Part shown: piece after piece, positions 1 to 64,000 of the stretch
Numbering within the stretch: the first letter of the stretch is position 1
Layout of the letters: every line of letters begins with the position of its first letter
From: Candidatus Forterrea multitransposorum CG_2015-17_Forterrea_25_41
GTDB lineage: Archaea > Iainarchaeota > Iainarchaeia > Iainarchaeales > CSSED10-239
Direction: 5' to 3'
NCBI GenBank assembly: GCA_009392915.1
Contig: CP045477.1
Coordinates: 352,001 to 416,000 of the forward strand
DNA length: 64,000 nt
Position numbers and translations under genes: made by a program
Notes under the pieces: model-generated
What the model was told of the DNA's origin: nothing
The model's database searches: none
Seen by the model: only the letters and a program-made list of their open reading frames with translations

Positions 1-23
1 AACCTCCAGAATGTCAAAATAGA

Positions 24-521
24 ATGAAAATTATAGATAAAGAAACAGGACAAGTAATTGATCAAGCAATTGATGAAATTATAACAACTCCTGATGGATT
101 TATTGTAAGAACAGAAGATGGACAAGAACATAATTTTGAATTTAGTGCAGAAGATGGTGTCCCTAAATTAAAGTATAATGATCAAACAGAAACTTTACTT
201 TCAGCACAAGGTAAAAATGGTTCTTTCTGGTATGATCCTAAGACAGGTAATTGGTATACAGAAAACGGTCACTTAATACCATTTGATCCAGAATACAGAG
301 ATGGAATGACATTTAAAGTTGGAGAAGATGGTAAAGCTTATGGAACAACAGTTAATAACCTTCTTGGAAATCCAGCTGCAACAGGAGGAAGTGATAGAGG
401 TACTTTAAATCTTCCATTAACTCCTGAAAAAATACTTCCATTCACTCTTTATATCTTAGTAATAATGGCAAGTTTTATGTACTTGTTTTCATCTAGAAAT
501 CAAAAATTTAAGAAAAGGTAA
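24..521 (+). CDS. hypothetical secreted/surface protein with C-terminal TM anchor and basic tail (sorting-signal-like); may be 5'-partial, since the frame is open to the window start
   Basis: ORF track. The C-terminus is ...PLTPEKILPFTLYILVIMASFMYLFSSRNQKFKKR, i.e. motif, hydrophobic helix, basic cluster. No stop between position 3 and the first ATG. Confidence 0.5.
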   Translation: MKIIDKETGQVIDQAIDEIITTPDGFIVRTEDGQEHNFEFSAEDGVPKLKYNDQTETLLSAQGKNGSFWYDPKTGNWYTENGHLIPFDPEYRDGMTFKVGEDGKAYGTTVNNLLGNPAATGGSDRGTLNLPLTPEKILPFTLYILVIMASFMYLFSSRNQKFKKR

Positions 522-757
522 AACTTTTCTTATTTTTTAGGATTTCTTTTAATTAGTCTTTTGCTATTATCTCTAGATGCATTTTCTTTTTCTAAAAAAT
601 TAGAACTACTATTTTCTCTTGATTCTTTTCTTGGTTTCATGAATTTTCTTAAAAATGGCATTTGTTATAACCTCTTTTATATTTTCTTAAATATATTATT
701 TACAATAATCTATTTAAATATATTTATATATAATATATTAATTAAGGTGAAACAATT

Positions 758-2266
758 ATGGCTGAAATAAATGAATATGAACAAAATAGAAAAACTAATT
801 TTCAAAAATTAGTAGATAATGGTATAGAACCATATCCATATACTTATGATAGAACACATCACACTATTGATATTTTAGAAAAACATAAAGATTTAAAAGA
901 AGATGAATATACAGAAGAGAATGCAAGTGTTGCAGGAAGAATATTACTTATTAGAAACTTAGGAAAAATTGCATTTTTAGATCTTCATGATAAAACAGGA
1001 AAAATCCAAATTGTTGTAAAAGAAGCAAATCTTAATGAAAAAGAAAAAATAATTCTTAATGCTTTAGATAGAGGAGACATTATTGGAGTTAAAGGAAAAA
1101 TATTTAAAACAAAAAGAGGAGAAATTTCAATTGACTTAGAAAATTTAACTTTTCTTTCAAAAGCTTTTATGCCTCTTCCTGAAAAATATCATGGAATTAA
1201 AGATACAGAATTAAAATACAGAAAGAGATATATTGATTGGATGGTAAATAAAGAATCAAGAGATATATTTATAGTTAGATCAAAAATAATTTCTCTTATG
1301 AGAAAGTTTTTAGATGAAAAAGGATTTTTAGAAGTTGAAACTCCTCTTTTACAACCATTATATGGTGGAGCAAATGCAAGACCTTTTGTAACTGAAAGTT
1401 TTGTATGGAAAAGAAATCTTTATTTATCAATTTCACCTGAACTTTATTTAAAAAGATTATTGGTTGGTGGGTTTGAAAAAGTTTACACTATTTGTAAAAA
1501 TTTCAGAAATGAAGGTGTAGATAAATCTCATAATCCTGAATTTACAATGCTTGAACTTTATGAAGCTTATAAAGACTATAACTCAGCTATGGATATTTTA
1601 GAAGAAATGCTTGAATATGTCACTACAAATATTTTTGGAACAACTAAAATAATTTATGATGGAAATGAGTTTGATTTTAAAAGACCATGGCAAAAAATGA
1701 CAATGAAAGAAGCTATCTTTAAATATGCAAATATAGATATTGATAAATTATCTGACCAAGAAATTAAAGATTTATTAACAAAAGAAAAAATAGAACTTGA
1801 AGAATATAAAAGAGGACTTGCTATTGCAGAAATCTTTGAACATTATTGTGAAGATAAACTATATGGTCCAATACATATAATTGATCATCCAAAAGAGACA
1901 ACACCTCTTTGTAAGTTACATAGAGATGATAAATCATTAATTGAAAGAAACGAACCTTACTTAAATAGTATGGAACTTGCAAATATATACAGTGAACTTA
2001 ATGATTCCTTTCTTCAAGAAGAATTAATGATTGAACAAAAAGATCAAGGAAAATCTAAGGGTGAAAATCATCCAATTGATACAGATTTTATAGAATCATT
2101 AAAGTTTGGTATGCCTCCTGCTTATGGTATAGGTATGGGTATTGATAGACTTGTTATTCTTTTAACAAATTCTCAAAATATTAGAGATGTAATATTATTT
2201 CCTTTATTAAGAGAAGAAGAATCTTCTAAAAAGAAAGAGGGAGAAAGTGATAAAGATGGTGCATAA
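758..2266 (+). CDS. lysS: lysyl-tRNA synthetase, class II
   Basis: N-terminal OB anticodon-binding region. Class II motifs FRNEG, NPEFTMLELY and GMGIDRLVILLT. Strong global resemblance to bacterial LysS. SD-like AAGGTGA lies 7 nt upstream. Confidence 0.85.
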   Translation: MAEINEYEQNRKTNFQKLVDNGIEPYPYTYDRTHHTIDILEKHKDLKEDEYTEENASVAGRILLIRNLGKIAFLDLHDKTGKIQIVVKEANLNEKEKIILNALDRGDIIGVKGKIFKTKRGEISIDLENLTFLSKAFMPLPEKYHGIKDTELKYRKRYIDWMVNKESRDIFIVRSKIISLMRKFLDEKGFLEVETPLLQPLYGGANARPFVTESFVWKRNLYLSISPELYLKRLLVGGFEKVYTICKNFRNEGVDKSHNPEFTMLELYEAYKDYNSAMDILEEMLEYVTTNIFGTTKIIYDGNEFDFKRPWQKMTMKEAIFKYANIDIDKLSDQEIKDLLTKEKIELEEYKRGLAIAEIFEHYCEDKLYGPIHIIDHPKETTPLCKLHRDDKSLIERNEPYLNSMELANIYSELNDSFLQEELMIEQKDQGKSKGENHPIDTDFIESLKFGMPPAYGIGMGIDRLVILLTNSQNIRDVILFPLLREEESSKKKEGESDKDGA

Positions 2267-2414
2267 ATGTATAAAATGTAATAAAATAATTGATTCTACA
2301 AGAATCTATTGTAAAGCTTGTGAAGCAAATATTAGAAAAAAGGATGAAATAAAAAGATTAAAAGAAAACCAATGGAATAAGGCAGATTTCTTTGAAAGAC
2401 AAAGAATGAAGTGA
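2256..2414 (+). CDS. small zinc-ribbon protein (52 aa, CxxC-x13-CxxC), overlaps the lysS stop and is not in the ORF track
   Basis: Translated by hand: MVHKCIKCNKIIDSTRIYCKACEANIRKKDEIKRLKENQWNKADFFERQRMK. It has four Cys in a ribbon arrangement and a basic C-terminus. Confidence 0.3.
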   Translation: MVHKCIKCNKIIDSTRIYCKACEANIRKKDEIKRLKENQWNKADFFERQRMK

Positions 2415-2421
2415 TTTTTTA

Positions 2422-3360
2422 ATGAAAAAAATATTAATTATTTCTCATAGAGATTTAGATGGAATTACTTCTGCTGTAAGTTATATCTGGAATTATTTAG
2501 AAACAATAAATGTTTCTAAAAATATTAAGAATATTTCTAAATATTCAGATATAATTGATTATAACCATGGAGAAGATATTTTAAAGAAATTAAAATTAAA
2601 AAAAATAGATCTTAAAAATTATTCTCATTTAATAATTACAGATCTTTCTTTTTCTTTTGAAATAATGAATTTTTTTTATAAAAAATTTAAAGAAAATTTA
2701 ATCTGGATCGATCATCATAAAAGAATTACAGATGAACTTGAAAAAGAATTTTCTAAACAAAAAATTAAAATTACAGGTATAAGAGACTTTAAACATGCTG
2801 CTTGTTTTTTAGTTTGGAAATTTTTTAAAAAAGATGCACCTGATTTTGTAAAATATGTACAAGATATGGATCTTTGGACTTTTAAACTTGAAAATTCAAA
2901 AGAATTTATTGCAGGTTTAGATACTTTTAAAGGACCATATACTAAGAAAAATATTAATTTTATTTTAAAATTTATAGATATTGATTATTTTAATAAACAA
3001 AAACAAAAAATTATTGAAAGAGGAAAAATAATCCAAGAACATCAAATTAAACATGTAAAAGAACAATTGTTTTCTGGAAAAATTATTGATTTTTTTGGAA
3101 AAAAAGCTTTTGTTGTTAACAGTATCTTTATACCAGGTGTTTTTGCAGAAGTAATATTTAAGGAAAAAAAATATAAATCTGCAGAAATTTTAATAATTTG
3201 GTATAAAGACCATAATACTAATAAATTTAAGTTTAGTTTAAGAAGAAGAGAAAACTCAAAGGTTGATCTTTCCCTAATTGCAAAAAGATTAGGCGGAGGA
3301 GGGCATCCTGCTGCTTCTGGCTTTACTTTAAATTCTTTAGCAGAATTTAAATATGAATAG
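2422..3360 (+). CDS. DHH/DHHA1-family phosphoesterase (NrnA-like nanoRNase/pAp phosphatase)
   Basis: DHH motif IWIDHHK. DHHA1 GGGH motif GGGGHPAASGF. The N-terminus has Asp motifs (SHRDLDG). Confidence 0.7.
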   Translation: MKKILIISHRDLDGITSAVSYIWNYLETINVSKNIKNISKYSDIIDYNHGEDILKKLKLKKIDLKNYSHLIITDLSFSFEIMNFFYKKFKENLIWIDHHKRITDELEKEFSKQKIKITGIRDFKHAACFLVWKFFKKDAPDFVKYVQDMDLWTFKLENSKEFIAGLDTFKGPYTKKNINFILKFIDIDYFNKQKQKIIERGKIIQEHQIKHVKEQLFSGKIIDFFGKKAFVVNSIFIPGVFAEVIFKEKKYKSAEILIIWYKDHNTNKFKFSLRRRENSKVDLSLIAKRLGGGGHPAASGFTLNSLAEFKYE

Positions 3361-3362
3361 AT

Positions 3363-4238
3363 ATGACAGAATACTTAATAAACCTTGCAAGATTTGTATC
3401 CTACAATGAAAAGAAAGAAATCTACAGAGACCTTAAAAATAAAGGCTACTTTGTTTCAAATGATTCTTGGTCTTATAGAAGACTTATAGTTAATAAACCT
3501 GTAAAAAATAAACCTTTTGTTGCAAGTTTAATTGAACTTAAAGAAACTTTTTATCAAAATAATTTAAGTCAAACAATAGATAGACTTTCAAAATATAAGA
3601 TAAAAGAAATAAAAGCAAAAATTGAAAGAAATGTGCCTTTTCATTCAAAAGCTATAACTGAAAGATATCTTAAAAAATATAAATTTGATCCAGAAGGAGA
3701 AACAATTTATCTTGAAGCAAGACTTGAAAAAGATAAAGTTGCAATAAGACTTGGTTTTTATTTAGATGATAAAGAAAATATTCCTGTTAAAAAAGAAGTT
3801 GTATATCCAGATATTGGAATTGAAAGCCCATTTACTTTAGGAGAAGTTGGAGATTTTTTAAGACTTTCAAAAACTTTTAAAACAAAAGTTTTTATTTTTA
3901 CTTTAAATGATCCTGATTGCTTAAATAATATCCAAAATTTTTTAAAAGAAAATAGTTTTGATAAAGGAAATATAACTATTGTAAAAGATATTGAATCTTT
4001 TAGAAATGAATATGAAATTATAGGATTTAGTATGTGGGGTAAAGATCCTCTTGAAACAATTATTAAAAATAAAGAAAAAAAGAAATTATTATTATTTGGA
4101 AATGAAAGAAGAGGGCTTTTAAAAAAAACAATGGATCAGTGTAATAAAATAATAAAGATTGGATCTTCTTCTGAACCATTAAGAGCAACTCAAGCAGCAT
4201 CTTTTGCTTTAGGATATATTTTTTCTAAAGAAAATTAA
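3363..4238 (+). CDS. SPOUT-family (TrmH/SpoU-like) RNA 2'-O-methyltransferase with N-terminal extension
   Basis: The C-terminus LLLFGNERRGLLKKTMDQCNKIIKIGSSSEPLRATQAASFALGYIF matches the SpoU methylase knot motifs. Confidence 0.55.
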   Translation: MTEYLINLARFVSYNEKKEIYRDLKNKGYFVSNDSWSYRRLIVNKPVKNKPFVASLIELKETFYQNNLSQTIDRLSKYKIKEIKAKIERNVPFHSKAITERYLKKYKFDPEGETIYLEARLEKDKVAIRLGFYLDDKENIPVKKEVVYPDIGIESPFTLGEVGDFLRLSKTFKTKVFIFTLNDPDCLNNIQNFLKENSFDKGNITIVKDIESFRNEYEIIGFSMWGKDPLETIIKNKEKKKLLLFGNERRGLLKKTMDQCNKIIKIGSSSEPLRATQAASFALGYIFSKEN

Positions 4239-5377
4239 ATCTTATATTTAGATACTGCTTTATCTATTTCTTTTATAACTTTTTTATCAAGAACAGAAGG
4301 AATTATTTTCTTTTCTGTTGGTTTTTTAATTACACCAGCAATTGCTTTTGAAACATCTATTTTTAGTTCTTGAGAAATATCTATAACATTATATTTTAAT
4401 AAAGCTTTAAAAAGACCAGGAAATACTAAAACATTATTTATTTGATTTTCAAAATCACTTCTTCCAGTTGCTATAATTTTAGCTTTTCCTTTTTTAGCGT
4501 CTGTTGGAAAAATTTCAGGAGTTGGATTTGCAAGAGCAAAAATTATTGAATCTTGGTTCATTGTTAAAATATCTTTTGAAGTTAAGAGGTTACCTTTTGA
4601 AGCACCTATAAAAATATCAGCATTTTTTATAGCTTCTAAAAGATTTCCAGAAATATTTTCTTTATTTGTTATATCTAATATTTCTTTTTTATAACTATTA
4701 AGATCTTTTCTTTCATTTGAAATTATTCCTTTAGAATCACACACTAAAATATTCATAAAACCAGCAGCATGTAAAAGTTTAGTTATTGAAAGTCCAGCAG
4801 CACCAGCTCCGTTTATTACAATTCTACTATTTTTATCTTTTTTTGTAACTTTTAAGGCATTAATTAGGGCAGATAAGACCACAATTGCAGTTCCATGTTG
4901 ATCATCATGAAAAACAGGTATGTCTAGCTCTTTTTTAAGCCTATTTTCTATTTCAAAGCACCTAGGAGCGGCTATATCTTCTAAATTTATGCCACCATAA
5001 CTTTTTGAAATTAATTTAACTGTTTTTATTATTTCTTCTGTATCTTTTGAATCAATTGTTATTGGAAAAGCATCAACATCTGCAAATTCTTTAAAAAGAG
5101 CAGCTTTTCCTTCCATGACAGGTAAAGATGCTAAGGGACCAATATCTCCTAAGCCTAAAACTGCAGAACCATCTGTTATAATGGCAACAGTATTTTTAGA
5201 AGAAGTTAATTGTTTTGCTTTTTTAAAATCTTTATAAATTTCTAAAGAAACAGCACCTACACCAGGAGTGTAAAGTAAAGATAAATCTTTTTTTGAGGAA
5301 ATTTTCTTTTTTGAAACTATTTCAATTTTACCTTTTAGTTTGTTATGTAGTTTAATACTTTCTACATTATAATCCAT
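4235..5377 (-). CDS. NAD(P)-dependent malic enzyme (short archaeal/bacterial type)
   Basis: YTPGVG, ITDGSAVLGLGDIG, PVMEGKAALF and DQHGTAIV motifs of the malic-enzyme N-terminal and NAD domains. Confidence 0.8.
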   Translation of the reverse strand: MDYNVESIKLHNKLKGKIEIVSKKKISSKKDLSLLYTPGVGAVSLEIYKDFKKAKQLTSSKNTVAIITDGSAVLGLGDIGPLASLPVMEGKAALFKEFADVDAFPITIDSKDTEEIIKTVKLISKSYGGINLEDIAAPRCFEIENRLKKELDIPVFHDDQHGTAIVVLSALINALKVTKKDKNSRIVINGAGAAGLSITKLLHAAGFMNILVCDSKGIISNERKDLNSYKKEILDITNKENISGNLLEAIKNADIFIGASKGNLLTSKDILTMNQDSIIFALANPTPEIFPTDAKKGKAKIIATGRSDFENQINNVLVFPGLFKALLKYNVIDISQELKIDVSKAIAGVIKKPTEKKIIPSVLDKKVIKEIDKAVSKYKI

Positions 5378-5466
5378 ATTATATCATCTCTGTTATATTT
5401 ATTAAAAATAATTAAATTATAAAAAAATAGTAAAAAAATAAAAAAAATAGTTTTTATGAAAAAAAA

Positions 5467-5697
5467 CTATTTTAAAGCTTGATCAATTGCAGGTTTGTTA
5501 AAACCTATGATAACTTGACCATTAACATCTAAAACAGGAACACCTTGTTGTCCTGATTTTTGAACCATTTCCATAGCTCTTTCCATGTTTGATCCAACAT
5601 CAACATCTTCAAATTCAATGTTTTTAGATTTTAAATATTCTTTTGCCATAACACAATAAGGACATGACTTTGTAGAATATACAGTTACATTATTCAT
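5467..5697 (-). CDS. glutaredoxin (CPYC)
   Basis: 76 aa, CPYC active site, Grx/NrdH fold pattern (VPVL...G). Confidence 0.75.
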   Translation of the reverse strand: MNNVTVYSTKSCPYCVMAKEYLKSKNIEFEDVDVGSNMERAMEMVQKSGQQGVPVLDVNGQVIIGFNKPAIDQALK

Positions 5698-5699
5698 AT

Positions 5700-5969
5700 T
5701 TATTCACCTTTTAATTTTTTAATATCAGATATTATTTTTAATAATAGTTTTTTATTTTTTATTTTTATACACTTAGATTTATTTATTTTTTCAATAGTTA
5801 TAATTCCTTCTTTTTTAAGAATTGCTAATTGTCTTGAAATAGTAGAAAGATCTTTACCTGTAAAGGATGCAAGATCTGTACAACAATTATCTTTCTCATT
5901 TAAAAGTTTTAGAACTATTGAATACCTGGTTTCTTCTCCAAGTGCCTTAAAGATTTTATATTCTTTCAT
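5700..5969 (-). CDS. ArsR/SmtB-family HTH transcriptional regulator
   Basis: 89 aa. wHTH pattern LGEETRYSIVLKLL...CTDLASFTGKDLSTISRQLAILKKEGII. Sits 3 bp upstream of the glutaredoxin on the same strand. Confidence 0.6.
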   Translation of the reverse strand: MKEYKIFKALGEETRYSIVLKLLNEKDNCCTDLASFTGKDLSTISRQLAILKKEGIITIEKINKSKCIKIKNKKLLLKIISDIKKLKGE

Positions 5970-6066
5970 ATTAAATTTTTCTTTTATTTTTTTAAAAAAC
6001 TATTATTGTATAAATATACAAGTAAAGAAATGTTTAAAAAGCTTTCTTTTAAATAAAAAAATACAA

Positions 6067-7896
6067 TTATTCAACAGTAACAGATTTTGCTAAGTTTCTA
6101 GGTTTATCAATCTCACAACCTTTAAGGTCAGAAATAAAATATGCAATAAGTTGCATAATTACAAGATTTAAAAAAGGAGTTAAATCATTATCAATATCTT
6201 CAACATAGATAACATAATCTGAAATTTTTAAAATATCCACATCTCCTTTTGTTGCAATAGATATTACAACTCCACCTCTTGCTTTTACTTCATTAATATT
6301 TGATATTACTTTTTCATAATTATTATTTTTATTAACAATAAAAACACAAGGCATGTCTTTATCAATTAAAGCAATAGGACCATGTTTCATTTCTGCTGCA
6401 GGATAACCTTCTGCATGGATATAAGATATTTCTTTAAGTTTTAAAGCTCCTTCTAAAGCTATAGGGTAGTTTATACCTCTTCCAAGATATAAGAAATTTT
6501 TAGAATTTTTAAAATTTTCAGCAATTTTTTTAACTTCTTCTACAGAATTATTAATTTCTTCAAAAATAATTTCTGGAAGAGATGAAAGATTTTTAATAAT
6601 TTTTAATCTATCTTCAATTGAAATTAAGTTATTCTTTTGTCCAACATATAAAACAAACAACCACATAGATATTAATTGATTTGTAAATGCTTTAGTTGAT
6701 GCAACACCAATCTCTGGACCTGCTCTAGTATAGATACCACAACTAACTTCTCTTGCAATAGTTGATCCAACAACATTTACTATTCCTAAAGTTTTTGCAT
6801 TTTTTTCTTTAGCTTCTCTTAAAGCTGCAAGAGTATCTGCAGTTTCTCCAGATTGTGAAATTACAATTACCAAAGTATCCTGGTCAACTAAAGGATCTCT
6901 ATATCTAAACTCTGAAGCATAATCAACTTCTACAGGTATTTTTAAATATTTTTCAATAATAAACTTAGAAACCAAAGCACAATGCCAAGAAGTTCCACAA
7001 GCAAGAATAACTATTCTTTTTAATTTTTCTAAATATTCAAAATTAATAAAATCTAATCCTCCAAGAATAACAGAATTTGATTTTAAATCTATTCTTCCAG
7101 CTAATGCATTTTTAATAACATCTTTTTGTTCATAGATTTCTTTTAACATAAAATGTTTATAACCTTGTTTTTCTATTTGATCAAGAGTAACTGATAAAGT
7201 ATCTATATCTTTATCAATTATTTCATTATTAAAATCTGTAATATAATATCCTTGATCATTAATTAATGCAATTTCTCCATCATTTAAATAAATAACATCT
7301 TTTGTATACTCAATAATTGCAGAAGTATCACTTGCAATAAAATATTCATCCTCTCCAATACCTAAAACAACTGGAGATCCTTTTCTGGCTACAACAATTT
7401 CTCTTTTATTTTTAGATAAAACTAATATTCCAAAAGTTCCAACAACTTGAGAAATAGCTTTTAAAACAGCTTCCTTTAAATCTCCTTTATAAAAATAAAA
7501 AATTAATCCAACTAAAACTTCAGAATCAGTATCAGATCTAAAAGTAATATTTTTAGTTTGTAAAAATTTTTTTAAACTTTCATAATTTTCAATAATACCA
7601 TTATGTACTAAAGAAATATTATTTAAAAAATCAGTATGAGGATGAGAATTAACTTCTGAAGGAATTCCATGTGTTGCCCATCTTGTGTGTGCAATACCAA
7701 TAGTTGATTCTGTTAAAAGATCTAATTTTTCTTTTAACTCTAAAACTTTACCTTTTGTTTTTACAGTTATAAGATCATCATTATAAAGAAAAGAAACACC
7801 ACAAGAATCATATCCACGATATTCTAATCTTAAGAGTCCATTAATTAATATTGGTAAAACTTTTCTTCTTCCTAAGTATCCAATTATTCCACACAT
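6067..7896 (-). CDS. glmS: glutamine--fructose-6-phosphate aminotransferase
   Basis: N-terminal MCGIIG nucleophile, two SIS domains, C-terminal ...KSVTVE. Confidence 0.9.
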   Translation of the reverse strand: MCGIIGYLGRRKVLPILINGLLRLEYRGYDSCGVSFLYNDDLITVKTKGKVLELKEKLDLLTESTIGIAHTRWATHGIPSEVNSHPHTDFLNNISLVHNGIIENYESLKKFLQTKNITFRSDTDSEVLVGLIFYFYKGDLKEAVLKAISQVVGTFGILVLSKNKREIVVARKGSPVVLGIGEDEYFIASDTSAIIEYTKDVIYLNDGEIALINDQGYYITDFNNEIIDKDIDTLSVTLDQIEKQGYKHFMLKEIYEQKDVIKNALAGRIDLKSNSVILGGLDFINFEYLEKLKRIVILACGTSWHCALVSKFIIEKYLKIPVEVDYASEFRYRDPLVDQDTLVIVISQSGETADTLAALREAKEKNAKTLGIVNVVGSTIAREVSCGIYTRAGPEIGVASTKAFTNQLISMWLFVLYVGQKNNLISIEDRLKIIKNLSSLPEIIFEEINNSVEEVKKIAENFKNSKNFLYLGRGINYPIALEGALKLKEISYIHAEGYPAAEMKHGPIALIDKDMPCVFIVNKNNNYEKVISNINEVKARGGVVISIATKGDVDILKISDYVIYVEDIDNDLTPFLNLVIMQLIAYFISDLKGCEIDKPRNLAKSVTVE

Positions 7897-7973
7897 ATTT
7901 TATAAAATTTGTATTTTAATAATTATATAATAGTTACAAAACATTTATAATATAACTTTTCTTTTAAAAAAAA

Positions 7974-8585
7974 TCATTTTTTTTCTTCAACAAAAAACTT
8001 AAAGAAAATTGCAATAAAATTATGAATAGAATGTGCAATTGCAACAAAAATTAAATTTGTATAAAAAACATATATCATAGCAAGTAAAAATCCTTCAATA
8101 AAAACTAAAAGTAAGTCTAAATTTTTACGACTATAAATAACATGAATATACATGAAAAGTAAAGAATTAATAAAAACAACCATAATTGAAGAATTAAAGA
8201 TATCAAATAATTTAGGAATTAAATAACCTCTAAAAATAAATTCTTGTAAAAAGCATAAAGGAATAAAAACTAAAATATGGAATCTTTTTTCATGCCAATA
8301 ATGAATATAATGTTCTCTTTTTAAAACATATTTTGAAAGATAAATAATTGCAACAGAAACTAAAACAGTAAAAGCAATATATGGAAATATATGATTATCA
8401 ATATTATCAAATCTAATACCTAAATCATAAAATGTCATTCCTTCAATTATTATAAAGAAAATAACTATTAAAAAAATAGAAAAAAGAACATGTAGTCTAT
8501 ACTTAAAAGGAATAATTTTTTTATATAAAAGATATACAGGTAGTACAAAAACAAGTAATACCTGTATTATTGATATTAAAAACAT
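7974..8585 (-). CDS. CPBP-family (CAAX/Abi) intramembrane metalloprotease
   Basis: Multi-TM protein with QEFIFRGYL (EExxxR-like) and AHSIHNF (HxxxN) motifs. Confidence 0.6.
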   Translation of the reverse strand: MFLISIIQVLLVFVLPVYLLYKKIIPFKYRLHVLFSIFLIVIFFIIIEGMTFYDLGIRFDNIDNHIFPYIAFTVLVSVAIIYLSKYVLKREHYIHYWHEKRFHILVFIPLCFLQEFIFRGYLIPKLFDIFNSSIMVVFINSLLFMYIHVIYSRKNLDLLLVFIEGFLLAMIYVFYTNLIFVAIAHSIHNFIAIFFKFFVEEKK

Positions 8586-8617
8586 AATTTATCTTTTATA
8601 TATATTTTTTTTAAAAA

Positions 8618-9817
8618 TTAACCACATGTTGCGTCTGTTGTTGATGTTGTTGTTTGACTAAAACCAAATCCAGGAGTTGGAGAAGCTGAACTTAAAACTT
8701 CATTACATGCTCTTGGTAATGTTTCAAATCCACTACAAATTGTATTTAAAAGACTTTGAGGATCTCTATTTGAATTTACAACAGTCCCATTAATTACAAG
8801 TGTTGGTGAACCTTGAACTCCATATTTTAAATTATCAGCATCATGTACTAAAAACTTAGGATATCTTCCATTAAGCCATGAAGCTTTATCTTCATAAGAT
8901 GCCATAACATTAAATTCTTGATCAGTTTCTGTAATACATGTATCTAAAGAATCTCTTGTGATTTGTGTTTCTTCAAGACATCTATCTGTATTTCCATCTT
9001 CTAAGAAACAATAAAGATAGTCATTAAATTTGTCATTAAATTCTTCTTGAATACAATATTGAAGTAATTGTTCTTCAACTTCAACAATATCATGCATAGC
9101 ATAATTTACAAACTTAATTTTAAAATCAATTGTGTCTTGTAAAACATCAACTGCAGGTAAAATTCCTTTTTCAACTTGAGTTCCATAAGGACAGTGAGAC
9201 ATTACAAACAATTCTACTGTTGGTTTTTCAGTCTTTGGAATTTCTTGAACTTCAGGAGTTGTATTCTCTCCTTCTGCTAAATTCAGGTCAGATTTATTAA
9301 TTGGTTCTAAACCAGGAACGAAAACCATTTCTCCATCTAAAGAAGTATATATTTCTACTTCTTGTCCTTCAATTTCAAAAGTATTAAGGCATAAGCCATT
9401 AGAAGATACTGTTGAAATTAAACTTAAAGAAGGTAATTGAAATGTATCAATTAAGAAAGTTTGTGTGTCTGGTCCAATATTTGTTGCACATTCATTAGAA
9501 GTCAATGATTTTTCAGAATAATTATTATTTGTTTCAATATTATTAAATAATATTTCTAAATCATTTAATAAAATTGTGTCTGATTGTGGATTTTCAGATT
9601 TAATTATTTCTAATAAATATTCTAAATCTTCTGATGTAATATTAGATTTATTGCCAGTTAATGCAAAAATACCTACTACAATTAATAAAACTAAAAGAAC
9701 AAAAGAAGTTATTTGCCAAAAATGATCTTTCATTTTACAAGTTTTATGTTTAGAAGAACTTACATTATGATGTTCTTCTTTATGTGTAGGTGTGTTTTTT
9801 TTAATTGTTTTTTTCAT
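8618..9817 (-). CDS. membrane-anchored thioredoxin-fold protein (DsbA-like thiol:disulfide oxidoreductase) with long N-terminal extracytoplasmic region
   Basis: N-terminal TM FVLLVLLIVVGIFAL. CPYG active site (MSHCPYGTQ). DsbA-like GSPTLVINGTVV near the C-terminus. Confidence 0.55.
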   Translation of the reverse strand: MKKTIKKNTPTHKEEHHNVSSSKHKTCKMKDHFWQITSFVLLVLLIVVGIFALTGNKSNITSEDLEYLLEIIKSENPQSDTILLNDLEILFNNIETNNNYSEKSLTSNECATNIGPDTQTFLIDTFQLPSLSLISTVSSNGLCLNTFEIEGQEVEIYTSLDGEMVFVPGLEPINKSDLNLAEGENTTPEVQEIPKTEKPTVELFVMSHCPYGTQVEKGILPAVDVLQDTIDFKIKFVNYAMHDIVEVEEQLLQYCIQEEFNDKFNDYLYCFLEDGNTDRCLEETQITRDSLDTCITETDQEFNVMASYEDKASWLNGRYPKFLVHDADNLKYGVQGSPTLVINGTVVNSNRDPQSLLNTICSGFETLPRACNEVLSSASPTPGFGFSQTTTSTTDATCG

Positions 9818-9945
9818 ATCATACCACCATATTTTTAATAATAATTTATATATAATATTACAACAGAAATGTTTATAAAAAGAAAGAAAAATTAGATTCT
9901 AAAAATTTATTTTCAGAAAATAATTTTTAAAAAAAATAAAGAAAT

Positions 9946-10338
9946 TTATAAAGAATAAACTTCTTTATAAATTCCATGAATATTACATAAAGCCCTAATT
10001 GTAACTTTTCTTCCTAAAGGAACTTTAAAAACAACTTCTGGTTTATCCCAATAATTAAGACTCTTAACATATAAAGACCCATCAACAGAAATTTCAATCC
10101 ATTTAATGAAATGTTCTTGTGTCATTGGATGCATAGGATCTCCAATCTTAACATATATTTCTTTTTCGCCTCTAATCTCTATATAAGGTTTATGAATATC
10201 TTCATTTGATGTAACTTTTTCTTCTTTAATTTCAAGATCCATTTCTTTACCACAACAAACTAAAGTTCCACCACCAATTTCTTTTAGTTCTACAACATTT
10301 CCACAAACTGAACATTTATATTTATCTCCAACTTCCAT
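9946..10338 (-). CDS. dfx: desulfoferrodoxin (2Fe superoxide reductase)
   Basis: N-terminal desulforedoxin Cys cluster (CSVCGN...CCGK). SOR domain HPMTQEHFIKWIE...CNIHG. Confidence 0.8.
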   Translation of the reverse strand: MEVGDKYKCSVCGNVVELKEIGGGTLVCCGKEMDLEIKEEKVTSNEDIHKPYIEIRGEKEIYVKIGDPMHPMTQEHFIKWIEISVDGSLYVKSLNYWDKPEVVFKVPLGRKVTIRALCNIHGIYKEVYSL

Positions 10339-10514
10339 AATTTATTTCTCCTATAACTATCTTCTTTTTATCAAGTATATTATATAGAATAATTAATAAA
10401 TATATGGATTATTTATTAAAAAAAGTAATTTTGTTTAAAATATTATTATAGTATATTTTAAAGTTAAATGTTTAGTTTTTTATTAAATAAAAAAAAATAG
10501 ACAAGAAAAAATAT

Positions 10515-12941
10515 TTAAATATTTTCTCTAATTTTTGATTTTGAAAAACCAGCATCTAAAAGATCTTCTTCTGAATAACCAGCAAGTCTAAGCTCTTCTA
10601 AACTATAACCTACACTTCTAAGTTCTCTTGCAGAAAAATGTAATTCTTTAAGTTCTTTGGCACCATAATGAATAACTTTCATAAGTCTAATTCCAACACC
10701 TAAATCAAAAACATCTTTTGCAGGATAACCAGCATAATGAAGTTGTCTTGCAGTATATCCTACATCATAAAGATCTTTTGCAGAAAATCCACCTTCTTTC
10801 ATAGAAGATGCATCATAACCTGCAATTTTTAAATCTCTTGCAGAATAATATGGATTTAAATCTTTTGGATAAAATCCAGCTTGAGACATTTCTTTTGCAG
10901 TATATCCTGCATTATAAAATTCAGAAATTGGTATACCTAAACCATAAAGTTCTTTTGCTTTATAACCTGCAAATCTAATAGTTGAAACATCAAAACCAGA
11001 ATCATACATTTCTTTTGCAGTATATCCTGCAGCATGATATTGTTTTGCAGTATATCCAATACTTAAAAGTTCTTTTGCACTAAATCCAGCTCTTCTAAGT
11101 TCAAGTAAAGAAAAGCCTTCTAAATGAAGTTCTAAAGCAGTAAATCCTGCAAGTCTTAAATCAATTAAATTATAACCATTTGCAAGGAAATCTTTTATTG
11201 TACATCCAAGCATATGAACTTCTCTTAAAGAATAACCACCTTCAAGTAAATCAAAACATGTACATCCAGCATTCTTTAAATCAATTGCTTTGTATCCAGC
11301 TTCTTTTAAATCTTTAATAGTATAACCTAATTTTAAAAGTTCAGGTATACTGTACTTTAAATATTTAAGTTCTTCTAAAGATACAACTTTATCATCTGAA
11401 AGAACAACAGGTTCAATAGGTTTTAAAGCAATTAACTCTGAAATATCAAATCCTGCTTCTTTAAGTTCATCAATTGTAATTCCATTTTCATATAATGGTT
11501 TTGCAGAAATTCCTTCTTTTCTAAATCTTACAAGAGGAATCTCTTTTAGAAGTTCTTTATAAGTAAAACCAATATCTAAAAGTTCTTTAATTGTAAATTT
11601 TTCTGCAACAATTTCTTCTAAAGAATAAACATCTTTAATTTCTTTTAAAGTATATCCTTTTTTTAGTAATTGTTTTAATGTAAATATTTTTGAAAGATCT
11701 TTAATTGTAAAACCACAATCTAATATTTCTTTAAGTTTATAACCAGCAGAAACAATTTCTTTTAAAGAATAACCAGCTTTTTTAAGATCTTTCGCAGGAT
11801 ATGCATATTCTTTTAATTTTTTAGCTCTAAATTTTGCATCTCTTAAATCTTTTGCATCAAATTCTGCAAAAAGAATTGAATGTTGATCAAATTTAACTTT
11901 CTTTAAATCACTTGGAGTATATCCTAAGTTTTTAAGATCTTTTGTTGAAATTCCTGCTTTCTTTAATTCTTTTAAAGAAAAATTTACATCATTAATTTCT
12001 TTAGGAGTATATTGTAGATAATAAAGATCTTTTGCAGTGAAGCCAAGTGACTTTAATGCTTTTGCATTATATTTATGTTCTTTTAAAACTTCAGCTGTTA
12101 AGCCATATGAAAATATTTCTTTTGAAGACATTTTTTTTAAAGTTTGATCATTAATAACTATTTTTACAACTTCTTCTTTTTTATTTTCAACTTTTTCTTT
12201 TTTTGCTTTTTCTTTTTTAATTTTATCTGTTTTTTCTTTTTTGCTTTTTACTTTTTCTTTTGGAAATTTATTTAAAGGTTTTATTTTTTCTTCTTTAATT
12301 TTAATTCCAATTTCTTTATCTGTAAAACCTGCTTTTCTTAACTGATCAATACTATATTTTGCTTTTTTAAGTTCTAAAATAGTATATGTACCTTGATATA
12401 GTTCTTTAGCAGTTAAACCAATATTTTTTAATTGTGATGCATCAAAACCTGCTCTCTTTAAATCTTTAACACTAAAACCAACTTCTAAAAGTTGTCTTGC
12501 AGTAAATTTAACTTTTTTTAATTCTTTTGAAGTATAACCTACAGATTTTAAATCTTTTAAATTAATTCCAAGTTCTTTTAAATCTTTTAAAGGAAATCCT
12601 GCAACTTGTAAATCTTTAACTGAATAACCTACAGAATAAAGTTCTTTTGCAGTAAAATCTAAATTTCTTAGATTTTGAGAACTAAAACCAACTTCTTTTA
12701 ATTTCTTAACAGTAAAGCCTGCTTTTTCTAAAGTTCTAGCCTTAAAGCCTAATCCCTTTAAAACAGTATAATTTGCTTTTACTTCATTTAATTTTTTTGC
12801 AAATTCTGTTTTATTTATTTTAAATTTTGAAAAAATAGAAACTGTTATTGGAGAAATAATATATCTTGAAGGAGAACTGATTTGTTTCTCTAAATATTCA
12901 TTTAATTCTTTTTTTGTTAAATTTTTTAAGTCAATAGCCAT
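10515..12941 (-). CDS. 808-aa protein built from about 68 tandem 10-residue repeats (consensus G-[FY]-[TS]-x-K-[DE]-L-[KR]-x-[AV]), with an internal Lys-rich linker; unknown function
   Basis: Read from the translation: strict 10-aa periodicity over residues 60-210 and 270-800, and a 30-nt DNA periodicity (recurrent tcttttgcag.atatcc units). There is no signal peptide. Confidence 0.7.
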   Translation of the reverse strand: MAIDLKNLTKKELNEYLEKQISSPSRYIISPITVSIFSKFKINKTEFAKKLNEVKANYTVLKGLGFKARTLEKAGFTVKKLKEVGFSSQNLRNLDFTAKELYSVGYSVKDLQVAGFPLKDLKELGINLKDLKSVGYTSKELKKVKFTARQLLEVGFSVKDLKRAGFDASQLKNIGLTAKELYQGTYTILELKKAKYSIDQLRKAGFTDKEIGIKIKEEKIKPLNKFPKEKVKSKKEKTDKIKKEKAKKEKVENKKEEVVKIVINDQTLKKMSSKEIFSYGLTAEVLKEHKYNAKALKSLGFTAKDLYYLQYTPKEINDVNFSLKELKKAGISTKDLKNLGYTPSDLKKVKFDQHSILFAEFDAKDLRDAKFRAKKLKEYAYPAKDLKKAGYSLKEIVSAGYKLKEILDCGFTIKDLSKIFTLKQLLKKGYTLKEIKDVYSLEEIVAEKFTIKELLDIGFTYKELLKEIPLVRFRKEGISAKPLYENGITIDELKEAGFDISELIALKPIEPVVLSDDKVVSLEELKYLKYSIPELLKLGYTIKDLKEAGYKAIDLKNAGCTCFDLLEGGYSLREVHMLGCTIKDFLANGYNLIDLRLAGFTALELHLEGFSLLELRRAGFSAKELLSIGYTAKQYHAAGYTAKEMYDSGFDVSTIRFAGYKAKELYGLGIPISEFYNAGYTAKEMSQAGFYPKDLNPYYSARDLKIAGYDASSMKEGGFSAKDLYDVGYTARQLHYAGYPAKDVFDLGVGIRLMKVIHYGAKELKELHFSARELRSVGYSLEELRLAGYSEEDLLDAGFSKSKIRENI
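10545..12765 (-). repeat. intragenic 30-nt tandem repeats encoding the 10-residue protein repeats
   Basis: Recurrent near-identical 30-mers on the minus strand, e.g. at 10724, 10768, 10895, 11015, 11041 and 11075. Confidence 0.6.
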
Positions 12942-13044
12942 TTTAATACACCACCTAAAATATAATTATATTTAGTTAAATAATTATAGTAAAGTTAAGT
13001 TTAAATACACATTTATTTATTTATGTATAGTAAAAAAACTATAA

Positions 13045-14016
13045 TTATCTTCTAATAGATTTATTTATAACTCCTTTTAAAAATTCTAATGTTTTTTTTG
13101 TTGTAAAATCATCTTTTTCTCCAAAATAACTATGAAGTGTTGAATGATTTCTTTCTTTAACAATATAATGTTCTGCATAAATATTATTCTTAATAAGTTT
13201 TAAATAAAGATCTAAAGATTCAAGTTTTCCTATCCTTAAAATACTATTTTGTGCACTAAAAACAATCATTGGAGGAATATTTTTAGAGTCATTTATATAA
13301 TTTATTGAGGAGGCTTTTTTTAAAACTTCATTATTTTCTCCAAAAGGAAACATTAAATATTTATTTATAATTTGACCATCAATATCAAAATCTTTATACT
13401 TTAAAATATCATAACCAATTCCTTCAAGAAGAATTGTTCCTTTAATAACATTTAAATCTAAATCATTTTCTAGCAAATAAGATTCATCAGTTGAAATTAA
13501 AGAAATAATTTGTGCTCCTGCAGAATGTCCTTGAATAAAAATTAAATCTTTATTACCATTATAATCTCCAATATTATCATAAACCCATTTAATGGAACTT
13601 GAAACATCTTTTACATATACAGGAAATTTAACTTCAGGAAAAACTCTATAATTAATTGTAACCAAAATAAAATTATTATCAGTATAAAAAATACTTTTAA
13701 GCAAAGAATTTTTTTTAAAATCTTTATTTCCAAAAAAATCTGTCCATGCTCCACCATGTACAAAAATAACAACAGGTAAAAGTTTATTTTCAATAGTTTT
13801 TTTTGGAGTATAAATATCTAAAAGATTATATTTTATATCATGATTTACATCTTCAAGATTAATATATGGAATATCTTTATAATAATTAAAATTTGCTTTT
13901 TTTTCAAGATCATTATAATAATTATTTGTAGAAATTAAAGAAGATAAAAATATAATTATAATAATTGAAAAAAAAATAAACAGTTTATGTTTTTTAAGTG
14001 AATCTTTAATACCCAT
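13045..14016 (-). CDS. secreted/membrane alpha/beta-hydrolase (carboxylesterase/lipase family)
   Basis: N-terminal signal anchor. HGGAW oxyanion motif. GHSAGA nucleophile elbow. Confidence 0.65.
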   Translation of the reverse strand: MGIKDSLKKHKLFIFFSIIIIIFLSSLISTNNYYNDLEKKANFNYYKDIPYINLEDVNHDIKYNLLDIYTPKKTIENKLLPVVIFVHGGAWTDFFGNKDFKKNSLLKSIFYTDNNFILVTINYRVFPEVKFPVYVKDVSSSIKWVYDNIGDYNGNKDLIFIQGHSAGAQIISLISTDESYLLENDLDLNVIKGTILLEGIGYDILKYKDFDIDGQIINKYLMFPFGENNEVLKKASSINYINDSKNIPPMIVFSAQNSILRIGKLESLDLYLKLIKNNIYAEHYIVKERNHSTLHSYFGEKDDFTTKKTLEFLKGVINKSIRR

Positions 14017-14057
14017 AATTATTCTTTAAAAAATATAAAAAAACCTTAGAAAAGAAT

Positions 14058-14912
14058 CTAAGGTGTATACTCACAAGAATCTAAAAGTTCCTTTGCTCTA
14101 TTTTTTTCATCTTTAAGTTCTTGATTGTCTGGATCTTGAAGTAAAGCCATATATGCGCTTGTATGATCAGAGGTATATTTTGAATATTCTTCTTCTGTAC
14201 AATTACCATACATTCTTTCAGTCTCAATTTCATTTTCAGAATCTAACTTTTCATTTTCTGTATAAGTATCATTATCTTCTGTATAGTTTAAATAATCTTC
14301 TGTGTCGTTTGAAGAACTTGAGTTATTACTATAACTTGAATCTACAGCTAAATAATCATCTCCATAAAGATCTTTTCTTTTATCAGGATATCCATCAAAG
14401 TCTTTGTCAAAATCATCAAATATCCCATCATTATCAAAATCCCATGAATCTGCAAAACCATCTCCGTCTGTGTCATATCCTTCAATCTTACCGTTAGCAC
14501 CATAATCCCAGTTATCAGGAAGACCATCTTCATCTAGATCATACAAGATAACATCAATTTTAGCATCTCCGTCAAAATCAATTTTAATAACTTCAAAAAC
14601 TCCAGTGTTATCTAAATCATAGAAAAAACTATCAAGAATTTCATCTCCATGAACATCTATTGCTGCAAAATCAATAGAGCCATCTTTGTTATTGTCTATT
14701 GATACAAAATCTGAAAGTCCATCTCCATCTGTATCAACATTGTTTGCATAAAGATAAGGATTATTAATTACTTCTCCTTTCTCAAGATTATCCATAACTG
14801 AAACTTTATCTAGATCTTTTCCTTTCCCACCTGAAAATAAAAGTATTAAAATAAAAACAACTACTCCAATTATAATCCATGTTCTTATGTTATTTTTCTT
14901 TTTCACAGCCAT
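14058..14912 (-). CDS. membrane-anchored Asp-rich Ca-binding repeat protein (thrombospondin type-3-like DxDxDG repeats)
   Basis: N-terminal TM WIIIGVVVFILILLF. Multiple DTDGDG / DFDGD / DNDG motifs. Acidic low-complexity tail. Confidence 0.55.
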   Translation of the reverse strand: MAVKKKNNIRTWIIIGVVVFILILLFSGGKGKDLDKVSVMDNLEKGEVINNPYLYANNVDTDGDGLSDFVSIDNNKDGSIDFAAIDVHGDEILDSFFYDLDNTGVFEVIKIDFDGDAKIDVILYDLDEDGLPDNWDYGANGKIEGYDTDGDGFADSWDFDNDGIFDDFDKDFDGYPDKRKDLYGDDYLAVDSSYSNNSSSSNDTEDYLNYTEDNDTYTENEKLDSENEIETERMYGNCTEEEYSKYTSDHTSAYMALLQDPDNQELKDEKNRAKELLDSCEYTP

Positions 14913-14933
14913 AATATATCACCTAATATATAA

Positions 14934-17096
14934 TTAGTTATTAACAGGTGTTTTTTGTGTAATAACTTTTACATCCTCCCATTTATCTGTTGTATGGTTA
15001 AAGATTTGTAATCTGTTTTTACTAAGCCATGGAGAATAATATCTATACAACCTACCAGTTCCTTGAGCATCATCAAAAGTTTCAGTAGAACCTTTTGGTA
15101 TACTGTAGAATGCTTCAGAACCATCTTGTGCAGTTACTTTTTTAAAATCCATTTGTCCTCCAGTTTCTTCAAAATAAGTAGAGGTATTTGGATCATATAT
15201 TTTTATTTTAACTTTATAGTCACTTGAAATAATATTTCTTTCTGTATATTGTTGTAAATTTTGTTGAAGGAACCTATAATCACTATTTGAAACAACGTTT
15301 GCTTCTTTAGCTCTAGAATTATAATACTCTGTTGCTTTTGTAACTGCTTCTGCAGCTGTTTCAACACTGTTTCCTAAAGCTCCAACACCATCACTTAATC
15401 CTGGTGGAAGATAGTTTGCAACATTTTTAGTAATTGAACCCATAACTCTTAAGGCTTTAACAGCATCTTTTGTATTTGGATCTATATCTAAATTATTTAC
15501 TTTATCCATAAATTTTACATTGTCATAAGTATCGCTTGCCCAACCATAAACTTCATTAGCAGTTCCTACATTTTCATAAAAGTCTGCTAGTTGTTTTGAA
15601 GGTTTTACTTGATAAACAATATCTCCAACAGCACTACTTACACTTCCAGCTTGACTTGCTGCAAAGTTAGCCCAACCCATACCATCTCCAACTGAGCTTT
15701 TTAAATCATCAAAGACACCTGAGTCTGCAAGCATTGTATCTTTATAACCTTTTTCAACTATTGCTTTACTTAAATTTTTTTCAATATCTGATACGTTATT
15801 TCCAGAGTTTAAGATTAAATCAAGATCTTGGTTTTTACCTCCAAGTTCTAAATAAATATCTTTTAATTTTTGAATTTTTGAGTCTTGAGAATAATTTTTC
15901 TTTTCTTCTCTTAATTTTTGAATCTTATCATATGGATCTTCCATATCTTTAAGTTCTTCTGTTAAACGTTTAATTAACTCTTCATTACCTGCAAACATTT
16001 CTTTTAAATTTTTTTCAAGATCATTTACAAGTCCATCGATTGTTTCTTGTTTTTCTTTTTCAATATTTTCATAATGATTATCTAACATTTCTTTATTTTC
16101 TTCAATTTGTTTCTTTTGTGTATCTTCTTTAATTGCTTTTGAAGGGTCTTTTTTAGAATAAACGTTATCCCAATTTTCATTTATACAATCATAAGCTCTC
16201 ATTCTTGCCATATCTGAGTTATTACAGATTGCTAAAAAAGAACCAAAATTTTCTTCATAAAGTTTGTCAGAATCAAAGTTTGGAGAACATTCTTTTTCTA
16301 AATCATGATCTTGGAAAAAATCATCTAAATCTGCATCAACATTTGAAAATTTTGCTAAGGCTATTTGAGTTACATTAATATTTAATAGATCATCAACACA
16401 CATAATAAAGGTATTTTCAACAGTACCCTCTATCATACATTCATGACCATTATAACTATCTACAACTTGTATACCATCTTCAATTTTAAAATAAAGTTCA
16501 TTTATTTTATCAGAAGCTTCTTGTTCAAGTTGATCTGCATTAATTTTATCTCTACATTTTTTCATTTCAGTAGATTTTTTAGTTTCACATTCAGATGTTA
16601 AATTTAAGTTATCAACTATTAATTGACCACATGTCTTTGCTTCTAAACATTCACACTCTTCTTTTCCATCTACAGTAGTACAAGAAGGGTTTGCACAGTA
16701 TGACATGGTACTTATTTTTGAAGCATCTTCAAAACATAAGGTATTATAAAAAGTTGAATAATCACAATAATCTAAATAAGGTTTATAGATATCCTTAAAT
16801 TCTTTAAATTGTGGTGTAGAAATAATTGCATTATTTGCAATCATTGAAACTTTGCTAAAACAGTTTCTTTTTTCAAAATCCCAAGCATCTGCGTATTCTT
16901 GTTGGGAATTATAGTTTTGTCTTAAAACTTGGTTGTCATTAAATTCTTGTTGATATTTTTCTGCAACTTTTTGTTGTTCTTCTGTGAGATCAAAAAAGTC
17001 CATTGCATAAATTTGCGATGTTAATATTATAACACTAAATAAAAGTAGAAAAATAAATAAAATGTTTTTTTGTTTTAATTTATTTTTAAAAACCAT
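14934..17096 (-). CDS. large secreted Cys-rich / coiled-coil protein, unknown function
   Basis: N-terminal signal/anchor ILFIFLLLFSVIILTSQIYA. About 25 Cys in residues 70-300. Long E/K-rich coiled-coil segment. Confidence 0.5.
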   Translation of the reverse strand: MVFKNKLKQKNILFIFLLLFSVIILTSQIYAMDFFDLTEEQQKVAEKYQQEFNDNQVLRQNYNSQQEYADAWDFEKRNCFSKVSMIANNAIISTPQFKEFKDIYKPYLDYCDYSTFYNTLCFEDASKISTMSYCANPSCTTVDGKEECECLEAKTCGQLIVDNLNLTSECETKKSTEMKKCRDKINADQLEQEASDKINELYFKIEDGIQVVDSYNGHECMIEGTVENTFIMCVDDLLNINVTQIALAKFSNVDADLDDFFQDHDLEKECSPNFDSDKLYEENFGSFLAICNNSDMARMRAYDCINENWDNVYSKKDPSKAIKEDTQKKQIEENKEMLDNHYENIEKEKQETIDGLVNDLEKNLKEMFAGNEELIKRLTEELKDMEDPYDKIQKLREEKKNYSQDSKIQKLKDIYLELGGKNQDLDLILNSGNNVSDIEKNLSKAIVEKGYKDTMLADSGVFDDLKSSVGDGMGWANFAASQAGSVSSAVGDIVYQVKPSKQLADFYENVGTANEVYGWASDTYDNVKFMDKVNNLDIDPNTKDAVKALRVMGSITKNVANYLPPGLSDGVGALGNSVETAAEAVTKATEYYNSRAKEANVVSNSDYRFLQQNLQQYTERNIISSDYKVKIKIYDPNTSTYFEETGGQMDFKKVTAQDGSEAFYSIPKGSTETFDDAQGTGRLYRYYSPWLSKNRLQIFNHTTDKWEDVKVITQKTPVNN

Positions 17097-17233
17097 TTTT
17101 ATACCCCTTTTCTTTTTTTTTAAAAATATAAAATTAAACCTAATTTTTTGAATATTTATATATAATAGACATAATAATATTTATAAATAGAATTAATCTT
17201 TAAATAATATATAAAATAAGAAAATAATTACAT

Positions 17234-17707
17234 ATGACTAAAGAAAATATTATTGGAATTATAAAAAATGTCCAAGCTAAAGGAAAAAATACATTTATTA
17301 AGAAAAACTGCGATCTTTATTTTACAAATAAAAGATTAGTATGTGTAGTCTTAAGTAACTCTAATTTTGTTGCTGGGATGAGTGGTGGATTGATTGCAGG
17401 AGTTTCAGGCATTTTAGCATATTCTCAAGTAACAGATTATACAGCTAAAAATAAAAGACTTCAAAATAAAGAAAAAGAAGTAGATGAAATTATTAGCCAA
17501 TGCCCAAATAGTTTTGATATTAAGAATGAAGAAATTATATTTCAGAAATCAAGATTTGAATCTAGATTCTTAAAAACTTTTGGAATTTTTGCACAATTAA
17601 TAATTAAAACTGAAAATAAAAAATATTATTTTGATATTCCCTATAGTGATAGAAAAATGGCAAAAATAATTGTTTCAGAATACAGTTCAGAAATAAAAAT
17701 TAATTAA
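17234..17707 (+). CDS. hypothetical protein
   Basis: ORF track; one hydrophobic segment; no recognisable motifs. Confidence 0.4.
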   Translation: MTKENIIGIIKNVQAKGKNTFIKKNCDLYFTNKRLVCVVLSNSNFVAGMSGGLIAGVSGILAYSQVTDYTAKNKRLQNKEKEVDEIISQCPNSFDIKNEEIIFQKSRFESRFLKTFGIFAQLIIKTENKKYYFDIPYSDRKMAKIIVSEYSSEIKIN

Positions 17708-17712
17708 AAGAT

Positions 17713-18126
17713 TTATTCTCCAATAATCTTAATAATAACTCTTTTATCTCTTTTACCATCAAACTCTGCATAATAGACTTCTTCCCAAGGTCCAAAGTCT
17801 GCTTTTCCATTTGTTATTGGGATTGTAACTTCATGCCCTATTATCATTCTTTTTAAGTGAGCATCTCCATTATCTTCCCCTGTTAAATGATGTTTATAAT
17901 CTTTTCCAGACGGTGCTAAAGTTTCAAGCCATTCTTTTATATCCTCTATAAGTCCATTTTCAGCATCATTGATGTAGACACCAGAGGTGATATGCATGGC
18001 ATTAACATGGCATAAACCTTCTTTTACTTTAGAGTCTTCAATAGCTTGATTTACTTCTTCTGTAATGTTTATAAATTCCATTCTTTTTTTTGTTTTAAAT
18101 AACAAATATTTTGTAAAACTTTTCAT
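17713..18126 (-). CDS. YjbQ/UPF0047-family protein (secondary thiamine-phosphate synthase-like)
   Basis: 137 aa. C-terminal [41 protein letters not shown] is typical of UPF0047. Confidence 0.7.
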
Positions 18127-18133
18127 AATTATT

Positions 18134-18700
18134 TCATTCTTTTTTTATTTTTTTAAAAAACTTTAAAGCTTCAGGAATAGTAGTGACTCCATCACCTTGA
18201 CAAATATGCCCTTTTTTTCCAACATTAACTTCAGTAGCATCTAAATCTTTAATTAACTTAGTAATATCTTTCTTTATAGCAAAAGGATCATCTTGTGAAT
18301 AGATAACAATAAACTTCTTTGCCTTATCTTTTATCTTCTTAAAATCTATTGGGGTTTCTGCCCATGGCTTTGCAACAGACCATCCTTCATTTTCATCTAA
18401 ATTATTTTTATTAATAGTCATCCAAGGGGCAACTAAAATTACATTACCTACTTTTCCATTATACTTTTCTAAAAACCTTAAGATGGTTTGGCAGCCAACA
18501 GAGTGTCCAACAAATATAGTGGCTCCATCTACTTTTAAGGATTGTAATTTCTCAACCCATGGCTTTATCTTAGGATTATCAGTATCTGGCATTACTGGCA
18601 AAGATACCTTATATCCTCTTTCACTTACCTTTTCTTTAAGATAAGGAAACCAATCTGATTTAGGGTTAGCTCCCCATCCATGTATAATATATACTTTCAT
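18134..18700 (-). CDS. serine hydrolase, RBBP9/YdeN family (alpha/beta fold)
   Basis: [19 protein letters not shown]-terminus. GHSVGC nucleophile. About 190 aa. Confidence 0.65.
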
Positions 18701-18782
18701 TTTATCACATTAAATTTAATAAAAATACAAATATATTATTATATACACTTAAATGATTTATAAATATTTGTTTTAAAACAGA

Positions 18783-19331
18783 TTAGATCTCTTTCTTAAA
18801 ATAAAGCCTAACATTACCGTCTTTCTTACCAATTGAGATAAGCTTATAGTCATTCTTTAAAATATTCTTTTTACTATAAAGATTATCAGGATGTGCACTA
18901 ATAACTGAATATTTATAATTAATACTTTTAAGATAACCCTCTCTTAACTTTATAAGGTAATCTTGAAGCCCATGCCCTCTATATTTCTTTAAGACACCAG
19001 CTCCAGCAAACTCAGCTGTAAGGTCCATATCTTTTTTAGATATCTTACAGTATTTTTTAAAGTTTTCTTTAAATTTGTTATCTTCTTTAAAACAATACAC
19101 AAAAGAATAAGCAATAGGTTTATCTCTATAGTATGTTAAAAAAATAGCAGACTTATAATCAAAATCTTTCTTTAATAATTCATAATCATAAGGAAAGTCA
19201 AATTCTTTAGGTGTTTTTTTAAGTATTTCTAGATGTAATTTTTTAAAAATATAAACTTCACTTTTGTTTATCTTATAGGTTTTAAAAAGTTTATCTTTTA
19301 ATTTTACAGACTCAATATATTTCATAAACAA
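18783..19331 (-). CDS. putative GNAT-family acetyltransferase
   Basis: The motif-A-like segment AGAGVLKKYRGHGLQDYLI is weak. Confidence 0.4.
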   Translation of the reverse strand: MFMKYIESVKLKDKLFKTYKINKSEVYIFKKLHLEILKKTPKEFDFPYDYELLKKDFDYKSAIFLTYYRDKPIAYSFVYCFKEDNKFKENFKKYCKISKKDMDLTAEFAGAGVLKKYRGHGLQDYLIKLREGYLKSINYKYSVISAHPDNLYSKKNILKNDYKLISIGKKDGNVRLYFKKEI

Positions 19332-19513
19332 CTCTTTGGAATATCATTAAAAAAAATATTGATAATTTTTAAATTTGAACTTAATGATTCTATTTTAATT
19401 AAATCTAATAATAGAGTATTTACATTCATAAGATAATATAAATACAAATAATTTATAAATAGTTTGTGGGGATAATTTTAAACTATATTTTTAATAAAAA
19501 AGAATAAGAAAAA

Positions 19514-19644
19514 TATCCCTCCTCCCAGATTTGAACTGGGGATCTTCCGGTTACCGCCATTAAAAGAGATTAAAAATCTCTTTAATTTTAGTATAATCTA
19601 AAATGTCTACAGCCGGACGCACTAGGCCGCTATGCTAAGGAGGG
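19514..19644 (-). tRNA. tRNA-Tyr (GTA) with about 57-nt intron at the canonical 37/38 position; no encoded CCA
   Basis: Hand-folded. Acceptor CCCTCCT/AGGAGGG. Anticodon stem TCCGG/CCGGA with loop CTGTAGA. T-arm CCCAG-TTCAAAT-CTGGG. The intron contains a hairpin AAAGAGATTTTTAATCTCTTT. Confidence 0.85.
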
Positions 19645-19688
19645 ACTATTTACTATATATTATATTAGCAAAACATATTTAAATAAAA

Positions 19689-20141
19689 CTATTTTAAGAT
19701 AGCCTTCTTTAATTGCTTCTTTCTTGCAGGAAATAATATTTTATAATAACCAACAGCATCTTCTTCCATAATCTTATTATGTAATAAATATTTGTTTAAA
19801 GAATAGGACTTTAATACATCTAAAAGAACCTTGTCTTTTTTATATTCATCCTTTAAAATATTTTTTTCAATAACTTTTAAGAAAGATGCAGAAGATATTT
19901 CTTTTATAAAAGAAGTTACATCTTTTGTAAATAATTTTTCAATTTCTAAGTTAAAAGTATTAGTATCAACTATTTTTTCAAGAAGTCTATTTATCTGTAA
20001 GTTTGTTGTAACTTCAACAGATACTAAAAATTCTAAAACATCCATTTCCTTTACACCAGGAATTACTTTCATTTTTTTAACAGCTTTGTACTCTTGTGTA
20101 CTTGATATAAAATTAATTATTTCACTCATAATTATAGTCAC
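19689..20141 (-). CDS. hypothetical protein (150 aa), paralog of the adjacent 127-aa gene
   Basis: Shared pattern DVL.[YF]L...LLEK[AI][IV]D....LF....F[LI]KE[LI][NS]S..F.K.I with ORF 20138-20521. Confidence 0.45.
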   Translation of the reverse strand: MTIIMSEIINFISSTQEYKAVKKMKVIPGVKEMDVLEFLVSVEVTTNLQINRLLEKIVDTNTFNLEIEKLFTKDVTSFIKEISSASFLKVIEKNILKDEYKKDKVLLDVLKSYSLNKYLLHNKIMEEDAVGYYKILFPARKKQLKKAILK

Positions 20142-20521
20142 ATTTTATGCATTGATGGAAATATTTCTTTTTTTGAAAAATACTTTTCTAAAAGATAAAC
20201 TTTACAAGAATTATATAAAGCTTTCTTTTGATCTTTTTTATAATCTTCTAAGATTTCATTTATTTTCTTTTTAAATTTTTTTGAATTAAGTTCTTTTAAA
20301 AAATCATCTTCATTTAGAGTAAATAAATCTTGATTTTCTTTTTCTAATTTTTTAACATCTATTGCTTTTTCTAAAAGTAAAGTAACTTCTTTGTTTATTG
20401 GTCCTTGAATAGATAAATAATATTTTAAAACATCTAAATCACTGGTCTTAGATGTTAATACAATTTTTTGATCTTGTTTAAAATCTTTTAAGTTTGAAGT
20501 AAATTGAATGTAGTCTTCCAT
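20138..20521 (-). CDS. hypothetical protein (127 aa), paralog of the adjacent 150-aa gene; 4-bp overlap
   Basis: See the preceding feature. Confidence 0.45.
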   Translation of the reverse strand: MEDYIQFTSNLKDFKQDQKIVLTSKTSDLDVLKYYLSIQGPINKEVTLLLEKAIDVKKLEKENQDLFTLNEDDFLKELNSKKFKKKINEILEDYKKDQKKALYNSCKVYLLEKYFSKKEIFPSMHKM

Positions 20522-20603
20522 AAATCATCACATATATATAATTTGTAAATATTAATAGTAGATAAAGAATATAAACCTTTGGTAGTTTCTTTTTTGAAAG
20601 AAA

Positions 20604-21185
20604 CTATTTTCTAAAACATTTAGTACATCTTGCTTGGTAACTATCAGTTCCACCTAAAACAACAGTTTCCTTAGATTCTCCTAAACGATATGTTTTAGTT
20701 GCAGTTTCTCCACAATGATTACAAACAGCATCTAAATGTATTAAAAAATCTGAAAGTGCCATTAATGTTCCAATATGTTCTTTTTTATCTTTAAAAGGAA
20801 AAGGTTTTCCTTCAAAGGTCTGGTTTAAACCACATGTAAAAACATTTATTCCTTTTTTTGAAACTTCTAAAATTACATCTATAATATCTGATGTAAAAAA
20901 TTGCACTTCATCTATAAAGATATTAACTAAAGGTATTTCTTTACTTCTTTGAGAAGATAAATATTCTTCTACATTCTTTAAAATTTCTAAAGGAGAATTA
21001 ACAACAATTGCTTCTTCTTTAATACCATTATGGTTAACAATTGATTTTTCATCATATCTATTATCAAGTTTAGGTTTAAAGACAAAAGAATGTCTTTTTG
21101 CAACCTCTTCTCTTGACTTAAGTCTTAGAAGTTCTGTTGTTTTTCCTGAAAACATTGGTCCTGTTATTGTAGTTATTTTTCCCAT
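20604..21185 (-). CDS. tdk: thymidine kinase
   Basis: P-loop GPMFSGKTTELL, FIDEVQFF, and C-terminal zinc ribbon CNHCG...CTKCF. Confidence 0.85.
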   Translation of the reverse strand: MGKITTITGPMFSGKTTELLRLKSREEVAKRHSFVFKPKLDNRYDEKSIVNHNGIKEEAIVVNSPLEILKNVEEYLSSQRSKEIPLVNIFIDEVQFFTSDIIDVILEVSKKGINVFTCGLNQTFEGKPFPFKDKKEHIGTLMALSDFLIHLDAVCNHCGETATKTYRLGESKETVVLGGTDSYQARCTKCFRK

Positions 21186-21206
21186 ATCTATATCACATTA
21201 ATAAAT

Positions 21207-22001
21207 TTAATAAAAACGAGATTTAACCCCTAAAAGTAAATCTGTAAAATAAAGCTCTATTTTACCATCTTTATTTCTTTTGTAAAAAATATTTGAAAAA
21301 TTTTCAAAATCACCTATTCTTTTTTGATTAAAATCTGGTTTCGTAGGAATTTTTTTATGTTCTTGAATTAATTTAATTTTATTATTAATTTCAATAAGTT
21401 CTGTTTTAGTTAATAATTTTTGATTAAAATCTTTTTGTAAATTCTTAAGACCTGTAAAATCATAGACAATAACACTTTCTCTTTTACTTAGGTTTGTAAA
21501 TGCAAAATGTGGCTTTATTGTATTTACACCAAATTTTTGAAAAACTTGATTTGCAAGAAACTCATTGTTTGCAAGATAGTCTTCTTGTGTTACTTTTAGA
21601 AAAAAAGATTTTTTTTCACCCTTATCTTTTAAAAATAAATTTAACTTTAATAATTTTAGATTGTTAAAGCTATTGTTCTCTTTAATTGGTCTTATCTCTA
21701 AACTAAACTTTTTGGTGTTATGTATTGAATGTTTTGAAGTTTGAAAAATTCCTTTTGAAATAAGCTTTACAAGTTCAGGGTATTCTTTAATTAATTTTTT
21801 ACCTAAAACACTAAGATGCATAACTTCTGATTTATTTAATTTAACTGAATAAAACTGAGTTTTAGAGTTTATCTTCAAAACTTTTAATTGTTTTTCGCCT
21901 TGGTTTACAACTCTTCTTTTAACTTTAAAATTAGGATTAATGTTACCAATAGAAACAACTGGTTTTTTATTTGAAAATAATCTTTTAAAAAATCCAACCA
22001 T
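21207..22001 (-). CDS. divergent protein-kinase-like (ELK) fold protein, unknown function; paralog of 35151-36044
   Basis: FFLKV (beta3 Lys-like), IKPHFAF, DFTGLKN, IGDFENFSNIFYKR (catalytic-loop-like) and YFTDLL (DFG-like). Collinear with the second copy. Confidence 0.4.
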   Translation of the reverse strand: MVGFFKRLFSNKKPVVSIGNINPNFKVKRRVVNQGEKQLKVLKINSKTQFYSVKLNKSEVMHLSVLGKKLIKEYPELVKLISKGIFQTSKHSIHNTKKFSLEIRPIKENNSFNNLKLLKLNLFLKDKGEKKSFFLKVTQEDYLANNEFLANQVFQKFGVNTIKPHFAFTNLSKRESVIVYDFTGLKNLQKDFNQKLLTKTELIEINNKIKLIQEHKKIPTKPDFNQKRIGDFENFSNIFYKRNKDGKIELYFTDLLLGVKSRFY

Positions 22002-22026
22002 ATCTATCTACTTTTTATTAAAAAAA

Positions 22027-22320
22027 TATAGTGGTTTACTATAAGCCGCTTTATGTATTTAATAGCAATTAATCTAAGCGGAGATTTAAAAAAACTCCTT
22101 GCACCAATTTTTGCTTCCTGCATGATTTCAGCCTCTTTCTTCTCCCCTCAGTTTTACACATCACAGGTTTTTAAAAGGAAAAGAACCGTCTTGTTTCTGT
22201 TCAGGCATGCAAAAGCCCCATTAAGGACTTTATTTTTTTTTTAAAATATTTGGTGAGCGGACCTTCCTCAGATATTTAGAATTACTCTAAATAAATGTGC
22301 TAAACATAAACCACTATATA
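22027..22320. ncRNA. GC-enriched non-coding island bounded by 12-bp perfect inverted repeats (TATAGTGGTTTA / TAAACCACTATA); candidate structured ncRNA or MITE-like element
   Basis: No credible ORF; the 63-aa track ORF is low-complexity. Local GC is clearly above the surrounding sequence. An oligo-T run sits at 22236-22248 on the plus strand. Internal hairpins include CCGCTT/AAGCGG and GGAG/CTCC. Confidence 0.35.
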
Positions 22321-22348
22321 TAATATAAAGAAAAAATAGTTTATAAAG

Positions 22349-23050
22349 CTATTTATAAGCTTTATAAATTTCATTAAAAATAATAAATGTTACAAATATA
22401 TAAATATAGATAAATATTATTGTAAAAATACCTATTAAATAATAACTAATACTAGGAAATAGTAAAGTTAATATTGAAAGAACTAGTATATATCCTATTA
22501 GAAGAATAATTAAATATCCTAAAAGATAGAAAAAAGAAACTAACATATTTTTTGTAAAAACTATTTTAAAATGTTTTTTAAAATTAAAAAAATCTTCAAA
22601 TCTACCTGATTTAATATAAGACATATAACCTATGTTTTTTACAAATTCTAAAACTAAATAACAAAAAATAACTATAATTAACAATAGAATAACTATTAAT
22701 AGACCTGAATTAAATGAAAAAACATTTTCAACATCTATACTTGATTTAAGTAAAAATACTGGTATTAACAATATTATTGATATAATACCTTGAAATATTA
22801 AATATAAAAAAGATGCTATAAAATAAACTACAGATAGTTCAAATATTTTTAAAATTGTTTTAGAATTATAATTTTTAAGACTTGATAAAATATTTGCACC
22901 AACAAGTCCTATTGATAAAAAAACAGTTAAAATAATTGAAATTAAAGAAGCTGTACTTCCTAAAATAGTAATTAAGCTTAATATTAATATTATAAGTAAA
23001 AACTTAAAATTAATAAAAGGTATTTTTAAAGAGTTTTTAAATTCCATCAT
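22349..23050 (-). CDS. polytopic membrane protein, unknown function
   Basis: About 6 predicted TM segments and no motifs. Confidence 0.5.
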   Translation of the reverse strand: MMEFKNSLKIPFINFKFLLIILILSLITILGSTASLISIILTVFLSIGLVGANILSSLKNYNSKTILKIFELSVVYFIASFLYLIFQGIISIILLIPVFLLKSSIDVENVFSFNSGLLIVILLLIIVIFCYLVLEFVKNIGYMSYIKSGRFEDFFNFKKHFKIVFTKNMLVSFFYLLGYLIILLIGYILVLSILTLLFPSISYYLIGIFTIIFIYIYIFVTFIIFNEIYKAYK

Positions 23051-23150
23051 AATTAATCAATTAAACATATTTATTTTATATCATATAATTATAGATAGAA
23101 AAGTATAAATAGATATTTAAAATTAGAAAATTAAGTTAAAAGAAGAAAAA

Positions 23151-24092
23151 CTATCTTCTTTTCTTAATAAGAGAAGATCTTGGTTTTTTATCTTCTTTTT
23201 TCAAAACAGTAGTTTTTGGCTTAGGTGTTATATAACGTGCATATTTTAAAAATAAACTATGATTACTTGATTTACTTGGATCAACAACACTTAAAATTCC
23301 AATTTTGTTTTTCTTATTTATGAAGATAATATCAAAATTAAAGTATTTTTTACCTTTTTCATAACCAATACCAACACCAGGCATAAATAAAGATTTATCT
23401 CCCTTAATATTATAAGTTCCTCTAACTTGCCAGTACATATCTTTTAACTTAGTATCTCTAGCACTGAAAAAACCAAGAGCAGCTGTAAATGATTTTTTTT
23501 TGTCAGCAGCAAAATTAACCTCACCTATTCCAGAATAATTAGTTAATTTACCATTATTAAAATTTAAACTTACTGCACCTAATACTTTTTTACTAATTAA
23601 AGCAGCTTGTGCTCTAGAACCTTTTGATGCTTCAACAATATTAAATCCTTCAAGTTTATAATTATTTAATTTTTTATCAAAACCAATTTTTAAATTTATT
23701 TCTTTACCAAAAATTTTTGAAAGATTTGCAGCAAGGTTTACTTGTTCAAATAATTTATCAGTAGTAGGTTTTTTATCAAATAATAATGTATTTGTACCTA
23801 CAGTTAAACCTAAATTATATTTCCCTTCCATAAATTTATTTTTAAAATCAGCACCATATCTGGCTTCAAATGATTGAAATAAAAAATCTTTTTGAGTTAT
23901 GGTTGTACTTAATAAAGCAACACCATTTTTTTCCATAGAAGGTGTTAAACCAGCATAATTAGACAATTGCTGTGCTTTCACAGCAGGTAAAGTTAATGAA
24001 CCTATAACAATAGGTAACCCTGCAACTAATATCTTTGAATCTTTTAAAACTGCAGAAACAAAATCTTTAAAATCATTAAATTTATAAGTCAT
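23151..24092 (-). CDS. hypothetical secreted protein with alternating-hydrophobicity (beta-strand-like) segments and a basic C-terminal tail
   Basis: N-terminal hydrophobic segment ILVAGLPIVIGSLTLPAVKA. Stretches of alternating hydrophobic residues. Ends ...LIKKRR. Confidence 0.45.
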   Translation of the reverse strand: MTYKFNDFKDFVSAVLKDSKILVAGLPIVIGSLTLPAVKAQQLSNYAGLTPSMEKNGVALLSTTITQKDFLFQSFEARYGADFKNKFMEGKYNLGLTVGTNTLLFDKKPTTDKLFEQVNLAANLSKIFGKEINLKIGFDKKLNNYKLEGFNIVEASKGSRAQAALISKKVLGAVSLNFNNGKLTNYSGIGEVNFAADKKKSFTAALGFFSARDTKLKDMYWQVRGTYNIKGDKSLFMPGVGIGYEKGKKYFNFDIIFINKKNKIGILSVVDPSKSSNHSLFLKYARYITPKPKTTVLKKEDKKPRSSLIKKRR

Positions 24093-24200
24093 AATTAATT
24101 TTCCTTTTTTATAAATATTTTAAACAACAATTAATTTATAAAGATATTCTTTTACTTATTAATTATAATAGATTAAAAGAAATTAAAAAGAAGAACAAAA

Positions 24201-24776
24201 ATGATAAAGAAGTATGATAATTTAGCTTTATTAATACACCCAATGTATTCAATAGTTACTGACATATATAGAAATACAACAGGTATGGGTAAAATCACTT
24301 TTAAAGAAATGGAAAGTGAATATGTAAAGAGATTAAATGTCTATAAAGAAAGTATTTCTTCTTTTAAAAACACAAATACTCTTTTTGTACTTGTTGAACC
24401 TACAAAAGATTTAATGAATTTTAAATTAGAATTTTTCTATAAGCATATGATGGAAGATTTATATGTTTTTGCAAAAAAAGAACTTGGTCTTTCTTTTAGA
24501 AAAATAACAGATCTTAATTATCTTTCAGATATTAAAAAAATAACACCTACTCTTAAAAAAAATATTGGAGTTTTTTCTTTTGGAGAGCATAGAGAAGTTT
24601 GTGTTAAAACATTTAATGAATATACAATTAATTTTTTAAAAGAAAATAATTTTAAACCTATTTCTAAAGGAATACAAATAAAATTTTCATTTGATATTGA
24701 AAATAAAAGATTAAGACAAGTTCAAAAAGAAAAGCCTAAACCAAAGCCAAAAAAAATAATAAAAAAAAGAAGATAA
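24201..24776 (+). CDS. hypothetical protein with Lys/Pro-rich C-terminal tail
   Basis: ORF track. Ends KEKPKPKPKKIIKKRR. Transcribed divergently from 23151-24092. Confidence 0.45.
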   Translation: MIKKYDNLALLIHPMYSIVTDIYRNTTGMGKITFKEMESEYVKRLNVYKESISSFKNTNTLFVLVEPTKDLMNFKLEFFYKHMMEDLYVFAKKELGLSFRKITDLNYLSDIKKITPTLKKNIGVFSFGEHREVCVKTFNEYTINFLKENNFKPISKGIQIKFSFDIENKRLRQVQKEKPKPKPKKIIKKRR

Positions 24777-24781
24777 GAAAT

Positions 24782-24937
24782 TTAAGCCATTAATATTTCT
24801 GTATGACCAAAACATCCACAAGAGTCAGAACCGCAATCTCCTGCTTGTAAAATATCTGTATGTGTGAAACATCCACAAGAGTCTGAACCGCAATCTCCTG
24901 CTTGTAAAGTATTTAAATTAAAATTTTCTGTATTCAT
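24782..24937 (-). CDS. 51-aa Cys-rich peptide with a perfect tandem duplication of a 20-aa unit (LQAGDCGSDSCGCF[TG]HT[DE]IL)
   Basis: Hand translation gives MNTENFNLNTLQAGDCGSDSCGCFTHTDILQAGDCGSDSCGCFGHTEILMA. The SD-like AAGAGGT lies 8 nt upstream with a TATA-like box further upstream. Not in the ORF track because it is under 60 aa. Confidence 0.45.
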   Translation of the reverse strand: MNTENFNLNTLQAGDCGSDSCGCFTHTDILQAGDCGSDSCGCFGHTEILMA

Positions 24938-24997
24938 ATTTTATAACCTCTTTATATATTTTAATTATTAAAAAAAATAGTTTTTAAAAATAATATT

Positions 24998-25025
24998 CGC
25001 CTGCAAGCTTGGCGGAAAGCTTAAG
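24998..25025 (-). promoter_or_regulatory. conserved 28-nt tRNA 3' trailer hairpin (CTTAAGCTTTCCGCCAAGCTTGCAGGCG) directly after tRNA-Ala
   Basis: Identical, apart from one base, to the trailer after tRNA-Gly at 30261-30288. Contains two palindromic AAGCTT hexamers that can form a 6-bp stem. Confidence 0.5.
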
Positions 25026-25098
25026 TGGACTCTGCGAGATTCGAACTCGCGGCCTCGTCCTTGCAAGGGACGCGCTCTACCAGCTGAGCTAAGAGCCC
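25026..25098 (-). tRNA. tRNA-Ala (TGC)
   Basis: Hand-folded. G3:U70 identity pair. Anticodon loop CTTGCAA. T-arm CGAGTTCGAATCTCG. No encoded CCA. Confidence 0.9.
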
Positions 25099-25265
25099 TA
25101 ATAACTATTGAACCAATATATTATATATATTATAGAACAAAAATATTTATAAACACATCAGATTTATTTTTAATCAAAATTATAAAAATAAAATTATGGA
25201 CTGATAAATATACTTTTAAAAAAATATTATTAAATAAAAAAAGAAAAATTTCTTATAATTAAAGA

Positions 25266-25300
25266 AATTTTGATGTGTGGAAGAAAAACAAACACTTCAG
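25266..25300 (-). promoter_or_regulatory. 3' half of 16S rRNA processing stem (UCUUCCACACAUC...)
   Basis: Complementary to GAUGUGGAAGA upstream of the 16S 5' end (26918-26928), with a 2-nt bulge. This is the typical archaeal pre-16S bulge-helix-bulge (BHB) / processing helix context. Confidence 0.45.
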
Positions 25301-25364
25301 GTTAGGTAAGTTTTTAAAACTTTTAAAATAACAACTAACATTTAGTCATTATATAAAATAGGAG

Positions 25365-26854
25365 GTGATCCGTCCGCAGGTTCCCCTACGGACACCTTGT
25401 TACAACTTAGTCTACCTCGCGAAATATAGAATAACTTTATCCTTTAGTAGAGTAAAGTTCATCAACACTCCACTCGGTTGGCTTGATGGGCGGTGTGTGC
25501 AAGGCGCAGGGACATATTCACCGCGTGATAGTGACACGCGATTACTGGGGATTCCAGCTTCATGAGGGTGAGTTGCAACCCTCAATCCGGACTTAGACTA
25601 AGTTTTTGAGATTGCCACCCCTTTTCAGGTTAGATACTCTTTGTCTTAGCCATTGTATGCCGCGTGTTGCCCAGAACATTCACGCTATACAGACCTACCT
25701 TCGCCCACTCCTTCCTCATTGTTACCAATGCAGTCCTATTAGAGTGCCTTCTTTTGCAAGCAAAAAAAGTAGCAACTAATAGCATGGGTCTCGCCCGTTA
25801 CCTGAGTTAACAGGAAGCTTCACAGTACGAGCTGACGATGGCCATACAGCAGTTCTCAGCGCATCAGGTAACCCCTTCAGAGTGACCATCATATTGCTGT
25901 CAGCCCTGGTAAAATATCTGGCGTTTCATCCAATTAAACCGCAGCATCCACCCCTTGTAGTGCACCCCCGCCAATTCCATTAAGTTTCAGTCTTGCGACC
26001 ATACTTCCCAGGCGGTGAATTTAATGGTTTCCCTTCGGCCCTGAGCTAACTCGTAGTTAACCCAACACCTAATTCACATCGTTTACGGCTGGGACTAACC
26101 GGGTATCTAATCCGGGTTGCGCCCCCAGCTTTCGTATCTCACTGTCGAATCCGTACTCGTTAAGCGCCTTCGCCACAGGTGGTCTTTTTAGTATCTTAAG
26201 ATTCTACTCCTACTCTAAAAATACCCTTAACGTCTTCCGGTTCCTAGTCATGCCAGTATCTTTTGCAATTCAACTAGTTAGGCTAGCTGCTTTCACAAAA
26301 GACTTAACAAACCAGCTACACACGCTTTAAGCCAAATAATGCTGGATACCACTTGGGGATTACGTATTACCGCGGCGGCTGGCACGCATATTGCCCTCCC
26401 CTTATTCACATAGTTATTCACACTATATAAAAGCTTACATAGTAAGCACTTGGAATCTCTTTATCACGATTTCTCGCATTGTAAAAGTTTCGTAACTGCT
26501 GCACCCCGTAGGGCTAGGGACATTATCTCAGTTCCCTTCTCCGGGCTACCTCTCTCAAGGCCCGTACAGATCTTCGGCTTGGTAGGCAGTTACCCTACCA
26601 ACAACCTAATCTGGCGCAGTCCCATCCTTTCGCGCCAAAGAAGCATGATTCTTTGACCTTTAAAATAGTAATCATTCCAGATTTACTTTTTTATAGAGCA
26701 TTATACTCAGTTTCCCGAGTTTAACTCTTCAAAAGGGTAGGTTGACCACGTGTTACTGAGCCGTTCGCCAAAACCTCTCATAGCTGAGGCTTTAAGACTT
26801 GCATGTCTTAGTCAGATTCCAATAGCAGTATCCACCAGCAGGATCAGCTGGAAT
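25365..26854 (-). rRNA. 16S rRNA (archaeal)
   Basis: 5' ATTCCAGCTGATCCTGCTGG... and 3' ...GTAACAAGGTGTCCGTAGGGGAACCTGCGGACGGATCACCTCCT read on the minus strand. Universal segments (GTGCCAGCCGCCGCGGTAA etc.) present. About 1490 nt. Confidence 0.9.
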
Positions 26855-26904
26855 TGGATAATAAATTTGCACACTTTTCTAACACAGAGTGTTTTTGCTA
26901 AAAA

Positions 26905-26935
26905 TGTTTTCGTCTTATCTTCCACATCAGACTCA
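26905..26935 (-). promoter_or_regulatory. 5' half of 16S rRNA processing stem (GAUGUGGAAGA)
   Basis: Pairs with 25272-25284. Confidence 0.45.
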
Positions 26936-27080
26936 AAATAACTTGAGACCTCATAGTTTCCTAATAAATTAGGATCAAATGAGTTACTTTGCTAAATAGT
27001 TTAGCGCAGTAAAATAATACTAGTAGAGGTAAGTTTTTAAAGCTATTGTTTTTTACTTAGTAAAATTAGATTTTTTGAAT

Positions 27081-27100
27081 AACTTATATAAATACTTTTC
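27081..27100 (-). promoter_or_regulatory. putative rRNA promoter (BRE + TATA: GAAAAGTATTTATATAAG on the minus strand)
   Basis: Archaeal BRE/TATA-like box about 200 nt upstream of the mature 16S 5' end. Confidence 0.35.
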
Positions 27101-27126
27101 GCTTTAATCTGTAAAAAAAGTATTTT

Positions 27127-27585
27127 TTATTTTAAATCATTATTTTTTAAAATTTTTTTCAAGATTTTATCTTTATTTTTTTGATCAATAGGATGTCCAA
27201 CTAATGTTGTAATATAACCAGGATATTTTTCAAAATATACCCCACCAGATAATTCTCCAAACTTTTTATCATTAATTTTATGCATTGGATAAAGTTTAGT
27301 ATGTATATGATCTACTCCTTGTCCTTCAAAAACCATTGCAACTCTTTTAACCTTAAGACCTTTTTCTAAAATCTTAGCAACTTTTTTTGAAACTAACAAT
27401 AGTCTAGTATATACTTCTTCTGGAAGATTAAAAACATAAGAAGAATAATGTTTTTTTGTTAAGACTAAAGTTTGACCTTCAGTATTAGGATTACCATCTA
27501 ATATTGCAATAAAATCTTTATCTTCATAAACAATAGAAGCTTGCAGTTTTTTATCTGCAATCTTACAAAAAACACATTCTTTCAT
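27127..27585 (-). CDS. HIT-family (histidine triad) nucleotide hydrolase
   Basis: CVFCKI N-terminus and HIHTKLYP histidine triad. Confidence 0.75.
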   Translation of the reverse strand: MKECVFCKIADKKLQASIVYEDKDFIAILDGNPNTEGQTLVLTKKHYSSYVFNLPEEVYTRLLLVSKKVAKILEKGLKVKRVAMVFEGQGVDHIHTKLYPMHKINDKKFGELSGGVYFEKYPGYITTLVGHPIDQKNKDKILKKILKNNDLK

Positions 27586-27631
27586 AAATTAAAAAAATAG
27601 TAAGAGAGAAAAGTAAAATGCATCACTTTAT

Positions 27632-27763
27632 CTATGATGCAGCTCTTTTTCTTAAGTATCTTCTTTCTCTTCTTGTTTCTCTCATTTTTTTCTTTTTCCA
27701 TTTCCATCTTTGTCTGGATTTTGTTTTCTTAAATCTACTTGAATCTTTTTTTCTAGTACCCAT
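27632..27763 (-). CDS. rpl41e: ribosomal protein L41e (43 aa, not in the ORF track)
   Basis: Hand translation gives MGTRKKDSSRFKKTKSRQRWKWKKKKMRETRRERRYLRKRAAS. Extremely basic, with the RWKWKKK core characteristic of archaeal/eukaryotic L41e. Confidence 0.6.
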   Translation of the reverse strand: MGTRKKDSSRFKKTKSRQRWKWKKKKMRETRRERRYLRKRAAS

Positions 27764-27818
27764 GAATTTTCGCCTTTAATTTTAATATTAATTTTTTTTC
27801 CTTAACATATAAAGAAAA

Positions 27819-27892
27819 TGCTCTCGCCGGGATTCGAACCCGAGTCTCTGGCTTGAAAGGCCAGAATGATTACCGGACTACACCACAAGAGC
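27819..27892 (-). tRNA. tRNA-Glu (TTC)
   Basis: Hand-folded. Acceptor GCTCTTG/CGAGAGC. Anticodon stem-loop CTGGC-CTTTCAA-GCCAG. T-arm TCGGGTTCGAATCCCGG. Confidence 0.9.
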
Positions 27893-28109
27893 ATAAAGTC
27901 TTTTAGATTGATTTATTTTATAAAACTACAATAAAATAAGAAATATTATTTTGTAGTTTATAATATAAATAAGTAACGATTTATTTATATACTGTTTGTT
28001 TTTTTACTTCAGAGAAAAAACTCTTGTTTTAAATACCTTTTGTATGTTAAATATATAACATAATATATTAATATTTATAACAATTTAAAAATTATTAAGG
28101 TGAAACAAA

Positions 28110-28262
28110 ATGGAAACAATTGCAAAAGAAAGAAGATTAAAAAACATATGGGTTTGTATGTCATGTAATAATACAATGAGAAGTCCAAAGAAAATGGAAT
28201 ATTGTAATAAATGTGGTGCCATAAAAATCAGAGCTAAAAAGAAAGGAAAGAATGTAAAGTAA
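28110..28262 (+). CDS. rpl40e: ribosomal protein L40e (50 aa, zinc ribbon; not in the ORF track)
   Basis: Hand translation gives METIAKERRLKNIWVCMSCNNTMRSPKKMEYCNKCGAIKIRAKKKGKNVK, with the C-x2-C...C-x2-C pattern of L40e. Preceded by TTAAGGTGAAACAAA, the same SD context as lysS. Confidence 0.65.
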   Translation: METIAKERRLKNIWVCMSCNNTMRSPKKMEYCNKCGAIKIRAKKKGKNVK

Positions 28263-28264
28263 TT

Positions 28265-29062
28265 TTATTTTCTTTTAATTGGTCTAAAAATTTTTTTAGA
28301 CTCTCTACTTTTTATAAAAACATTTTTTTTAGAATCAAGAAGTCTTTTCTTCTTGATCTCAAAATTTTTTTCTATTTTTTTCTTAATATCATTTTCAATT
28401 ATATTTTCTAAAGAAATATTTTCTAACTTCAAGCCACCTTTAAGACCAGCCTGTATATATTGTCTTAATTGTCTATAATATTGAGAATTATCTTTATTTG
28501 TTTTAAAAGGAAGTTCTAAAAGAATATTTATTTTATTTTTATCAGCATATTTTTTAAATAAAGAAACAACTTTAACTCTCCAATTTTCATTAAGTTCTTT
28601 ATTTAATTTATCTAAATAAATTCTATTTTTTTCTAATAATTCAAGTTTATTATTATTTTTATTACTACCAATATATCCTTGAATATTACTTATTCTTAAA
28701 GTTATTTTATTATTCTTATTAATAGTAAAATAAATACCAAAAGTTGAAATTACATTCTTATTATAAGAAATTTGATATTCAATAATTGATTCAGGATGTA
28801 AATTTTCAAAAGGATTTACACGACTAACTTTAAATTTGTCATTTTTACCTAATTGTAAATTTTTTAAATTATTTTTTTCTAAAAATTGTAAATTTAATTT
28901 AAATGAATTTAAAATTTCTTCTTTAGAATGATTAGTATGCATAAGATCTATTAAATCAGATAATAAATGAACTTCTTTTGCATTTAAAGAACGTCCAACA
29001 TTATTTACAACATACTTTTTAATATCTAATTCATGCATCATAATAAATCTCTTTAAAACCAT
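28265..29062 (-). CDS. hypothetical protein (overlaps the fen start by 10 nt)
   Basis: ORF track; no motif recognised. Confidence 0.4.
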   Translation of the reverse strand: MVLKRFIMMHELDIKKYVVNNVGRSLNAKEVHLLSDLIDLMHTNHSKEEILNSFKLNLQFLEKNNLKNLQLGKNDKFKVSRVNPFENLHPESIIEYQISYNKNVISTFGIYFTINKNNKITLRISNIQGYIGSNKNNNKLELLEKNRIYLDKLNKELNENWRVKVVSLFKKYADKNKINILLELPFKTNKDNSQYYRQLRQYIQAGLKGGLKLENISLENIIENDIKKKIEKNFEIKKKRLLDSKKNVFIKSRESKKIFRPIKRK

Positions 29063-30096
29063 TTATCAATAGTTTTTTGTTTATTTGAATTAGTTCTAGC
29101 TGTAATAAATTTATCTAAACTATTTACAACTCTTTCTTGAGAAAAATTAAACCTATCTATTAATATATTTTCAATTTTATTACGATCAAACTCAGATTTA
29201 CTTATTTCTGGATTTTTTGAAATTAATGGATTTAAAAATATATTTTCAATTTCTTTATAATCAAAATTAACTACTTTATTTTTTTCTTTTAAAACTTTTT
29301 CAATACTTTCAAAACTATTATTTTCTAATACTAGTTTTAAAGCAGTTTTTGGGCCAATACCTTCAACTTTATCATTAAAATCAGTTCCAATAAGCATTGA
29401 AAGATAAATTAATTTTTCTCTTGAAATATTTAATTTTTCTAAAGTTTCTTTAAGATATATTATTTCAGGATTAATATCAACATAAACATTCTTTGAAGGA
29501 ATTTTTTTCTTTCTTGAAACAGTTAAATTTCTAACAAGATTTGGAGAACCAAATAATAAACAATCAAAATCTTGAGAAACAGTAAAATCTAATATATTTT
29601 CTTTTGTCATGTAAGAAATTTGAGCTTCAGCTTCAGAAGGAGCATTAATTATAGAGATACCCATTGCTTTTAATAGATCTTTTGATTCTTCTATTATCTT
29701 TTCATCAATTGAAGTTATTCTTTTTGAAAACTTATTCATATCTTCAAGATCTCCTCTTAAAACAGCATCTTTAAAATGTTCTTTAGCTATTTCTTTTCTA
29801 GATTTTCTTTCATCTTGTGTTTTTTGCTTTAAATCTATACTTTTTCCATCATATACAAAAAAAACATCAATGTCATTAGATAAAAGGTTAAGCATTCTAT
29901 AAAAAAGACCATTTAAATGGCTAGTAATATCACCATTTTCGTTCTTTAAAGGTTCTCCATCTACACCTCTAATTGTAGTTAAGAACTGATATAGAATATT
30001 ATAAGCATCAAAACCAAATTTTTTATGTTTATGTGTATGATTAAACTCAAATTTCTGTTTTGATTCTTCTATTAGTTTTCCAATTGCAACTCCCAT
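29053..30096 (-). CDS. fen: flap endonuclease 1 (FEN-1)
   Basis: MGVAIGKLI N-terminus, XPG-N/XPG-I pattern and H3TH region (GIGPKTALKLV). Confidence 0.8.
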   Translation of the reverse strand: MGVAIGKLIEESKQKFEFNHTHKHKKFGFDAYNILYQFLTTIRGVDGEPLKNENGDITSHLNGLFYRMLNLLSNDIDVFFVYDGKSIDLKQKTQDERKSRKEIAKEHFKDAVLRGDLEDMNKFSKRITSIDEKIIEESKDLLKAMGISIINAPSEAEAQISYMTKENILDFTVSQDFDCLLFGSPNLVRNLTVSRKKKIPSKNVYVDINPEIIYLKETLEKLNISREKLIYLSMLIGTDFNDKVEGIGPKTALKLVLENNSFESIEKVLKEKNKVVNFDYKEIENIFLNPLISKNPEISKSEFDRNKIENILIDRFNFSQERVVNSLDKFITARTNSNKQKTIDKWF

Positions 30097-30188
30097 ACTA
30101 TATTATTAAATAGATAAAGTATATAAACCTTTATCTGCATATAATATTTATAATGATAAAGTTATTTTTATCATTCTTTAAAAAAAAA

Positions 30189-30260
30189 GCACTCGTAGTA
30201 TAGTGGTTAGTATGTGAGCCTTCCAAGCTTAGGACTCGGGTTCGAATCCCGACGAGTGCA
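30189..30260 (+). tRNA. tRNA-Gly (TCC)
   Basis: Hand-folded. Acceptor GCACTCG/CGAGTGC. Anticodon stem-loop TGAGC-CTTCCAA-GCTTA. T-arm TCGGGTTCGAATCCCGA. A TATA-like TTTTTATC sits at about -25. Confidence 0.85.
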
Positions 30261-30288
30261 CTTAAGCTTTTCGCCAAGCTTGCAGGCG
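30261..30288 (+). promoter_or_regulatory. conserved 28-nt tRNA 3' trailer hairpin (CTTAAGCTTTTCGCCAAGCTTGCAGGCG)
   Basis: 27/28 identical to the tRNA-Ala trailer at 24998-25025. Confidence 0.5.
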
Positions 30289-30446
30289 TTGTTGACAAGC
30301 AAAGATGCTTAGTTAACAAGTATTATTTTATAATAATTAATAAGCATAAATTTAATTCTTTTTCTTCAACAAATATTTTTTATATCTAAAACAACTATTT
30401 ATAAATATAATACTTTAGTAAATATTTATATAAAAGATGATTAAAT

Positions 30447-31052
30447 ATGGCTAAAAGAAATTATGCATCAGAATTAATTAAAAAAATTAATTCAGGAAAT
30501 AAAAAACCAAAAGAACCTACTTCTTATTTCTCAATGAATGATAAAAACAGAATTGAAGAAATAGAGTATAAAAAAAAGAAACTTCAAAAAGAAAGAGAAA
30601 AACTAATTTTAGAATCTAAAAAAATAGCAAGAGAAAATAAAGAAAATGAAGCAATTGATTTAACTAAAGAATTATCAAAATATAAAAATATATTTCATCT
30701 TACAGAAAAATCTTCAAAAGAAGAAATAAATAAAATTATTAGAGATGAATTAAAAAATATAATCAGTAATAAAAAGAAAAATAAAGAAGACATTGTAAAA
30801 CTTGAAATTGAAGAAAGTTTTCTTAAAACAATGAACCAAATTTATAATAAATCAAAAAATAGAGACGATATAAAAGTATATATTGATTTTGTAAAATATG
30901 TTGATCAAATCTCAAAAATACAATTTGGAAGAGATGCATATAAACAAAATCTTTTTAAAAATCAAGCTTTAAAAGAAATTAATTCAAAAATATCAAATTC
31001 TAATGACATACATCAAACTTTTAGAGAAATATTTCTAAGTCTTAGTAAATAA
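30447..31052 (+). CDS. hypothetical Lys/Glu-rich coiled-coil protein
   Basis: ORF track; charged low-complexity sequence. Confidence 0.4.
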   Translation: MAKRNYASELIKKINSGNKKPKEPTSYFSMNDKNRIEEIEYKKKKLQKEREKLILESKKIARENKENEAIDLTKELSKYKNIFHLTEKSSKEEINKIIRDELKNIISNKKKNKEDIVKLEIEESFLKTMNQIYNKSKNRDDIKVYIDFVKYVDQISKIQFGRDAYKQNLFKNQALKEINSKISNSNDIHQTFREIFLSLSK

Positions 31053-31058
31053 AAAGAC

Positions 31059-32450
31059 TTAGAAAAAATAAGGTAAAATATTTAATATAAGTAAAATAAC
31101 TATAATAGTTCCAAAGAACTTAGAAACTTTACTCATTCTTTTCTTTTCAGTTTGTTTTCTTGAAAAATAACCTTCAAAAATAATTCTTGACATCATTCCA
31201 CCATCAAAAGGGAATGTTGGAAGAAAGTTAACTGTGGCAATCAAGAAATTTAATATTGCTGTCCATAAAATAAAGTCAACTGTATGTTTATACCAATTAT
31301 AGTTTGAAGGTATAGGATAATCTTCATCATAACCTACATTATAAGTAAAACCAAATCTACCCATTTCATTTGGTGTTAAATAAACTTCTCTTTCTATATT
31401 TGTATCTATGTTTTTAACTACAAATAAATTATTTGAATCAACATTTGTAATTGATTCACTTAAATCATAACGATTTTTTATTTCTTTACCATTAATAGAT
31501 AGAACAATATCATTTTTTTCTAAAACCCCGTATGCAGGGCTTTCAAATATAGTTCCACAAACAGAAATATTTTCATCAACTGAATTAATGAAAACATAAG
31601 ACTCTCTTTCAATTGCTATGTTTTTAGAATAATCTGCAAAACCTGGAGCTATTAAAAAATAAAGTAAAATAAAAAATATTGCAATAATAGCATTACTTGT
31701 AGGACCTGCTGCAAGCATTCTTATAACAGATTTATTTTTCTTTTTTTCAAGTTGTTTATCATCAGGTTCAACAAAAGCACCTAATGGTAAAATTCCAGCT
31801 AAAATAAAACCCATAGATTTTACTTTTGCTTTAAAAGTTCTAAGTAAAGCACCGTGTGCAAATTCGTGTATTATTGCTGAAAATATTAATATTATCCATC
31901 CATACCATGGTATTAATAAATCTACTTTTGGCATTTTAACACCAGGTAGAACAAGACCAACTCCAGGACATGCATTTCCTGCATTTCCTGCAAATAACTT
32001 AATTACAATATCATATGCAGAAAATACTAAAGATGCTAAAGTAAATCCTGAAAGACCCATGATACCTGTTAAAACACTCATGAAAACTATAAAGTTTGAA
32101 GATATCATTGGATTATTATTAAACACAATTTGTATTAAAATATATGAAAGATATGTAAAAACTATTGAAGATCCTAAAAATATTAAAAATCTTTTATATC
32201 TTGTAGTTATTTTTTCTTTAATAACATAATCAAGACCAAAAGATCCAAAACCTAAAATAATACCAAAATCTGTTAAAAAGTTTAATAGCTTTTTAGGTTT
32301 TGCTAATTTATCTAATAAAGGTATAAATCTTTTTGTTTTTGTCATTATAAATAACCCTAAAAAAATATCTGTTTTAAATATTTTTCTAGAAGCCTGTGAT
32401 ATTAAAAACAAAGAAAATAGTACGATAATAATCCATAGAATTGAATTCAT
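31059..32450 (-). CDS. site-2 protease (M50 family, RseP-like) with PDZ-like insert
   Basis: HEFAHGALL (HExxH) within a TM helix; multiple TM segments. Confidence 0.7.
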   Translation of the reverse strand: MNSILWIIIVLFSLFLISQASRKIFKTDIFLGLFIMTKTKRFIPLLDKLAKPKKLLNFLTDFGIILGFGSFGLDYVIKEKITTRYKRFLIFLGSSIVFTYLSYILIQIVFNNNPMISSNFIVFMSVLTGIMGLSGFTLASLVFSAYDIVIKLFAGNAGNACPGVGLVLPGVKMPKVDLLIPWYGWIILIFSAIIHEFAHGALLRTFKAKVKSMGFILAGILPLGAFVEPDDKQLEKKKNKSVIRMLAAGPTSNAIIAIFFILLYFLIAPGFADYSKNIAIERESYVFINSVDENISVCGTIFESPAYGVLEKNDIVLSINGKEIKNRYDLSESITNVDSNNLFVVKNIDTNIEREVYLTPNEMGRFGFTYNVGYDEDYPIPSNYNWYKHTVDFILWTAILNFLIATVNFLPTFPFDGGMMSRIIFEGYFSRKQTEKKRMSKVSKFFGTIIVILLILNILPYFF

Positions 32451-32504
32451 AATTAATCATTTTTTATTTTATATATTTATTTATAGACATATATAAAAAG
32501 CTTT

Positions 32505-33377
32505 TTATTTAAATTTATAAGCTATAATTTTATATACTAATTTTGCTAAAAAATAACTCTCAGAAGAAAAATTCCAATTAGCCCCTTTTGGTGAAAATTC
32601 AACAATGTCAGCACCAATAATTTCTTTTTCTTTAAAAATTAAATTTAAAATTTTCATTGTTTGATTCCAATTAAATCCACCTGGTTCAGGAGTATTTGTA
32701 TTTTTAATAATTGAAGGATCAAAAAAATCAACATCAATAGATAAGAATATTTTTTTTGGTAATTTTTTTAATTGTTTTTTAAAATTATTTAAAGATTTAT
32801 GTAAATTATCTGCATATATTACAGAAACATTTTTTCCATCTTTTGTTTTTAAAAAATCATATTCATAAAAATCTTGAGATCTAACCCCTGCAATTAATGT
32901 TTTATGATTTTTAGAAATATATCTTGAAACACAAGCATGATGCCAAGTATCTTTTCCCCATTCTTCTCTTAAGTCAGAGTGAGCATCAAGAACTATTATT
33001 CCAAAATCTTTTTCAATTTTTTCAAAAGCAGAAACTACAGGAAAAGTTGTTGAATGATCAGAACCTAAAATTATTGGGAATTTAAAAGAAGAAATATTTT
33101 TATAAACAGCATTTGAAATTTCTTTTGAAACTTTAAAAAAATCTTCTTTATTTTTTAAAAAATTAATTTCTTTAAAAGTATAAATTCCATTAAGATAAGG
33201 TTCTGTTTTTAAATCACAATCAAAATATTCAAGTTCATAAGAAGATTTAATAATTTCTTTTGGTCCCTTATAAGCACCCTCTCCAACAGTTACTTTACCA
33301 TTATAAAGTAAAGGTAAAATACATATTGAAGATTTATCTTTATTTGAATATTCTTTTAAAAGATTTAAAAATTGCAT
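32505..33377 (-). CDS. agmatinase/arginase-family ureohydrolase
   Basis: Mn-binding motifs LDAHSDL and SIDVDFFDP, plus GGxS-like TFPV region. Confidence 0.75.
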   Translation of the reverse strand: MQFLNLLKEYSNKDKSSICILPLLYNGKVTVGEGAYKGPKEIIKSSYELEYFDCDLKTEPYLNGIYTFKEINFLKNKEDFFKVSKEISNAVYKNISSFKFPIILGSDHSTTFPVVSAFEKIEKDFGIIVLDAHSDLREEWGKDTWHHACVSRYISKNHKTLIAGVRSQDFYEYDFLKTKDGKNVSVIYADNLHKSLNNFKKQLKKLPKKIFLSIDVDFFDPSIIKNTNTPEPGGFNWNQTMKILNLIFKEKEIIGADIVEFSPKGANWNFSSESYFLAKLVYKIIAYKFK

Positions 33378-33380
33378 ACA

Positions 33381-35027
33381 TTATCTTTTTTTAACATATT
33401 TTTTATTTTTTACAATTTTTTTTTGTTTCTTAATATCTTTCTTTACTTTTTCTCTAAACTTTGTATCATCTTTTTTTCCATCATTAAAAGAGGATCTAGG
33501 ACCATCTCTCTTTCTATCACCATCAAAGGAAGATCTTGGTTTATGTTTGTCAAAAGAAGGTCTAGGACCATCTCTTTTTCTATCTCCATCAGTATGTGGT
33601 CTAGGTTTATGTTTATCAAAAGAAGGTCTAGGACCATCTCTTTTTCTATCACCATCAAAGGAAGGTCTAGGACCATCTCTTTTTCTATCATCATGGAATC
33701 TATTTTTAGATCTTTGATTTTCAAAAGAGCTTTCAGAAACTGCTCTTTTTCTATCTCTAAAACTTGTTTCATTTCTTGTTGTTCTTGGATTTTGAGAACC
33801 TCTTGATTTTCTTAAAAAACCTACTTGTTTATTAAAAAAATCTTTTGCTCTAATATCTGATTTATTATTTGTATTTTTTTCAACATCTCTAGTCCTATCA
33901 AAAGAAACAACTTTAACTTCTGGAACATCAATTTTTTTAATTGAAAAACCAAATCTTTTACACATTTTTATAAATGTAGGTTCATCTCTATAATCAATAA
34001 AAGTTATTGCTTTTCCTTCTTGACCAGCTCTTGCAGTTCTTCCTATCCTATGAACATACTGAGTATCATCTTTTGGAAGATCATAATTATAAATATATTC
34101 AAGATTATCAATATGTATACCTCTTGCAGAAACATCACTTGATATTAAAACTGCAGTTTTATGAGTATGATATTTATCTATAGTGTGTGTTCTTTTTCTT
34201 TGTTCAAGTCCACCATGAAGTTTAAATGCTTCAACTCCATTTTTAATTAAATTATTATAAATTACATCAACTTCTCTTCTAGTATTTGAAAATACAATTG
34301 ATTTTTTAGGATTTTCTTTAATTAAATGTAAAAGAAGAGAAAATTTTTGATTTGATTTAACAACATAATATTCTTGTAAAAGTTTTGAAGGATCAACTTT
34401 TGATTCAACAGAAACTCTTTCTGCATTTGGAATATATTTTCTTTCAATATTTGAAACATCTTTTGTAATTGTTGCAGAAAACATTAAAGTTTGTCTATGT
34501 CGTGGAATTTTATCAATAATTTTTGAAATATCTTCTGCAAAACCCATATCACACATTCTGTCAGCTTCATCTAATATTAAAAATTTAACTCCCTTTAGAT
34601 TTAAATTACCTCTATTCATTTGATCGATTATTCTTCCTGGAGTTCCAATTACTATGTCTGAAAATCTAATATCTTTTGCTTGTTGAGAAACAGATTCTCC
34701 TCCGTAAACAGCACATGAAATTAATTTTTTAACTTCAGACATTTTTTTAACTTCTTTAAAAACTTGCAAAGCAAGTTCTCTTGTTGGAACAATAATTAAA
34801 GCTTGAACTTTCTTTTCTTTATTAACATTTGGTAAAATACCTGAAAGAAAAGCTACTGTTTTTCCTGTTCCTGTTGCAGATTCTGCAATTATATTTTTAC
34901 CTTCTAAGATTAAAGGTATTGTTTTAATTTGTATTTCAGTAGGTTTTAAAATACCCATATTTGTTACTGCTTGTAATATAGTTTTATCTTTAATTAAACT
35001 ATTAAAATTTTCATTAGAATTAGTCAT
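33381..35027 (-). CDS. DEAD-box ATP-dependent RNA helicase with C-terminal R/D/G-rich tandem repeats
   Basis: Q-motif, AESATGTGKT (motif I), DEAD, SAT and HRIGRTAR present. The C-terminus carries 5 copies of DGDRKRDGPRPSFDKHKPR. Confidence 0.85.
   Translation of the reverse strand: MTNSNENFNSLIKDKTILQAVTNMGILKPTEIQIKTIPLILEGKNIIAESATGTGKTVAFLSGILPNVNKEKKVQALIIVPTRELALQVFKEVKKMSEVKKLISCAVYGGESVSQQAKDIRFSDIVIGTPGRIIDQMNRGNLNLKGVKFLILDEADRMCDMGFAEDISKIIDKIPRHRQTLMFSATITKDVSNIERKYIPNAERVSVESKVDPSKLLQEYYVVKSNQKFSLLLHLIKENPKKSIVFSNTRREVDVIYNNLIKNGVEAFKLHGGLEQRKRTHTIDKYHTHKTAVLISSDVSARGIHIDNLEYIYNYDLPKDDTQYVHRIGRTARAGQEGKAITFIDYRDEPTFIKMCKRFGFSIKKIDVPEVKVVSFDRTRDVEKNTNNKSDIRAKDFFNKQVGFLRKSRGSQNPRTTRNETSFRDRKRAVSESSFENQRSKNRFHDDRKRDGPRPSFDGDRKRDGPRPSFDKHKPRPHTDGDRKRDGPRPSFDKHKPRSSFDGDRKRDGPRSSFNDGKKDDTKFREKVKKDIKKQKKIVKNKKYVKKR
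33470..33695 (-). repeat. intragenic tandem repeats (about 57-nt unit) encoding the helicase RDGPRPSFD tail
   Basis: Repeated ggaccatctctttttctatcaccatcaaaggaagg units. They create spurious overlapping ORFs on both strands (33372-33806 and 33443-33772). Confidence 0.7.
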
Positions 35028-35150
35028 ATTTAATTTTCCTTTTTTTAATTTTATTAAATAAGTTTATAACTTATAAAAGTATTAAACTCAATATATATTT
35101 ATGAAACAAATAGTTTAAAAAGAGCAAAGAAATCCTAAACAAAGCAAAGA

Positions 35151-36044
35151 TTATTTAACAATACCTTTATTTTTTGCAAAATCAAGTATTTCTTTAGGAT
35201 TTTTTAAATTTACATCTAAATATTCACTATTTAACATTTTAAAATCTGCAGAAAAAACATCTATTAAATATAATTTAATTTCTCCATTTGAAAGTCTTTT
35301 ATAAAAACAATTTTTTGGAGTAATATCTAAAATTTGAATAGAATCTTTTAACATAAAATTTGCAGTAACATCCATTAAATTATTTTTGATTTGTAAAAAT
35401 TCTTTTTCAGAAATTAATTTCTCTAAATATCCTTGTGTTACATTTTTAAGAGAAGTAAAATCATATGCAATAAAATGAATTCCTTTTTTAAGATGTGTTT
35501 TAGAAAAAGCAAATCTTGGCTTGATTATAGAAATTCCATTTTGTTCAAGATATTTTAAAAGAATCATTTCTTGAGCAGCATTTTTATAACTATAATTATC
35601 AAGAGCTACTTTAATATATAATGATTTATTTCTACCATTTTTATTTATGGTTAATTTATAAGAAGTAACAGTATTTCTTGACAAATAACTTAAAGATAAT
35701 TTTAAGGGTTCAACCTTAAATCTTCTCTTAGGATCAATATAGGAATATTCTTTTTCACTATTAATAATATTTTGTCTAAATTTTAAAGAGGATTTATTAA
35801 TTTTTCCTTCACCACCAAAAGATTTAAATAAATCATATATAACTTCAATGGAACTTGGAATATAATCTTTATAACCTTTTTTTCCTATACCTCTAGTGTA
35901 ATTTACTAAAGACTTAATTTTAGGATCATAAACAATCAAACTTGATGGAGAATCTTTAGATTTATATTTAGAAGTTTCAATATGTTTTAAAGGAGGTTTT
36001 GAAATTTTGGATGTGTTTTTTTTTAATCTAAAAGGTTTTATCAT
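35151..36044 (-). CDS. divergent protein-kinase-like (ELK) fold protein; paralog of 21207-22001
   Basis: YIKV (beta3 Lys-like), IKPRFAF, DFTSLKN, ILDITPKNCFYKR (HRDxKPxN-like) and YLIDVF (DFG-like). Confidence 0.4.
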   Translation of the reverse strand: MIKPFRLKKNTSKISKPPLKHIETSKYKSKDSPSSLIVYDPKIKSLVNYTRGIGKKGYKDYIPSSIEVIYDLFKSFGGEGKINKSSLKFRQNIINSEKEYSYIDPKRRFKVEPLKLSLSYLSRNTVTSYKLTINKNGRNKSLYIKVALDNYSYKNAAQEMILLKYLEQNGISIIKPRFAFSKTHLKKGIHFIAYDFTSLKNVTQGYLEKLISEKEFLQIKNNLMDVTANFMLKDSIQILDITPKNCFYKRLSNGEIKLYLIDVFSADFKMLNSEYLDVNLKNPKEILDFAKNKGIVK

Positions 36045-36050
36045 AATTAT

Positions 36051-37097
36051 TCAGTCTATTATTTCTATTTTTGGTCTTTCTAAATTAAAAAGATCAGTAT
36101 AGTAAATATAAGCTCCTGCATTTAAGAAAATAACTTTATCTCCTATCTTTGGAACATATCCTTCCTTAAAATATACTCTATATCTAAAAATATCTTCTGA
36201 AGCTGGAGTTAAACCTTTAATTGTATAAGGTTTAAGAGTATTAGTTTCACTTTCTCCATCAACTAAAAGTTTAATATGAGTAACTAAAGTATCCATTGAA
36301 CAATTAAATAAAGATGCATCAATAAAAATAGTATCATCAACAATATTTTTTATAGTTGTAATTAACTTTCCTGAAGGTGCAGCAATACTTCTTCCAGGTT
36401 CAGTTAAAAGTTTAATATTTAAACTATTTAAAAATATTTTAAGTTCTTTTAATTTATCATAAATAACCTCTATTGTTTTAGGATTAATGTTTTTATATAA
36501 AACAGGAAGCCCTCCTCCAATATCTAAAAAATCAATTTTTTCTAAAGTTTCTTTTATAAGAGAAGATGAAATCTCTTCAATTAAAGACCATTCAGATAAA
36601 TTTTGTGTTTTTCTATGGAAATGAACACCTAACTTTTCAATTAAAGGATTATCTTTTAATGAAATAATTAAATCATTAATTTCTTTTGAATAAAAACCAT
36701 AAACAAAAAACTTACCAGTAACAACAGTATATTCTTTAAGTCTCATTCTTAAAAGTAAAGTTATCTTATAATTATTTTTTTTAATTTCTTCTAAAAGAAA
36801 ATTTAAATCATTTTTATTATCAACAATAAATTTATCAATTCCTTCTTTAAAAATTACACTAATCTCTTCTTTATCAGGAGAATGAAGCATATACCATATT
36901 TTTTTTTTATCTTTTATTTTTTCAATCTCATTATTATGATGTATTAAAAAATTAGAAGAGGTGTTTTCTTCTAAAACTGAAGTAATATAAGGATTAGACT
37001 TAACACTATAACAAACAATATCAGATAACTTTTCTACTTTTTTATATTCTTTTAATATTTTTTCTTTTGAAAAAACAAATTTTGCATTTGATTTCAT
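36051..37097 (-). CDS. PLP-dependent fold-type III decarboxylase (ornithine/diaminopimelate/carboxyspermidine decarboxylase family)
   Basis: The PLP-Lys motif CYSVKSNP and the DIGGGLPV glycine loop are visible. Specificity cannot be assigned from sequence alone. Confidence 0.6.
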   Translation of the reverse strand: MKSNAKFVFSKEKILKEYKKVEKLSDIVCYSVKSNPYITSVLEENTSSNFLIHHNNEIEKIKDKKKIWYMLHSPDKEEISVIFKEGIDKFIVDNKNDLNFLLEEIKKNNYKITLLLRMRLKEYTVVTGKFFVYGFYSKEINDLIISLKDNPLIEKLGVHFHRKTQNLSEWSLIEEISSSLIKETLEKIDFLDIGGGLPVLYKNINPKTIEVIYDKLKELKIFLNSLNIKLLTEPGRSIAAPSGKLITTIKNIVDDTIFIDASLFNCSMDTLVTHIKLLVDGESETNTLKPYTIKGLTPASEDIFRYRVYFKEGYVPKIGDKVIFLNAGAYIYYTDLFNLERPKIEIID

Positions 37098-37104
37098 TTA
37101 AACA

Positions 37105-37734
37105 TCACACTTTTAAAACATAAGATGGAAGCTCTAGTTTTAGAGAGATTTCTTTTCCTTCTTTTGTAAAACACTTTAATTGATTTCTTTCAAAATCATA
37201 TGAAACAACTTTCTTTACATTATTTTTTGAAAGTATTTCTCTGTATTTATTAATTCTATTAAGATTTGCAGGAGTTTTTTCTAACTTAAAACCACCTATA
37301 TATTTTGAAAAACCTTTAAACTCTTCAAAAAACCAAGTTTCTAATTTTATTTTTTTAAATTTATTTATTTTAGAAAATTTAATTAAAAAGTCAGCATATT
37401 TTTTTATATCATATAAATTTCTTAAAGAGTTTTTATTATCATTTTTAAAAATTGTTTTTGAAAAATGTATACCATCTCTTTCAATATAAGATAGGAAAGA
37501 TACATATTTTGATTCTCCAACAATTGTTGTTCTTTTTTTATCAGTTAAGAAAGTAACTATTTTATCTTTATTAATAGCTTCATTTAATTCTTTTAAAGAA
37601 GGCTTTTCTGGAAAATATTCATACTTAACATCTTTATATCTTTCATTTAGTTTCTCATAAACACTTTTTTCTCTTTTGAAAGGATTTATTTTTTTTATAC
37701 TGGACCTAACTTTTGAAATACTTTTTTTAATCAT
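37105..37734 (-). CDS. hypothetical protein
   Basis: ORF track; no motif recognised. Confidence 0.4.
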   Translation of the reverse strand: MIKKSISKVRSSIKKINPFKREKSVYEKLNERYKDVKYEYFPEKPSLKELNEAINKDKIVTFLTDKKRTTIVGESKYVSFLSYIERDGIHFSKTIFKNDNKNSLRNLYDIKKYADFLIKFSKINKFKKIKLETWFFEEFKGFSKYIGGFKLEKTPANLNRINKYREILSKNNVKKVVSYDFERNQLKCFTKEGKEISLKLELPSYVLKV

Positions 37735-37737
37735 ACT

Positions 37738-38673
37738 TTAAAGCACTCCTTCTTTTTTTAAAGTATCAAGAGCAGAAACCATAGCTATTGGAAAAGTAAT
37801 TGTAACATCTCCAATAACAGTCACTGCATCAGAATTATCTTTAATCTTACCCCAAGATTTAGCTTCATCAGTTGTTGCACCAGAAAGACTTCCTGAACGA
37901 GGAGAGGCAGTTGTCATATAAAGAGCATAATCTGCTCCACCATTAATTAAAGTTGTAAGAATAATATGATGTTTTGAAACTCCACCACCAAGAGCAACAA
38001 TTCCTTTTTTTTCATCATGTGATGTTGAAAAAATAATATTTCTAAAATCATTAATAATATCAACATTAAAATCTTTATGTTCTTCTTTAAACAAATATAA
38101 ATGAAAACCAAAAGAGCCATCTGTTATTGCAGGACAAAAGACAGGAACATTGTTTATTGCTGCTTGATAAAGTATTGATGAAGGATCATTTAACTTAAGA
38201 CCAATCTCTCTTAAAAGTTCAGAGATTGTTAAAGATTTTTTTTCTTTATAAACTTCTAAAAGTAAATTTTTAATTTTTGCTTCAAGTTTTTGGTATTGAT
38301 CATTTGTAATTAAAATATTACCAACTCTATTTTCTCCTCTTTCATATAATTCTTCATCATTTGAAGAAAATGAACCTAAAATAAACTTATCTCCATCAGC
38401 TTTCATAATATCTTCTTCAATTGAACCTACAGTTGTAACTATAACATCACACATTTTCTTTTCAATTAACTGTGCAAAGAAACCTCTTAAACCAGAAGTT
38501 ACCATGTTAGAAGTAAATGAAAAATAAACTTTTGCACCTTCTTTTTTCATTTTAACTAAAAGATCAGATGCTCTTTTAAGTTCATAACTTTGAAAACCTA
38601 TCTTTCCATAACCTTCTAATAATTCTGAAACTGTTAAATTTTCTTTCCATAAAAAATCTTTTGTATAATCCAT
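37738..38673 (-). CDS. dys: deoxyhypusine synthase
   Basis: GGGVSKHH motif and overall collinearity with DHS (NAD-binding, spermidine-binding regions). Confidence 0.85.
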   Translation of the reverse strand: MDYTKDFLWKENLTVSELLEGYGKIGFQSYELKRASDLLVKMKKEGAKVYFSFTSNMVTSGLRGFFAQLIEKKMCDVIVTTVGSIEEDIMKADGDKFILGSFSSNDEELYERGENRVGNILITNDQYQKLEAKIKNLLLEVYKEKKSLTISELLREIGLKLNDPSSILYQAAINNVPVFCPAITDGSFGFHLYLFKEEHKDFNVDIINDFRNIIFSTSHDEKKGIVALGGGVSKHHIILTTLINGGADYALYMTTASPRSGSLSGATTDEAKSWGKIKDNSDAVTVIGDVTITFPIAMVSALDTLKKEGVL

Positions 38674-38773
38674 AAATAATCTTTATTTTTTGTTTATTTT
38701 ATAAATATTATATAGAAAAAACAATATTTAAATATACTTATAGAATAAATATATATATATAAATTATAAAGAT

Positions 38774-38977
38774 GTGAAATTTATGAAAAAAAGATATAAA
38801 AGAAATAGTAAAGATGTTATAATTGGTGGAGTTGCAGGAGGACTTGCAAATTATTTTAATGTTGACCCTGTATTTATAAGACTTGCATGGGTAATCCTTT
38901 TATTTGTAAGTTTTGGATTAATGCTTCTTGTTTATATTATTATGTGGATTGTTGCTCCAGTTGATCCAAAAAATTAA
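38774..38977 (+). CDS. PspC-domain stress-responsive membrane protein
   Basis: VIIGGVAGGLANYFNVDPVFIRLAWVILLF is a canonical PspC domain and is followed by a TM helix. Confidence 0.6.
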   Translation: MKFMKKRYKRNSKDVIIGGVAGGLANYFNVDPVFIRLAWVILLFVSFGLMLLVYIIMWIVAPVDPKN

Positions 38978-38994
38978 ATTTTATAGAAAGGGTT

Positions 38995-39921
38995 TTAGTT
39001 TGCACTTCTATTACCCATTTTTATAACTAAATTATATGCAACAAATCTTAAATTTTTTTCAATTAAATTAAAATATCTTTCACTGATATTGTTTTCTTTA
39101 GAAATTTTAAGAGCAATTTTTATACATTTATCAAATTGATCAATAATTGTTTTATAGTCCCATTTTCCTTCAATTACAGGAGTTACAACTTTATTTTTTA
39201 AATCATCTTCAAGATCAATATAATCATCAAGCATTTGTACAAAATATGCAAGTTCAAACATAAGTTTAATATTTTTTCTTTGGTTTTCTTTAGATATTGT
39301 AGAATATAAAAGCTCCATTGAACCAAAAATACCAGCTTTTCTATTACTTTCTTTACCTAAAAGACATCTTGTTTCAGCATCACACCATTTAAGTCCATAA
39401 TCTACTGCTTTTTTATCAAGGTTGCTTGCAAGATAAGATAAAAGAGATAACTTTCCTTTATTTAAAACTTTTTTAACTAAAGCTTCTTTAATTATTTTTG
39501 ATCTTTTTCTAGGTGATAATTCTTTATAATCATTATCATATATTTCATCAAGTAAAACATTACAAACAGCAGAATACATTATTTGTTTTCTAAGATTTTT
39601 ATTAACTGAAGTATATTTAATTATTTTTATAAAAACAAAATTATTAACTAATAGTTTTTTTGAAAAAAACCTATATTTATTATAACTTTTACCTGAAAGT
39701 AAAAGCATAATATATCCACCTAAAGCATATAACTCAGTTGAACCTAAAATTAGTTTTAAATAGAATTTTTCTTTTCTAATCTCAGGACAATAAATATCAA
39801 TTAATGGTTCTATAAATTGATTAAAATCATTTTTTGTTTTATTAAATAATATAGAAATTAATCTATCATCATTATCTTTAAAAAAAGAAACTAATTTTTT
39901 AATTCGCTTTTTTCTATCCAT
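38995..39921 (-). CDS. hypothetical protein, possibly isoprenoid-synthase fold (squalene/phytoene synthase-like); weak
   Basis: Asp-rich segment AYFVQMLDDYIDLEDD and YALGGYIMLL helix; low similarity. Confidence 0.3.
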   Translation of the reverse strand: MDRKKRIKKLVSFFKDNDDRLISILFNKTKNDFNQFIEPLIDIYCPEIRKEKFYLKLILGSTELYALGGYIMLLLSGKSYNKYRFFSKKLLVNNFVFIKIIKYTSVNKNLRKQIMYSAVCNVLLDEIYDNDYKELSPRKRSKIIKEALVKKVLNKGKLSLLSYLASNLDKKAVDYGLKWCDAETRCLLGKESNRKAGIFGSMELLYSTISKENQRKNIKLMFELAYFVQMLDDYIDLEDDLKNKVVTPVIEGKWDYKTIIDQFDKCIKIALKISKENNISERYFNLIEKNLRFVAYNLVIKMGNRSAN

Positions 39922-39932
39922 TTAAAAAATCC

Positions 39933-40538
39933 TTAAATTAAATGAGTTAAAGAAAGGTTTAATTTTAAAAGAGGATCTTGATAGAACTTTAAGATATCTT
40001 GATCTTCTCTAAGTCCATTATTATGCATTATTGCTTGAAATTTAGTAAATAGTTTTGTTGTAGCATAAACATCTGACATTGCTCTATGAGCATATTCGTT
40101 TTTAATATCAAAATAATTACATAAAGATGATAGCCTATAGCTTGGCATTGTTGAAATTATTTTTTTTGCAAGATTCATGGTACAAATATTTTTATTTTCT
40201 AAAGTTTGATTTAAATGTAAATTAAGATTATGATTTATAAAACCAATATCAAAAATAGCATTATGTGCAACTAAAATATCTTTTTTAATAAAATCTATAA
40301 AATTAGGTAAAACTTCTTGAATAGTTGGTTTTTCTTTAACCATATCATCTGTAATTCCTGTAAGTTGTGTAATTTCAGCTGGAATTTTCATTTGAGGATT
40401 TATTAATGTCTCAAATTTATCAACAATTCGATTTCCTTCAAGCTTTAAAGCAGCAATCTCAGTTATTTGATCTTTTGATCTATTAAGACCTGTTGTTTCA
40501 ATATCTAAGACAATGTATCTTCCAAGCATGTTTTTCAC
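39933..40538 (-). CDS. DEDDh 3'-5' exonuclease (DnaQ/epsilon-like)
   Basis: Exo I VLDIETTGL, Exo II LVAHNAIFDIGFI and Exo III HRAMSDVYAT. Confidence 0.7.
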   Translation of the reverse strand: MKNMLGRYIVLDIETTGLNRSKDQITEIAALKLEGNRIVDKFETLINPQMKIPAEITQLTGITDDMVKEKPTIQEVLPNFIDFIKKDILVAHNAIFDIGFINHNLNLHLNQTLENKNICTMNLAKKIISTMPSYRLSSLCNYFDIKNEYAHRAMSDVYATTKLFTKFQAIMHNNGLREDQDILKFYQDPLLKLNLSLTHLI

Positions 40539-40710
40539 CAGTTATGTATTATAAAATTATTTTTTAAGATTGTTATATTTAATATAGAACAACAGCTTTA
40601 AAAAAAGAACCATTAGTTTTCTTAACTTTTTATGTAGTGATTTAATTTTATTCTTTTTAGAAATATAAAAATAGTATTTATAATACTATTTATGGTACTA
40701 ATTATATATT

Positions 40711-41364
40711 ATGATACCAAAAATAACACCAAAAATATTTCCAAAATCAAAGATTGGAAGAAATAAGTTTAATAAAACATTAAAAAACGATCCTTCAGTT
40801 AAAAGAACTGAAATTCAACTTCTATCTATCCCTGGAAAAGGAATACATGATGTTTCTTCAAATAGACGAAAATATAGAGTTGGAAGAGATACTTTAAAGT
40901 TTGAAAAAATACTTAATGAAAGAGTAAAAGAATCTTTTAGAAAAAAATTAAGAAACTTAGAAAATAGAAGTCAACTTTTACACACACATATAACAAAAAG
41001 AAAATCTAAGAGTACTAAAGAAGAATTTGGAATGGCTCTTCCATCAAAATCAGATATTATTTCTTTTATGGAAGATAGAAGAAAAACTATTAAATATCAA
41101 ATAATTTCTGTAATTGACCCTAAGATTAGAAAACCTATAGGATATACAACTATTAAGATTAACACTTTAAAAGCAACACCTAAACAATTTATTGAAAGAA
41201 TAGATGGGTTTATTACAAAAGAAACTATTAAAAATGCTGAATATAAAAAACATATTTTTGAAATGATGGAAAGTTTAGGTATGGAGATTTATTTCACTCC
41301 TGAAGATGGTTATTCCTTAAATAGAAATTTTAATTATGTGAGGAAAAATGAAGCCAAGAAATAG
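40711..41364 (+). CDS. hypothetical protein, family A copy 1 (N-terminal PKITPKIFPK...; GYTTIKIN; C-terminal EIYFTPEDGYSL)
   Basis: Paralogous to the next gene, which overlaps its stop by 17 nt. Confidence 0.45.
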   Translation: MIPKITPKIFPKSKIGRNKFNKTLKNDPSVKRTEIQLLSIPGKGIHDVSSNRRKYRVGRDTLKFEKILNERVKESFRKKLRNLENRSQLLHTHITKRKSKSTKEEFGMALPSKSDIISFMEDRRKTIKYQIISVIDPKIRKPIGYTTIKINTLKATPKQFIERIDGFITKETIKNAEYKKHIFEMMESLGMEIYFTPEDGYSLNRNFNYVRKNEAKK

Positions 41365-42043
41365 TCCAAGAATAACTCCAAAAGTAAAAGCTTTGCCAAA
41401 GATAGGAAAAGTAAAATTTTCAAAAGAAATCAAAACTCTTGAAATTAATAAACTAAATAAAGTTGCTTTCTATAAAGCTCCTGGAGAAAAACCTGTAAGC
41501 ATTTCAGGAGATAGATTGAATTCTTTTGCAGTTATTGATTCTGCAAAGTTTGATGCTATTTTTAAAAATATTAATAAAAAAAGAACAGATACTGGAAAAA
41601 AATCTATAGATAAAGAAAAGGGAAGTCTTTTTTATTTTAAACTACAAGACCCTAAACTTAAAGGAAAATATAACAATGGAAATGCAATTCCTGATCTTTT
41701 TTCACTTATTGATTCAATGTTTAAATATCCTAAAACAAGACATGGTTATGATGTTATGGCTGTTGTAAGTCCAGAGAAAAAAGTCTTAGGATATACCACT
41801 GTTAAAATAAATCATGCATTTATGAAAAAAATACTTCCAGAAATTGAAAATAAAACTATTAAAAATAGAAATGATTTTACAAGAAAAATAGTACATCTGC
41901 TTTCGAATATGGAAGGAAATATTAAAAATAAAGAAACTGTTTTTAATGTTTTAAAAGTTTTAGAAAAGATTGGCTTTGAGGTTTATTTTACTCCTGAAAA
42001 AGGATATAAGCTTGATAAGGAATATAGATTTATTAAAGAATAA
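41348..42043 (+). CDS. hypothetical protein, family A copy 2 (GYTTVKIN; EVYFTPEKGYKL)
   Basis: Collinear with the N-terminal, central and C-terminal motifs of copy 1. Confidence 0.45.
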   Translation: MKPRNSPRITPKVKALPKIGKVKFSKEIKTLEINKLNKVAFYKAPGEKPVSISGDRLNSFAVIDSAKFDAIFKNINKKRTDTGKKSIDKEKGSLFYFKLQDPKLKGKYNNGNAIPDLFSLIDSMFKYPKTRHGYDVMAVVSPEKKVLGYTTVKINHAFMKKILPEIENKTIKNRNDFTRKIVHLLSNMEGNIKNKETVFNVLKVLEKIGFEVYFTPEKGYKLDKEYRFIKE

Positions 42044-42046
42044 TAA

Positions 42047-42808
42047 TTATCTCCAAAAAATAAATTTTTTATCAGAGTATTTTGAATATAATTCTTTTGT
42101 CATAAATTTTTCTTTTTCAGTTAAGCTAGATGTCATGAAATTAATATTAAAAATTTCCTCAAAACCTTGAACAATTGCAGAAATAATTTTTTCTTTTGGA
42201 ATTGTTTTATAATCATATAAACCACAAACAAGGTCTTTTGCAGATTTTACTTTTTTTTCAAGAAGTTTTTTATCGTCTATTTTTAAATATTTAAACATTA
42301 TTTCACATTCAGGTTTTAAAAGAATAGTACCATGATGCAAAATAACATTATCAACTCTTGTTTGTGCATTTCCAGAAATTTTTTTATTATTAAGTAAAAT
42401 ATCATTTACAGGTTTAAAAGTAGTTTCAAATCCAAGTTTTCTTAGTCCAGCTATAATACCACTGCATATTAAAGCATAAGATTTTTCAACATCTTTAGGT
42501 ATACAAAAATCATCTTCTCTAATAATTAAACTATAATTTATTTCATAAAGAGGAGACTTATAAACAGCCCCTCCTCCTGTAATTCTTCTAAAAATTTCAA
42601 TATTATTTTTACTACATTCTTCAAGATTTAATTCTTTTTTAGCTTCTTGAAAAAAGCCTAAAGAAACAGCAGGTTTGTTCCAAGAATAAAACCTAAGTGT
42701 TGGAAGAGAAGATTTATCTCTAACAGAAGACATAATAGCTTCTTCTGATGCCATTTTATAATAAGAATCTTCTTTATCTTCAAGAGAGATTAACCTCCAT
42801 TTTTTCAT
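42047..42808 (-). CDS. lplA: lipoate-protein ligase A (catalytic domain)
   Basis: LRFYSWNKPAVSLGFFQ, RRITGGGAVYK and ILLNNKKISGNAQ motifs of the BPL_LplA_LipB domain. Confidence 0.75.
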   Translation of the reverse strand: MKKWRLISLEDKEDSYYKMASEEAIMSSVRDKSSLPTLRFYSWNKPAVSLGFFQEAKKELNLEECSKNNIEIFRRITGGGAVYKSPLYEINYSLIIREDDFCIPKDVEKSYALICSGIIAGLRKLGFETTFKPVNDILLNNKKISGNAQTRVDNVILHHGTILLKPECEIMFKYLKIDDKKLLEKKVKSAKDLVCGLYDYKTIPKEKIISAIVQGFEEIFNINFMTSSLTEKEKFMTKELYSKYSDKKFIFWR

Positions 42809-43131
42809 TTATATTCCTCTAAAGCTTCTTTAACATATGACAAATAAACAAAAGAAGGTCCTCCTCCCATTAAAACTGCAACCCATGCAATTTCTAAGAT
42901 TTCCTCTTTAGTATATCCTTTATTTAATGCATTTTTTGTATGAATAAAAATACACCCCTTACATTGAGATTTAATTGCAATACCAAGAGCAACAGCTTCT
43001 TTTACTTTTGAAGAAACTTTTCCATCATTTTCTACAATTTGCATAAAATTTTGAAAAGCATTAATATGTTCTAAATTATTTTTTTTAAGATATATAAATA
43101 AATCATTAAATTTTTGTTCTTCATTTTTCAT
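42805..43131 (-). CDS. AhpD-like / carboxymuconolactone-decarboxylase-family protein
   Basis: 108 aa; CKGCIFIHTKNALNKG is a CxxC...H core of the AhpD/CMD fold. Confidence 0.6.
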   Translation of the reverse strand: MKNEEQKFNDLFIYLKKNNLEHINAFQNFMQIVENDGKVSSKVKEAVALGIAIKSQCKGCIFIHTKNALNKGYTKEEILEIAWVAVLMGGGPSFVYLSYVKEALEEYK

Positions 43132-43144
43132 ACTACAATCACCT

Positions 43145-43543
43145 TTACTTCATTGTTTTATCAAGCCATTCAATAATTTTATCTGCTTTAAATAAATCAT
43201 CTATTTCTTTAATATCAGATATCTTTAATTTAATAATCCAAGAATCATAAGGACTTTTATTTATTTTTTCAGGAGCATCATATAATTCTTGATTTATTTC
43301 AATAACCTCTCCACTTAAAGGAGAAGTTAAATGACCAGACCATTTTAAAGTTTCTAAAGAAACATATATGTCTTTTTTTTTTATTTTTTTAAAATCAAAA
43401 AATTTTATAAATAAAAATTCTTTTAATGTTTTTGCAATAGGTTCAATAATACCTATTGTTGCAATATCTTTTTCTATTTTAATCCAACTTGAGTCTTTAT
43501 TATATAATAAATTATCAGGAAGATCATATTCTTTATATTTCAT
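43145..43543 (-). CDS. GcvH-like lipoyl-carrier protein
   Basis: The lipoyl-lysine context SLETLKWSGHLTSPLSGEVIEIN aligns with the GcvH ESVKAASD...SGEV region. Confidence 0.7.
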   Translation of the reverse strand: MKYKEYDLPDNLLYNKDSSWIKIEKDIATIGIIEPIAKTLKEFLFIKFFDFKKIKKKDIYVSLETLKWSGHLTSPLSGEVIEINQELYDAPEKINKSPYDSWIIKLKISDIKEIDDLFKADKIIEWLDKTMK

Positions 43544-43550
43544 AATAAAA

Positions 43551-44807
43551 TCACTTTTTTATTTTATTCTTAATAAAAATAATTATCCCAGTTAAAATCA
43601 AAGCTATTAAAATAACTCCAATAGCAGAAAATATATTATTTAAAAGACCTGGAGAAAAGACAAGCATACCACCTAAAGATAACATCATCATACCTGAAAG
43701 TAATTTTAAGGATTCTCCTTGAGATTGAGATAATTTTCTTGCACCTAAAGTATATGTAAATATTAAAACTATTACAAGTAATGGTAAAACATACATTAAG
43801 TTATAAAATAATAAATAAGAATAATAACTTACATTACTTAATTGATTTAAAACTAATATTTTTGTAAAAACCATAGGGAAACCAGCAGTACATAATAACT
43901 CATAGATGTTTGCTGTTATTGCAAGAACTATTGTTCCAATCATCATTGAAGTCATAGATTCTGCTTTTAAAAGACCTCTCATCTTTGTAATCAAATTTTT
44001 TCTATGATCATCTGAAACTGATAAAGTAATTCCTTTTTTAAAAGCAAAAAAATCTTTAATATTTATAATTGCAATTACTAAAGCTATAATTCCTGCAATT
44101 GTTGTAACAATTGAAATATTTTGTGTGACTTTAAAAAAATTAAGCCATGCTGACATGAATAAAAAATAAATTAAACCAGAAAAGAAAATAAATGTAAGAC
44201 CAATAATTAGCATTCTTTTCTTATTCTTTGCATAAACAAGCATTGATAATAAAAATAATAAAACAAAAAAAGCACAAGGATTAAAACCATCTAAAAAACC
44301 TAAAATTATTGTTAAAAGTGGTAAAGAAACAGAACTTCCATCAATTTTACCAATTAATGGAATATTAAAGGTTTGGGAAGAATTTTGGTTTATGTCTTGT
44401 AAATTATTATCTTGATCTAAATTAATATCATTTACTTCAATTTTTGCATTTTCAATTATACCAATAATCTCATCATTCATTTGAGAGCTATAACCTACAA
44501 AATATTGATCACCTATAAAGGTTGTAGGCACACCCTGAGGTTGAAAACCATGAGATTGTGTTAAATCATAAAAGAGCTCCTGATTTTCAACTGAAGACAC
44601 TTCATAATAATTAATATTTAGATAATCATAATTATTTTCAATAGATGTTAAAAAATTTTTTAATTCTGCACAATGAGGACAAGTATTACTTACAAAAATA
44701 TTTACATCTAAATTGTTTTCTAAAGCATTAACAGATACTGAAAAAACTAATAAAAATAAAAAAGTAAATAAAAATATTTTGTTTAAGATAATTTTTTTTG
44801 TTTGCAT
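43551..44807 (-). CDS. thioredoxin-domain / CcdA(DsbD)-type transmembrane thiol:disulfide reductase fusion
   Basis: N-terminal signal, thioredoxin CPHC (NTCPHCAEL), then a multi-TM DsbD core with the FNPCAF Cys motif. Confidence 0.7.
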   Translation of the reverse strand: MQTKKIILNKIFLFTFLFLLVFSVSVNALENNLDVNIFVSNTCPHCAELKNFLTSIENNYDYLNINYYEVSSVENQELFYDLTQSHGFQPQGVPTTFIGDQYFVGYSSQMNDEIIGIIENAKIEVNDINLDQDNNLQDINQNSSQTFNIPLIGKIDGSSVSLPLLTIILGFLDGFNPCAFFVLLFLLSMLVYAKNKKRMLIIGLTFIFFSGLIYFLFMSAWLNFFKVTQNISIVTTIAGIIALVIAIINIKDFFAFKKGITLSVSDDHRKNLITKMRGLLKAESMTSMMIGTIVLAITANIYELLCTAGFPMVFTKILVLNQLSNVSYYSYLLFYNLMYVLPLLVIVLIFTYTLGARKLSQSQGESLKLLSGMMMLSLGGMLVFSPGLLNNIFSAIGVILIALILTGIIIFIKNKIKK

Positions 44808-44832
44808 GTTTACATCACCATATTTAGTTAAA

Positions 44833-45291
44833 CTACATTAATAATTCTAATTCTTTATTTAAAAAAATAATATTTTTATTATTTTCTTTTTTAACAAGAA
44901 CAATATTTTTTTCCTTAAGTTTTTTAATTAGCCTATGAGCTTTTATTTTGCCATATTTTTTTGCTAAAACCAATTGTTCTATTCTACCATTTTTTTCAAT
45001 AATATAACTTAAGAATGATTTTTCTTCAAAAGATAATATAGAATAAATAGTATTTTGATTTGAAAAAATAATTTTATTTTTTTTAGTTAAAGATAAAGAA
45101 TGAAGATAATAAAATAAAGATATTGAAAATATAATGATTAATAATATAAAAATAAAAAAAGTGTTTTGAGAAATAACATTACTACAAGTACAATCTTTTC
45201 CACTTAAATAATCTTTTTCAAGAAATATAAAAAAGATTATAATAGATATAAAAGAAATTATCGAAATTATAAAAGAATATTTTGATTGCAT
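44833..45291 (-). CDS. small membrane protein with C-terminal wHTH-like segment
   Basis: Two TM helices, then a KNGRIEQLVLAKKYGKIKAHRLIKKLKEKNIV HTH-like region; weak. Confidence 0.35.
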   Translation of the reverse strand: MQSKYSFIISIISFISIIIFFIFLEKDYLSGKDCTCSNVISQNTFFIFILLIIIFSISLFYYLHSLSLTKKNKIIFSNQNTIYSILSFEEKSFLSYIIEKNGRIEQLVLAKKYGKIKAHRLIKKLKEKNIVLVKKENNKNIIFLNKELELLM

Positions 45292-45352
45292 AATAAAAAA
45301 TAAAGTACAAAAAACTTTAAAAAGAGATGTTTCATAAAAATGAAACTTCTAA

Positions 45353-45592
45353 AAAAAACAGTTACTATATATTGAAACAAGATTTAAAAATAAAACTATT
45401 AAAAATAAAAATTACTTGACAAGAAAAATAATAAACCTAATTTTAAATATTAAAGAAAATATAAATAAAAAAAGAAGAAATGTTTCTAATGTTTTAAAAA
45501 TTTTAGAAAAGCTTGGTTTTAAAGTTTATTTAACTCCTGAAAGAAGATATAAGCTTGATAAGGATTATAATTATGTAATAGACGGAAAATAA
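45353..45592 (+). pseudogene. decayed C-terminal fragment of a family-A gene (third copy of the 40711-42043 paralogs)
   Basis: The frame reads ...NKTIKNKNYLTRKIINLILNIKENINKKRRNVSNVLKILEKLGFKVYLTPERRYKLDKDYNYVIDGK* with no start codon and an in-frame TAA at 45350. Clear nucleotide similarity to 41838-42043. Confidence 0.5.
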
Positions 45593-45728
45593 TTTTTATA
45601 AGTATAATTTAATCTTTTTTAAAATAATTGAACATAAGGTTAAAATAATTCGTAATTATCAATACATATAATATATAAAAATATTTTTAAATATTAGCAA
45701 TAACAGTACCAACAAAATACATTTATTA

Positions 45729-45775
45729 GGTATCTTTGTTGCCAAAAGCTTCTGGCGGGAATTGAACCTAAAGGG
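45729..45775 (-). other. degenerate tRNA 3'-end fragment (T-loop GGTTCAATTCCCGCCAG) fused to a decayed copy of the conserved tRNA trailer (AAGCTTTTGGC)
   Basis: Aligns with the tRNA-Gly T-arm and trailer GGTTCGAATCCCGACGAG...AAGCTTTTCGCC, but cannot fold as a tRNA. Confidence 0.3.
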
Positions 45776-45786
45776 AAAAGTGCTTT

Positions 45787-46743
45787 TTAATATCTAGATG
45801 GTTGAATTAAAGTTATTAAATAATCTTTCTTTAAAGAAGTCATAAGCAATTCAACTCTAAACCCTGTGTCTTGTAATATTTGTACAATTGAACCCATTGT
45901 AAATTTATAAGATCTGCCTATTAATAAAAAATCATCTTTTTCAAGTTTTATTTTTTCAGAACCTATCTCAATATAAATATCATCTTTTAAATAAATGGTT
46001 TGCTCAACCTGATTTAATAAAATATTCCAAGCAACATTATATTCTACTTGATCATCTTTAATTCCAAGATAATGTGGAACAAACATAACAAAATTATAAG
46101 CACCTGTTATTTTATATTTATTAATTATATTATCTGTTTTATAAATATTAGATAATTCTACACCTAATAACATATAATCATCTGAGCCCATTGAATCACG
46201 AATATTAGTAAGAACTCTTTCTCTATTAAAATGATTTCCTAAAGTAGAACCTAAAAAACAAAGTAAATTATTAAATCCATCTTTTTTTAAAGTATAAATT
46301 ATATCTGAAAATTGACCTTGCTCAAAATCAATATTGATAGGTAATATTTCTACATCAAATTTTTTAGATATATTATTTTTAGCTAAATTTAACATAGAAT
46401 TACTTATATCTATAGGCACATATCTAAAAACAATATTATTCTCTTTTAAATAATCTAAAATAGGTAATATTGGCTCACCAGTTCCACAACCAAGATCAAT
46501 AATATTTAGTTTAATATCCTTTAAATCGTAAGTAGATATTATATCTTGTATTCTTTTTTTAAGTAAAACAGATTCATTAGAATTAATTGTATTTTTAGAA
46601 TTAGCTCTTAAATTTGAAATATTAAACCAATTTTCTGCTCCTTTATCTAAATAAGCAAATTTTAATGGTATTTCACCAGTAGCCTTAATAGAGGTAATTA
46701 ATTCAAATTCTTGTTTTTGTGATAACATAAATAAATTATACAT
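45787..46743 (-). CDS. class I SAM-dependent methyltransferase
   Basis: Motif I IIDLGCGTGEP and motif II/III spacing; substrate unknown. Confidence 0.65.
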   Translation of the reverse strand: MYNLFMLSQKQEFELITSIKATGEIPLKFAYLDKGAENWFNISNLRANSKNTINSNESVLLKKRIQDIISTYDLKDIKLNIIDLGCGTGEPILPILDYLKENNIVFRYVPIDISNSMLNLAKNNISKKFDVEILPINIDFEQGQFSDIIYTLKKDGFNNLLCFLGSTLGNHFNRERVLTNIRDSMGSDDYMLLGVELSNIYKTDNIINKYKITGAYNFVMFVPHYLGIKDDQVEYNVAWNILLNQVEQTIYLKDDIYIEIGSEKIKLEKDDFLLIGRSYKFTMGSIVQILQDTGFRVELLMTSLKKDYLITLIQPSRY

Positions 46744-46817
46744 ATACTATTTAAATAATTTTCGGTTAAAATCTATTTTTAAACTTCTTATCGGTAATTG
46801 AACCTTATAAAAAAAAA

Positions 46818-48746
46818 CTATTTTCTAGTTTTTAAAATATTTATCTTATCCCTTAAAGTTATAGCTGCCTCAAAATCAAGATTATCAGAGGCCTTTCTCA
46901 TTTCTTTTTCAAGCTCTATTATCATTCTAGAAACGTCCTTTTTAGGTATTGACTTAACATCCTTAATCTCTGTGTGCTTCTCTTCAATAGGCTTAATGAT
47001 TGTCTTAGGTGTTATATTATTCTTTTTATTATATGCAAGCTGTATATTTCTTCTTCTTTCAGTTTCATCCACTGCTTTTCTAATAGATTCAGTTATTCTA
47101 TCAGCATAAAGAATAACTTTAGAATCTTTGTTTCTTGCAGCTCTACCAATAATCTGTATTAAACTTCTCTGGTCTCTTAAAAAACCTTCTTTATCAGCAT
47201 CTAAAATACCAATTAAACCAATCTCAGGAATATCAAGACCCTCTCTTAAAAGATTAATTCCTACAAGAAGATCAAACTTTCCTAAACGTAATTCTCTTAT
47301 AATCTCTGATCTTTCTAAAGTATTAATCTCTGAATGAAGATATCTTGTTTTTATGTTTTGTTCAGCAAAATATTCTGAAAGTTCTTCTGCAAGTTTTTTA
47401 GTTAAGGTAGTAACCAAAACTCTAAATCCTTTTTTAATAGTTTCATTTATGTTTTTTATTAAATGGTTTATCTGTCCTTCAGACTTATGAATCTCTATTG
47501 GAGGATCAACTAAGCCTGTTGGTCTGATAACAAGCTCTGAAATTAATTTTGATTTTGAAAGTTCATAATCTCCAGGAGTTGCTGACACAAAAATAACTTT
47601 ATTCATGAAATTCTTTTCAAACTCTACAAACTTTAAAGGTCTGTTATCATATGCTGATGGAAGACGGAAACCATAATCAATTAAGTTTTTCTTTCTTGAA
47701 AAGTCCCCTGCATACATTGCTCTTAATTGCGGTAGAGTTTGATGACTTTCATCAATAACTAAAAGAAAATCTTTTGGAAAATAATCAATTAAGGTGTATG
47801 CCCTTTCACCAGGTTTTCTTCCATCAAAATGTCTTGAATAGTTTTCAATACCTGAACAATAACCAGCTTCTCTTATCATCTCTAAGTCATACATTGTTCT
47901 TTGTTTAAGTCTTTGTGCTTCTAAAGCACCCATAGAAGGGAGGACTTCATTTAGTTCTTTTTCAATAGATTCTAGAGCTCTTTGTTTTGAAACATCATCA
48001 ATAACAAAGTGTTTTGCAGGAAAGATATAAAGAGAGTTAATCTTTGATAAAACTTCTCCAGTTATTTTATCAATCTCTGTTATTCTATCTATTTTTTTAC
48101 CAAATAACTCTATTCTTATGATATTTTGTGAATATCCTAAGATTAAATCAATAACATCTCCTTTAACTCTGAATTTTCCTTGTGAAAGCTCTAAATCATT
48201 TCTTTCATATTGTATGTTTACTAAATTTTCTAAAATTTCTTGTCTTGAAACCTCTTGTCCAAGATTAATCTCAAAACCCATTTCTTTAAATTTTTCTGGA
48301 TTTCCTAAAGAATAGATACAAGAAACAGAAGCAACAACAATAGTGTCTTCTCTAGAAGCAATTGATGCTGTAGCAGAGAGCCTTAACTCTTCTATCTTTT
48401 CATTAATCTTTGTGTTTTTTTCTATATATAGATCTCTTTGAGGAACATAACTTTCTGGTTGGTAATAATCATAATAAGATACAAAATATTCAACTTTATT
48501 GTTTGGGAATAACTCTTTAAACTCTCTGTAAAGTTGAGCTGCTAATGTTTTATTGTGTGCAAGAACAAGGGTTGGTTTTTGATGTTGTTCAATGATCTTT
48601 GCAACAGTAAATGTTTTACCACTTGCAGTTATTCCTTTAAGGGTTTGTAGTTTAGTTCCTTTTTTTAAAGAAGCTGATAGCTGTTCAATTGCTTTTCCTT
48701 GATCTCCTGCAGGAGAATATTTTGAAACTACTTTAAATTTATTCAT
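46818..48746 (-). CDS. uvrB: excinuclease ABC subunit B
   Basis: [28 protein letters not shown] and the beta-hairpin and helicase motifs are collinear with bacterial UvrB. Confidence 0.9.
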
Positions 48747-48810
48747 GTTTTTCTTTTTTAAATAATAAGTATATATATTAGTTATTTTAAAAATATAAAT
48801 AGGTTTCTAA

Positions 48811-48831
48811 AGAGGGTAAATGGCCGAGAAA
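48811..48831 (+). repeat. 21-bp direct repeat AGAGGGTAAATGGCCGAGAAA (copy 1)
   Basis: Exact copy at 52347-52367. Flanking similarity extends about 35-40 bp (TAA.GAGGG... ...GAAGAAT). Confidence 0.6.
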
Positions 48832-48895
48832 ATTAAAAAGAAGAATTTATAAACTTTTTTAATAACTTTATAAATATATTAAATAGGGAATAAAC

Positions 48896-49675
48896 ATGCC
48901 TCAAAGAAGAAATTTACTTAGAAAAAATCCATCCATCTCAGAATCAATTAAAAACACAAGAGAAAATCCAACCAAAAACAGAAGGAAACTAAATGAAACT
49001 TTAGAAAGATCAAAATCACAACAATATGAAGGTTGGAGAGGTTGTGATGGTGGTTTTCAAAGATATAAAGAAGTTTTTAAAAAAAGTTTAAATGATAGAC
49101 CTACTAATTTTCTTTTAGAAGAATTAAAAGTACATAATCCAAATGTAATGATGCTTGGACCTGGAAAAGGACATTATGCAGCTCTCTTTAAAAAAGAGCT
49201 TGAAAGTATTGGTGTTAATATTCACATAGATACGCTTGGCTTTAGTAAAACTATTGATAAAGAATTAATTAGAGATGAATTAATAAGAAAAGATCATTCT
49301 CCACATATTTCAAAAGCAACTGCTTTTGAACATATAAACCCAAAAGAACATCCAAAACTTATAAAAAAAATAAAAGGAAAATATCATCTAGTCATAGGAG
49401 AAAGATCTGTAGGTTTATATGGTGAATCAAAGCCTTATGCTATTTTTCAAACAGCTTTATTACTTGAAAAAAGAGGAAGAGCATTTTTGGACGTGCAATT
49501 TACTAAAGAAACCTTAAAAGATATTGTAGAAGTCTCAAAAAGGATGTTAAGAGCATATAATAAAGCAAACAATACAGATTTAGAGTATAAAATAACTGCT
49601 TTAAAGGACACTTTAGTTACCTCTCAAGATCTTAGAACACAAGCAATATATATTCAAATAGATAGGGTAAATTAG
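48896..49675 (+). CDS. hypothetical protein
   Basis: ORF track; basic N-terminus and an MLGPGKGHYA Gly-rich loop; no family assigned. Confidence 0.4.
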   Translation: MPQRRNLLRKNPSISESIKNTRENPTKNRRKLNETLERSKSQQYEGWRGCDGGFQRYKEVFKKSLNDRPTNFLLEELKVHNPNVMMLGPGKGHYAALFKKELESIGVNIHIDTLGFSKTIDKELIRDELIRKDHSPHISKATAFEHINPKEHPKLIKKIKGKYHLVIGERSVGLYGESKPYAIFQTALLLEKRGRAFLDVQFTKETLKDIVEVSKRMLRAYNKANNTDLEYKITALKDTLVTSQDLRTQAIYIQIDRVN

Positions 49676-49707
49676 TTATTCTTATTTTAAAAAAAAGTGT
49701 TTTACTT

Positions 49708-50274
49708 ATGATCTTAAATTGGAAATTAATTATAAAAAAATCAAAAGCATTAATGGAAAAACAAACAAAATTAAATAAATCTCCTCCATTGCAACTTACA
49801 AAAATTGCAATAGAAAAAGGAAAAGACTTATCCAAAAGTCATAAAGTGGATAAAAATTTAGTAATAGTCTCTCTCTATTTAGCACACACAATATTTAATC
49901 AACAGAAATCTTCAAAAATAAGAAAAGAACATCCTAAATTAAGTTCTAATTTTGTAAAACCATATTTAAACGAATGGAAAATACCTATAAAAGAGCAAAA
50001 AATAATATTAAATAGTATAGAAGCACATCACGGTAGTATAAAAACAGAAACTAAAATTGCAGAAGTTGTAAAAAATGCAGAATGTTTTAAATTTGTCACA
50101 ATAGAAGGTTCTTTAATATATTTTCACGAGCTTGGTAAAAGAGGTACAAATTATAAAGAAGCAAAAAAGTTAGTTTTAGAAAAAGCAAATGAAAAGTACA
50201 AGTTATTAACATTTAAAGAATGTATTAAAGATGTTGAAGAACAAATGAAGGTTATAAACCATATTTTTAAATAA
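49708..50274 (+). CDS. hypothetical protein
   Basis: ORF track; no motif recognised. Confidence 0.4.
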   Translation: MILNWKLIIKKSKALMEKQTKLNKSPPLQLTKIAIEKGKDLSKSHKVDKNLVIVSLYLAHTIFNQQKSSKIRKEHPKLSSNFVKPYLNEWKIPIKEQKIILNSIEAHHGSIKTETKIAEVVKNAECFKFVTIEGSLIYFHELGKRGTNYKEAKKLVLEKANEKYKLLTFKECIKDVEEQMKVINHIFK

Positions 50275-50300
50275 ATAAAAAGAATCAATTTTAACAAAGC

Positions 50301-50399
50301 TTAAAGATAATGGGCATATACCTTACCATTATAGATAGCTGATTTTTTAAAAAGCCCTTCTAACGGTCCGATTTTTTCGGACACTTCGCTTTCTTTTAA
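50301..50399 (-). pseudogene. remnant of the C-terminal about 30 codons of a GNAT acetyltransferase gene (paralog of 52383-52934)
   Basis: The minus-strand frame reads ...SEKIGPLEGLFKKSAIYNGKVYAHYL*, versus ...KEGLLKKSAIYNGKVYDNYLYALLK* in the intact gene. About 65 bp of nucleotide identity with 52386-52452. Confidence 0.5.
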
Positions 50400-50444
50400 T
50401 TAACTATATATCCTACAAGTATATTTATTTTTAAAAAAAATATA

Positions 50445-51206
50445 TCATACAATTATCTTTAAAATTAGTTTTTCAATTATATCTTTATTTATTCTAAGTA
50501 TGCTAGAGACCTGTTCTAGTTCTTCTTTAGTTATATTTGTTTTAAATTTAATCAATCTTTCTTTAATCGTGTGATTTTTTATAAAAGAAATTAAAGTAGA
50601 TATATCTTCTCCAGAATATAAACATAAAGCAACTATATCACAATAATCTTTAATCTTTTTATGTGTTTGACCTCTATTTACTACAGAATTTATCTTAGTA
50701 GCTAATAATAGAGGTGGAGAGGGTAGCCATAATTTTTTATTAAATTCAATTAATTCTGTTCTATATTTTTTATTCTCAAACACTAACTTAACTAAAGGTT
50801 CATCTGCAGGTGCAAATCCAAGTTCATTTATTATTTGTTTGTTAGTTTCTGCAATTAAAAGATCAATATACATAGGAAAAATATTATGAATAGGAGTGGT
50901 GATTGATTCTTCTTTGGTTAGTTCTTTTCCAGTTTCATAATTTATTTCTTTTAAATATCTAAAACTAACTAATTTAAATCCATTTTCTTCTAAAATATTA
51001 GATGTATATTTAAATGATTTTATAGTATTAAACCCTAAATCTACATCTCTTGAACCAATATAATCAGTTCCAAATTCTGATTTATATCTTGAATTTACAG
51101 TTAAATATGTAGCCCAACCTCCAATAATTATAATTGGTTCTTTTAGTTTAGATATAATTATTTTTAAATAATCATAACTAATTTCAGTTTCTTTTTTGTC
51201 GTACAT
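50445..51206 (-). CDS. AbiEii-like nucleotidyltransferase toxin (type IV TA / abortive infection)
   Basis: IIIGGWATYL...YIGSRDVDLGF matches the AbiEii/DUF1814 NTase motif (GG.A...R.S.D.DL). Overlaps the upstream wHTH gene by 23 nt. Confidence 0.55.
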   Translation of the reverse strand: MYDKKETEISYDYLKIIISKLKEPIIIIGGWATYLTVNSRYKSEFGTDYIGSRDVDLGFNTIKSFKYTSNILEENGFKLVSFRYLKEINYETGKELTKEESITTPIHNIFPMYIDLLIAETNKQIINELGFAPADEPLVKLVFENKKYRTELIEFNKKLWLPSPPLLLATKINSVVNRGQTHKKIKDYCDIVALCLYSGEDISTLISFIKNHTIKERLIKFKTNITKEELEQVSSILRINKDIIEKLILKIIV

Positions 51207-51777
51207 ATTTATTAAGTAGTATATTATATGCTTCTATACATACCCCACCTTCTTTTTTAAGATCAATTAATAATTGAGGAATAGAGACAACCTTGAGTTC
51301 GTTTATTTTATTTGATTCTTTAAAAACATCTTTACCTTTTGAAATGATTAAAACTACATTTCCATTACCAATCAATCCTTTAGTTAAGATTAAATCTTTC
51401 CATTTTACATAATCTTCTTTAGAAATATATGCTTGAAATTTGTGTGGGAATAGATGATGATTAATTATATTTTCAGCAGCATAGGTTGTTAATGCATAAT
51501 CTAAGTTAGTTGTTTTAAAAAAATCAAGTGGATTTGATATATGAAAGTAATATTGTTCATATTTTTTATCTATTTTTATATAATAATCAATAAGTTTATT
51601 GACATCAATAACTTTTGTTTTTTCAATAATCCCTTCATTTTCTAATTTTCTAAGAAATTGAATAGTCCAAGCAATAGAGGTATTTGAAATTTTTGAAAGT
51701 TTATACTTAGTTAAACTTCCATCTGGATTATTTAGAAGAATTTTTATGATTTTTAGATTTTTTATATTTCTCATCAT
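51184..51777 (-). CDS. AbiEi-like wHTH antitoxin/transcriptional regulator
   Basis: N-terminal winged-helix (LSKISNTSIAWTIQFLRKLENEGIIEK) plus a C-terminal domain; genetic coupling to the NTase gene. Confidence 0.5.
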   Translation of the reverse strand: MMRNIKNLKIIKILLNNPDGSLTKYKLSKISNTSIAWTIQFLRKLENEGIIEKTKVIDVNKLIDYYIKIDKKYEQYYFHISNPLDFFKTTNLDYALTTYAAENIINHHLFPHKFQAYISKEDYVKWKDLILTKGLIGNGNVVLIISKGKDVFKESNKINELKVVSIPQLLIDLKKEGGVCIEAYNILLNKYVRQKRN

Positions 51778-51791
51778 ATATATATTGGTTA

Positions 51792-52295
51792 TTAGAAGGG
51801 TTTATAAAGGTTACCGATATATTGGTAATATTGGTAGTATATAAACTTAACCAATATAGCTATTAACCAATACTTCTTTTTATACTCTCTAGCATCAATT
51901 CTTTCTTTTAATTTTATTCTTTCTTCTACAAGTTCTTGTTTTCTTGTCTGAATTGCAAAATAACTTTGAGCAAATGCAATTTCTTCTTTTCTTGAGTCTC
52001 CATTTTGTGCTATTAAGTAACATGCATATCTAGTTAATGTATAATCAATTATTTCTCTTTCTGCATCAGATCCTAATTTAACCTTTTTCCTGACCTCAAG
52101 AAAATGGTCATTAATATTAAATCCTGAATTTTTACAAGAAATTTTTGCTTTTTCAATTATACTTACAAAATTTTCCCATTTAGTATAACCTAAAAGGTCT
52201 TGTAACTCCCTTGCAAGCCAAAATTCAAGATTATCTTTAAAATAAGCACTATCTTGAAAACTTTTAGTTAGTTTATAAATTATTTCTCTTTGCAT
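51792..52295 (-). CDS. DinD-like (DNA-damage-inducible protein D / BRO-N-like) protein
   Basis: The N-terminal half is collinear with E. coli DinD: FWLARELQDLLGYTKWENF...NDHF...GSDAEREIIDYTLTRYACYLIAQNGD...YFAIQTRKQEL. Confidence 0.65.
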   Translation of the reverse strand: MQREIIYKLTKSFQDSAYFKDNLEFWLARELQDLLGYTKWENFVSIIEKAKISCKNSGFNINDHFLEVRKKVKLGSDAEREIIDYTLTRYACYLIAQNGDSRKEEIAFAQSYFAIQTRKQELVEERIKLKERIDAREYKKKYWLIAILVKFIYYQYYQYIGNLYKPF

Positions 52296-52346
52296 AGAAC
52301 ATCACATATATATAAGAGTCTTTAATTTATATATTGATTTTGTAAG

Positions 52347-52367
52347 AGAGGGTAAATGGCCGAGAAA
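52347..52367 (+). repeat. 21-bp direct repeat AGAGGGTAAATGGCCGAGAAA (copy 2)
   Basis: Exact match to 48811-48831. Confidence 0.6.
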
Positions 52368-52382
52368 GAGAAGAATAGAATT

Positions 52383-52934
52383 TTATTTTAATAAAGCATA
52401 AAGATAATTATCATATACTTTACCATTATAGATAGCTGATTTTTTTAAAAGCCCTTCTTTTTTAAATTTACTTTTTTCTAAAACTTTAATAGAGCCTATA
52501 TTTTTAGTACAAACTTCAGCTGCTATTCTTTTAATACAGGTATTTTTAAATAAAAAATGAATATATGCTTTTATAGCTTCAGACATAAATCCTTTATTCC
52601 AATAAGAAGAATGAAGCATAAAACCTAAATCACATCTTTTAAAATCTTTAATAATTGTAAAAATATCAATAGAGCCTATTAATTTATTTTCATAAGTTAT
52701 AAAAAAAGAAGCTCCTTTTCTTTTTTTCCAAGCATCTACTTTTCTTAAAATTTGTTTTTCTACAATCTTTCTTGAGTTTTTATTATCTCCAGAACCATTA
52801 TATATCCAGAGATTTTTATCTTCATATAACTTATAAAGTTCTTCTTTATATTTTATATCTGGTTTTATAAGTAATAATCTTTTTGTCTTTACTGGCTTAT
52901 ACTTATAACCTTTGTTAAATATTTTTTCATCCAT
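52383..52934 (-). CDS. GNAT acetyltransferase (RimJ/RimL-like)
   Basis: Motif A region and the C-terminal ...KVLEKSKFKKEGLLKKSAIYNGKVYDNYLYAL typical of the RimL family. Confidence 0.7.
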   Translation of the reverse strand: MDEKIFNKGYKYKPVKTKRLLLIKPDIKYKEELYKLYEDKNLWIYNGSGDNKNSRKIVEKQILRKVDAWKKRKGASFFITYENKLIGSIDIFTIIKDFKRCDLGFMLHSSYWNKGFMSEAIKAYIHFLFKNTCIKRIAAEVCTKNIGSIKVLEKSKFKKEGLLKKSAIYNGKVYDNYLYALLK

Positions 52935-53619
52935 GGTTTAACCTTTTATATTCTTTAATTGCTTTATTAAGTACATTTAAAAAATTAGGATCTTTTTTCC
53001 ATTCTTCTAAAATAAATACTCTTAATTTAGAATGTTTAGAATAACCATCATCTTTAATTTCTATTAAATCTTTAAATTCCTCATTAATTATTACTGTAAA
53101 AGATTCTTTAATATCATGAATTTCAGATTCAGATAAATTACTTTCTTTACAAACGTTCCAAAAATAACTATGAAAGAATAAATGCATAAGCTCATGAATT
53201 ACAACTCTAAATAAATATTTATCCACATATTCGATATAAATGAATATTCCAAACCACTTTTGGTTTTTTCTAAATTCATAAGGACAAGCAACAAAAGTAT
53301 TATATTTAATATATACTTTATTAACAGGAAATTTATTTTTGTGAATCTTTTCTAATTTATTTATTATCTCATCCTTATATTTATTCAATTTTAGATTAGA
53401 ATTATAAAAATTAGTTAAATACTTTTTAGAATAAAATTTTTTAGTGTATTTATCTATTAACTCAACTTTTTTAGAATCAGATGCACTTATTAAAGAATTT
53501 TTAAAATCCTCAGGATAATCTTTAAACCAATCATTACCATAAGCACTAGAGTTTTTAATAAATTTAAGCCAATTTTTTAAATTTTCTTCTTTTGATACAA
53601 TAAATTCTATTTCAACCAT
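52927..53619 (-). CDS. putative HExxH zinc-metallopeptidase-like protein
   Basis: VVIHELMHLFFH motif; otherwise unassigned. Confidence 0.4.
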   Translation of the reverse strand: MVEIEFIVSKEENLKNWLKFIKNSSAYGNDWFKDYPEDFKNSLISASDSKKVELIDKYTKKFYSKKYLTNFYNSNLKLNKYKDEIINKLEKIHKNKFPVNKVYIKYNTFVACPYEFRKNQKWFGIFIYIEYVDKYLFRVVIHELMHLFFHSYFWNVCKESNLSESEIHDIKESFTVIINEEFKDLIEIKDDGYSKHSKLRVFILEEWKKDPNFLNVLNKAIKEYKRLNHG

Positions 53620-53627
53620 AATAAATC

Positions 53628-54008
53628 TTAAATTTCAATTATGTATTCTTTTAAAACTTTTGTACCCCATATTCTAAACTGAGTTGCTTTAGATGAATTT
53701 ACTCTATATCCTACTGATATTATTGCATCTAAATTATAAAAATCAACATTTCTTTTAACATCTCTAGTTCCTTCTTTTTGAACTATTAGGAATTTCCTAA
53801 TAGTTTGATTTTTATTTAACTCTGCAGAATCATATATATTTTTTAGATGTTCATTTATAGTTGGGATTTCAACTCCAAATAATTCTGCAATCCTTTTCTT
53901 AGTTAACCATATATTTTCATTATAAATATAAACATCTAATTTTACTTCTCCATCTGGAGATTTATACAATAAAAATTTATTATTTTTAGAAATGATCTCT
54001 TTAGTCAT
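53628..54008 (-). CDS. RhuM-family (virulence/phage-associated) protein, N-terminal domain only
   Basis: NLDAIISVGYRVNSSKATQFRIWGTKVLKEYI is the hallmark RhuM segment. The gene is about one third the usual length. Confidence 0.6.
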   Translation of the reverse strand: MTKEIISKNNKFLLYKSPDGEVKLDVYIYNENIWLTKKRIAELFGVEIPTINEHLKNIYDSAELNKNQTIRKFLIVQKEGTRDVKRNVDFYNLDAIISVGYRVNSSKATQFRIWGTKVLKEYIIEI

Positions 54009-54361
54009 AATATTTATTCTACTTTTTATATTTATTCTACTTTTTATATTTATTATTCTTTTAAATTATTTAATCACAAACAATTTTTCTAAGTATAATA
54101 ATAGAAGATTATTTATGTTTAAAAAGCTTTCCAAAGTGCCTGACCATAAAAGGATTTTTAATCTTTTGATAACTTGTAGTATAGTTATTAATATTAAATT
54201 TTTCAGAATCAGAAACACCCTTTTTTGATACTTTTTAACTTAAAAATATCATGAGTGATACTTTTTTAATTAATAGTGTCAAAAGACTACCTTTTTGATA
54301 ATTTTCTAATAATCTACAAAATAAGTTATGTTTAAATAGATTATTAATTATTAAACTATCT

Positions 54362-54817
54362 ATGGATATAGAAAAATTACCTTTTAGAAAAGAAGTTACA
54401 GCATATATTGTAAATGAAAATAAAGAATTTATAGTTATCTTTTCAGCACTTGCAAACAGGTTTTGTAAAACTCCTGCTGGAGGTGTTGAAGAAAATGAGC
54501 CTTCAGATAAAGCAATATTAAGAGAAATTAAAGAAGAACTTAATCTTGATATAGAAATTATTGCAAAATCAAAGATAGAATACAAATGGGAACATACAAA
54601 AGAAAGAATAATTGAAAGAAACTTAAAATTTAGAGGATCAACTGGAGAAGTTTTTCTTGCAAAAATAAACCCACCAAATCAAGAGATTAAAATACAAGAA
54701 GAAGAAATCTCAGGGTATAAATGGATTAAAAAAGAAGATGTAGATAATTATTTTGCAACAGACACTTTAAAAGAAACAGCAAGAAAGATGTTTGAAGAGT
54801 TTAAAGAATATTTTTAA
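54362..54817 (+). CDS. Nudix hydrolase
   Basis: Nudix box GGVEENEPSDKAILREIKEELNL. Confidence 0.7.
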   Translation: MDIEKLPFRKEVTAYIVNENKEFIVIFSALANRFCKTPAGGVEENEPSDKAILREIKEELNLDIEIIAKSKIEYKWEHTKERIIERNLKFRGSTGEVFLAKINPPNQEIKIQEEEISGYKWIKKEDVDNYFATDTLKETARKMFEEFKEYF

Positions 54818-55406
54818 AAAAATGATATTATTTATGAAAATAAGAAAAATAAAATTAAGAGAGCTAAAAGAAGCAGATATTTTTAAAGAAAAAATATTAA
54901 ACCCAGAAAAAAAAAGAAGATATAGACCATATTATAAAATTTTAAAAAATTACAAAAGAGAGCCTTCTTTATTTATTGGAGCTTATGATAAAAATAGAAT
55001 TATAGGAGTTGCTTTTGGGCATATTATAAAAAATAGAATATTATTAGGTGAAATGGCTGTTTTAGAAGAGTATAGAAACAAAGGGATTGGAAAAAAAATA
55101 TTAAAAAAAATTGAACAAAATTCAAAAAAATTAAATAAGAAATATATAGAGCTTGGTGCTCTTGATAATGCAGAAAAATTTTATCTTAAACAAAATTACA
55201 AACCAATTATTTTTGTGCAAATATATCCAAAAAATATCTTGAAAAATTACAATCATTTAAATTATAAAATAATTAAAGAAACAAATTATGTTGATTCTAA
55301 AAGATTTTATATTGAGGTTAAAAGATATGATCCTAAATTAAAAGAAAAAATAGAAAAAGAATTTAAAGCATATGATGTAATCTATTTATTTAGAAAATAT
55401 TTATAA
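54792..55406 (+). CDS. GNAT-family N-acetyltransferase
   Basis: Motif A VLEEYRNKGIGKKIL. Confidence 0.6.
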   Translation: MKSLKNIFKKMILFMKIRKIKLRELKEADIFKEKILNPEKKRRYRPYYKILKNYKREPSLFIGAYDKNRIIGVAFGHIIKNRILLGEMAVLEEYRNKGIGKKILKKIEQNSKKLNKKYIELGALDNAEKFYLKQNYKPIIFVQIYPKNILKNYNHLNYKIIKETNYVDSKRFYIEVKRYDPKLKEKIEKEFKAYDVIYLFRKYL

Positions 55407-56924
55407 CTTAAAATCCCAAAGATGTTTACCATCAATAGTTGCATTCTTATCCATCTCTTGGATATACTTTCTAATTACCTTATAACTCTTTTCTAAAGGA
55501 GTTACTGGTTTTTTACCTTGATCAATTCTTGTAAAAGAAGAAATAATGTCTTCTTTTGAATATTCCTTAAGTAATAATTTATAAAAACCTTCTTGTAAGA
55601 AAGGTACAAGATTTCTAAAATAGGAAGAAGCTAGATTTAAATTATTTTTATTTTTTGCCTTAAGATACTCTTTAAAGTTATCTTGCATAAATTCAACCAT
55701 ATTTTTTAACTTTATTTCAATATTTATATAATCTAAAGATAAAATATACTTAGTTAATTCTTTTTTATCATTTTCAAATTCTTTTGTTTTAATTATTTTT
55801 ATCATTTTAAATAAAGATTTTTCTTTATTAACTAAAATTTTTAATTTTGGAGAATAATATACTTTTCCTTTCTTTCCATCAACTATAACTTCATCAAAAT
55901 TATTTGTTTCTTTTAATAATTTTGAAATATTAATACCACCAATACAAGGTATATTATTTTCTCTTGCAACTATTGCAGGATGTGAGGTTATTGAATCAAC
56001 TTCACAAATAACAGCTTTAGCTTTTTTAAAAATAAGGTCATATTCTGGAAAAAGAACATAAGTAACTAAAATATTTCCTTTTTTAAATATTTTATAAGCT
56101 TCTTTAGGGTCAGTTGCATCTGAAACATATTCTATGTTTCCTTTAGCATAACCATTTGAAAGGGTTATACCTTTTAGTTCTTTTTGGTTTTTTGCTTTAT
56201 TTACTATAATTTTTTTAATATTTTTTAAAGTAGTAATATTTCTTGTTTGTAAAAACCAAATTCTGTCTTTATTATCTATTGCAAATTCTATATCTTGAGG
56301 ATATTTAAAATATTGTTCAATTTGTTTTCCTTCTAGATATAATTTTTTAAAAGTTTTATTTAATTGTTTAGTAGTATTAATTTTTAAAGAATTTTTCTTT
56401 CCTGAAACCATTTCTTCTAGATGTCCTTTTACATGTTCTATTAAAAAACCTTTATTTGTTATTGGGTTTTTTGTAAAATATACTCCTGATAGTTTTGGTA
56501 TTATTTGTTTTTGTATAATTACAGCTAAGGTATCTTTTAATTTTTTATTAGTATATGATTTTAAAGAGATTTTCTTTTCTGAAGCAATAACTTTAGATAT
56601 TGCTAAAAATAGTTCTTTTTCATTATTTATATTTGTAATTGAGGTAAACTGTCCTGCAAAAGATTGTTTTACAGAATCTTCATAGATTGAAGAGCTTCTA
56701 ACAACTAAAGGGTATAATTCTCCTCCATAGTCTATTTGTTTTAAATAATCTTTAATTTGTTTCTTTAGATTAAGAGAAAAAGATTTTTTTATTATTTTAC
56801 AGAAATCTCTAGAGAGAACAAAACCATTAGGCACATTATAGGCTGCTCTTTTTAAAAGCATTAGGTTATATGCTTTATTTCCTACTTGTTTTTTATCAGC
56901 TACAGTGTAAAGGTTATAGATCAT
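55401..56924 (-). CDS. PEP-utilising-enzyme family protein (PPDK-type ATP-binding N-domain plus phosphohistidine swivel domain, no PEP/pyruvate TIM-barrel domain)
   Basis: The N-terminal VGNKAYNLMLL...VPNGFVL...VVRSSSIYEDSVKQSFAGQF...PQDIEFAID...LQTRNIT matches the PPDK_N domain. The C-terminal ICEVDSITSHPAIVARENNIPCIGGI matches the mobile His domain. Confidence 0.65.
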   Translation of the reverse strand: MIYNLYTVADKKQVGNKAYNLMLLKRAAYNVPNGFVLSRDFCKIIKKSFSLNLKKQIKDYLKQIDYGGELYPLVVRSSSIYEDSVKQSFAGQFTSITNINNEKELFLAISKVIASEKKISLKSYTNKKLKDTLAVIIQKQIIPKLSGVYFTKNPITNKGFLIEHVKGHLEEMVSGKKNSLKINTTKQLNKTFKKLYLEGKQIEQYFKYPQDIEFAIDNKDRIWFLQTRNITTLKNIKKIIVNKAKNQKELKGITLSNGYAKGNIEYVSDATDPKEAYKIFKKGNILVTYVLFPEYDLIFKKAKAVICEVDSITSHPAIVARENNIPCIGGINISKLLKETNNFDEVIVDGKKGKVYYSPKLKILVNKEKSLFKMIKIIKTKEFENDKKELTKYILSLDYINIEIKLKNMVEFMQDNFKEYLKAKNKNNLNLASSYFRNLVPFLQEGFYKLLLKEYSKEDIISSFTRIDQGKKPVTPLEKSYKVIRKYIQEMDKNATIDGKHLWDFKL

Positions 56925-57087
56925 ATTTAATCAAGTGTAATAGATATATGAGGATTTATGTTTAAAAGGCTTTCTTAAGTAGCTTATAAAAGGACTTTTT
57001 TCTTTAATCTGTAAAGAAAAACCTTAAAATCCTTAAAAAAAAGAAAATAATAAATAGATTAAAAATAATTTAATTTTAAATTATAAT

Positions 57088-57753
57088 CTATTTATTAATT
57101 ATATTGATAACATCAATTAAATCTTCAATTACATAATCTGGTTTATATAAAAAATGTTTATAAGGCAATTTAAGTGGATTATATAAAACAGCATTAATTC
57201 CATATTTTTTAGCTTCAATATCAACAGATAAATCCCCTATATGTAAAACATTTGAAGGTAAATAACCATCTAATTTAATTTTATTAATAAAATCAACATA
57301 TGGTTTACCAGATGCTTTCTTTCCACCTACTTCATTAGATAATGAAAAATATTTAAAATTATTAAATTTATTTTCTTTAACCCAATCTTTAATCCAGCTA
57401 GTTTTTGTATCACTAATAATTCCAAGAATATAATCTTTTTTTATTAAGTATTTTATTAATTTTAAAGTATTTTTAGAAAATTTATTTTTTAAAGTATATT
57501 CTTTGGAATTATTTATTATATTATTATAATTTTCAGAAATTGCTTTAGATAGACTTTTAGTATATTTAATATTAATTTTTTTTAATAAAACTTTTAAAAA
57601 AGCATCTTCTTTATATTTACTATTTTGAAAATCTCTCCAAGTTTCTTCAACAGCCTTAAGATAATTATTATATGTTAATGTAAAATTTTCTTTTTTTAGT
57701 ATTTTAAATTCACTTTTATATATTTCAAATAACAAATTTGGATCACTATCCAT
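57088..57753 (-). CDS. HAD-superfamily hydrolase
   Basis: Motif III/IV region HIGDLSVDIEAKKYGINAV and LGIISDTK. Confidence 0.55.
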   Translation of the reverse strand: MDSDPNLLFEIYKSEFKILKKENFTLTYNNYLKAVEETWRDFQNSKYKEDAFLKVLLKKINIKYTKSLSKAISENYNNIINNSKEYTLKNKFSKNTLKLIKYLIKKDYILGIISDTKTSWIKDWVKENKFNNFKYFSLSNEVGGKKASGKPYVDFINKIKLDGYLPSNVLHIGDLSVDIEAKKYGINAVLYNPLKLPYKHFLYKPDYVIEDLIDVINIINK

Positions 57754-58296
57754 AAATAAAGTATTTGAAACGTCAAAAGATATTATTTTTATAGTTTTAA
57801 TAATAATCCCTCTTTATTTTATATTTATAATAATATATAAAACTCATATATTATTTAATTATATCTTTTATAATAAAACATTTTAAATAAGAAAGAAATT
57901 ACAAGAAAAACCTTAAAATCTTTTCAAAAAGTTTAAAATTATCAAAAAAAGAATAAAAGAAAATAAAACTACTTACAATTAATAAGACTATTGGAAAATA
58001 TAATAAAAGGTTTCTAAATAAAACTAAAGGCCATGCAATAACATCCATTATAAAGAGAGAAAATTTATTCTTAAGTAGTAATAACTAAAAAAGTATTATA
58101 ACTATATTGATCTGTTTTTAATAAAAGAAAGGTAAAAATTTAAAAATATATTAATAATTGCAAAGGAAAAAGTGGCAATTAATAGATATATTGTTATTTT
58201 TTGTTTGTTTTTCATAATATAATATATTGTTAAAAGCTTTCTAACAGCTACAATTAAGTAAAACTTAAATATACTTATGTAACTCTTAATATTTAT

Positions 58297-58533
58297 ATGG
58301 TAGAAAAAGAACTTGCACTTATAATAAATGGAAACTTAAGAAAAAAGATAATATTAAGTTTAGCAATTCCTAACATAGCCACAAATTTAGCAAAAAAATT
58401 AGATGTTTCAAGATCTTCTGTATCAAGGACCTTATTATTTTTAGAGAAGCATTTTCTTGTAGAATGTATAAATAATGATGCAAGTTTTAACAGGTTATAC
58501 AAGCTTACCTTAAAGGTACAAGAAAGTTTCTGA
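58297..58533 (+). CDS. small wHTH transcriptional regulator (ArsR/PadR-like)
   Basis: LAKKLDVSRSSVSRTLLFLEKHFLVE recognition helix/wing pattern. The overlapping minus-strand 69-aa ORF is low complexity. Confidence 0.4.
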   Translation: MVEKELALIINGNLRKKIILSLAIPNIATNLAKKLDVSRSSVSRTLLFLEKHFLVECINNDASFNRLYKLTLKVQESF

Positions 58534-58566
58534 TATGTTAAGGAAGATGTGATTATTATACTTTAA

Positions 58567-59220
58567 TTAAGTATAAATTATTTTACTTTTTATAAATTTA
58601 ATTTCAAGTTTTTCTGTGCATTTAATTTTAATTATTATATTTGCACTTTTTGAAAAATTATCTGCAAAAATATTTATGTTTGAACTAATTTTATATATTT
58701 TATTTTTTTCAAATTTAATTTTAGGAAATCCAATAGGTATTTGTTTAATCATAGGTAAAATATTTCCATTTATATTTACACTTCCTTCAAAAAAATTAAA
58801 TAAATCTAAATAATGCAATTCATTTTTAGATAAATTAAAATTTTCTTTACCTTCAGAACATTTACCTTTATGAGTTGCACTCCAGACAAAATAATTAGGA
58901 TCAAAAGGATATATTTTTTTATTATTCAATTTTATTTCATTACATTTAATTTTAATATTGTTTATTGCTATTGAACCTATATTTATTACTTTTATTCTAA
59001 AATAAATTAAATTACAACTTGAACCATCATGTTGATTAATATAAATTTTATTAATCTTATGAACACAGTTAACATCATCTAAATCAATTTTAATTTTTGG
59101 TTTTTTAATAAAATTAATAATATCTTCTTTAAATAATGCAACAACTACTGCACATAGAGTTAAAAAAGCCATAATTATTTGAATAATTGAATCTAAATTA
59201 TTTTCAACCATCAATACCAT
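58567..59220 (-). CDS. single-pass membrane protein of unknown function, translationally coupled to hsdR (17-nt overlap)
   Basis: N-terminal TM IIQIIMAFLTLCAVVVALF; no motifs. Confidence 0.45.
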   Translation of the reverse strand: MVLMVENNLDSIIQIIMAFLTLCAVVVALFKEDIINFIKKPKIKIDLDDVNCVHKINKIYINQHDGSSCNLIYFRIKVINIGSIAINNIKIKCNEIKLNNKKIYPFDPNYFVWSATHKGKCSEGKENFNLSKNELHYLDLFNFFEGSVNINGNILPMIKQIPIGFPKIKFEKNKIYKISSNINIFADNFSKSANIIIKIKCTEKLEIKFIKSKIIYT

Positions 59221-62200
59221 CTCTACAAATTCTTTCTGCTTGTTCTAAAACCAATTTTACTGCTTCTGCTTGCATATCAGGAGGATAACCATACTTTGAA
59301 AGAATTCTCTTAACCAAAACTCTTATCTTTGCTCTTTCAGTTTCTCTAATTTCCCAATCAACGCTTGTTGTATTCTTTTTAATAGTATCTGTTAAAATTT
59401 TTGCAATAACAACTATTTGTTTATCCCCTAAAACATCTAAAGCACTTTTATTATTTGAAAGAGCATCATAAAAAGCAACTTCATCTTCGGATAAATCAAG
59501 TTCTTCACCTTTCTTTTCAGAAGCTTTAATTTCTTTTGCAATTTTTAATAGTTCTTCAATAACTTCAACAGTTGTTATACTTCTATTAGTATATAATTTA
59601 ATAATATTTTCAATCATTTCCTTAAAAGATCTTTGTTTTACAATATTTTTTCTAAATCTGGATTTAATTTCATCATTAAGAAGTTTTCTATACATCTCTA
59701 ATGCTAAATTCTTTTGAGGTAAATTTTTAATTTCAAGCATAAATTCTTCAGAAAGTATAGAAATATCTGGTCTTTTAAGTCCTGCAACTTTTAAAACATC
59801 CATAATTCCAGAAGACATTATTGATTTTGAAATTAATTGATTTAAATTTTGTTCTAAAAGCTCAGTTTGAGAAATATTTCTAGTAACAGTATTTTTTACA
59901 AACTGTGATTTAATTGCTTGGAAAAATGCAATTTCTTCTTTTAAATCTAAAGCTCTTTTATCAGGAACTGCTAAAGAGAATGCTCTTAAAAGATTAATAG
60001 TTGCATCAATAAATCTTTTTTTACCATCTTCTTGTTTTAATATATGTTCCATTGCATTAATTAAAAGCTTCATTCTATAATTTGTGTCTTTATTTTCTAA
60101 ATCATATTCAAACTTATATAATAAAGATTTAACAACATCATATTTATTTAATAATAAATTTACTGCTTCTTCTTGATTAATTCCAACCTTTTGTTGATCT
60201 TTTGGAGAATAATTACCTAAGGCTTCTTTTAATTGAGTAAGTATACTTATATAATCTACAATTAATCCACCTTGTTTTTCTCCAAAAACTCTATTTACTC
60301 TTGCAATTGCTTGCATTAAATTATGGTCTTTCATTGGTTTATCAATATACATTGTATGAAGAGAAGGAACATCAAAACCAGTAAGCCACATATCTCTTAC
60401 AATTACAAGTTTAATCTCTGAAGAAGGATCTTTAAAAACATCTCCAATTTCTCTTCTTTTTTCTGAATTTCTAATATGTCTTTGCCAGTCTAAAGGGTCA
60501 GTTGCGTTACCAGTCATTATTACCTTTAAAAATCCTTTTTTATCATCTTCGTTATCCCACTCTGGTTTAATTTTTATTATTTCATTATATAAATCTACAC
60601 ATATTCTTCTAGACATACAAACAATAATACCTTTTCCTGGCATTCCTAGTTGTCTTTCTTGGAAATGATTTATTATATCTTTTGCAATTTCTTTAATTCT
60701 TTCAGGATGACCTATTATTTTTTCAATTCTTGCCCATTTACTTTTTAATTGTTCTTTTGTATCTTTTTCTTCAGTTTCTGTTACATATTCAAAATCTTTA
60801 TCTAAAGTTATTTGAGATTCTGGATTTAAAGATATTTTTGCAAGTCTACTTTCATAGTAAATAGGAACTGTCATTTTATCTTCAACAGCTTTACTGATAT
60901 CATAAACATCTACATTTTCTCCAAATACATTTCTTGTACTTTTATCACTTTTTTCAATTGGAGTTCCTGTAAAACCAATATAGGTTGCATTTGGAAGAGC
61001 ATCTCTTAGGTTTTTTGCAAAACCTTCTAAAAAACCATATTGTGATCTATGTGCTTCATCAACAATAACAACTATATTTTCTCTATTTGATAGTTCTGGA
61101 TAAACTTCTCCTTTATTTTCTGATGAAAATTTTTGAATTGTTGAAAAAATAACTCCTCCAGAAGATACTTGTAATAGTCTTTTAATTTCTTCTCTATCTT
61201 CTGCTTGTTTTGGATCTTGTCTTAAAACATCTTTACATTTTGAAAATGTTGTGAAAAGTTGATCATCTAGTTCGTTTCTATCTGTTAAAACTAATAAAGT
61301 TGGATTGTTTAGTTGTTGTATAACTTTTCCTGAATAGAAAAGCATGGTTAATGATTTTCCTGAACCTTGAGTATGCCAAACAACACCTGCTCTTTTATCT
61401 TTTCCTTTAACAGCTTTAATTGTTGAAGATACTGCATTGTTTGTTGCATTATATTGATGATATGCTGCTATTTTTTTAATAGTTTTATCTTTATCTGCTT
61501 CATAGACTATAAAATTGTTTATTAAGTCTAATAATGTTTCTTTATTTAACATTCCTCTTATTAAAACTTCTAATTGTGTTAAATAAGAGGCTTGATCTTT
61601 ATATATTGTTTTCCAGATCATGAATCTATCTAGATTTGAAGAAATTGTTCCAACTCTTGTGTCTGTTCCGTCTGAAATTACTAAAATTTGATTATAGTTA
61701 AAGATTGTTGGAATTTCTTGTTTGTATGTTTGTAATTGGTTGTATGCTTTTTTAATATCTGCATTTTCATCTGTTGGATTTTTTAATTCTATTAAAACAA
61801 CTGGTATTCCATTTATAAATAAAATAATGTCTGGTCTTCTGGTATGTTCAGTTTCTTTAATTGTAAATTGGTTTAATGCTATAAATTCATTATTGTTTAT
61901 GTTATCTTTGTCTATTAAGTTTATTTTTATCCATTTTAGGTTTCCATTTATTCTTGTTTGAACGGTTATTCCTTCTGTTAGATATTTGTAAATTTGTTTG
62001 TTGTTTTCTATTAGTTTTTGTGATTCTATTCTTTGTAGTTTTTTAATAGCTTCTTGTTTTGCATCTTCAGGAAGATTTGGGTTTATATCACTTATTTTTC
62101 TTTTTAAAGTTTCATTTAAGAGCACTTGTGAGAAATCATCTCTTTCTGGTCTTTGGCTATCTGGAGCTATGTCTACTCCATTAAGTTTAGTGTAACCTAT

Positions 62201-62260
62201 TTCTTCAAACCAAGAAAGTGCTTGGTTTTCCACATCTCCTTCTCTTAAAAATGATGTCAT
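59204..62260 (-). CDS. hsdR: Type I restriction enzyme R subunit
   Basis: HsdR N-terminal nuclease region, SF2 helicase motifs (TGSGKS-like HTQGSGKS, DEAH-like VDEAHRSQ) and a long C-terminal helical domain; 1018 aa. Confidence 0.85.
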   Translation of the reverse strand: MTSFLREGDVENQALSWFEEIGYTKLNGVDIAPDSQRPERDDFSQVLLNETLKRKISDINPNLPEDAKQEAIKKLQRIESQKLIENNKQIYKYLTEGITVQTRINGNLKWIKINLIDKDNINNNEFIALNQFTIKETEHTRRPDIILFINGIPVVLIELKNPTDENADIKKAYNQLQTYKQEIPTIFNYNQILVISDGTDTRVGTISSNLDRFMIWKTIYKDQASYLTQLEVLIRGMLNKETLLDLINNFIVYEADKDKTIKKIAAYHQYNATNNAVSSTIKAVKGKDKRAGVVWHTQGSGKSLTMLFYSGKVIQQLNNPTLLVLTDRNELDDQLFTTFSKCKDVLRQDPKQAEDREEIKRLLQVSSGGVIFSTIQKFSSENKGEVYPELSNRENIVVIVDEAHRSQYGFLEGFAKNLRDALPNATYIGFTGTPIEKSDKSTRNVFGENVDVYDISKAVEDKMTVPIYYESRLAKISLNPESQITLDKDFEYVTETEEKDTKEQLKSKWARIEKIIGHPERIKEIAKDIINHFQERQLGMPGKGIIVCMSRRICVDLYNEIIKIKPEWDNEDDKKGFLKVIMTGNATDPLDWQRHIRNSEKRREIGDVFKDPSSEIKLVIVRDMWLTGFDVPSLHTMYIDKPMKDHNLMQAIARVNRVFGEKQGGLIVDYISILTQLKEALGNYSPKDQQKVGINQEEAVNLLLNKYDVVKSLLYKFEYDLENKDTNYRMKLLINAMEHILKQEDGKKRFIDATINLLRAFSLAVPDKRALDLKEEIAFFQAIKSQFVKNTVTRNISQTELLEQNLNQLISKSIMSSGIMDVLKVAGLKRPDISILSEEFMLEIKNLPQKNLALEMYRKLLNDEIKSRFRKNIVKQRSFKEMIENIIKLYTNRSITTVEVIEELLKIAKEIKASEKKGEELDLSEDEVAFYDALSNNKSALDVLGDKQIVVIAKILTDTIKKNTTSVDWEIRETERAKIRVLVKRILSKYGYPPDMQAEAVKLVLEQAERICRDGIDG

Positions 62261-64000
62261 AATTTATCACAATTATTATTTTTAATAAAAACATATAATC
62301 TTTTTATTAATTCTTGAGTAATATTTGGTAAATCATTAAATTTTATTTCTTTATCAGTCATATATTTAATTGATTTTTTTGAAAATTCTAATTTAGAATT
62401 TATTTTTTTATATTTATTTGTATCTTGAATTGAATTAAATAAACTTGAATCTATTTTGTTATCTACAAATATATTTTGCCCTAATTCATCAGGAGTAAAA
62501 ACTTTATCTTTAAAACTAAAAATGTCATTAAAAATTTCACAAGGCAACAAATATTCTATTTCTTTATGATATGCCCAAAAATTAGAAGGTAAATTTTCAG
62601 ATAATATTTTTAATCTATTTCCTTTAATATTAATTTTTGGTTCAATAACATCATTTTCTGAATCTATAGATAAATATTTTTTACCAGTTAAAGGGTTATA
62701 ACCATCATTATCAGCAATAATAAAATTATTTTTATTAATTGCATCTACAGTAATTTTTAAATTATCTTCAATATCTAAAAAGTTAAAATGAACAATATTG
62801 CCTCCACCATATTCAATAAAAGAATAGTGTTTATCTTCATTAAATTTAATTAAACTTGAATCTGAATCAAAATATAATTCCAAATATTTTTTAATATATA
62901 GTCTATCAGATATCCCTTCTACCCAAATAATACAATTAGATAAAAATACAGATGAGTTACGTACTTCGAGTAAATCTAAAATATCCTTATTTTGAGTAGT
63001 ATTTTTAATTACAAAATTACTATTGTTTTTTTCAAATGAATAAATAGATTTATTATTATAATCAAGTGTAATATCTAAAAGATGATTGGAATGTGTAGTT
63101 ATAAATATTTGTGCATTTTTTGCAAATTCACTATTATATACTTCTAATAATTTTCTTTGCATCCCTGGATGTAATGTTAATTCTGGTTCTTCAATAAATA
63201 TTAATAAATTTTCATTAAAATATTTAAATAATGGAAAAGTACATATCATAATAGTCTGTAATCCATCTCCAAGTTCATAAATAGGTCTTTCAACATCATC
63301 AATTTGTATATACAGTACATCAGAATTAATATTAGGAATTAAATTTATGTGCCTATCATTAAAAAAAGATTTACTTAGAAAATCTTCATAATTTTTTATT
63401 AAATTTCTTTCTTTTTGACTTCCTAATAGCATTTTTTTAATATCCTCATATAAAGATAATCCTGTAAATATAAAACAATTGGGATATTTTGTATTAAAAT
63501 CAATAATATATTTATCAGAGTGATTTTCATTAAAATAATCGTATTTTGTTCTATCTTGATAACAATCAAAATCATTAAATAAAAAAGATTCACTAATTAA
63601 TTTTGATTTTTCATCAGAAGAATCATTTCTAATTATTGGTCTAAGACCTCTTAACATAGGAATATATAAATAAGTATATTTTTGATCTAATCCAACTGTT
63701 AGTTCATCTTTAGTTTTAATAAATTTATCTATAAATAGAGCTAATTCATTTGTTTTAATATTACCATTATAAGTAGTGACATCTCCATTAGTTGAAGTCT
63801 TTATATTTGTTTTAATTTCGTCGTGAAATTTTAAAGAAATAGACAGGTCAGAAACATATTCTATATCTTTATATTTTAAAGGAATATTTAACACTTCAGT
63901 ATTAGGTAATTTATCTATATTAGGATATTTTCTAATTAATTCTTTAGAAATATTTTCATACATATTATATACTTCTAAGGTTTTTACTGTATTATAAGTA
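62257..64000 (-). CDS. OLD-family-like ABC ATPase + TOPRIM nuclease protein, N-terminally truncated by the window edge
   Basis: Signature/Walker B/H-loop block YELGDGLQ...LLIFIEEPELTLHP...IFITTHS, then a TOPRIM-like IIWVEGISDRLYI. No Walker A within the window. The reading frame stays open from the M at 63963 to position 64000. 4-bp overlap with hsdR. Confidence 0.5.
   Translation of the reverse strand, partial: TYNTVKTLEVYNMYENISKELIRKYPNIDKLPNTEVLNIPLKYKDIEYVSDLSISLKFHDEIKTNIKTSTNGDVTTYNGNIKTNELALFIDKFIKTKDELTVGLDQKYTYLYIPMLRGLRPIIRNDSSDEKSKLISESFLFNDFDCYQDRTKYDYFNENHSDKYIIDFNTKYPNCFIFTGLSLYEDIKKMLLGSQKERNLIKNYEDFLSKSFFNDRHINLIPNINSDVLYIQIDDVERPIYELGDGLQTIMICTFPLFKYFNENLLIFIEEPELTLHPGMQRKLLEVYNSEFAKNAQIFITTHSNHLLDITLDYNNKSIYSFEKNNSNFVIKNTTQNKDILDLLEVRNSSVFLSNCIIWVEGISDRLYIKKYLELYFDSDSSLIKFNEDKHYSFIEYGGGNIVHFNFLDIEDNLKITVDAINKNNFIIADNDGYNPLTGKKYLSIDSENDVIEPKINIKGNRLKILSENLPSNFWAYHKEIEYLLPCEIFNDIFSFKDKVFTPDELGQNIFVDNKIDSSLFNSIQDTNKYKKINSKLEFSKKSIKYMTDKEIKFNDLPNITQELIKRLYVFIKNNNCDKL

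Follow-up and report, generated by a model that had tools for sequence, protein, structure and literature searches.

Few enzyme scaffolds have been studied as thoroughly as the protein-kinase-like fold, whose alphaF helix and remaining C-lobe are regarded as a structural anchor, alphaF being the anchor of the catalytic machinery in all well-studied kinases. WaaP retains C-lobe helices after its metal-binding Asp; RIO and Bud32 are universal single-copy housekeeping genes with C-lobe helices of the alphaF type; and the effectors HopBF1 and OspG, which are exported by type III systems, still have helices after the DFG Asp. Lineage-specific, expanded and fast-evolving kinase-fold families occur in host-dependent organisms, as in the ROP proteins of Toxoplasma and the FIKK proteins of Plasmodium, which are eukaryotic kinases of full length that carry export signals. 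The genomes of DPANN archaea are tiny, and most of these organisms are thought to rely on other cells.

A family that carries the five catalytic residues of this fold under purifying selection, yet ends a few residues after the DFG-like Asp, would test the minimum fold required for catalysis, and would also test whether the C-lobe can be replaced by a module at the opposite terminus. Within DPANN archaea, genes that are duplicated, fixed in position and the fastest to diversify are good candidates for mediating dependence on other cells or resistance to viruses. Both considerations bear on the two paralogous genes described here.

Two paralogous genes and their relatives

The window (the whole 64-kb stretch of DNA that was analysed) has a G+C content of ~24% and contains an archaeal 16S rRNA gene. 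Copy 1 (21207..22001, minus strand, ATG start) encodes a kinase-like protein of 264 aa at a strain-hypervariable locus and is identical to the NCBI entry 'hypothetical protein GW835_01945 [archaeon]'. Copy 2 (35151..36044, minus strand, ATG start) encodes a kinase-like paralog of 297 aa, and its exact sequence is present on public contigs. A preliminary description of this DNA had proposed that the two open reading frames are paralogs, and they are: BLASTP aligned 133 aa of their C-terminal halves (E=1e-15, 32% identity, 55% positives), and in six-frame tblastn searches of the window each was the other's only significant match (E=2.6e-13 and 2.8e-13), the next-best matches having E values of at least 0.27. 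The motifs listed in that description were all recovered, and they are collinear in the two proteins (FFLKV/LYIKV, IKPHFAF/IKPRFAF, YDFTGLKN/YDFTSLKN, DFENFSN/DITPKN and FTDL/LIDV, copy 1 first).

Copy 1 has ten relatives in a word-indexed protein database. A family profile made from alignment A1 (copy 1, its orthologues and copy 2) was searched exhaustively against 1.84 billion representative proteins and yielded only 79 proteins at E<=1e-3, nearly all of them 230-310 aa long; the family is therefore small. It divides into copy-1-like and copy-2-like groups. Four loci were found among species-representative genomes, labelled Candidatus Iainarchaeum or 'uncultured archaeon', and the named carriers of the family are Iainarchaeum-type DPANN archaea. 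Several distant members lie on contigs of 1-2 kb with little gene context. Literature searches on DPANN kinase-like proteins, Iainarchaeota kinases and DPANN hypervariability yielded no description of the family, which is a previously undescribed branch of a very well-known superfamily.

Comparison with known kinase families

The proteins had been called too divergent to assign to a kinase family, and our searches bore this out: no Pfam or NCBIfam kinase model reached its cut-off with either copy, and an hhalign comparison with a YrbL profile was not significant. Copy 1 had no Pfam, NCBIfam or PADLOC match. Copy 2 had two matches below threshold, both to YrbL models (PF10707, E=2.3e-4, 21.3 bits against a cut-off of 31.5; NF007671, E=6.9e-4, 19.4 bits against a cut-off of 227). 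When 68 family members were scanned singly and the 25 Pfam families with the largest numbers of matching members were listed, Kdo/WaaP (3 members, best E 0.007) and YrbL (1 member) were the only ones of the kinase clan in that list, and RIO1 and Bud32 were absent from it. The gathering threshold of the Kdo/WaaP model PF06293 was not reached, and the sequence models of RIO, Bud32 and APH did not take in the proteins. Neither window copy matched PF00069; a paralog at locus L007 matched it with E=0.036 (13.9 bits against a cut-off of 31.7).

The YrbL models are the only curated ones touched by copy 2, the aligned region extends from alphaC to the DFG-like Asp, and YrbL is small and a substrate orphan too. 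In hhalign, alignment A3 and a YrbL alignment (A4; E. coli YrbL and homologues, 23 sequences) were in register at the catalytic loop and the DFG position, though with E=0.4. The differences are nevertheless several: the YrbL alignment has S/T-L-K-P-x-N, without the catalytic Asp there; YrbL continues for ~57 residues beyond the aligned region; the YrbL homologues collected are enterobacterial, whereas the kinase-like family is archaeal; and copy 1 gives no YrbL match. Given the missed curated cut-offs and the hhalign result, we rejected YrbL membership.

Against WaaP (PF06293; structure 6dfl), sequence scores are far below significance, and the kinase-like family stops 3-36 aa past the metal-binding Asp and carries an N-terminal module of ~100 aa instead. 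RIO and Bud32 contrast with a family of 79 representatives that has several copies per genome and evolves fast. HopBF1 and OspG (6pwd, 4q5h) have no sequence similarity to the family, for which no export signal or export system is evident. We therefore file the family in the protein-kinase-like superfamily, outside YrbL, Kdo/WaaP, RIO, Bud32, APH and Pkinase.

Predicted fold

AlphaFold models were built without a template from shallow alignments of 12 sequences for copy 1 (pLDDT 76.4, pTM 0.72) and 44 sequences for copy 2 (pLDDT 84.8, pTM 0.85). Both models show the order beta1-3, alphaC, beta4-5, hinge, alphaD, alphaE, catalytic loop and beta7-8, and thus a bilobal kinase-like layout whose N-lobe has a five-stranded sheet and alphaC. 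Foldseek matches were to kinases only (E 1.8e-4 to 3e-3), with low TM-scores to solved kinases (0.30-0.37). The structural neighbours of the copy 2 model were WaaP (9.0), RIO1 (8.2), APH (8.0), Bud32 (7.6), HopBF1 (7.4) and OspG (6.9), and ROP18 and FIKK13 were among the Foldseek matches listed. The likeness to the ROP and FIKK families lies only in the evolutionary pattern, and relatedness beyond the superfamily is not indicated.

A profile of the 68 members aligned with the GCN2 kinase in the PDB in register through Lys, Glu, hinge and HRD..N, with a best kinase E value of only 0.13, and phmmer of both proteins against PDB sequences returned nothing meaningful. The proposal of a minimal, Kdo/RIO/Bud32-like kinase fold is nonetheless supported by the fold matches together with the conserved residues described below; the predicted structures matched kinase-fold proteins and not some other fold. 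The models place copies 1 and 2 in the protein-kinase-like superfamily (Pfam clan CL0016 fold).

Parts of the proteins and catalytic residues

All features of the two genes lie on the minus strand. Copy 1 begins with an N-terminal module (residues 1-95, 21717..22001), modelled as four beta-strands followed by two short helices. Within it, K72 and P75 are nearly invariant in alignment A1, and the motif around them is family-wide, its counterpart in the family profile consensus being 'aKkiikenPgl'. The kinase-like core (residues 96-258, 21228..21716) runs through beta1-3, alphaC, beta4-5, the hinge YDF, alphaD, alphaE, the catalytic loop and beta7-8 to the DFG-like TDL. Its candidate beta3 (VAIK-type) lysine is K136 (21594..21596, codon AAA), in the strand 129-138, and its candidate alphaC glutamate is E147 (21561..21563, codon GAG), in the helix 141-156. 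The catalytic loop is D231-N237 (DFENFSN; 21291..21311, codons checked), and the DFG-equivalent Asp is D254 (21240..21242, codon GAT; YFTDL), right after the strand 248-252.

Copy 2 has an N-terminal module (~1-105), a core (~106-266) and a tail of 35 aa containing a single short helix. Its catalytic residues span 35259..35612 (codons checked): in the model, K145 (35610-35612) is on beta3, E159 (35568-35570) is on alphaC, D240 (35325-35327) and N245 (35310-35312) are in the catalytic loop, and D262 (35259-35261) follows beta8. All five residues thus fall on kinase-appropriate secondary-structure elements in both models, and K145, E159, N245 and D262 are nearly invariant in alignment A3.

Conservation extends across the family. 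Among the rows of the 89-row family alignment that have a residue at the respective columns, the five catalytic residues are 82-100% conserved: the beta3 Lys in 80/81 rows, the alphaC Glu in 74/81, the catalytic Asp in 61/74, the catalytic-loop Asn in 68/73 and the DFG-like Asp in 58/58. A lack of conserved Lys and Asp residues, which would have spoken against a kinase, was therefore not found in the aligned relatives. The catalytic Asp is replaced in ~18% of aligned rows (13/74), some of which may be misaligned. Distant members contain near-canonical strings of ePK subdomains VIb/VII, such as 'DIRPENIFID...KLYIF'.

Proposed catalytic mechanism

We consider it probable that copies 1 and 2 belong to a small DPANN-associated family of kinase-fold Mg-ATP phosphotransferases with standard chemistry and differing targets. 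Catalytic activity is inferred here from residue conservation and from the purifying selection that acts on the core. In this scheme the ATP phosphates would be positioned by the beta3 Lys, K136 of copy 1 or K145 of copy 2, which the alphaC Glu (E147/E159) would hold; D231/D240 of the catalytic loop would act on the acceptor hydroxyl; and the metal would be bound by N237/N245 of that loop and by D254/D262, the DFG-like Asp. Without an activation loop, the enzymes would be either constitutively competent or activated by a partner. The N-terminal module, the variable loop between beta1 and beta2 and the surface formed by alphaD and alphaE would determine the choice of substrate, and the two paralogs, each at a conserved position, probably have different targets.

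A rival to this reading is that the fold serves another chemistry, for example AMPylation of the SelO kind, glutamylation of the SidJ kind, or a ligation resembling that of ATP-grasp enzymes, with a substrate of polyamine or agmatine type. The absence of the Gly-rich loop and C-lobe (see below) leaves the orientation of the nucleotide free, and the gene string around copy 2, with decarboxylase, agmatinase and deoxyhypusine synthase, is conserved in four genomes and would be a sensible place for an amine-modifying ligase. We judge it very improbable, however: the catalytic loop and the DFG-like segment (D-x4-N, then an Asp after beta8) read like those of ordinary phosphotransferases, the fold matches listed are kinase-fold proteins with no ATP-grasp enzymes among them, and features specific to SelO or SidJ were not found.

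A truncated architecture

What sets the family apart is where the chain ends. The tail after the DFG-like Asp measures 3-36 aa, with a median of 12.5, in the 58 members with this Asp aligned (10 residues in copy 1 and 35 in copy 2), and the activation segment (DFG...APE) and alphaF-alphaI are absent from family members. At the other end, the beta3 Lys has a median position of 134, and a module of ~100 residues, made of beta-strands and two short helices, precedes the N-lobe. No member has a GxGxxG Gly-rich loop between beta1 and beta2, where many have a single Gly followed by Asn or His; this loop is also missing in several atypical kinases. A split gene, with the C-lobe encoded downstream, was considered and rejected because the genes downstream of the two copies are a complete thymidine kinase gene (tdk) and a complete DEAD-helicase gene.

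The pTM of 0.85 for the copy 2 model implies that the N-terminal module is predicted to pack confidently on the core. This module may make up in part for the missing C-lobe, by stabilising the core or by binding substrate. Helices past the DFG Asp are present even in Bud32, RIO, OspG and HopBF1, which are minimal kinases; if this holds, the kinase-like family has lost more at that end than any of these four. With alphaF missing, the proteins may depend on a partner for activity, or may do no more than bind nucleotide.

The proteins could accordingly be read as pseudokinases or nucleotide-binding scaffolds, that is, ATP-dependent binders, adaptors or regulators of neighbours such as the decarboxylase, with no phosphate transfer. 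Such a role would accommodate the absence of the Gly-rich loop, of the activation segment and of alphaF-alphaI, the substitution of the catalytic Asp in 13/74 rows, the fast evolution of the kinase-like gene relative to every neighbour, and the translational coupling of copy 2 to the decarboxylase, for which the genes overlap by 4 nt in L007. Pseudokinases typically lose at least one of the five catalytic residues, however, and here both window copies and the majority of members have the full set of five, while the core is under purifying selection. We find a non-catalytic role quite unlikely and prefer the phosphotransferase reading.

Strain-level hypervariability of copy 1

We compared the window with L001 and L003, whose 16S sequences are 100% identical to it. 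Over 17 kb of collinear DNA the flanks are 93-100% identical at the nucleotide level, except for a single stretch of ~800 bp with 79-83% identity. Exactly between 21207 and ~21950, within copy 1, nucleotide identity drops to 61-77%, and it recovers with sharp edges at both ends of the gene. By the Nei-Gojobori method, copy 1 has a dS of 0.72, against 0.03-0.13 in four flanking genes, and a dN of 0.30, against 0.011-0.017. Because both values lie far above those of the flanking genes, the allele is old and came in by recombination, and is not a product of local fast mutation. A third allele, P0002, is a mosaic: over residues 21-60 it matches the P0004-type allele at 100% identity, and over residues 131-264 it is 89-95% identical to the window allele; the alleles of copy 1 are thus both diverged and mosaic. 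A diversity-generating retroelement was rejected as the source on the pattern of variation alone: the whole gene has diverged, synonymous sites have diverged as much as non-synonymous sites and one allele is a clean mosaic of two others, which fits recombination and not adenine-targeted mutagenesis of a short variable repeat.

Two segments vary the most. Hypervariable segment 1 (residues 91-130, 21612..21731, minus strand) comprises beta1, the loop at the Gly-rich-loop position and beta2, and segment 2 (residues 186-230, 21312..21446, minus strand) comprises alphaD, alphaE and the loop ahead of the catalytic Asp; most allele pairs share 23-35% and 29-47% aa identity in them, respectively. Their dN/dS values of 1.2-1.3 and 0.9-1.2 are noisy, coming from segments of 40-45 codons with saturated dS. 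Between alleles, the core (residues 131-185) has a dN/dS of 0.11-0.24, which indicates that the copy 1 protein is functional, and residues 21-90 have a dN/dS of 0.20-0.25. Copy 2 has no such strain-level hypervariability: it is 96-100% identical, like its flanks, and the protein of a related strain is 97% identical.

In the proposed mechanism, the target of copy 1 would itself be variable, for example a virus, host or competitor, because its alleles are deeply diverged and recombining. This idea can be sharpened: copy 1 may be a conflict protein (an effector, a toxin or an antiviral sensor kinase) directed against a variable protein of a virus, host or partner, its alleles being maintained by balancing or frequency-dependent selection and shuffled by recombination. 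Such a reading refines the phosphotransferase explanation and does not exclude it. It would account for a sharp-edged allele replacement in a near-clonal background, a copy 1 dS 5-20 times that of the flanks, the intragenic mosaic in P0002 and the two surface segments with dN/dS near 1 or above beside a constrained core, as well as for metagenome contigs that break beside the gene, a tandem duplicate in one genome and a third paralog in another; minimal bacterial effector kinases (HopBF1 and OspG) are also among the structural neighbours. Several observations pull the other way. Neither copy 1 nor its neighbours matched a PADLOC defence model, no N-terminal signal sequence or transmembrane segment was seen by eye, the flanking genes are housekeeping genes (RNase P RNA, tdk) with no defence island or mobile element, the segment dN/dS values are noisy, and copy 2 lacks the polymorphism. 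We therefore hold the conflict reading tentatively, as possible and on balance doubtful. A known anti-phage defence system was rejected, since both copies and five neighbours matched 0 PADLOC-DB 2.0 families at E<=1.

A bolder combination of these ideas would be that the family has an undescribed fold architecture, with the post-DFG C-lobe deleted and an N-terminal module substituting for it, in fast-evolving DPANN enzymes, and that copy 1 is a conflict or host-interaction kinase with ancient recombining alleles, an archaeal counterpart of the polymorphic effector kinases of parasites and pathogens. We regard the whole of this combination as unlikely. The copy 1 locus would be a concrete and easily tracked marker of strain-level balancing selection. 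Metagenome contigs with a copy-1-type gene often end beside the gene, as expected for a strain-heterogeneous spot.

Gene neighbourhoods and rate of change

The genomic settings reported for the two copies, tdk beside copy 1 and polyamine genes beside copy 2, were confirmed. Copy 1 is located between the RNase P RNA gene and tdk (20604..21185, minus strand; NCBIfam NF003296, E=5e-53), which starts 21 nt downstream. The tdk gene adjoins copy-1-type genes in L001, L003, L004, L005, L011 and L014, and L016 has a tandem pair of copy-1-type genes.

Copy 2 is flanked by a DEAD-box helicase gene and, 6 nt upstream, by a gene for a fold-type III PLP decarboxylase (36051..37097, minus strand; PF02784, E=8.6e-12), whose best NCBIfam match is lysA, far under its cut-off. 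An agmatinase-family ureohydrolase (32505..33377, minus strand; TIGR01230, E=7.3e-44) and deoxyhypusine synthase (37738..38673, minus strand; PF01916 on an identical public contig) are encoded nearby, the latter in the same conserved gene string. The decarboxylase adjoins copy-2-type genes in L007, L008 and L019, the two genes overlapping by 4 nt in L007 and being separated by 2 nt in L008 and by 6 nt in the window. In L008 and L019 the agmatinase gene immediately follows the kinase-like gene; in the window the DEAD helicase gene comes between them, and in L007 a further paralog stands between helicase and agmatinase. Deoxyhypusine synthase is upstream in the gene string and 76-87% identical in L007, L008 and L019.

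Among genomes of a single lineage whose genes are compact and co-directional, synteny is weak evidence that functions are shared. Copy 2 would be co-transcribed with the PLP decarboxylase and agmatinase genes, next to deoxyhypusine synthase, and because of these neighbours it most likely acts in or on an agmatine/polyamine/aIF5A-modification module. Its fixed link to the decarboxylase, agmatinase and deoxyhypusine-synthase genes suggests that polyamine or aIF5A modification in archaea involves an additional step, either regulatory or enzymatic.

Gene order has outlasted much of the sequence of the kinase-like genes themselves. The order kinase-like gene, tdk persists where the kinase-like gene is as little as 28% identical, and the order decarboxylase, kinase-like gene, agmatinase where it is as little as 30% identical. 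The kinase-like gene has diverged more than any of its neighbours in all comparisons: in L014 it is 28% identical, against 67% for tdk (over the part of tdk on the contig), and in L019 it is 30% identical, against 76% for deoxyhypusine synthase and 64% each for the decarboxylase and agmatinase.

RNA genes upstream of copy 1

The apparently 'intergenic' DNA directly upstream of copy 1, the truncated kinase-like gene, is an archaeal RNase P RNA gene (22030-22315, minus strand). A local search with RF00373 covered the full model (positions 1-288) at 46.7 bits (E = 3.3e-12); this falls short of the Rfam gathering score of 84, so a default Rfam scan misses the gene. Its end is separated from the copy 1 start codon by 29 nt, and its inter-strain identity is 96-100%. 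Further upstream lies an archaeal 16S rRNA gene (25360-26854, minus strand), with single tRNAs (25026-25098 and 27819-27892) as the closest RNA genes. Because the whole 64-kb window containing this 16S rRNA gene yielded no match to 23S or 5S rRNA, the 16S, 23S and 5S rRNA genes appear to be unlinked.

Strain-variable and conserved segments around copy 1

A second strain-variable cassette lies 2 kb from copy 1, at 18783-19331 (minus strand). In the window it encodes a 182-aa protein, the slot of which is occupied in near-identical strains by an M20 peptidase (L001:10563-11537, L011:2994-3968). The 182-aa protein looks GNAT-like when its sequence is inspected by eye, and its acyltransferase match is weak (E = 0.042). 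In the distant locus L006, a homologue is encoded immediately after the kinase-like gene. That kinase-like gene (L006:5980-6737, 32% identical) is interrupted, with a 209-aa open reading frame followed by the final 41 residues in a different frame. The break marks a pseudogene, or else it is an artefact of the assembly.

On the other side of copy 1, a 1.7-kb segment (23124-24798) is replaced by ~130 bp in the near-identical strain L001. It contains orf313 (23151-24092, minus strand) and orf191 (24201-24776, plus strand), neither of which has a Pfam match. In the 17-kb comparison with L001, the sole segment of clearly lower identity besides copy 1 was 28294-29093 (79-83% versus 91-100% elsewhere), which falls within a 279-aa gene without a Pfam match, downstream of an XPG/FEN-like gene.

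Downstream of tdk, two minus-strand genes encoding proteins of 150 aa (19689-20141) and 127 aa (20138-20521) overlap by 4 nt. The two proteins, for which no significant family matches were found, are paralogs of each other (33-37% identity), and the gene pair is kept together with tdk in L001, L003, L004 and L005.

Variability around copy 2

The greatest strain variability around copy 2, the second kinase-like paralog, is in the charged C-terminal tail, made up of tandem repeats of the unit type DGDRKRDGPRPSFDKHKPR (33443-33850, minus strand), of the adjacent DEAD-box helicase gene (33381-35027). Nucleotide identity between strains is 64-79% in this tail, versus 96-100% for the surrounding DNA. 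Between the deoxyhypusine synthase and decarboxylase genes lies a gene for a 209-aa protein without family matches (37105-37734, minus strand). A 40% identical counterpart occupies the equivalent position in L019, and the gene is absent or replaced in two other loci with copy-2-type genes, L007 and L008, the slot in L008 holding a gene for a 264-aa unknown protein and an AbiEii-domain gene. Among close strains, the 209-aa gene has 86-92% nucleotide identity, diverging faster than its flanks.

Follow-up and report, generated by a model that had tools for sequence, protein, structure and literature searches.

What kind of genetic element is a GC-enriched, apparently non-coding island of about 290 bp that is closed at both ends by a perfect inverted repeat and lies between two genes of a very AT-rich archaeal genome? 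The original prediction offered three answers, a reduced RNase P RNA, an SRP RNA and a MITE, and our analysis points strongly to the first. The window, by which we mean the whole 64-kb stretch of DNA that was analysed, is archaeal, carrying a full-length archaeal SSU rRNA gene and three tRNA genes at a GC content of 24.4%. The predicted enrichment is real: 294-nt windows average 24.4% GC (sd 5.3%), and the element, at 33-34%, ranks in the top 3.9% of them. The largest run of such windows at 34% GC or above is formed by the SSU rRNA and tRNA-Ala genes, and a few protein-coding stretches also reach 34%. The two flanking ORFs (21207-22001 and 22349-23050) are both on the minus strand, as described. 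The only ORFs overlapping the element are short (63, 39 and 31 aa), and comparison with the homologue in contig L126, which is 86-89% identical, shows indels of 1, 2 and 3 nt, so that any reading frame across the element is broken and the prediction that no ORF survives can be upheld.

The 12-bp inverted repeat is likewise present and can be extended to 13 bp (22026-22038 with 22307-22319). Perfect 12-bp inverted repeats at comparable spacing occur as 31 pairs in the window, against 20.5 +/- 5.8 in first-order Markov simulations, and a repeat of this length is therefore not by itself significant in DNA so rich in A and T. The minus strand of the element folds at -76.5 kcal/mol (z = -3.8), a value equalled by none of 200 shuffles, and the plus strand at -58.2 kcal/mol (z = -2.05), equalled by 7 of 200. 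One feature of the original description had to be corrected: the T10 run said to follow the element on the plus strand (22233-22242) sits inside it and is A10 in the RNA, and the run that does follow the RNA on its own strand is a T7 (22026-22020). The earlier failure to locate the RNase P signatures CR-I and CR-V also has a simple cause, because both lie on the minus strand.

We conclude with high confidence that the minus strand from 22318 to 22027 encodes the catalytic RNA subunit of the ribonucleoprotein form of RNase P, the universal enzyme that trims tRNA 5' ends, in a very AT-rich DPANN archaeon. When the region 21900-22450 was searched in E-value mode, RF00373 (RNaseP_arch) matched 22315..22030 on the minus strand over the entire model (positions 1-288 of 288; 46.7 bits, E = 4e-12), and the next best Rfam family had an E-value above 2. 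The match is clear but lies below the RF00373 gathering score of 84 bits, and a default scan of the whole window at Rfam gathering scores reported the SSU rRNA and the three tRNAs only, leaving the element out. A sequence-only nhmmer profile was also made from nine RNase P RNAs of Iainarchaeota that score above the Rfam cut-off; its single hit in the 64-kb window was minus-strand 22271..22042 (E = 1.4e-6). All of the conserved regions from CR-I to CR-V are present on that strand and in the correct order (Table 1); the Rfam alignment displays GAGGAAGGUCC as CR-I, ACAGAAAC and CUGAAAU as the two specificity-domain junctions and ACAUAAAGCGGCUUA as CR-V, together with GUGCAAG ... CGCUUAGAUUAAU as J5/15 and CR-IV. 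The inverted-repeat arms form P1 in the RF00373 match, so that the guess of a terminal P1 helix was correct, and the end-to-end match, the complete set of conserved regions and P1 together bear out the first of the three readings.

That the element might instead be an SRP RNA, or some other structured RNA outside the RNase P family, was suggested by its size and closing terminal helix, both compatible with an archaeal SRP RNA, and has a probability that we regard as negligible: no SRP family reached E <= 10 on either strand of 21900-22450 and none appeared window-wide at gathering scores, the sole significant family is RNaseP_arch, and the conserved motifs belong to RNase P. The notion of a novel ncRNA lapses by the original prediction's own rule that a clean Rfam match marks a known one, here with a match below the gathering cut-off. 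The element belongs to a known family and is an ordinary housekeeping gene, neither a new RNA nor a transposon. What is new is a very AT-rich member lying under the curated threshold and a reduced, type M-like architecture in a DPANN lineage, and the literature that we searched yielded nothing specific on RNase P RNA structure in DPANN archaea or Iainarchaeota.

Table 1. Features of the RNase P RNA locus, in window coordinates, with RNA positions given for the conserved regions
Feature	Sequence	Window position	Strand	RNA position	Basis or remark
RNase P RNA gene (rnpB/RPR)		22027..22318	-		292 nt, first to last P1 pair; RF00373 match, nhmmer profile, covariation
Inverted-repeat arms	TATAGTGGTTTA; TAAACCACTATA	22027-22038; 22307-22318			Each unique in the window; perfectly complementary
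Candidate archaeal TATA box	TTTATAAA	22340..22347	-		-29..-22 from first P1 base; directly after stop codon of upstream ORF
P1 5' strand	UAUAGUGGUUUA	22307..22318	-		Inverted-repeat arm; 3 of 12 P1 pairs changed on both sides in relatives
P3 hairpin	AUUUAGA-GUAAU-UCUAAAU	22274..22292	-		6 of 10 pairs changed on both sides
CR-I	GAGGAAGGUCCGC	22257..22269	-	50-62	Holds J3/4 and P4 5' strand with bulged U
P5, enclosing specificity domain	CACCAA/UUGGUG	22102..22255	-		P5 invariant
P7/P8 region, degenerate		All-A/U hairpin at 22232-22247	-		Rfam alignment
P9		22213-22230	-		Different complementary arms between clades
P10/11		22202-22211 with 22112-22120	-		Rfam alignment, sequence
CR-II	ACAGAAAC	22193-22200	-	119-126	Rfam alignment, sequence
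P12		22137-22185	-		P12a: both-sided changes in two pairs, one-sided in three
Candidate K-turn/K-loop at P12 tip	CC-[UGU]-GAUG-(UGUAAAA)-CUGA-GG	22146..22167	-		Read from sequence; box C/D-like, candidate L7Ae site
CR-III	CUGAAAU	22125-22131	-	188-194	Rfam alignment, sequence
P15, plain hairpin	GGAG-UUUUUUUAAAU-CUCC	22080..22098	-		4 bp, 11-nt U/A loop
CR-IV, P2 3' strand and CR-V (J2/4 and P4 3' strand)	GCUUAGAUUAAU; GCUA...; ACAUAAAGCGGCUUA	22042..22079	-	240-251 (CR-IV); 263-277 (CR-V)
P1 3' strand	UAAACCACUAUA	22027..22038	-		Other inverted-repeat arm
T7 run, candidate oligo-T terminator for archaeal RNA polymerase		22020..22026	-		Directly after P1 3' strand; kept in L117, L121, L123 and L128

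Relatives of the element came from two scans. A pattern scan of GTDB species genomes for CR-I, ACAGAAAC and GGCUUA at the spacing of the element RNA returned 119 loci, many of them in DPANN archaea, among which L117 ('Candidatus ainarchaeum sp.') is 99% identical to the element and L047 is 86% identical by BLAST and 88.7% over aligned positions. A second, more specific scan of metagenome contigs supplied copies that are about 99% identical (L121, L123 and L128), 86% identical by BLAST and 88.7% over aligned positions (L126), and about 70% identical (L122, L124 and L125). The close relatives carry the label 'Candidatus (I)ainarchaeum' in public records, and the window's SSU rRNA shares 99.9% identity with its counterpart in L123, 91.9% with that in L124 and only 76.6% with that in the GC-rich 'Ca. 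Iainarchaeum' L101, identities from which the organism is placed in a deep, very AT-rich branch of the NCBI-labelled Iainarchaeota.

Scores against RF00373 descend through these relatives: the RNase P RNAs of the Iainarchaeum loci reach 143, 142, 140, 138, 124, 109, 94, 80, 59 and 55 bits, the metagenomic homologues 55-99 bits, and the AT-rich clade 55-68 bits. Below the cut-off fall eleven related loci at 55-68 bits and a twelfth, more distant one at 80 bits. The RNase P RNAs of Iainarchaeota are thus a continuum in which the score drops with rising AT content, with our element at the AT-rich end, and its sub-cut-off score tracks AT content rather than missing parts. Two further observations concern the relatives themselves. 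At window position 22053, in J2/4, the element reads ACAUAAA, as do L126 and L047, and L117, L121, L123 and L128 read ACAGAAA with nearly all other relatives, so that a core position which is normally conserved is polymorphic here. The two loci of the 86% clade each hold a tRNA match of about 118 nt (L047 3435-3552 and L126 3019-3136), presumably an intron-containing tRNA gene.

The homologous loci also provided the covariation check that the original prediction had proposed, and its outcome was positive. Pairs were counted for a curated structure (P1, the P2 core, P3, the P4 pseudoknot, P5, P12a, the K-turn stems and P15) on an alignment of a closer set of eight homologues; when the window RNA was aligned by plain MAFFT to RNAs of GC-rich Iainarchaeum loci, P12-P15 came out misaligned, and that alignment was left out of the counts. 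In the alignment used, 97.3% of cells were paired, against 43-52% when the partners were slid by 1-3 columns; 14 pairs had changed on both sides, against 1-3; and the covariation score was 0.264, against 0.04-0.10, with none of 500 shuffles reaching the observed values. These 14 compensatory pairs fall in P1, P2, P3, P12 and the K-turn stem, and RNAalifold, unaided, recovered P1, P3, P4, P5 and P12 from the same alignment. P4, in which AGG(U)CCGC of CR-I pairs with GCGGCUU of CR-V, has seven pairs, all of them formed in each of eight sequences, six being invariant and one alternating between A:U and G:U; this helix and P5 are supported by conservation and not by covariation.

Indels shift P9, P10/11 and P15 of L122 and L124 in the alignment, and these helices were accordingly compared sequence by sequence. 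P9 is drawn from the arms AAGUCC/GGGCUU in the window's clade and from CAUCUG/CAGGUG or CAGAUG in L122, L124 and L125; the P2 core is AGC/GCU in the window, GGG/CCC in L122 and L125 and GGC/GCC in L124; and the P15 site of other Iainarchaeota has other complementary arms (GCC/GGC, CUCC/GGAG, GCAU/AUGC). In this wider set, both P9 and P15 covary. A longer P2 and a P7 helix, both sought by hand, gave no register shared by the window's clade and L122, L124 and L125, and for P2 past its 4-bp core and for the P7/P8 region there is no confident drawing. A separate feature of the GC-rich Iainarchaeum loci L043, L025, L101, L004, L019, L111, L119, L120 and L127 is an extra G/C-rich hairpin between the P2 3' strand and J2/4 (CCGCCGCGCUCGCGCGGCGG in L043), absent from both the Rfam archaeal consensus and the window RNA. 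The site of this hairpin is where eukaryal RNAs place P19.

The covariation of the arms bears equally on the proposal that the element is a MITE or another non-autonomous mobile element with terminal inverted repeats. An intergenic island of about 290 bp with a 12-13 bp perfect inverted repeat at its two ends has the appearance of one, yet the arms covary as a helix in relatives, inverted repeats of this kind are no commoner than chance in the window, and no target-site duplication or direct repeat flanks the ends. Nor did a BLASTN search reveal MITE-like copies: the element is single-copy in the 64-kb window, the other matches being short, weak and mostly on A/T runs, and each related contig holds one copy, always at the orthologous locus. 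Wherever the flanks of a relative extend far enough, relatives of about 70% identity included, this locus lies downstream of the SSU rRNA and tRNA-Ala genes and on their strand. We therefore regard a mobile element as extremely improbable.

The RNase P RNA gene appears to have its own expression signals and to be under selection. A candidate TATA box and a candidate oligo-T terminator bracket it closely (Table 1), and a TTTAAATA box stands at -30..-23 in the roughly 70% identical L122, L124 and L125, an arrangement from which we infer that the RNA is transcribed as a unit of its own, its leader and trailer being short or absent. Among contigs of the same species the RNA is 98.6-99.0% identical, against 95-96% for the upstream gene and 72-75% for the downstream ORF, and in the next clade it is 88.7% identical against 68-70% for the flanks. 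This selection, combined with the single copy and the constant locus, excludes a mobile element and argues against a decaying relic. The downstream ORF itself (21207-22001, 264 aa) has no Pfam match and, at that DNA identity between strains, is a fast-evolving gene.

A decaying relic would be expected if this reduced DPANN genome no longer needed RNase P, as in Nanoarchaeum equitans. Such a history could account for the low Rfam score, the degenerate P7/P8 region and weak distal P2, the G-to-U change in J2/4 and the failure to find RNase P proteins in the window, but we judge it very improbable: the RNA is the best conserved part of its neighbourhood (99%, against 72-96% for the flanks), the changes in relatives are compensatory, the motifs of the catalytic core and the K-turn are all intact, and the promoter box is conserved. 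As for the proteins, Pfam scans of ORFs of 90 aa or longer in the window (a few overlapping longer ORFs excepted) identified none of POP5, RPP30, RPP21, RPP29 or L7Ae, and their absence from 64 kb of genome is uninformative. The protein-only enzyme HARP is reported to be missing from every DPANN genome examined, and the ribonucleoprotein form of RNase P to be near-universal in Archaea (PMC6380272).

The locus also has a distinctive relation to the rRNA genes. The window carries SSU rRNA and tRNA-Ala at 25025-26854, with the RNase P RNA downstream on the same strand, and has no LSU or 5S rRNA in its 64 kb; the same order of SSU, tRNA and RNase P without LSU is found in L121, L123, L124 and L125, and L122, which begins downstream of the SSU gene, has the tRNA and then RNase P only. 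In the GC-rich Iainarchaeum L101 the order is SSU, tRNA, LSU and RNase P RNA, the last about 95 nt past the LSU gene, and in L004, which begins inside the LSU gene, the RNase P RNA lies about 110 nt past it. This distribution suggests that linkage of the RNase P RNA to the rRNA operon is ancestral and outlasted relocation of the LSU gene.

Other parts of the window have features of their own. The stretch 23125-24752 (about 1.6 kb) is missing from L121, L123 and L117, contigs of the same species that otherwise align on both sides of it; it contains ORFs at 23151-24092 (minus strand, 313 aa) and 24201-24776 (plus strand, 191 aa), both without a Pfam match, and is a strain-specific insertion between tRNA-Ala and a DUF4013 gene. 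Farther away, 51792-63963 holds a cluster of the sort that typifies mobile-element or defence regions, with genes for a protein with a Bro-N domain, a fragment of the RhuM family, the R subunit of a type I restriction enzyme (1018 aa) and an ATPase resembling AAA_15/AbiEii. At 10515-12941 a protein of 808 aa is encoded in which 'Decapeptide' repeats (PF25296, 12 stretches, 592 bits) take up nearly the whole length.

Measured against the family model, the RNA is complete in outline and reduced in specific places. It shares with RF00373 a full-length match, CR-I to CR-V, P1-P5, P9, P10/11, P12 with its K-turn, and P15, and it differs in its 34% GC, its 46.7 bits under a threshold of 84, a weak distal P2 and two shortened segments. 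Where the model has a 34-nt P15-P17 insert the Rfam alignment gives the element 8 nt, and a 7-nt deletion between P5 and P7 removes the J5/7 segment that supplies the P6 5' strand, so that the RNA is left without L15, P16, P17 and P6. These four absences are the ones that define type M RNAs (PMC4919922; PMC5499556). Like the type M RNAs of Methanococcales and Archaeoglobus, the element has a simple hairpin P15, lacks P16/P17, the P6 pseudoknot and the CCA-binding L15, and has its K-turn in P12 only (PMC4919922; PMC5499556); unlike them, it comes from a DPANN lineage. Type M RNAs also have no P8 (PMC4919922). In the element an all-A/U hairpin, AUUUU-A5-AAAAU, can be drawn in the region that Rfam aligns to P8; the roughly 70% identical L122, L124 and L125 have no hairpin there, and strains are polymorphic at this site (U4A10/U5A9/U6A8) with the length kept. 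The higher-GC Iainarchaeum loci L043, L025, L101, L004 and L019 share the hairpin P15 with the element but keep a G/C-rich P8, which makes the resemblance to type M probably one of convergent reduction.

The type A RNAs, for example those of Pyrococcus and Methanothermobacter, share with the element the core, the junction motifs of the specificity domain and the P12 K-turn, and they possess L15, P16-P17 with a further K-turn, a P6 pseudoknot and a P7-P8-P9-P10 cruciform (PMC5499556; PMC4919922), of which the element lacks the first three and has degenerate P7/P8. The type T and type P RNAs of Thermoproteaceae (Pyrobaculum) are, like the element, reduced archaeal RNase P RNAs that general models can miss (PMC3579882), but they are without nearly the whole specificity domain (PMC4919922), whereas the element keeps P9, P10/11, P12, CR-II and CR-III.

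At the tip of P12, the GAUG and CUGA of the K-turn are invariant among homologues, and the C-stem pair beside the bulge is C:G in the window's clade and U:A in L126, L122, L124 and L125. A second K-turn in P12 was sought by hand, and the 9-nt asymmetric loop below the first (UUUUAAAAA) has no G.A potential; only one K-turn is thus evident in the element, whereas in type A and type M RNAs it is double (PMC5499556). Since L7Ae binding to P12 K-turns is established for RNAs of both types (PMC5499556), the P12 tip would be the expected L7Ae site and is our candidate for it.

We can outline how such an RNA might function. It would be transcribed from its own TATA-box promoter and end at the T7 run. 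Sequence and covariation together show a catalytic domain composed of helices P1-P3 and P5, a P4 pseudoknot in which a U is bulged and the short P15 hairpin, and a specificity domain composed of P9, P10/11, P12 and the conserved A-rich junctions ACAGAAAC and CUGAAAU. By analogy with known archaeal RNase P, the RNA would assemble with POP5-RPP30, RPP21-RPP29 and L7Ae, with L7Ae bound to the K-turn of the P12 tip; the specificity domain would then read the tRNA elbow and the P4 core would cleave the 5' leader from pre-tRNA, as expected from the family. None of the window's three tRNA genes encodes a 3' CCA, in keeping with an RNA that has no CCA-binding L15 loop (PMC4919922). Without L15, P16, P17 and P6, and with no CCA in the tRNA genes, the RNA is probably dependent on protein for substrate binding, as type M RNAs are (PMC5499556).

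The finding has value first for annotation, as an essential and universal RNA gene was missed at the Rfam gathering cut-off in an AT-rich lineage. A survey that applied the 84-bit cut-off would wrongly call DPANN genomes of this kind devoid of RNase P RNA, an error that matters because one DPANN archaeon, Nanoarchaeum equitans, is to our knowledge truly without it. The remedy would be a model made for the lineage or a threshold that takes composition into account. For the family as a whole, the element is one more example of reductive RNase P RNA evolution and opens no new question. It is possible, though we lean slightly against it, that this very AT-rich DPANN branch independently reduced its RNase P RNA to a type M-like form that is smaller in one respect, with a hairpin P15 and no L15, P16, P17 or P6, only one K-loop in P12 and, in place of the P7-P8-P9-P10 cruciform, something close to a three-way junction. 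Higher-GC relatives in the same nominal phylum keep P8 and have the extra hairpin between P2 and J2/4. If this were true, a single phylum would show stepwise reduction of the RNA together with growing dependence on protein.

Follow-up and report, generated by a model that had tools for sequence, protein, structure and literature searches.

A Cys- and His-rich two-repeat peptide gene downstream of tRNA-Ala in the small genome of a DPANN archaeon

The open reading frame and its surroundings

The window, the whole 64-kb stretch of DNA that was analysed, carries on its minus strand an archaeal 16S rRNA gene, a tRNA-Ala(UGC) gene and, 87 nt past the tRNA, an open reading frame (ORF) of 51 codons (Table 1). 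The translation of this ORF, MNTENFNLNTLQAGDCGSDSCGCFTHTDILQAGDCGSDSCGCFGHTEILMA, bears out the initial annotation of a 51-amino acid Cys-rich peptide, and the position ascribed to it, directly after 16S-tRNA-Ala, is confirmed. The peptide contains six Cys residues, two His residues and seven Asp or Glu residues, with no Lys or Arg; its net charge is approximately −7 and its Cys content about 12%. The two CxxxxCxC clusters that had been pointed out are present, and the spacing between Cys and His across the family takes the form C-x4-C-x-C-x2-H, C-x-C-x-C-x2-H or similar. Tandem Repeats Finder assigned the repeat a 57-nt period, at 2.1 copies and 87% matches. Direct comparison of the two units revealed identity at 50 of 57 nucleotides and 17 of 19 amino acids, the differences being Thr/Gly and Asp/Glu. 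The duplication had been described as exact and 20 amino acids long; the unit is instead one of 19 residues and the copies are not identical. No paralogue of the peptide was detected by tblastn in the 64-kb window.

The GC content of the ORF is 34%, compared with approximately 22–24% for the genome and 22–27% for the window outside rRNA, and this elevation is attributable to the Cys, Gly, Ala, Asp and Ser codons of the ORF, the third positions of which are mostly T or A. An Rfam search detected no 23S rRNA gene anywhere in the 64-kb window. The earlier remark that the peptide gene occupies the place of 23S rRNA thus holds as a statement of position but implies nothing further, given that the 16S and 23S genes are unlinked in these genomes.

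Table 1. Positions of the peptide gene, its putative expression signals and its immediate neighbours in the window.
Feature	Position	Strand	Basis or remark
Cys/His-rich two-repeat peptide ORF, ATG to TAA, 51 codons	24782..24937	−	Translation; only frame open in all homologues; dN/dS 0.22–0.49
Repeat unit 1 (LQAGDCGSDSCGCFTHTDI)	24851..24907	−	Tandem Repeats Finder, 57-nt period; unit-versus-unit comparison
Repeat unit 2 (LQAGDCGSDSCGCFGHTEI), then C-terminus ILMA	24794..24850	−	Tandem Repeats Finder; unit-versus-unit comparison
Shine-Dalgarno-like GAGGT	24946..24950	−	8 nt before ATG; invariant in ten loci, spacer around it diverged
A/T-rich TATA-like element, T-run then AAAATA	24957..24972	−	Centred approximately 24–30 nt before ATG; TTAAAATA at 24957–24964
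T-rich stretch after the stop codon (ATTTCTTATCTTCTTTTTTTT...)	24745..24781	−	Overlaps 3' end of the convergent 191-aa gene
tRNA-Ala(UGC), conserved upstream neighbour	25025..25098	−	87 nt before the ORF
Canonical archaeal TATA box (TTTATAAATA)	25144..25153	−	46–55 nt upstream of tRNA-Ala
Archaeal 16S rRNA gene	25360..26854	−	Rfam RF01959, 1353.7 bits
Gene for a 313-aa protein	23151..24092	−	No Pfam match
Gene for a 191-aa protein	24201..24776	+	Convergent; no Pfam match

The good Shine-Dalgarno sequence that had been noted upstream of the ORF stands as GAGGT, which is complementary to the 3' end of this 16S rRNA (...CACCUCCU). Similar motifs (GGTGAT, GAGG) are enriched before other genes of the window, at 12 of 61 compared with a background of 7%. 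The TATA-like box is likewise present and roughly conserved, but taken alone it carries little weight at a GC content of 24%. The arrangement T(n)-AAAA(T/A)A-(A/T)5-6-GAGGT was found in all ten loci, including L023, in which the peptide gene lies behind two other genes, and this A/T-rich element may be the peptide gene's own promoter, giving rise to a leaderless or very-short-leader mRNA. Farther upstream, the canonical TATA box before tRNA-Ala is kept in every one of the nine aligned loci amid an otherwise diverged 16S-tRNA spacer, so that tRNA-Ala likely has a promoter of its own and does not depend solely on the 16S operon. The tRNA is probably transcribed from this promoter, a possible source of a tRNA-Ala–peptide co-transcript. 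In some loci just 38–42 nt lie between the tRNA and the ATG, too little for a promoter from which the mRNA could include GAGGT; the invariant Shine-Dalgarno element would therefore imply that the peptide is translated from a tRNA-Ala–peptide co-transcript after tRNA 3' processing. A search for inverted repeats that might form a 16S processing stem past tRNA-Ala yielded A/T-rich noise only. In ten loci TAA is followed by T-rich sequence of a kind typical of archaeal oligo-T termination, and we infer a terminator role for it. Expression could thus proceed by translation via GAGGT on RNA reading through from tRNA-Ala or from the 16S-tRNA-Ala unit, with tRNA 3' processing freeing the peptide mRNA from the read-through transcript; the A/T-rich promoter might also, or instead, drive the gene, and transcription would end at the T-rich tail.

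The upstream neighbour of the peptide gene is nearly always tRNA-Ala, at a distance of 38–231 nt in most loci and of 1.6 kb, with two genes between, in L023. Genes downstream vary even among very close relatives. A DUF4013 membrane-protein gene directly follows the peptide gene in three loci (L005, L024 and L003), and in several relatives it lies on the same strand 90–140 nt downstream. This proximity is what might suggest a Cys-codon-rich leader peptide that governs the DUF4013 gene by translation-coupled attenuation. However, two genes, one of them convergent, precede DUF4013 in the window and three do so in L023; the stop codon is followed by a T-rich terminator-like tail in all loci; selection acts on residues of the peptide other than Cys; and the Cys codons are not consecutive. 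A role in attenuation is therefore very improbable, and we rejected it on the ground that downstream gene order varies.

The two genes that separate the peptide gene from DUF4013 in the window (Table 1) encode proteins with Lys/Arg-rich tails (…KKRR). They are missing in L005, L024 and L003 and present in L018, L022 and L023, and thus constitute a presence/absence polymorphism. In L018 (9316–9555), as well as in L019, L020 and L021, a 79-aa ChaB-like ORF (PF06150) lies inside the 16S-tRNA-Ala spacer. Two very small basic ORFs near the rRNA, at 27632–27763 (−) and 28110–28262 (+), are called in all related loci. Of these two, the one of 43 aa (RWKWKKKKMR) resembles L41e and the one of 50 aa (CxxC…CxxC) resembles L40e, so that both may encode ribosomal proteins.

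Several genes elsewhere in the window deserve mention in their own right. An 808-aa protein encoded at 10515–12941 (−) consists almost entirely of the "Decapeptide repeat region" (PF25296, 592 bits, 12 stretches). The segments 59204–63963 (−) and 50445–53619 (−) form a defence- or mobile-looking block. It encodes the HsdR protein of a type I restriction system (1018 aa), a 568-aa ATPase of the AAA_21/AbiEii-like type and a protein with a Bro-N domain, alongside several ORFs that match no family. A desulfoferrodoxin (superoxide reductase) gene at 9946–10338 (−) points to an anaerobic lifestyle. A 318-aa protein encoded at 45787–46743 (−) matches Methyltransf_33, the EgtD-type histidine-specific SAM methyltransferases (E 4e-33), an enzyme of ergothioneine-type pathways that was unexpected in so small a genome; near it, at 43551–44807, lies the gene for a glutaredoxin-domain protein with a signal peptide.

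Coding status and distribution of the family

An open frame of 51 codons is by itself weak evidence for a gene: at local composition the chance of such a frame is P ~0.008 per start, and 59 ORFs of at least 30 aa overlap the surrounding 11 kb. What is decisive, as judged from sequence comparison, is conservation of the frame in relatives. Homologues in which the frame is kept open comprise 12 distinct two-repeat peptides of 51–57 aa. In every locus examined (n = 6) the annotated frame alone stays open, and stop codons interrupt all other frames in every homologue. Pairwise dN/dS is 0.22–0.49 in the ORF frame and approximately 0.8–1.6 in shifted frames; substitutions between homologues cluster at third codon positions, the excess of synonymous changes per pair being associated with Fisher P values of 0.008–0.04; and indels between homologues are in frame. 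The GAGGT motif, the ATG, the TAA and the T-rich tail are kept in ten loci in which the tRNA spacer and the downstream sequence diverge or change length. The refutation test named in the initial annotation, frame conservation in relatives together with the synonymous/non-synonymous pattern, thus speaks for coding. On this comparative evidence, the ORF is a genuine protein-coding gene under purifying selection.

A segment of 34% GC in a genome of approximately 22–24% GC, set beside rRNA and tRNA genes and bearing an ORF whose length is not significant on its own, might alternatively be a structured RNA or processing element in the trailing part of the rRNA/tRNA transcript, or else an ORF that is open by chance. 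The predicted RNA fold of the segment, however, is no better than that of shuffled sequence (z = +0.55), and Rfam returned no family for it even at E ≤1, for which reasons a structured RNA was rejected. An Rfam scan of 24600–25400 returned just the tRNA, the end of 16S rRNA and a sub-threshold chance match to RNase P (21.7 bits versus a gathering threshold of 100, E 0.42). Given also that substitutions favour third positions, that dN/dS falls below 0.5 solely in the ORF frame, that the other frames are stopped and the indels in frame, and that the amino acid composition accounts for the elevated GC, we consider it highly improbable that the ORF is anything other than a protein gene.

A word-indexed search of 5.8 billion proteins identified six relatives, and an HMM search run exhaustively over 1.84 billion cluster representatives, together with a second profile search extended the family to the 12 two-repeat peptides; one further variant was found in a metagenome locus. 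The exhaustive profile search of 1.84 billion proteins returned no members outside the clade, scans of metagenomes and genomes added close relatives only, and all peptide loci with a 16S gene show at least 96.7% 16S identity to that of the window. On these searches, the family is thus confined to one genus-level clade of DPANN archaea, the close relatives being named Candidatus Iainarchaeum; the host genome is small, at approximately 0.66 Mb. Public assembly collections contain the exact window peptide in 101 index blocks. A scan of viral contigs revealed no relative, which leaves the idea of a mobile or viral origin without support.

Divergence of the peptide has outpaced that of its housekeeping neighbours. 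At 99.87% 16S identity, the peptide is 88% identical compared with 96% for FEN1 and 94% for DUF4013, and between L018 and the window the corresponding values are 44% for the peptide, 73% for FEN1 and 85% for TK.

Scans of the peptide against Pfam-A (hmmscan) and NCBIfam at E ≤10 assigned it to no family, and a PDB profile search returned chance matches only (E ≥0.14); among these, the SLU7 CCHC knuckle (E 0.78) was not accepted as evidence. A literature search turned up no work that deals specifically with the family or its motif. The family is previously uncharacterised, real and lineage-specific.

A 32-aa single-repeat "variant" is recorded as database entry P0006 (relevant loci, L015 8631–8744, L017 1–166 and L014 78–176). 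In the metagenome-assembled genome STF1_257, one contig stops within repeat 2, another starts 67 nt upstream and contains the collapsed 32-aa ORF, and the two share a 126-nt prefix. We therefore rejected P0006 as a true single-repeat member and regard it as an artefact of assembly collapse; the tandem repeat of the peptide gene breaks short-read assemblies.

Conserved architecture and candidate functions

In the family alignment, every member consists of a variable NH2-terminal segment of 5–13 aa followed by two modules, which are joined by a linker of 0–10 aa. Each module comprises Φ-x-A-G; then a stretch of 7–9 residues drawn from Cys, Ser, Gly, Asp and Asn, which includes two or three Cys and usually ends in C-G-C; and finally Φ-[S/T]-H-x-[D/E/N]-x. 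The COOH-terminus is I-L-[M/I/V]-A, with I48, L49 and A51 invariant in the alignment. Strict invariance is seen for both His residues, for the A-G pairs, for the Gly within C-G-C and for the terminal Ile, Leu and Ala. All members have exactly two His residues, one per repeat, and four to six Cys residues, and the invariant His always lies three residues past the last Cys or Ser and is followed by x-[D/E/N]. C-x-C motifs occur in the family, and no single Cys column is strictly invariant, Cys alternating with Ser. Loss of a Cys is offset by a new one nearby, as in the change from DCGSDSCGC to DSGCNSCGC or to SCDCGNSGC. The two-repeat architecture is kept in every member; the identity of the two modules within a peptide is 88–89% in the window peptide, P0007 and P0011 and 26–37% in others, which indicates, at the level of sequence, occasional homogenisation between repeats.

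The peptide has no signal peptide or membrane segment. AlphaFold2 yielded models with pLDDT values of 42 for the alignment headed by the window peptide and 46 for that headed by the divergent P0011, and the peptide is thus predicted to be intrinsically disordered. Such values are as would be expected for a metallothionein-like peptide modelled without metal.

We tentatively regard the peptide as a metallothionein-like microprotein that binds metal through thiolate and imidazole groups, a reading that is plausible though short of probable. The peptide would stay in the cytoplasm, as the lack of a signal peptide or membrane segment suggests, and serve to buffer or chaperone Zn, Cu or Fe; its four to six Cys, two invariant His and flanking Asp or Glu residues would enclose one or two ions of the metal, and it would fold only with metal bound. 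This reading is favoured by the presence in each module of an invariant His whose spacing from the last Cys does not change, by the constancy of Cys number despite plasticity of Cys position, by the C-x-C motifs, strong acidity, obligatory pairing of modules and predicted disorder, and by the lack of a leader, a signal peptide or maturation genes. On the other side, the peptide shows no homology to known metal-binding families in Pfam (including prokaryotic metallothioneins), NCBIfam or PDB; no Cys column is invariant and Ser, a poor metal ligand, often replaces Cys; the Cys content of approximately 12% lies towards the bottom of the metallothionein range; and rapid evolution is more typical of peptides involved in conflict or communication. 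The alternation of Cys and Ser is equally typical of heterocyclised or dehydrated cores.

This last feature leads to the second possibility, that the peptide is a two-core RiPP precursor. Each cassette would begin with Φ-x-A-G as the site of recognition or cleavage, continue with a core of Cys, Ser, Gly and Asp and close with H-x-E-I-L as the follower, and would be modified by an unlinked enzyme and cleaved out, possibly to yield a metallophore or an antimicrobial; the modification might be azoline or azole formation, thioether or lanthionine bridges, or a methanobactin-like oxazolone/thioamide. Consistent with such a precursor are the Cys/Ser/Gly-rich core with free exchange of Cys and Ser, tandem cassettes that are sporadically homogenised (in three lineages), the invariant A-G before each core, the predicted disorder, and the rapid evolution and narrow distribution of the peptide. 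RiPP clusters in DPANN have also been reported from genome mining (PMC12144867).

A RiPP-type-looking cluster was indeed found in relatives of the clade, which carry a precursor-like ORF together with a radical-SAM/SPASM-like gene. In L018 (15861–17194) and L020 (4813–6035), a 52-aa precursor-like ORF (…GTCGEKPCKGKYQ) directly precedes the gene for a 387-aa radical-SAM protein with a Cys-rich SPASM-like COOH-terminus, a gene that overlaps the start of one for a PEP-utilising enzyme; in L018, the 52-aa ORF, which is separate from the peptide gene, and the radical-SAM/SPASM-like gene lie 5.8 kb downstream. In the window, tblastn with the L018 radical-SAM protein detected no homologue, and only the PEP-utilising neighbour is present (55401–56924). 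The L018 cluster has a precursor of its own and is missing at the syntenic site of the window (55401–57753), yet the window keeps the peptide.

The search for maturases covered 64 kb of the approximately 660-kb genome and about ten syntenic loci. Pfam scans of 50 ORFs of the window showed housekeeping and defence genes, with no YcaO, Lan (LanB/C/M/KC), radical-SAM, DUF692, ATP-grasp or C39 protein among them, and the same families were not found in precomputed Pfam annotations of the 10-kb flanks in relatives. No CxxxCxxC motif was detected in window ORFs of at least 120 aa. The radical-SAM or peptide-maturase genes that the initial annotation proposed to look for were therefore not found within the 64-kb window. 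Neighbours of the peptide gene differ between loci, with no enzyme, protease or transporter consistently linked to it. A gene for an Rce1-like CPBP intramembrane protease at 7974–8585 (−) was rejected as a partner, being 16 kb away, and the peptide does not have a CaaX-type COOH-terminus.

Several observations thus weigh against a RiPP precursor: neither the 64-kb window nor the approximately ten syntenic loci show a maturase, C39/ABC exporter or dedicated protease in linkage with the gene; the NH2-terminal segment of 5–13 aa and variable length is not a usual leader; the putative core and the COOH-terminus are conserved, the reverse of the pattern of conserved leader and variable core; the peptide matches no NCBIfam precursor family; the L018 cluster is absent where the peptide is retained; and the genome is small, at approximately 0.66 Mb. 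The conserved parts, namely Φ-x-A-G, C-G-C-Φ-[ST]-H and the COOH-terminal I-L-x-A, include flanking motifs that are possible recognition sites, in a pattern that is unusual. We consider a RiPP precursor unlikely overall. A narrower form of the proposal, in which a two-cassette precursor of a thiol/azole metallophore or of a signalling or antimicrobial peptide owes its maturation to an enzyme that is unlinked, unrecognised or supplied by the host, and is expressed as a 3' passenger of a tRNA-Ala transcript, appears quite improbable; if true, it would amount to a RiPP pathway that lacks any recognisable cluster, in an archaeal genome that ranks among the smallest.

Metal-binding or RiPP-like character had both been suggested at the outset. 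The former fits the conserved features better, as we infer from the His in each repeat, the Cys count, the acidity and the disorder, and the latter has lost ground; neither is proven.

A third possibility, which we regard as doubtful, is some other thiol- or partner-dependent role, such as that of a peptide active in redox reactions or disulfide exchange, of a relay for sulfur or Fe-S, or of a docking microprotein with a regulatory task. Many archaeal µ-proteins dock onto larger proteins. Purifying selection acts on what is a real gene; strict invariance is found at Ala, Gly, His and the COOH-terminal I-L-x-A rather than at Cys, and these residues may form a docking motif; disorder suits folding upon binding; and the host, to judge from the window, is an anaerobe with thiol and redox genes, namely those for desulfoferrodoxin, a glutaredoxin-domain protein and an EgtD-like methyltransferase. 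The idea is unspecific, however, and no partner gene co-varies with the peptide in the loci examined.

Relation to known small Cys-rich peptides

Internal repeats and duplication are common among metallothioneins generally. The window peptide resembles cyanobacterial SmtA/BmtA and the mycobacterial Cu(I)-binding MymT in size, richness in Cys, C-x-C motifs, His residues and repeated architecture; those proteins are approximately 50–56 aa long and Cys-rich, with C-x-C motifs and one to three His ligands, and have no stable fold in the metal-free state (for example, PMC10612145 and PMC7387436). There is, however, no detectable sequence relationship, searches of Pfam, NCBIfam and PDB profiles having come out empty, and the peptide does not match the Metallothio_Pro or BmtA-SmtA profile (Cys9His2-type Zn4 cluster fold; Pfam-A, E ≤10). 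It further differs from prokaryotic metallothioneins in that its Cys density is lower, its Cys positions are not fixed and Ser often replaces Cys, as well as in its DPANN host and the absence of a metal-regulated neighbour such as an SmtB-type repressor. The peptide would thus work most like bacterial metallothioneins without being a member of their families.

In Haloferax volcanii, zinc-finger µ-proteins such as HVO_0758 and HVO_2753 are smaller than 70 aa and bind one Zn ion through two C(P)XCG half-sites (PMC11241148, PMC10716476, PMC6562870). The window peptide is likewise archaeal and small with two Cys-containing half-sites, but it shows no sequence similarity to these zinc-finger µ-proteins and does not contain the C(P)XCG knuckle, CPxCG and CxxCG motifs being absent from all 12 two-repeat members. 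NMR solution structures exist for the C(P)XCG µ-proteins, whereas the window peptide is predicted to be disordered.

With precursors of the PatE (cyanobactin), MbnA and SCIFF/ranthipeptide types the peptide shares short length, a Cys/Ser/Gly-rich composition, tandem cassettes and short conserved flanking motifs. The core of methanobactin MbnA is LCGSCYPCSCM, and the CGS..C..C composition of the peptide resembles it. Unlike those systems, the peptide gene has no YcaO, MbnB/DUF692, radical-SAM/SPASM, protease or exporter gene linked to it in the window, nor does the peptide possess a leader of the usual length. SCIFF/ranthipeptide and other NCBIfam precursor HMMs did not match at E ≤10, and neither MbnB (DUF692) nor related proteins were found among the scanned window ORFs or the flanks of relatives.

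None of the features of the peptide so far is mechanistically surprising. Given that DPANN genomes are very small, a gene kept across a genus-level clade is probably useful to its host. If the peptide is a metal buffer or chaperone, it would represent a metallothionein-like archaeal family without sequence relatives in the databases searched; if it is instead a RiPP precursor without a cluster, ultra-small symbionts would make modified peptides without recognisable gene clusters. At 51 aa, the peptide can be made synthetically and is present in many public metagenomes, and it is thus an accessible target. The locus also illustrates how small ORFs ride on tRNA/rRNA transcription units in reduced genomes.

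Follow-up and report, generated by a model that had tools for sequence, protein, structure and literature searches.

A lineage-specific hairpin element abuts the 3′ ends of tRNA-Ala and tRNA-Gly in an Iainarchaeota-like DPANN archaeon

Introduction

What is a 28-nt sequence, almost identical in its two copies, doing directly behind the genes for tRNA-Ala and tRNA-Gly, on opposite strands of an AT-rich archaeal genome? We addressed this question in a 64-kb stretch of DNA (hereafter, the window), for which a preliminary description had proposed a hairpin trailer common to these two tRNAs. The window is archaeal, has a GC content of 21-34% (~24% away from the rRNA region), and matches a section of a 663-kb contig from a JGI metagenome (3300007985, Ga0100381_1000002) without a difference. 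Among named organisms, those with the FEN1 protein closest to its own are ‘Candidatus Iainarchaeum’ / Diapherotrites MAGs (DPANN archaea), and the host is an Iainarchaeota-like DPANN archaeon of 24% GC. By comparing the tRNA 3′ ends of this window with those of its relatives, we find that the 28-mer is a real, lineage-specific element of tRNA trailers, and we weigh below what such an element may do.

Results

Two tRNA genes share a 28-nt trailer

The RNA genes of the window and the features that follow them are listed here, in plain order of discussion:

25360-26854, minus: full-length archaeal 16S rRNA gene (1354 bits)
25026-25098, minus: tRNA-Ala(UGC), CCA not encoded (ARAGORN; Rfam 71.7 bits)
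24998-25025, minus: hairpin module, Ala copy, CTTAAGCTTTCCGCCAAGCTTGCAGGCG (covariance model, 42.7 bits)
24970-24997, minus: AT-rich tail of the tRNA-Ala trailer, with T5 at 24986-24990 and T8 at 24970-24977
30189-30260, plus: tRNA-Gly(UCC), CCA not encoded (ARAGORN; Rfam 67.6 bits)
30261-30288, plus: hairpin module, Gly copy, CTTAAGCTTTTCGCCAAGCTTGCAGGCG (covariance model, 44.8 bits)
30289-30320, plus: further hairpin, TTGTTGACAAGCAAAGATGCTTAGTTAACAAG, of greater stability and adjoining the Gly module
27819-27893, minus: tRNA-Glu(UUC) (ARAGORN, Rfam)
19515-19645, minus: tRNA-Tyr with a 55-nt intron (labeled Asn(GUU) by ARAGORN; the anticodon loop reads GUA)

Both copies begin at the base right after the discriminator A73 of their tRNA, at exactly the coordinates described earlier, and follow the consensus CTTAAGCTTT(C/T)CGCCAAGCTTGCAGGCG, with 27 of 28 positions identical and loop position 11 as the sole difference. 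No match to the 28-mer arose in 100 shuffles (chance expectation 0), the 64-kb window contains no further match with up to three mismatches, and a search of the same window for other hairpins or sub-motifs yielded no additional family members. The element stands out by its base composition, with 54-57% GC versus 24% for the genome. It is absent after tRNA-Glu and tRNA-Tyr, where T-runs directly follow the tRNA, again as the preliminary description had it.

The previously proposed stem of two AAGCTT hexamers around a 6-nt loop is indeed the predicted minimum free energy fold, and it grows to a 9-pair hairpin with one bulged C (−6 kcal/mol). In the Ala copy, positions 3-9 pair with positions 16-22 (stem S1), the loop reads UCCGCC, and the tail CAGGCG. 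The hairpin is weak (−3 to −8 kcal/mol across copies) and no more stable than composition-matched shuffles (z = −0.3). The loop (YYCGCC) and the tail (CAGGCG) hardly vary across copies and are complementary to each other, which provides for an alternative stem S2 (CGCC/GGCG) that is nearly isoenergetic with S1 (−4.3 versus −5.3 kcal/mol). An H-type pseudoknot that would hold S1 and S2 together would appear sterically strained, with a 2-nt loop over a 7-bp stem.

The position of the T-tracts is informative. In the window, the nearest T5 lies 8 nt past the end of the 28-mer, and all hairpin-bearing trailers that we compared contain at most T4 before or within the module, with T-tracts after it. 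As archaeal RNA polymerase stops at oligo-T, the T5 and T8 behind the Ala module are presumed to be the oligo-T termination signals of the tRNA-Ala transcript, and since no T5 separates the tRNA end from the module, the module would lie within the primary transcript. With T-tracts downstream of the element, and not before it, the element is most naturally read as acting in the 3′ trailer, in processing or termination.

The stronger hairpin that follows the Gly module (fold of 30261-30320, −18.4 kcal/mol, z = −2.1) occurs only in this species and is absent from the related loci L046 and L058; it probably lies outside the conserved module. The tRNA-Gly 3′ flank as a whole (30289-30446, plus strand) is an indel hot spot: a HIT-family paralog sits between tRNA-Gly and a 201-aa gene in L046 (9324-9728), L048, L055, L058, and L060, and is missing in L057 and in this species, which has the extra hairpin there instead.

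The element is confined to one clade, where it comes and goes

We used FEN1, which adjoins tRNA-Gly, as an anchor to collect syntenic loci from nine relatives, and compared the 3′ ends of four tRNAs per genome. The sequences found after tRNA-Gly and tRNA-Ala are given below, with percentages denoting FEN1 identity to the window:

Window: after tRNA-Gly, CTTAAGCTTTTCGCCAAGCTTGCAGGCG; after tRNA-Ala, CTTAAGCTTTCCGCCAAGCTTGCAGGCG
L052 (97%; ~93% nucleotide identity): after tRNA-Gly, identical to the window; after tRNA-Ala, CTTCAACTTTTCGCCAAGTTGACAGGCG
L046 (79%): after tRNA-Gly, CATAAACTTCTCGCCAAGTTTACAGACA; after tRNA-Ala, CTTAAGCTGGTTTCGGTCAGCTTGCACCC
L058 (76%): after tRNA-Gly, TTAAACTTCTCGCCAAGTTTACAGGCG three times in tandem, the two 18-nt spacers being identical; tRNA-Ala off contig
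L060 (73%): after tRNA-Gly, no hairpin; after tRNA-Ala, four tandem units, consensus AACTTCTCGCCAAGTTGACAGGCGTTTTTAGTTGTATATTTTAAA, period 45, 99% matches
L055 (83%), L057 (76%), L059 (75%): after tRNA-Gly, no hairpin, T-run starting between +2 and +7; tRNA-Ala off contig
L048/L049 (74%), L050/L051 (68%): no hairpin after tRNA-Gly or tRNA-Ala; T-rich from +2

In these loci, the element occurs only after tRNA-Ala or tRNA-Gly and always in the sense of the tRNA, with the first copy starting right after the tRNA in five genomes. It is absent from five relatives. In a neighbor-joining tree of FEN1, all its carriers fall into one clade, whose outgroup (L050) lacks it. Within this clade, the distribution at tRNA-Gly is patchy: L058 carries an array there and L057 does not, at identities of 89% in FEN1 and 92% in the promoter region of tRNA-Gly. 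Since such close relatives do without the element, it must be dispensable.

The gene order tRNA-Gly, FEN1, tRNA-Glu, 16S, tRNA-Ala, Cys-rich ORF is conserved in all loci. The suggestion of tRNA genes mobilized together was not supported: relatives without the element show this same order from tRNA-Gly to tRNA-Ala, and the element thus comes and goes independently of the tRNA genes. Its extent also had to be revised. Although the 28-nt unit does follow the tRNA as described, its first three bases (CTT) also open the hairpin-less trailers (CTC in L059); they belong to the ancestral trailer, and the inserted module effectively starts at position 4.

Both tandem arrays, after tRNA-Gly in L058 and after tRNA-Ala in L060, share a 45-nt period, and their spacers (18 and 21 nt, respectively) are identical within each array. 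They are hence 45-nt tandem duplications, not CRISPR arrays with unique spacers. In L060, every unit is followed by T5 (GGCG, then TTTTT). The array units show no sign of coding, with stop codons in all three sense frames; an antisense frame that stays open over 15 codons was judged a chance occurrence, as it is without a start codon and runs into the tRNA.

A third, decayed copy with a tRNA 3′ fragment had been proposed at 45729-45775, beside a pseudogene. This claim fell: the best Smith-Waterman score of the site to a tRNA 3′ end plus trailer is 17, where unrelated sites of the window reach 18-20, and a covariance model of the element reports nothing there even at E ≤ 10. There is no tRNA fragment at 45.7 kb, where spacer DNA separates a gene fragment (45416-45592) from a convergent gene. 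The fragment itself, a 58-aa ORF and the ‘pseudogene’ in question, was left by a duplication in which 45384-45610 is 77-80% identical to 41844-42067, the 3′ end of a 231-aa gene (41348-42043). That the unit can duplicate and decay nevertheless stands: the tandem arrays of the relatives and a possible remnant in L046 speak for it, and the 45.7-kb site no longer does. The L046 sequence in question, AAATTAACAGGCG, lies 45 nt downstream of tRNA-Ala and may, at low confidence, be what is left of a second unit.

Compensatory changes preserve the stem

The hairpin variants of the relatives allowed us to ask whether pairing is retained as the sequence changes. Relative to the window Ala copy, the pair A4-U21 is replaced by C-G in the Ala copies of L052 and L060, and G6-C19 by A-U in the same two copies and in the Gly copies of L046 and L058, while U9-A16 is replaced by G-C in the Ala copy of L046, which has a different, 8-nt loop. 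In addition, U3-G22 changed on one side to U-A in the Ala copy of L052, with pairing preserved. Across five variants, 95% of the stem cells are paired, and 88.9% across ten distinct variants aligned to the model, with slid-partner controls reaching 17-54%. Five cells in the ten variants changed on both sides, a number that was reached by none of 500 shuffles. The notion that the element is a genuine hairpin associated with tRNA 3′ ends is thereby borne out. We caution that template switching in replication can yield apparently compensatory changes of inverted repeats in one step (PMC8794818), so that covariation is here a weaker proof of selection than usual.

The two stems fare differently. 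S2 is 90% paired yet essentially invariant; the internal units of the L060 array have lost most of S1 (−0.5 kcal/mol) and kept S2, and the L046 copies have kept S1 and not S2.

Hairpins are better conserved than their flanks, and one appears to be recently overwritten

Between the Ala copies of L052 and L060, whose FEN1 sequences are 74% identical, the hairpin is 96% identical, compared with 69% for the 60 nt upstream and 49% for the 60 nt downstream. The Gly copies of L046 and L058 likewise show 89% identity in the hairpin versus 62% and 61% in the 60 nt upstream and downstream, where unrelated AT-rich sequence scores ~45-60% in the same comparison. Hairpins that are kept so far better than their flanks suggest that purifying selection acts on the hairpin sequence.

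The near identity of the two window copies has a different origin. The window Ala copy is of the Gly type, with 1/28 differences from its own Gly copy and 6/28 from the Ala copy of L052, a sibling of 93% ANI that carries CTTCAACTTTTCGCCAAGTTGACAGGCG at the same position. A ~41-nt indel separates the two strains directly beside the hairpin, with the upstream 60 nt being 98% identical. From these alignments, the window Ala hairpin appears to have been recently replaced by the Gly type, and its 27/28 identity would hence reflect a recent event rather than ancient conservation. The Gly copy is identical in the sister strain (L052/L031). The unit thus behaves as a small DNA repeat, with tandem duplication at a 45-nt period, clean loss, and copying between loci 5 kb apart.

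Searches beyond the locus return only the sister strain

An exact 20-nt core of the element, AAGCTTTNCGCCAAGCTTGC, gave 18 matches in 185,579 species genomes other than that of the source, none adjoining a tRNA; 17 lie in bacterial contigs and one in an unrelated Woesearchaeota contig of 47% GC. In JGI metagenomes, only one of 25 core matches was real, namely, the tRNA-Gly trailer of the sister strain (L031). A scan of IMG/VR with a degenerate 28-mer returned no match. Rfam 15, run on the whole window at the gathering threshold, reported only the 16S rRNA and three tRNAs, and at E ≤ 10 the Ala trailer and the L060 array drew weak chance matches (≤25 bits versus gathering scores of 47-119). Dispersed copies besides the two tRNA sites were found neither in the 64 kb nor in ~120 kb of the relatives’ loci, and the next best covariance-model scores were ≤15 bits versus 30-45 bits for true copies. 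A full-text literature search found no description of such an element.

Genes around the modules

The 16S rRNA gene is followed after 260 nt by tRNA-Ala, and the 64-kb window contains no 23S gene. The 16S gene has a processing stem of its own, formed by its flanks (GATGTGGAAGA... with ...TCTTCCACACATC), and is set apart from tRNA-Ala by T-runs, so that this ‘spacer’ tRNA-Ala is probably under its own promoter. Given this stem and these T-runs, a role of the 28-mer in rRNA processing was rejected. The 28-mer has no complementarity to 16S rRNA or to the tRNA leaders. Nor do leader and trailer form a bulge-helix-bulge substrate, i.e., pair as a 3-nt bulge, a 4-bp helix, and a 3-nt bulge: the leaders are A/T-only and hold no complement to the trailer, and the hairpin is local.

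Directly downstream of the tRNA-Ala module lies a 51-aa Cys-rich ORF (24782-24937, minus strand) with a GAGGT Shine-Dalgarno sequence and an internal 57-nt tandem duplication, in which the motif LQAGDCGSDSCGCF.H occurs twice. It is conserved in L046, L052, and L060, has no Pfam match, and could encode a metal-binding peptide or a RiPP-like precursor. Downstream of tRNA-Glu, a very basic 43-aa ORF (MGTRKKDSSRFKKTKSRQRWKWKKKKMRETRRERRYLRKRAAS; 27640-27780, minus strand) is reminiscent of a small ribosomal protein, eL41 for instance; a conserved AAAGGCGAAAA stands before it in place of a GGAGG-type Shine-Dalgarno sequence, and a hairpin plus T-run terminator stands at its 3′ side (27619-27641). 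Pfam searches on the neighboring unannotated ORFs gave nothing useful.

Repeat variation is also seen elsewhere in the window. A long gene at 10560-12690 (minus strand) consists of at least 22 copies of 30-nt (10-residue) periodic repeats, and the DEAD-box helicase at 33381-35027 (minus strand) ends in a C-terminal array of 66-nt repeats (DGDRKRDGPRPSF...) whose copy number varies by strain, yielding proteins of 548, 526, and 513 aa. The intron of tRNA-Tyr differs in length among relatives as well (55, 48, and 30 nt); the ortholog in L050, with the 30-nt intron, was called as Tyr.

Discussion

A proposed structured module of the pre-tRNA trailer

We put roughly even odds on the reading that the 28-mer is a cis-acting, structured 3′-trailer module of pre-tRNAs, which belongs to one genus-level, Iainarchaeota-like DPANN clade and whose function we infer. 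Polymerase that stops at the T-tracts behind the module would transcribe it as the first ~28-45 nt of the trailer, and the transcript would fold into a short hairpin starting 3 nt past the discriminator, a fold for which the covariation speaks. An alternative or pseudoknotted stem could form between loop YYCGCC and tail CAGGCG. With no CCA encoded in either tRNA gene, the expected tRNase Z cut lies directly behind A73 and would release the module. The hairpin, the conserved tail, and the U-tract together may then act in 3′-end formation, or insulate the tRNA from co-directional downstream genes. On the DNA level, the unit would spread by local duplication and conversion.

Several points stand against the cis-acting trailer reading. 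Its transcription, its release by tRNase Z, and its effect on termination are all predicted from sequence, the hairpin is weak, and its geometry is not that of a canonical intrinsic terminator. Close relatives lack it, L060 and L046 have kept different stems, and template switching can imitate compensatory change (PMC8794818). No requirement for hairpins is known in archaeal termination. What the element has in common with bacterial intrinsic and archaeal oligo-T terminators is a GC-containing stem-loop that closes a short, highly expressed RNA gene, with T-tracts behind it. Intrinsic terminators, however, have a G+C-rich stem (at least three G-C pairs) with a T-run within 0-2 nt, whereas S1 has two G-C pairs and the T-run lies beyond a tail of 6 nt or more; only the candidate stem S2 in L060 directly precedes T5. 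A terminator scan of 24500-30800 flagged six terminator-like sites, with neither trailer hairpin among them. Terminator hairpins are, moreover, normally not conserved in sequence, unlike the loop and tail of this element. The archaeal oligo-T signal (at least five Ts on the non-template strand, downstream) is present after the Ala module and after each L060 unit, as a feature of the flank, and the hairpin itself falls outside that known signal.

A possible selfish or neutral repeat

The element may instead be a selfish or neutral, GC-rich palindromic mini-repeat that sits in the T-run after tRNAs without any RNA function, and that DNA-level processes alone (quasi-palindrome template switching, slippage, and gene conversion) create, homogenize, and multiply. 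We consider this explanation unlikely. In its favor, the element is patchily distributed on a shallow tree, with at least four gains or losses at tRNA-Gly, and the whole array differs between L058 and L057 as a clean indel; units occur in tandem arrays of three and four, the Ala copy appears to have been overwritten in this strain, and the GC content is far above that of the genome. The one-step template switching mentioned above (PMC8794818) could account for the ‘compensatory’ pairs, and high transcription stimulates quasi-palindrome mutation (PMC3820800). The insertion sites weigh on the other side: just two of them are seen, where the element keeps a single orientation and a fixed register to the tRNA end, with no dispersed copy in the sequence searched. 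Furthermore, the most conserved parts are the non-palindromic ones, loop and tail, and orthologous copies remain 86-96% identical where flanks are near saturation, which is not expected of neutral DNA. The Pfam annotations of the neighboring genes include no transposase.

Known elements of this kind offer a useful comparison. REP/BIME elements of bacteria and the GC clusters of yeast mitochondria are dispersed in tens to hundreds of copies. Like these, the element is a short, GC-rich, imperfect palindrome in intergenic DNA downstream of genes, sometimes in tandem and varying among close relatives; unlike these, it is seen, in the 64 kb and the ~120 kb of relatives’ loci, at two tRNA 3′-end sites in fixed orientation, and no RAYT-like transposase was seen.

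A possible small RNA riding on the tRNA

By analogy with the tRNA-linked hairpin units of viruses, the element might also be co-transcribed with its tRNA as a small-RNA unit or as a riboregulator, bistable or pseudoknotted. The tRNA would serve as the handle for processing, and tRNase Z would free hairpin RNAs of ~30-45 nt with a 5′-monophosphate, as single units or from arrays of three to four, whose conserved loop YYCGCC and tail CAGGCG could act in trans by recognizing a target RNA or protein. Alternatively, a toggle between S1 and S2 might set the read-through from the tRNA into the co-directional genes of the Cys-rich peptide and the HIT protein downstream. We regard both forms as improbable. 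The hairpin does abut the tRNA on the same strand in all cases, and a loop and tail that are single-stranded and conserved would fit recognition surfaces, as the 3-4-unit arrays of relatives would fit a multiplied small RNA. Its stems, however, are just 5-9 bp, those of the internal L060 units are degraded, no complementary target was found in the window, 16S rRNA included, and close relatives dispense with the element. If this explanation is true, the units would parallel in archaea the tRNA-hairpin units of viruses and would represent a new class of tRNA-primed regulatory RNA in DPANN archaea with reduced genomes.

The precedents are the TMERs of murine gammaherpesvirus 68 (MHV68) and the tRNA-snoRNA or tRNA-C/D sRNA dicistrons, in which tRNase Z releases a tRNA-linked hairpin RNA. 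The layout is shared, in that one or several hairpins stand right behind a tRNA and on its strand, and the 3′ processing site of the tRNA marks where the two would separate; such an architecture is present here, and the release of an RNA is predicted. Unlike in these systems, the stems are far shorter than those of pre-miRNAs, C/D or H/ACA boxes are absent, the host is a DPANN archaeon, and the processing is a prediction.

A possible recombination or protein-binding site

Very improbable, finally, is a DNA-level protein-binding or recombination site of the dif or att type, used by a tyrosine recombinase, in which the two mutually inverted window copies would bracket the 5.3-kb segment from tRNA-Ala via 16S to tRNA-Gly: although the length of 28 bp and the inverted arms around a 6-bp center recall the 11-6-11 layout of dif, the site of XerA (11-bp imperfect inverted arms and a 6-bp spacer, in a single copy per chromosome and conserved between species; PMC2958812), the element occurs at two sites per genome or in arrays of three to four, is linked to tRNAs and not to the replication terminus near which dif lies, has covarying arms of 6-9 bp that differ between sites within one genome (L052, L046) and a spacer of 6 or 8 nt, so that one protein is unlikely to read all copies, and none of the ten genomes shows the segment inverted. 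An att site of a tRNA-targeting integrase would be a direct repeat that includes the 3′ part of the tRNA, with an integrase or mobile element between the repeats. Here, the repeat starts after the discriminator, holds no tRNA sequence, and is inverted between copies; the neighbors are conserved housekeeping genes without a listed integrase domain, no integrase was called in any locus, and IMG/VR gave no match.

What the trailer module may mean

Returning to the cis-acting trailer module, its mode of action would most resemble that of a terminator- or REP-type hairpin in the 3′ flank, and its architecture that of tRNase Z-processed tRNA-hairpin units; it probably belongs to none of these classes. 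The comparison also carries a general caution, in that identity within a genome (here 27/28) is not a measure of age, as it would stem here from a recent conversion. Archaeal tRNA 3′ trailers are normally seen as unconstrained T-rich spacers. The short element described here combines a conservation almost as strong as that of a tRNA and the covariation of a structured RNA with the arrays, conversion, and loss of a repeat. If it is selfish, a genome of 0.7 Mb would contain a compact palindromic element that is specific for tRNA ends. If it acts in 3′-end formation, some archaea would add RNA structure to the pathway of oligo-T termination and tRNase Z processing, and in either case the module offers a defined, mutable 28-nt substrate for studying archaeal termination and the action of tRNase Z on structured trailers.

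Follow-up and report, generated by a model that had tools for sequence, protein, structure and literature searches.

The locus studied here raises the question of what two adjacent, overlapping archaeal genes encode, and whether the duplication that produced them is being maintained or is decaying. The genes lie in a 64-kb stretch of DNA (the window), which has a G+C content of about 24%, carries an archaeal 16S rRNA gene and represents about 10% of a 619-kb contig (JGI contig Ga0100385_1000001) that encodes a protein identical to the product of the upstream gene, A.

The gene pair

A preliminary description of this DNA had noted genes of 217 and 231 aa with a 17-nt overlap, and these coordinates were borne out by an ORF check. 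The features of the locus are as follows.

39933-40538, minus strand: DEDDh (RNase_T/DnaQ-like) 3'-5' exonuclease gene, conserved neighbour of the JAMM-family gene(s), listed as context only
40539-40710, no strand: intergenic region between the divergent exonuclease gene and gene A, 172 bp, AT-rich
40711-41364, plus strand: gene A (ORF A), 217 aa, divergent JAMM/MPN+ metalloprotease as judged by predicted fold and motif
41348-41364, plus strand: A/B overlap, 17 nt, with the stop region of A over the start of B
41348-42043, plus strand: gene B (ORF B), 231 aa, apparent MPN- paralog (pseudoenzyme)

Over their full length A and B share 28% identity across 228 columns (BLASTP, E 2e-20), a similarity that points to paralogy far beyond chance and upholds the earlier recognition of tandem overlapping paralogs. 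The motifs that had been noticed in both are also real: an N-terminal P-K-I-x-P-K...K-I-G-K-x-K-F, a central GYTT-x-KIN and a C-terminal YFTPE-x-GY-x-L are common to A and B and are kept in all orthologs. The 17-nt overlap is the arrangement expected for translational coupling and, since the genes overlap, they are probably co-transcribed and translationally coupled. The AT-rich region upstream presumably holds the promoters of both the exonuclease gene and gene A.

Predicted fold and active site of A

The family had been considered unassignable, and structure prediction had been proposed as a means of placing it. AlphaFold2 models of A and B, made without templates from one common 18-sequence alignment in two orderings, predict the MPN (JAB1/MPN/Mov34) fold for both proteins where an unknown family had been described, and in structure comparison both models retrieve MPN domains almost exclusively. 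The model of A has a pLDDT of 79.7 and a pTM of 0.78. Gene A also encodes a complete JAMM set, E34...H91-x-H93...S112-x-x-D115, at the canonical structural positions, and the codons concerned are these.

40810-40812, plus strand: E34
40981-40983, plus strand: H91
40987-40989, plus strand: H93
41044-41046, plus strand: S112
41053-41055, plus strand: D115

In the model the HxH closes the strand formed by residues 87-94, the SxxD opens the helix of residues 113-123, and E34 lies just before the strand of residues 36-40; the same residues are found at these positions in solved JAMM enzymes. The alignment of A-type proteins contains a block E-I-Q-L-L-S-x-P-G followed by a conserved Q-L-L-H-T-H-I...A-L-P-S-x-S-D-I, which together give the pattern of the JAMM motif E...HxH...SxxD. 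H93 and D115 occur without exception in 41 family members with a mutual identity of about 20%, in which the conservation of E34, H91, S112 and P111 reaches 90% or more, and E...HTH...PSxxD is nearly invariant in the approximately 40 representatives that an exhaustive search with an HMMER profile returned. Where the motif deviates is in the His-to-Ser spacing: 7-10 residues in canonical JAMM proteins, 18 in A and 8-26 in the family as a whole. The spacing is near-canonical in one relative, P0046 (HTHPSEGLFVPSHED).

Searches at the level of sequence were far less informative about this relationship. Each of the two proteins has 8-9 orthologs among 5.8 billion sequences, and the exhaustive HMMER profile search, run against 1.84 billion representatives, returned 39 proteins at E<=0.001; a metagenome scan, for which a seven-sequence subset alignment was used, returned mostly short contigs. 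Scans of A, B and their relatives against Pfam and NCBIfam gave nothing at threshold, and the sub-threshold traces consisted of Prok-JAB (E 0.087, in P0047) and DUF4329 (E of about 0.06, in two members). HMMER profiles compared with PDB sequences gave only noise, and a Foldseek search of PDB with the model was not significant, with a best E of 0.03 and Rpn11 as the top two matches. The probability given by hhalign was 1.9% against E. coli YicR; against a nine-member RadC alignment assembled from plasmid records, E, HxH and PSxxD fell in register, yet with E 0.0087 and a probability of 4.6%. The profile comparison that had been suggested earlier, run here with HMMER and hhalign, found no significant match in Pfam, NCBIfam or PDB or to RadC, and A has none to a curated JAB-clan model or a solved JAMM. 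The family is without a Pfam model and invisible to HMMER, and the JAB link is not confirmed by sequence-profile methods.

We regard A as a highly divergent JAMM/MPN+ zinc metalloprotease whose membership in the JAB superfamily rests on predicted fold and motif. Both A and B appear to have the JAB/MPN fold, with the JAMM active-site motif intact in A, and this fold assignment and the contrast between an active A and a dead B are solid.

Loss of catalytic residues in B

In B all five JAMM residues are replaced, the equivalents of E34, H91, H93, S112 and D115 being K38, Y96, K98, D116 and S119, and all B-type orthologs are without both His and Asp. The predicted structure nevertheless retains the MPN fold that has lost these metal ligands and catalytic residues. 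The B model has a pLDDT of 71.4, with figures for its MPN matches of 7.3 (Rpn11), 7.2 (BRCC36), 7.1 (JAMM1) and 6.9 (Rpn8), and it shows an extra helix in the helical insertion ahead of the C-terminal strands. The structural motifs of the family, GYT and F-T-P-E-x-G-Y, are kept. Intermediate states at the five positions are found in L014/P0019 (E, H, A, N, T) and in P0023 (E, H, Q, S, Y).

The replacement of the active site has not been accompanied by a loss of constraint. Comparison with L001, the closest relative, gives A a dN/dS of 0.27 and B one of 0.18, values that place both genes under purifying selection; the ongoing decay that had been ascribed to the duplicated genes does not apply to either. 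In B the remodelled segments (residues 91-100 and 111-130) exceed the B-clade mean in conservation. In a neighbour-joining tree the B-type proteins are monophyletic and their clade falls outside the group formed by A and the single-copy proteins, a placement that could be due to long-branch attraction, so that the duplication is not dated from this tree. From its sequence, B appears to be a conserved, catalytically dead paralog, that is an MPN- pseudoenzyme, and not a gene in decay.

Conservation of the pair and history of the locus

The relatives of A and B come from metagenome-assembled genomes named Candidatus Iainarchaeum, Candidatus ainarchaeum or Diapherotrites (phylum Iainarchaeota, DPANN). 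The A-B pair is present in six lineages of Iainarchaeota, represented by the window, L001/L002/L011, L003/L004/L012, L009/L010/L013, L035 and L034, with identities to the window proteins of 47-77% for the A orthologs and 40-85% for the B orthologs. At every two-gene locus read in these lineages B adjoins or overlaps an A-type gene; the overlaps measure 17 nt (window, L001, L002), 14 nt (L009) or 4 nt (L003, L035, L034). The two genes are swapped to B-A in L034. The L034 B protein is 69% identical to the B-type protein P0022 and 40-69% identical to B-types generally, as against 36% to its own neighbour, which indicates that the pair was kept through a rearrangement and was not created anew. The two L034 paralogs (3386-4737) agree in all of the 18 residues that follow the start (MKPNIKPKSKIGKNKFEK), the remainder being 36% identical, which suggests gene conversion or a strong constraint on the basic N-terminus.

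Two other arrangements bear on the history of the pair. An outgroup protein, P0017, found on more than 20 contigs, is encoded by one intact copy at the same locus, between the genes for deoxyhypusine synthase and DEDDh exonuclease. In L014 (uncultured archaeon SRP191223_co1_16) a single B-like gene with no A-type gene lies between exonuclease and UvrB; its product keeps the E and the first His and has lost the other three catalytic residues, and given this locus B-type proteins may work without A. The spread of the pair over six lineages suggests that the duplication is old.

The housekeeping neighbours of the pair, deoxyhypusine synthase, DEDDh exonuclease and UvrB, are syntenic. In every Iainarchaeota-type locus whose sequence extends to a neighbour, namely the window and nine distinct loci of relatives, the exonuclease gene adjoins the family gene(s). 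Its orientation is divergent in the window, L001, L002, L003, L009, L014 and L034, whereas the single-copy loci L005-L008 have it convergent. Further upstream, at 32505-38673 on the minus strand, is a conserved polyamine/hypusine cluster of arginase, DEAD-box helicase, Orn/Arg decarboxylase, a 209-aa protein and deoxyhypusine synthase. The gene of the 209-aa protein (37105-37734) is conserved and has no Pfam match, and this unnamed gene, with products of 205-221 aa, stands between the decarboxylase and deoxyhypusine synthase genes in every relative examined.

The third copy

A third, decayed copy had been placed at 45353-45592 and described as retaining 70 codons. The copy is real, truncated and decayed, but it starts later and is shorter than was thought.

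45384-45592, plus strand: B-derived remnant, a 5'-truncated copy of the 3' end of B, about 65 codons
45416-45592, plus strand: TTG-initiated ORF inside the remnant, 58 aa, called as a gene by JGI

Residues 158-229 of B match the frame ending at 45592 with 56% identity (tblastn, E 2e-17), and at the DNA level a 186-nt alignment of 45384-45569 with 41844-42026 shows 83.3% identity (E 1.6e-50). Because 45280-45380 is intergenic sequence common to the window and L001, which lacks a third copy, the homology of the remnant starts at about 45381-45384 and not at 45353. Its frame has stops just upstream, and the change of YFTPExGY to YLTPERRY has removed an F that is invariant in the family and a G that is nearly so. 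Between the remnant and B dN is 0.243 and dS 0.284, a ratio of about 0.85. This dS is lower than that between the B genes of the window and L001 in the same region (0.67), which, along with the absence of the copy from L001, indicates a recent partial duplication that is now drifting. By these sequence measures the third copy appears to be a pseudogene evolving neutrally.

The remnant is within a window-specific segment (approximately 45384-46810) that adjoins uvrB and corresponds to 10020-10526 of L001, where there is just a 75-aa ORF. The segment also holds a Methyltransf_33 (EgtD-like) methyltransferase gene (45787-46743, minus strand) that is missing from L001. The uvrB DNA is 95.9% identical to that of L001, compared with about 85% for the colinear flank, and this excess hints at recent recombination or transfer at the junction. 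A 15-mer, GGTTCAATTCCCGCC, at 45754-45768 on the minus strand resembles the T-arm and acceptor end of a tRNA and occurs once, against an expectation of 0.01. Neither ARAGORN nor Rfam called a tRNA there, so a tRNA remnant was rejected, and the 15-mer could be the remnant of an attachment site or due to chance.

Wider family and genomic context

More distant members of the family occur on other low-GC, DPANN-like contigs, often as tandem arrays in all of which the HxH...SxxD motif is intact.

L024, 875-3905: array of four genes
L022, 3-2191: array of three genes
L023, 37-1440: array of two genes

Some distant members end in transmembrane helices or begin with a Tat-like signal, features that argue against a uniform cytosolic, deubiquitinase-like role. 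Their neighbours include thymidine kinase, Orn/Arg decarboxylase, a KaiC-like ATPase and ScpA, with no ubiquitin-like or E1 genes among them. The genes of the 64-kb window likewise include no small ORFs ending in GG, no ThiF and no ubiquitin-like Pfam families. PADLOC gave no match to A or B, PHROG gave matches only at E>0.04, and no relatives were found in IMG/VR.

Several other features of the window were recorded. Downstream of thymidine kinase (20604-21185) lie two tandem paralogs of 150 and 127 aa without Pfam matches (19689-20141 and 20138-20521, minus strand). A 143-aa homologue of theirs is met repeatedly in other DPANN-like contigs (L023-L026), close to thymidine kinase and to JAMM-family arrays. 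A 264-aa ORF upstream of thymidine kinase (21207-22001) was considered as a hidden family member and rejected, as it reads as kinase-like. The 16S rRNA gene (25360-26854, minus strand) is followed by tRNA-Ala (25025-25098, minus strand), and there is no 23S rRNA gene within the window; the rRNA genes are apparently not linked. Genes with Bro-N and RhuM domains, followed by the type I restriction enzyme HsdR (59204-62260), occupy 51792-54008 and 59204-63963 on the minus strand. HsdR is preceded by an AAA_15/AAA_21 ATPase, and PIN, HsdS and HsdM genes lie just past the end of the window in a sister assembly. This stretch is likely to be a mobile or defence island.

A proposed function and its alternatives

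By analogy with solved JAMM enzymes, H91, H93 and D115 of A would hold zinc, E34 would activate water and S112 would stabilise the intermediate. B probably arose from a duplicated A-like gene inside Iainarchaeota, keeping the fold as its five catalytic residues were replaced. The two proteins probably form a heterodimer in which B would support or direct the protease; this is suggested by analogy with Rpn8-Rpn11, CSN6-CSN5 and Abraxas/KIAA0157-BRCC36, and a joint function is suggested chiefly by the retained adjacency and overlap of the genes. Our best guess is that A cleaves small protein modifiers, or other protein tails, at a peptide or isopeptide bond of their C-terminus, ubiquitin-like deconjugation or processing being the default guess from the superfamily. 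We infer the activity of A, its partnership with B and its substrate, and the pair is confined to a narrow clade.

The reading we favour, with moderately good confidence, is that A is a JAMM protease and B its dead sister, functioning as a heterodimeric pair of independent origin. Counting against it are the lone B-like gene at the L014 locus, the nonsignificant Foldseek, hhalign and HMMER results, the 18-residue spacing, the absence of a ubiquitin-like protein or E1 from the window, and the membrane-associated or Tat-like features of distant members. A broader scenario, which we find attractive without quite expecting it to hold in full, is that of a Pfam-less, tandem-expanding DPANN JAMM family in which one Iainarchaeota duplicate became an obligate dead MPN- subunit, a prokaryotic reinvention of the active/inactive MPN heterodimer.

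A might be a JAMM protease as proposed while B, not its partner, is an independent binding or scaffold protein, a decoy or an inhibitor, the adjacency being a legacy of the tandem duplication that persists because gene order is strongly conserved in these small genomes. The L014 locus is in keeping with this, as is the conserved, remodelled state of the former active-site region of B, a sign that B may have its own function. We think it unlikely, though deserving of serious attention, given that the pair is adjacent and overlapping in six lineages, also after the swap of order in L034, and that the absence of an A-type gene from L014 covers the exonuclease-UvrB locus only. It is also conceivable that the family works in the manner of RadC, a JAB-fold protein associated with DNA transactions, and acts, with DEDDh exonuclease and UvrB, on nucleic acid or DNA-repair proteins and not on ubiquitin-like modifiers. 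The exonuclease is always adjacent at Iainarchaeota-type loci, but the distant members adjoin thymidine kinase, KaiC-like and ScpA genes instead, so that the linkage is limited to one clade and could be a matter of synteny alone; as the hhalign comparison was not significant (4.6%) and an HhH N-domain is lacking, we consider such a role improbable, though still in contention.

The earlier view of a fast-evolving defence, interaction or host-interface family, duplicating and decaying, could draw on the truncated and neutrally evolving third copy, on the arrays of 2 to 4 genes in other DPANN-like contigs, and on the type I restriction-modification system and Bro-N/RhuM genes 10-20 kb away. What the data describe instead is an apparently old pair under purifying selection (dN/dS 0.18-0.27), with clade-wide synteny beside hypusine, polyamine and repair genes and no PADLOC, PHROG, IMG/VR or other viral-contig matches; conservation has already largely refuted this view, and we give it very little credence. 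Finally, the MPN assignment itself might be an artefact of AlphaFold models built on a shallow alignment, with a coincidental HxH...SxxD. The prediction alignment did consist of 18 sequences, Foldseek was not significant and there is no HMM-level link. We find this scarcely credible, since two separately run models (two orderings of the same 18-sequence alignment) retrieve MPN domains almost exclusively, with a pTM of 0.78, and since the five motif residues hardly vary among about 40 sequences at about 20% identity and occupy the strand end and helix start where they would be expected.

Comparison with known systems

By predicted fold and motif, A and B are placed in the JAB superfamily and in no described family of it, and literature searches found no description of the A/B family or of prokaryotic MPN- partners. 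The A family has no detectable sequence-profile similarity to the stand-alone archaeal JAMM/MPN+ proteins PfJAMM1, HvJAMM1 and AfJAMM. Features that set A apart from these are its HxH-to-Ser loop of 18 residues (8 to 26 in the family), a conserved stretch of basic character at the N-terminus, a helical insertion (residues 157-188) and two additional conserved motifs, GYT and F-x-P-x-x-G-Y, and no SAMP or E1 neighbour was seen in the window. We know of no catalytically dead partner for the known archaeal JAMMs. RadC/YicR proteins carry the signature HNHPSG...PSxxD, whereas the A family has HTH(I/P), no HhH domain and different C-terminal motifs, and neither the RadC signature nor a significant profile match was found. 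Unlike the operon-encoded bacterial JAB deconjugases (CBASS Cap3, BilC, BubCD), A and B have no nearby E1, E2 or Ubl, no PADLOC match and a chromosomal housekeeping context, and neither was recognised as a known anti-phage defence or phage protein. The assignment of a fold and a probable chemistry to DPANN-like 'hypothetical proteins' that current domain databases miss suggests that motif and predicted fold together can rescue annotation where HMMs fail.

Active/inactive MPN pairs such as Rpn11-Rpn8, CSN5-CSN6 and BRCC36-Abraxas are central to eukaryotic ubiquitin signalling. The likeness of A and B to these pairs and to BRCC36-KIAA0157 is that of an active and a dead MPN protein, the heterodimer being in our case proposed from the genes; A and B differ in being encoded as overlapping genes and in having no PCI partners. 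The detectable sequence relatives of B are members of the same archaeal family only, A included, and no orthology to Rpn8, CSN6, eIF3f/h or Abraxas was found. As B is closest to A-type proteins and not to Rpn8 or CSN6, an independent origin is indicated, and the eukaryotic pairs would be analogues of the archaeal pair and not its relatives. According to a structural paper of 2018, MPN+/MPN- heterodimers were not known in archaea (PMC6043591). If our interpretation is correct, an active/inactive MPN heterodimer, thought to be a eukaryotic hallmark of the proteasome lid, the COP9 signalosome and BRISC, has been reinvented in a prokaryote. The minimal A/B pair, in a genome with a contig of about 0.6 Mb, might then offer a simple system in which to ask why JAMM proteases repeatedly recruit a dead paralog and how a homodimer becomes a heterodimer after duplication.
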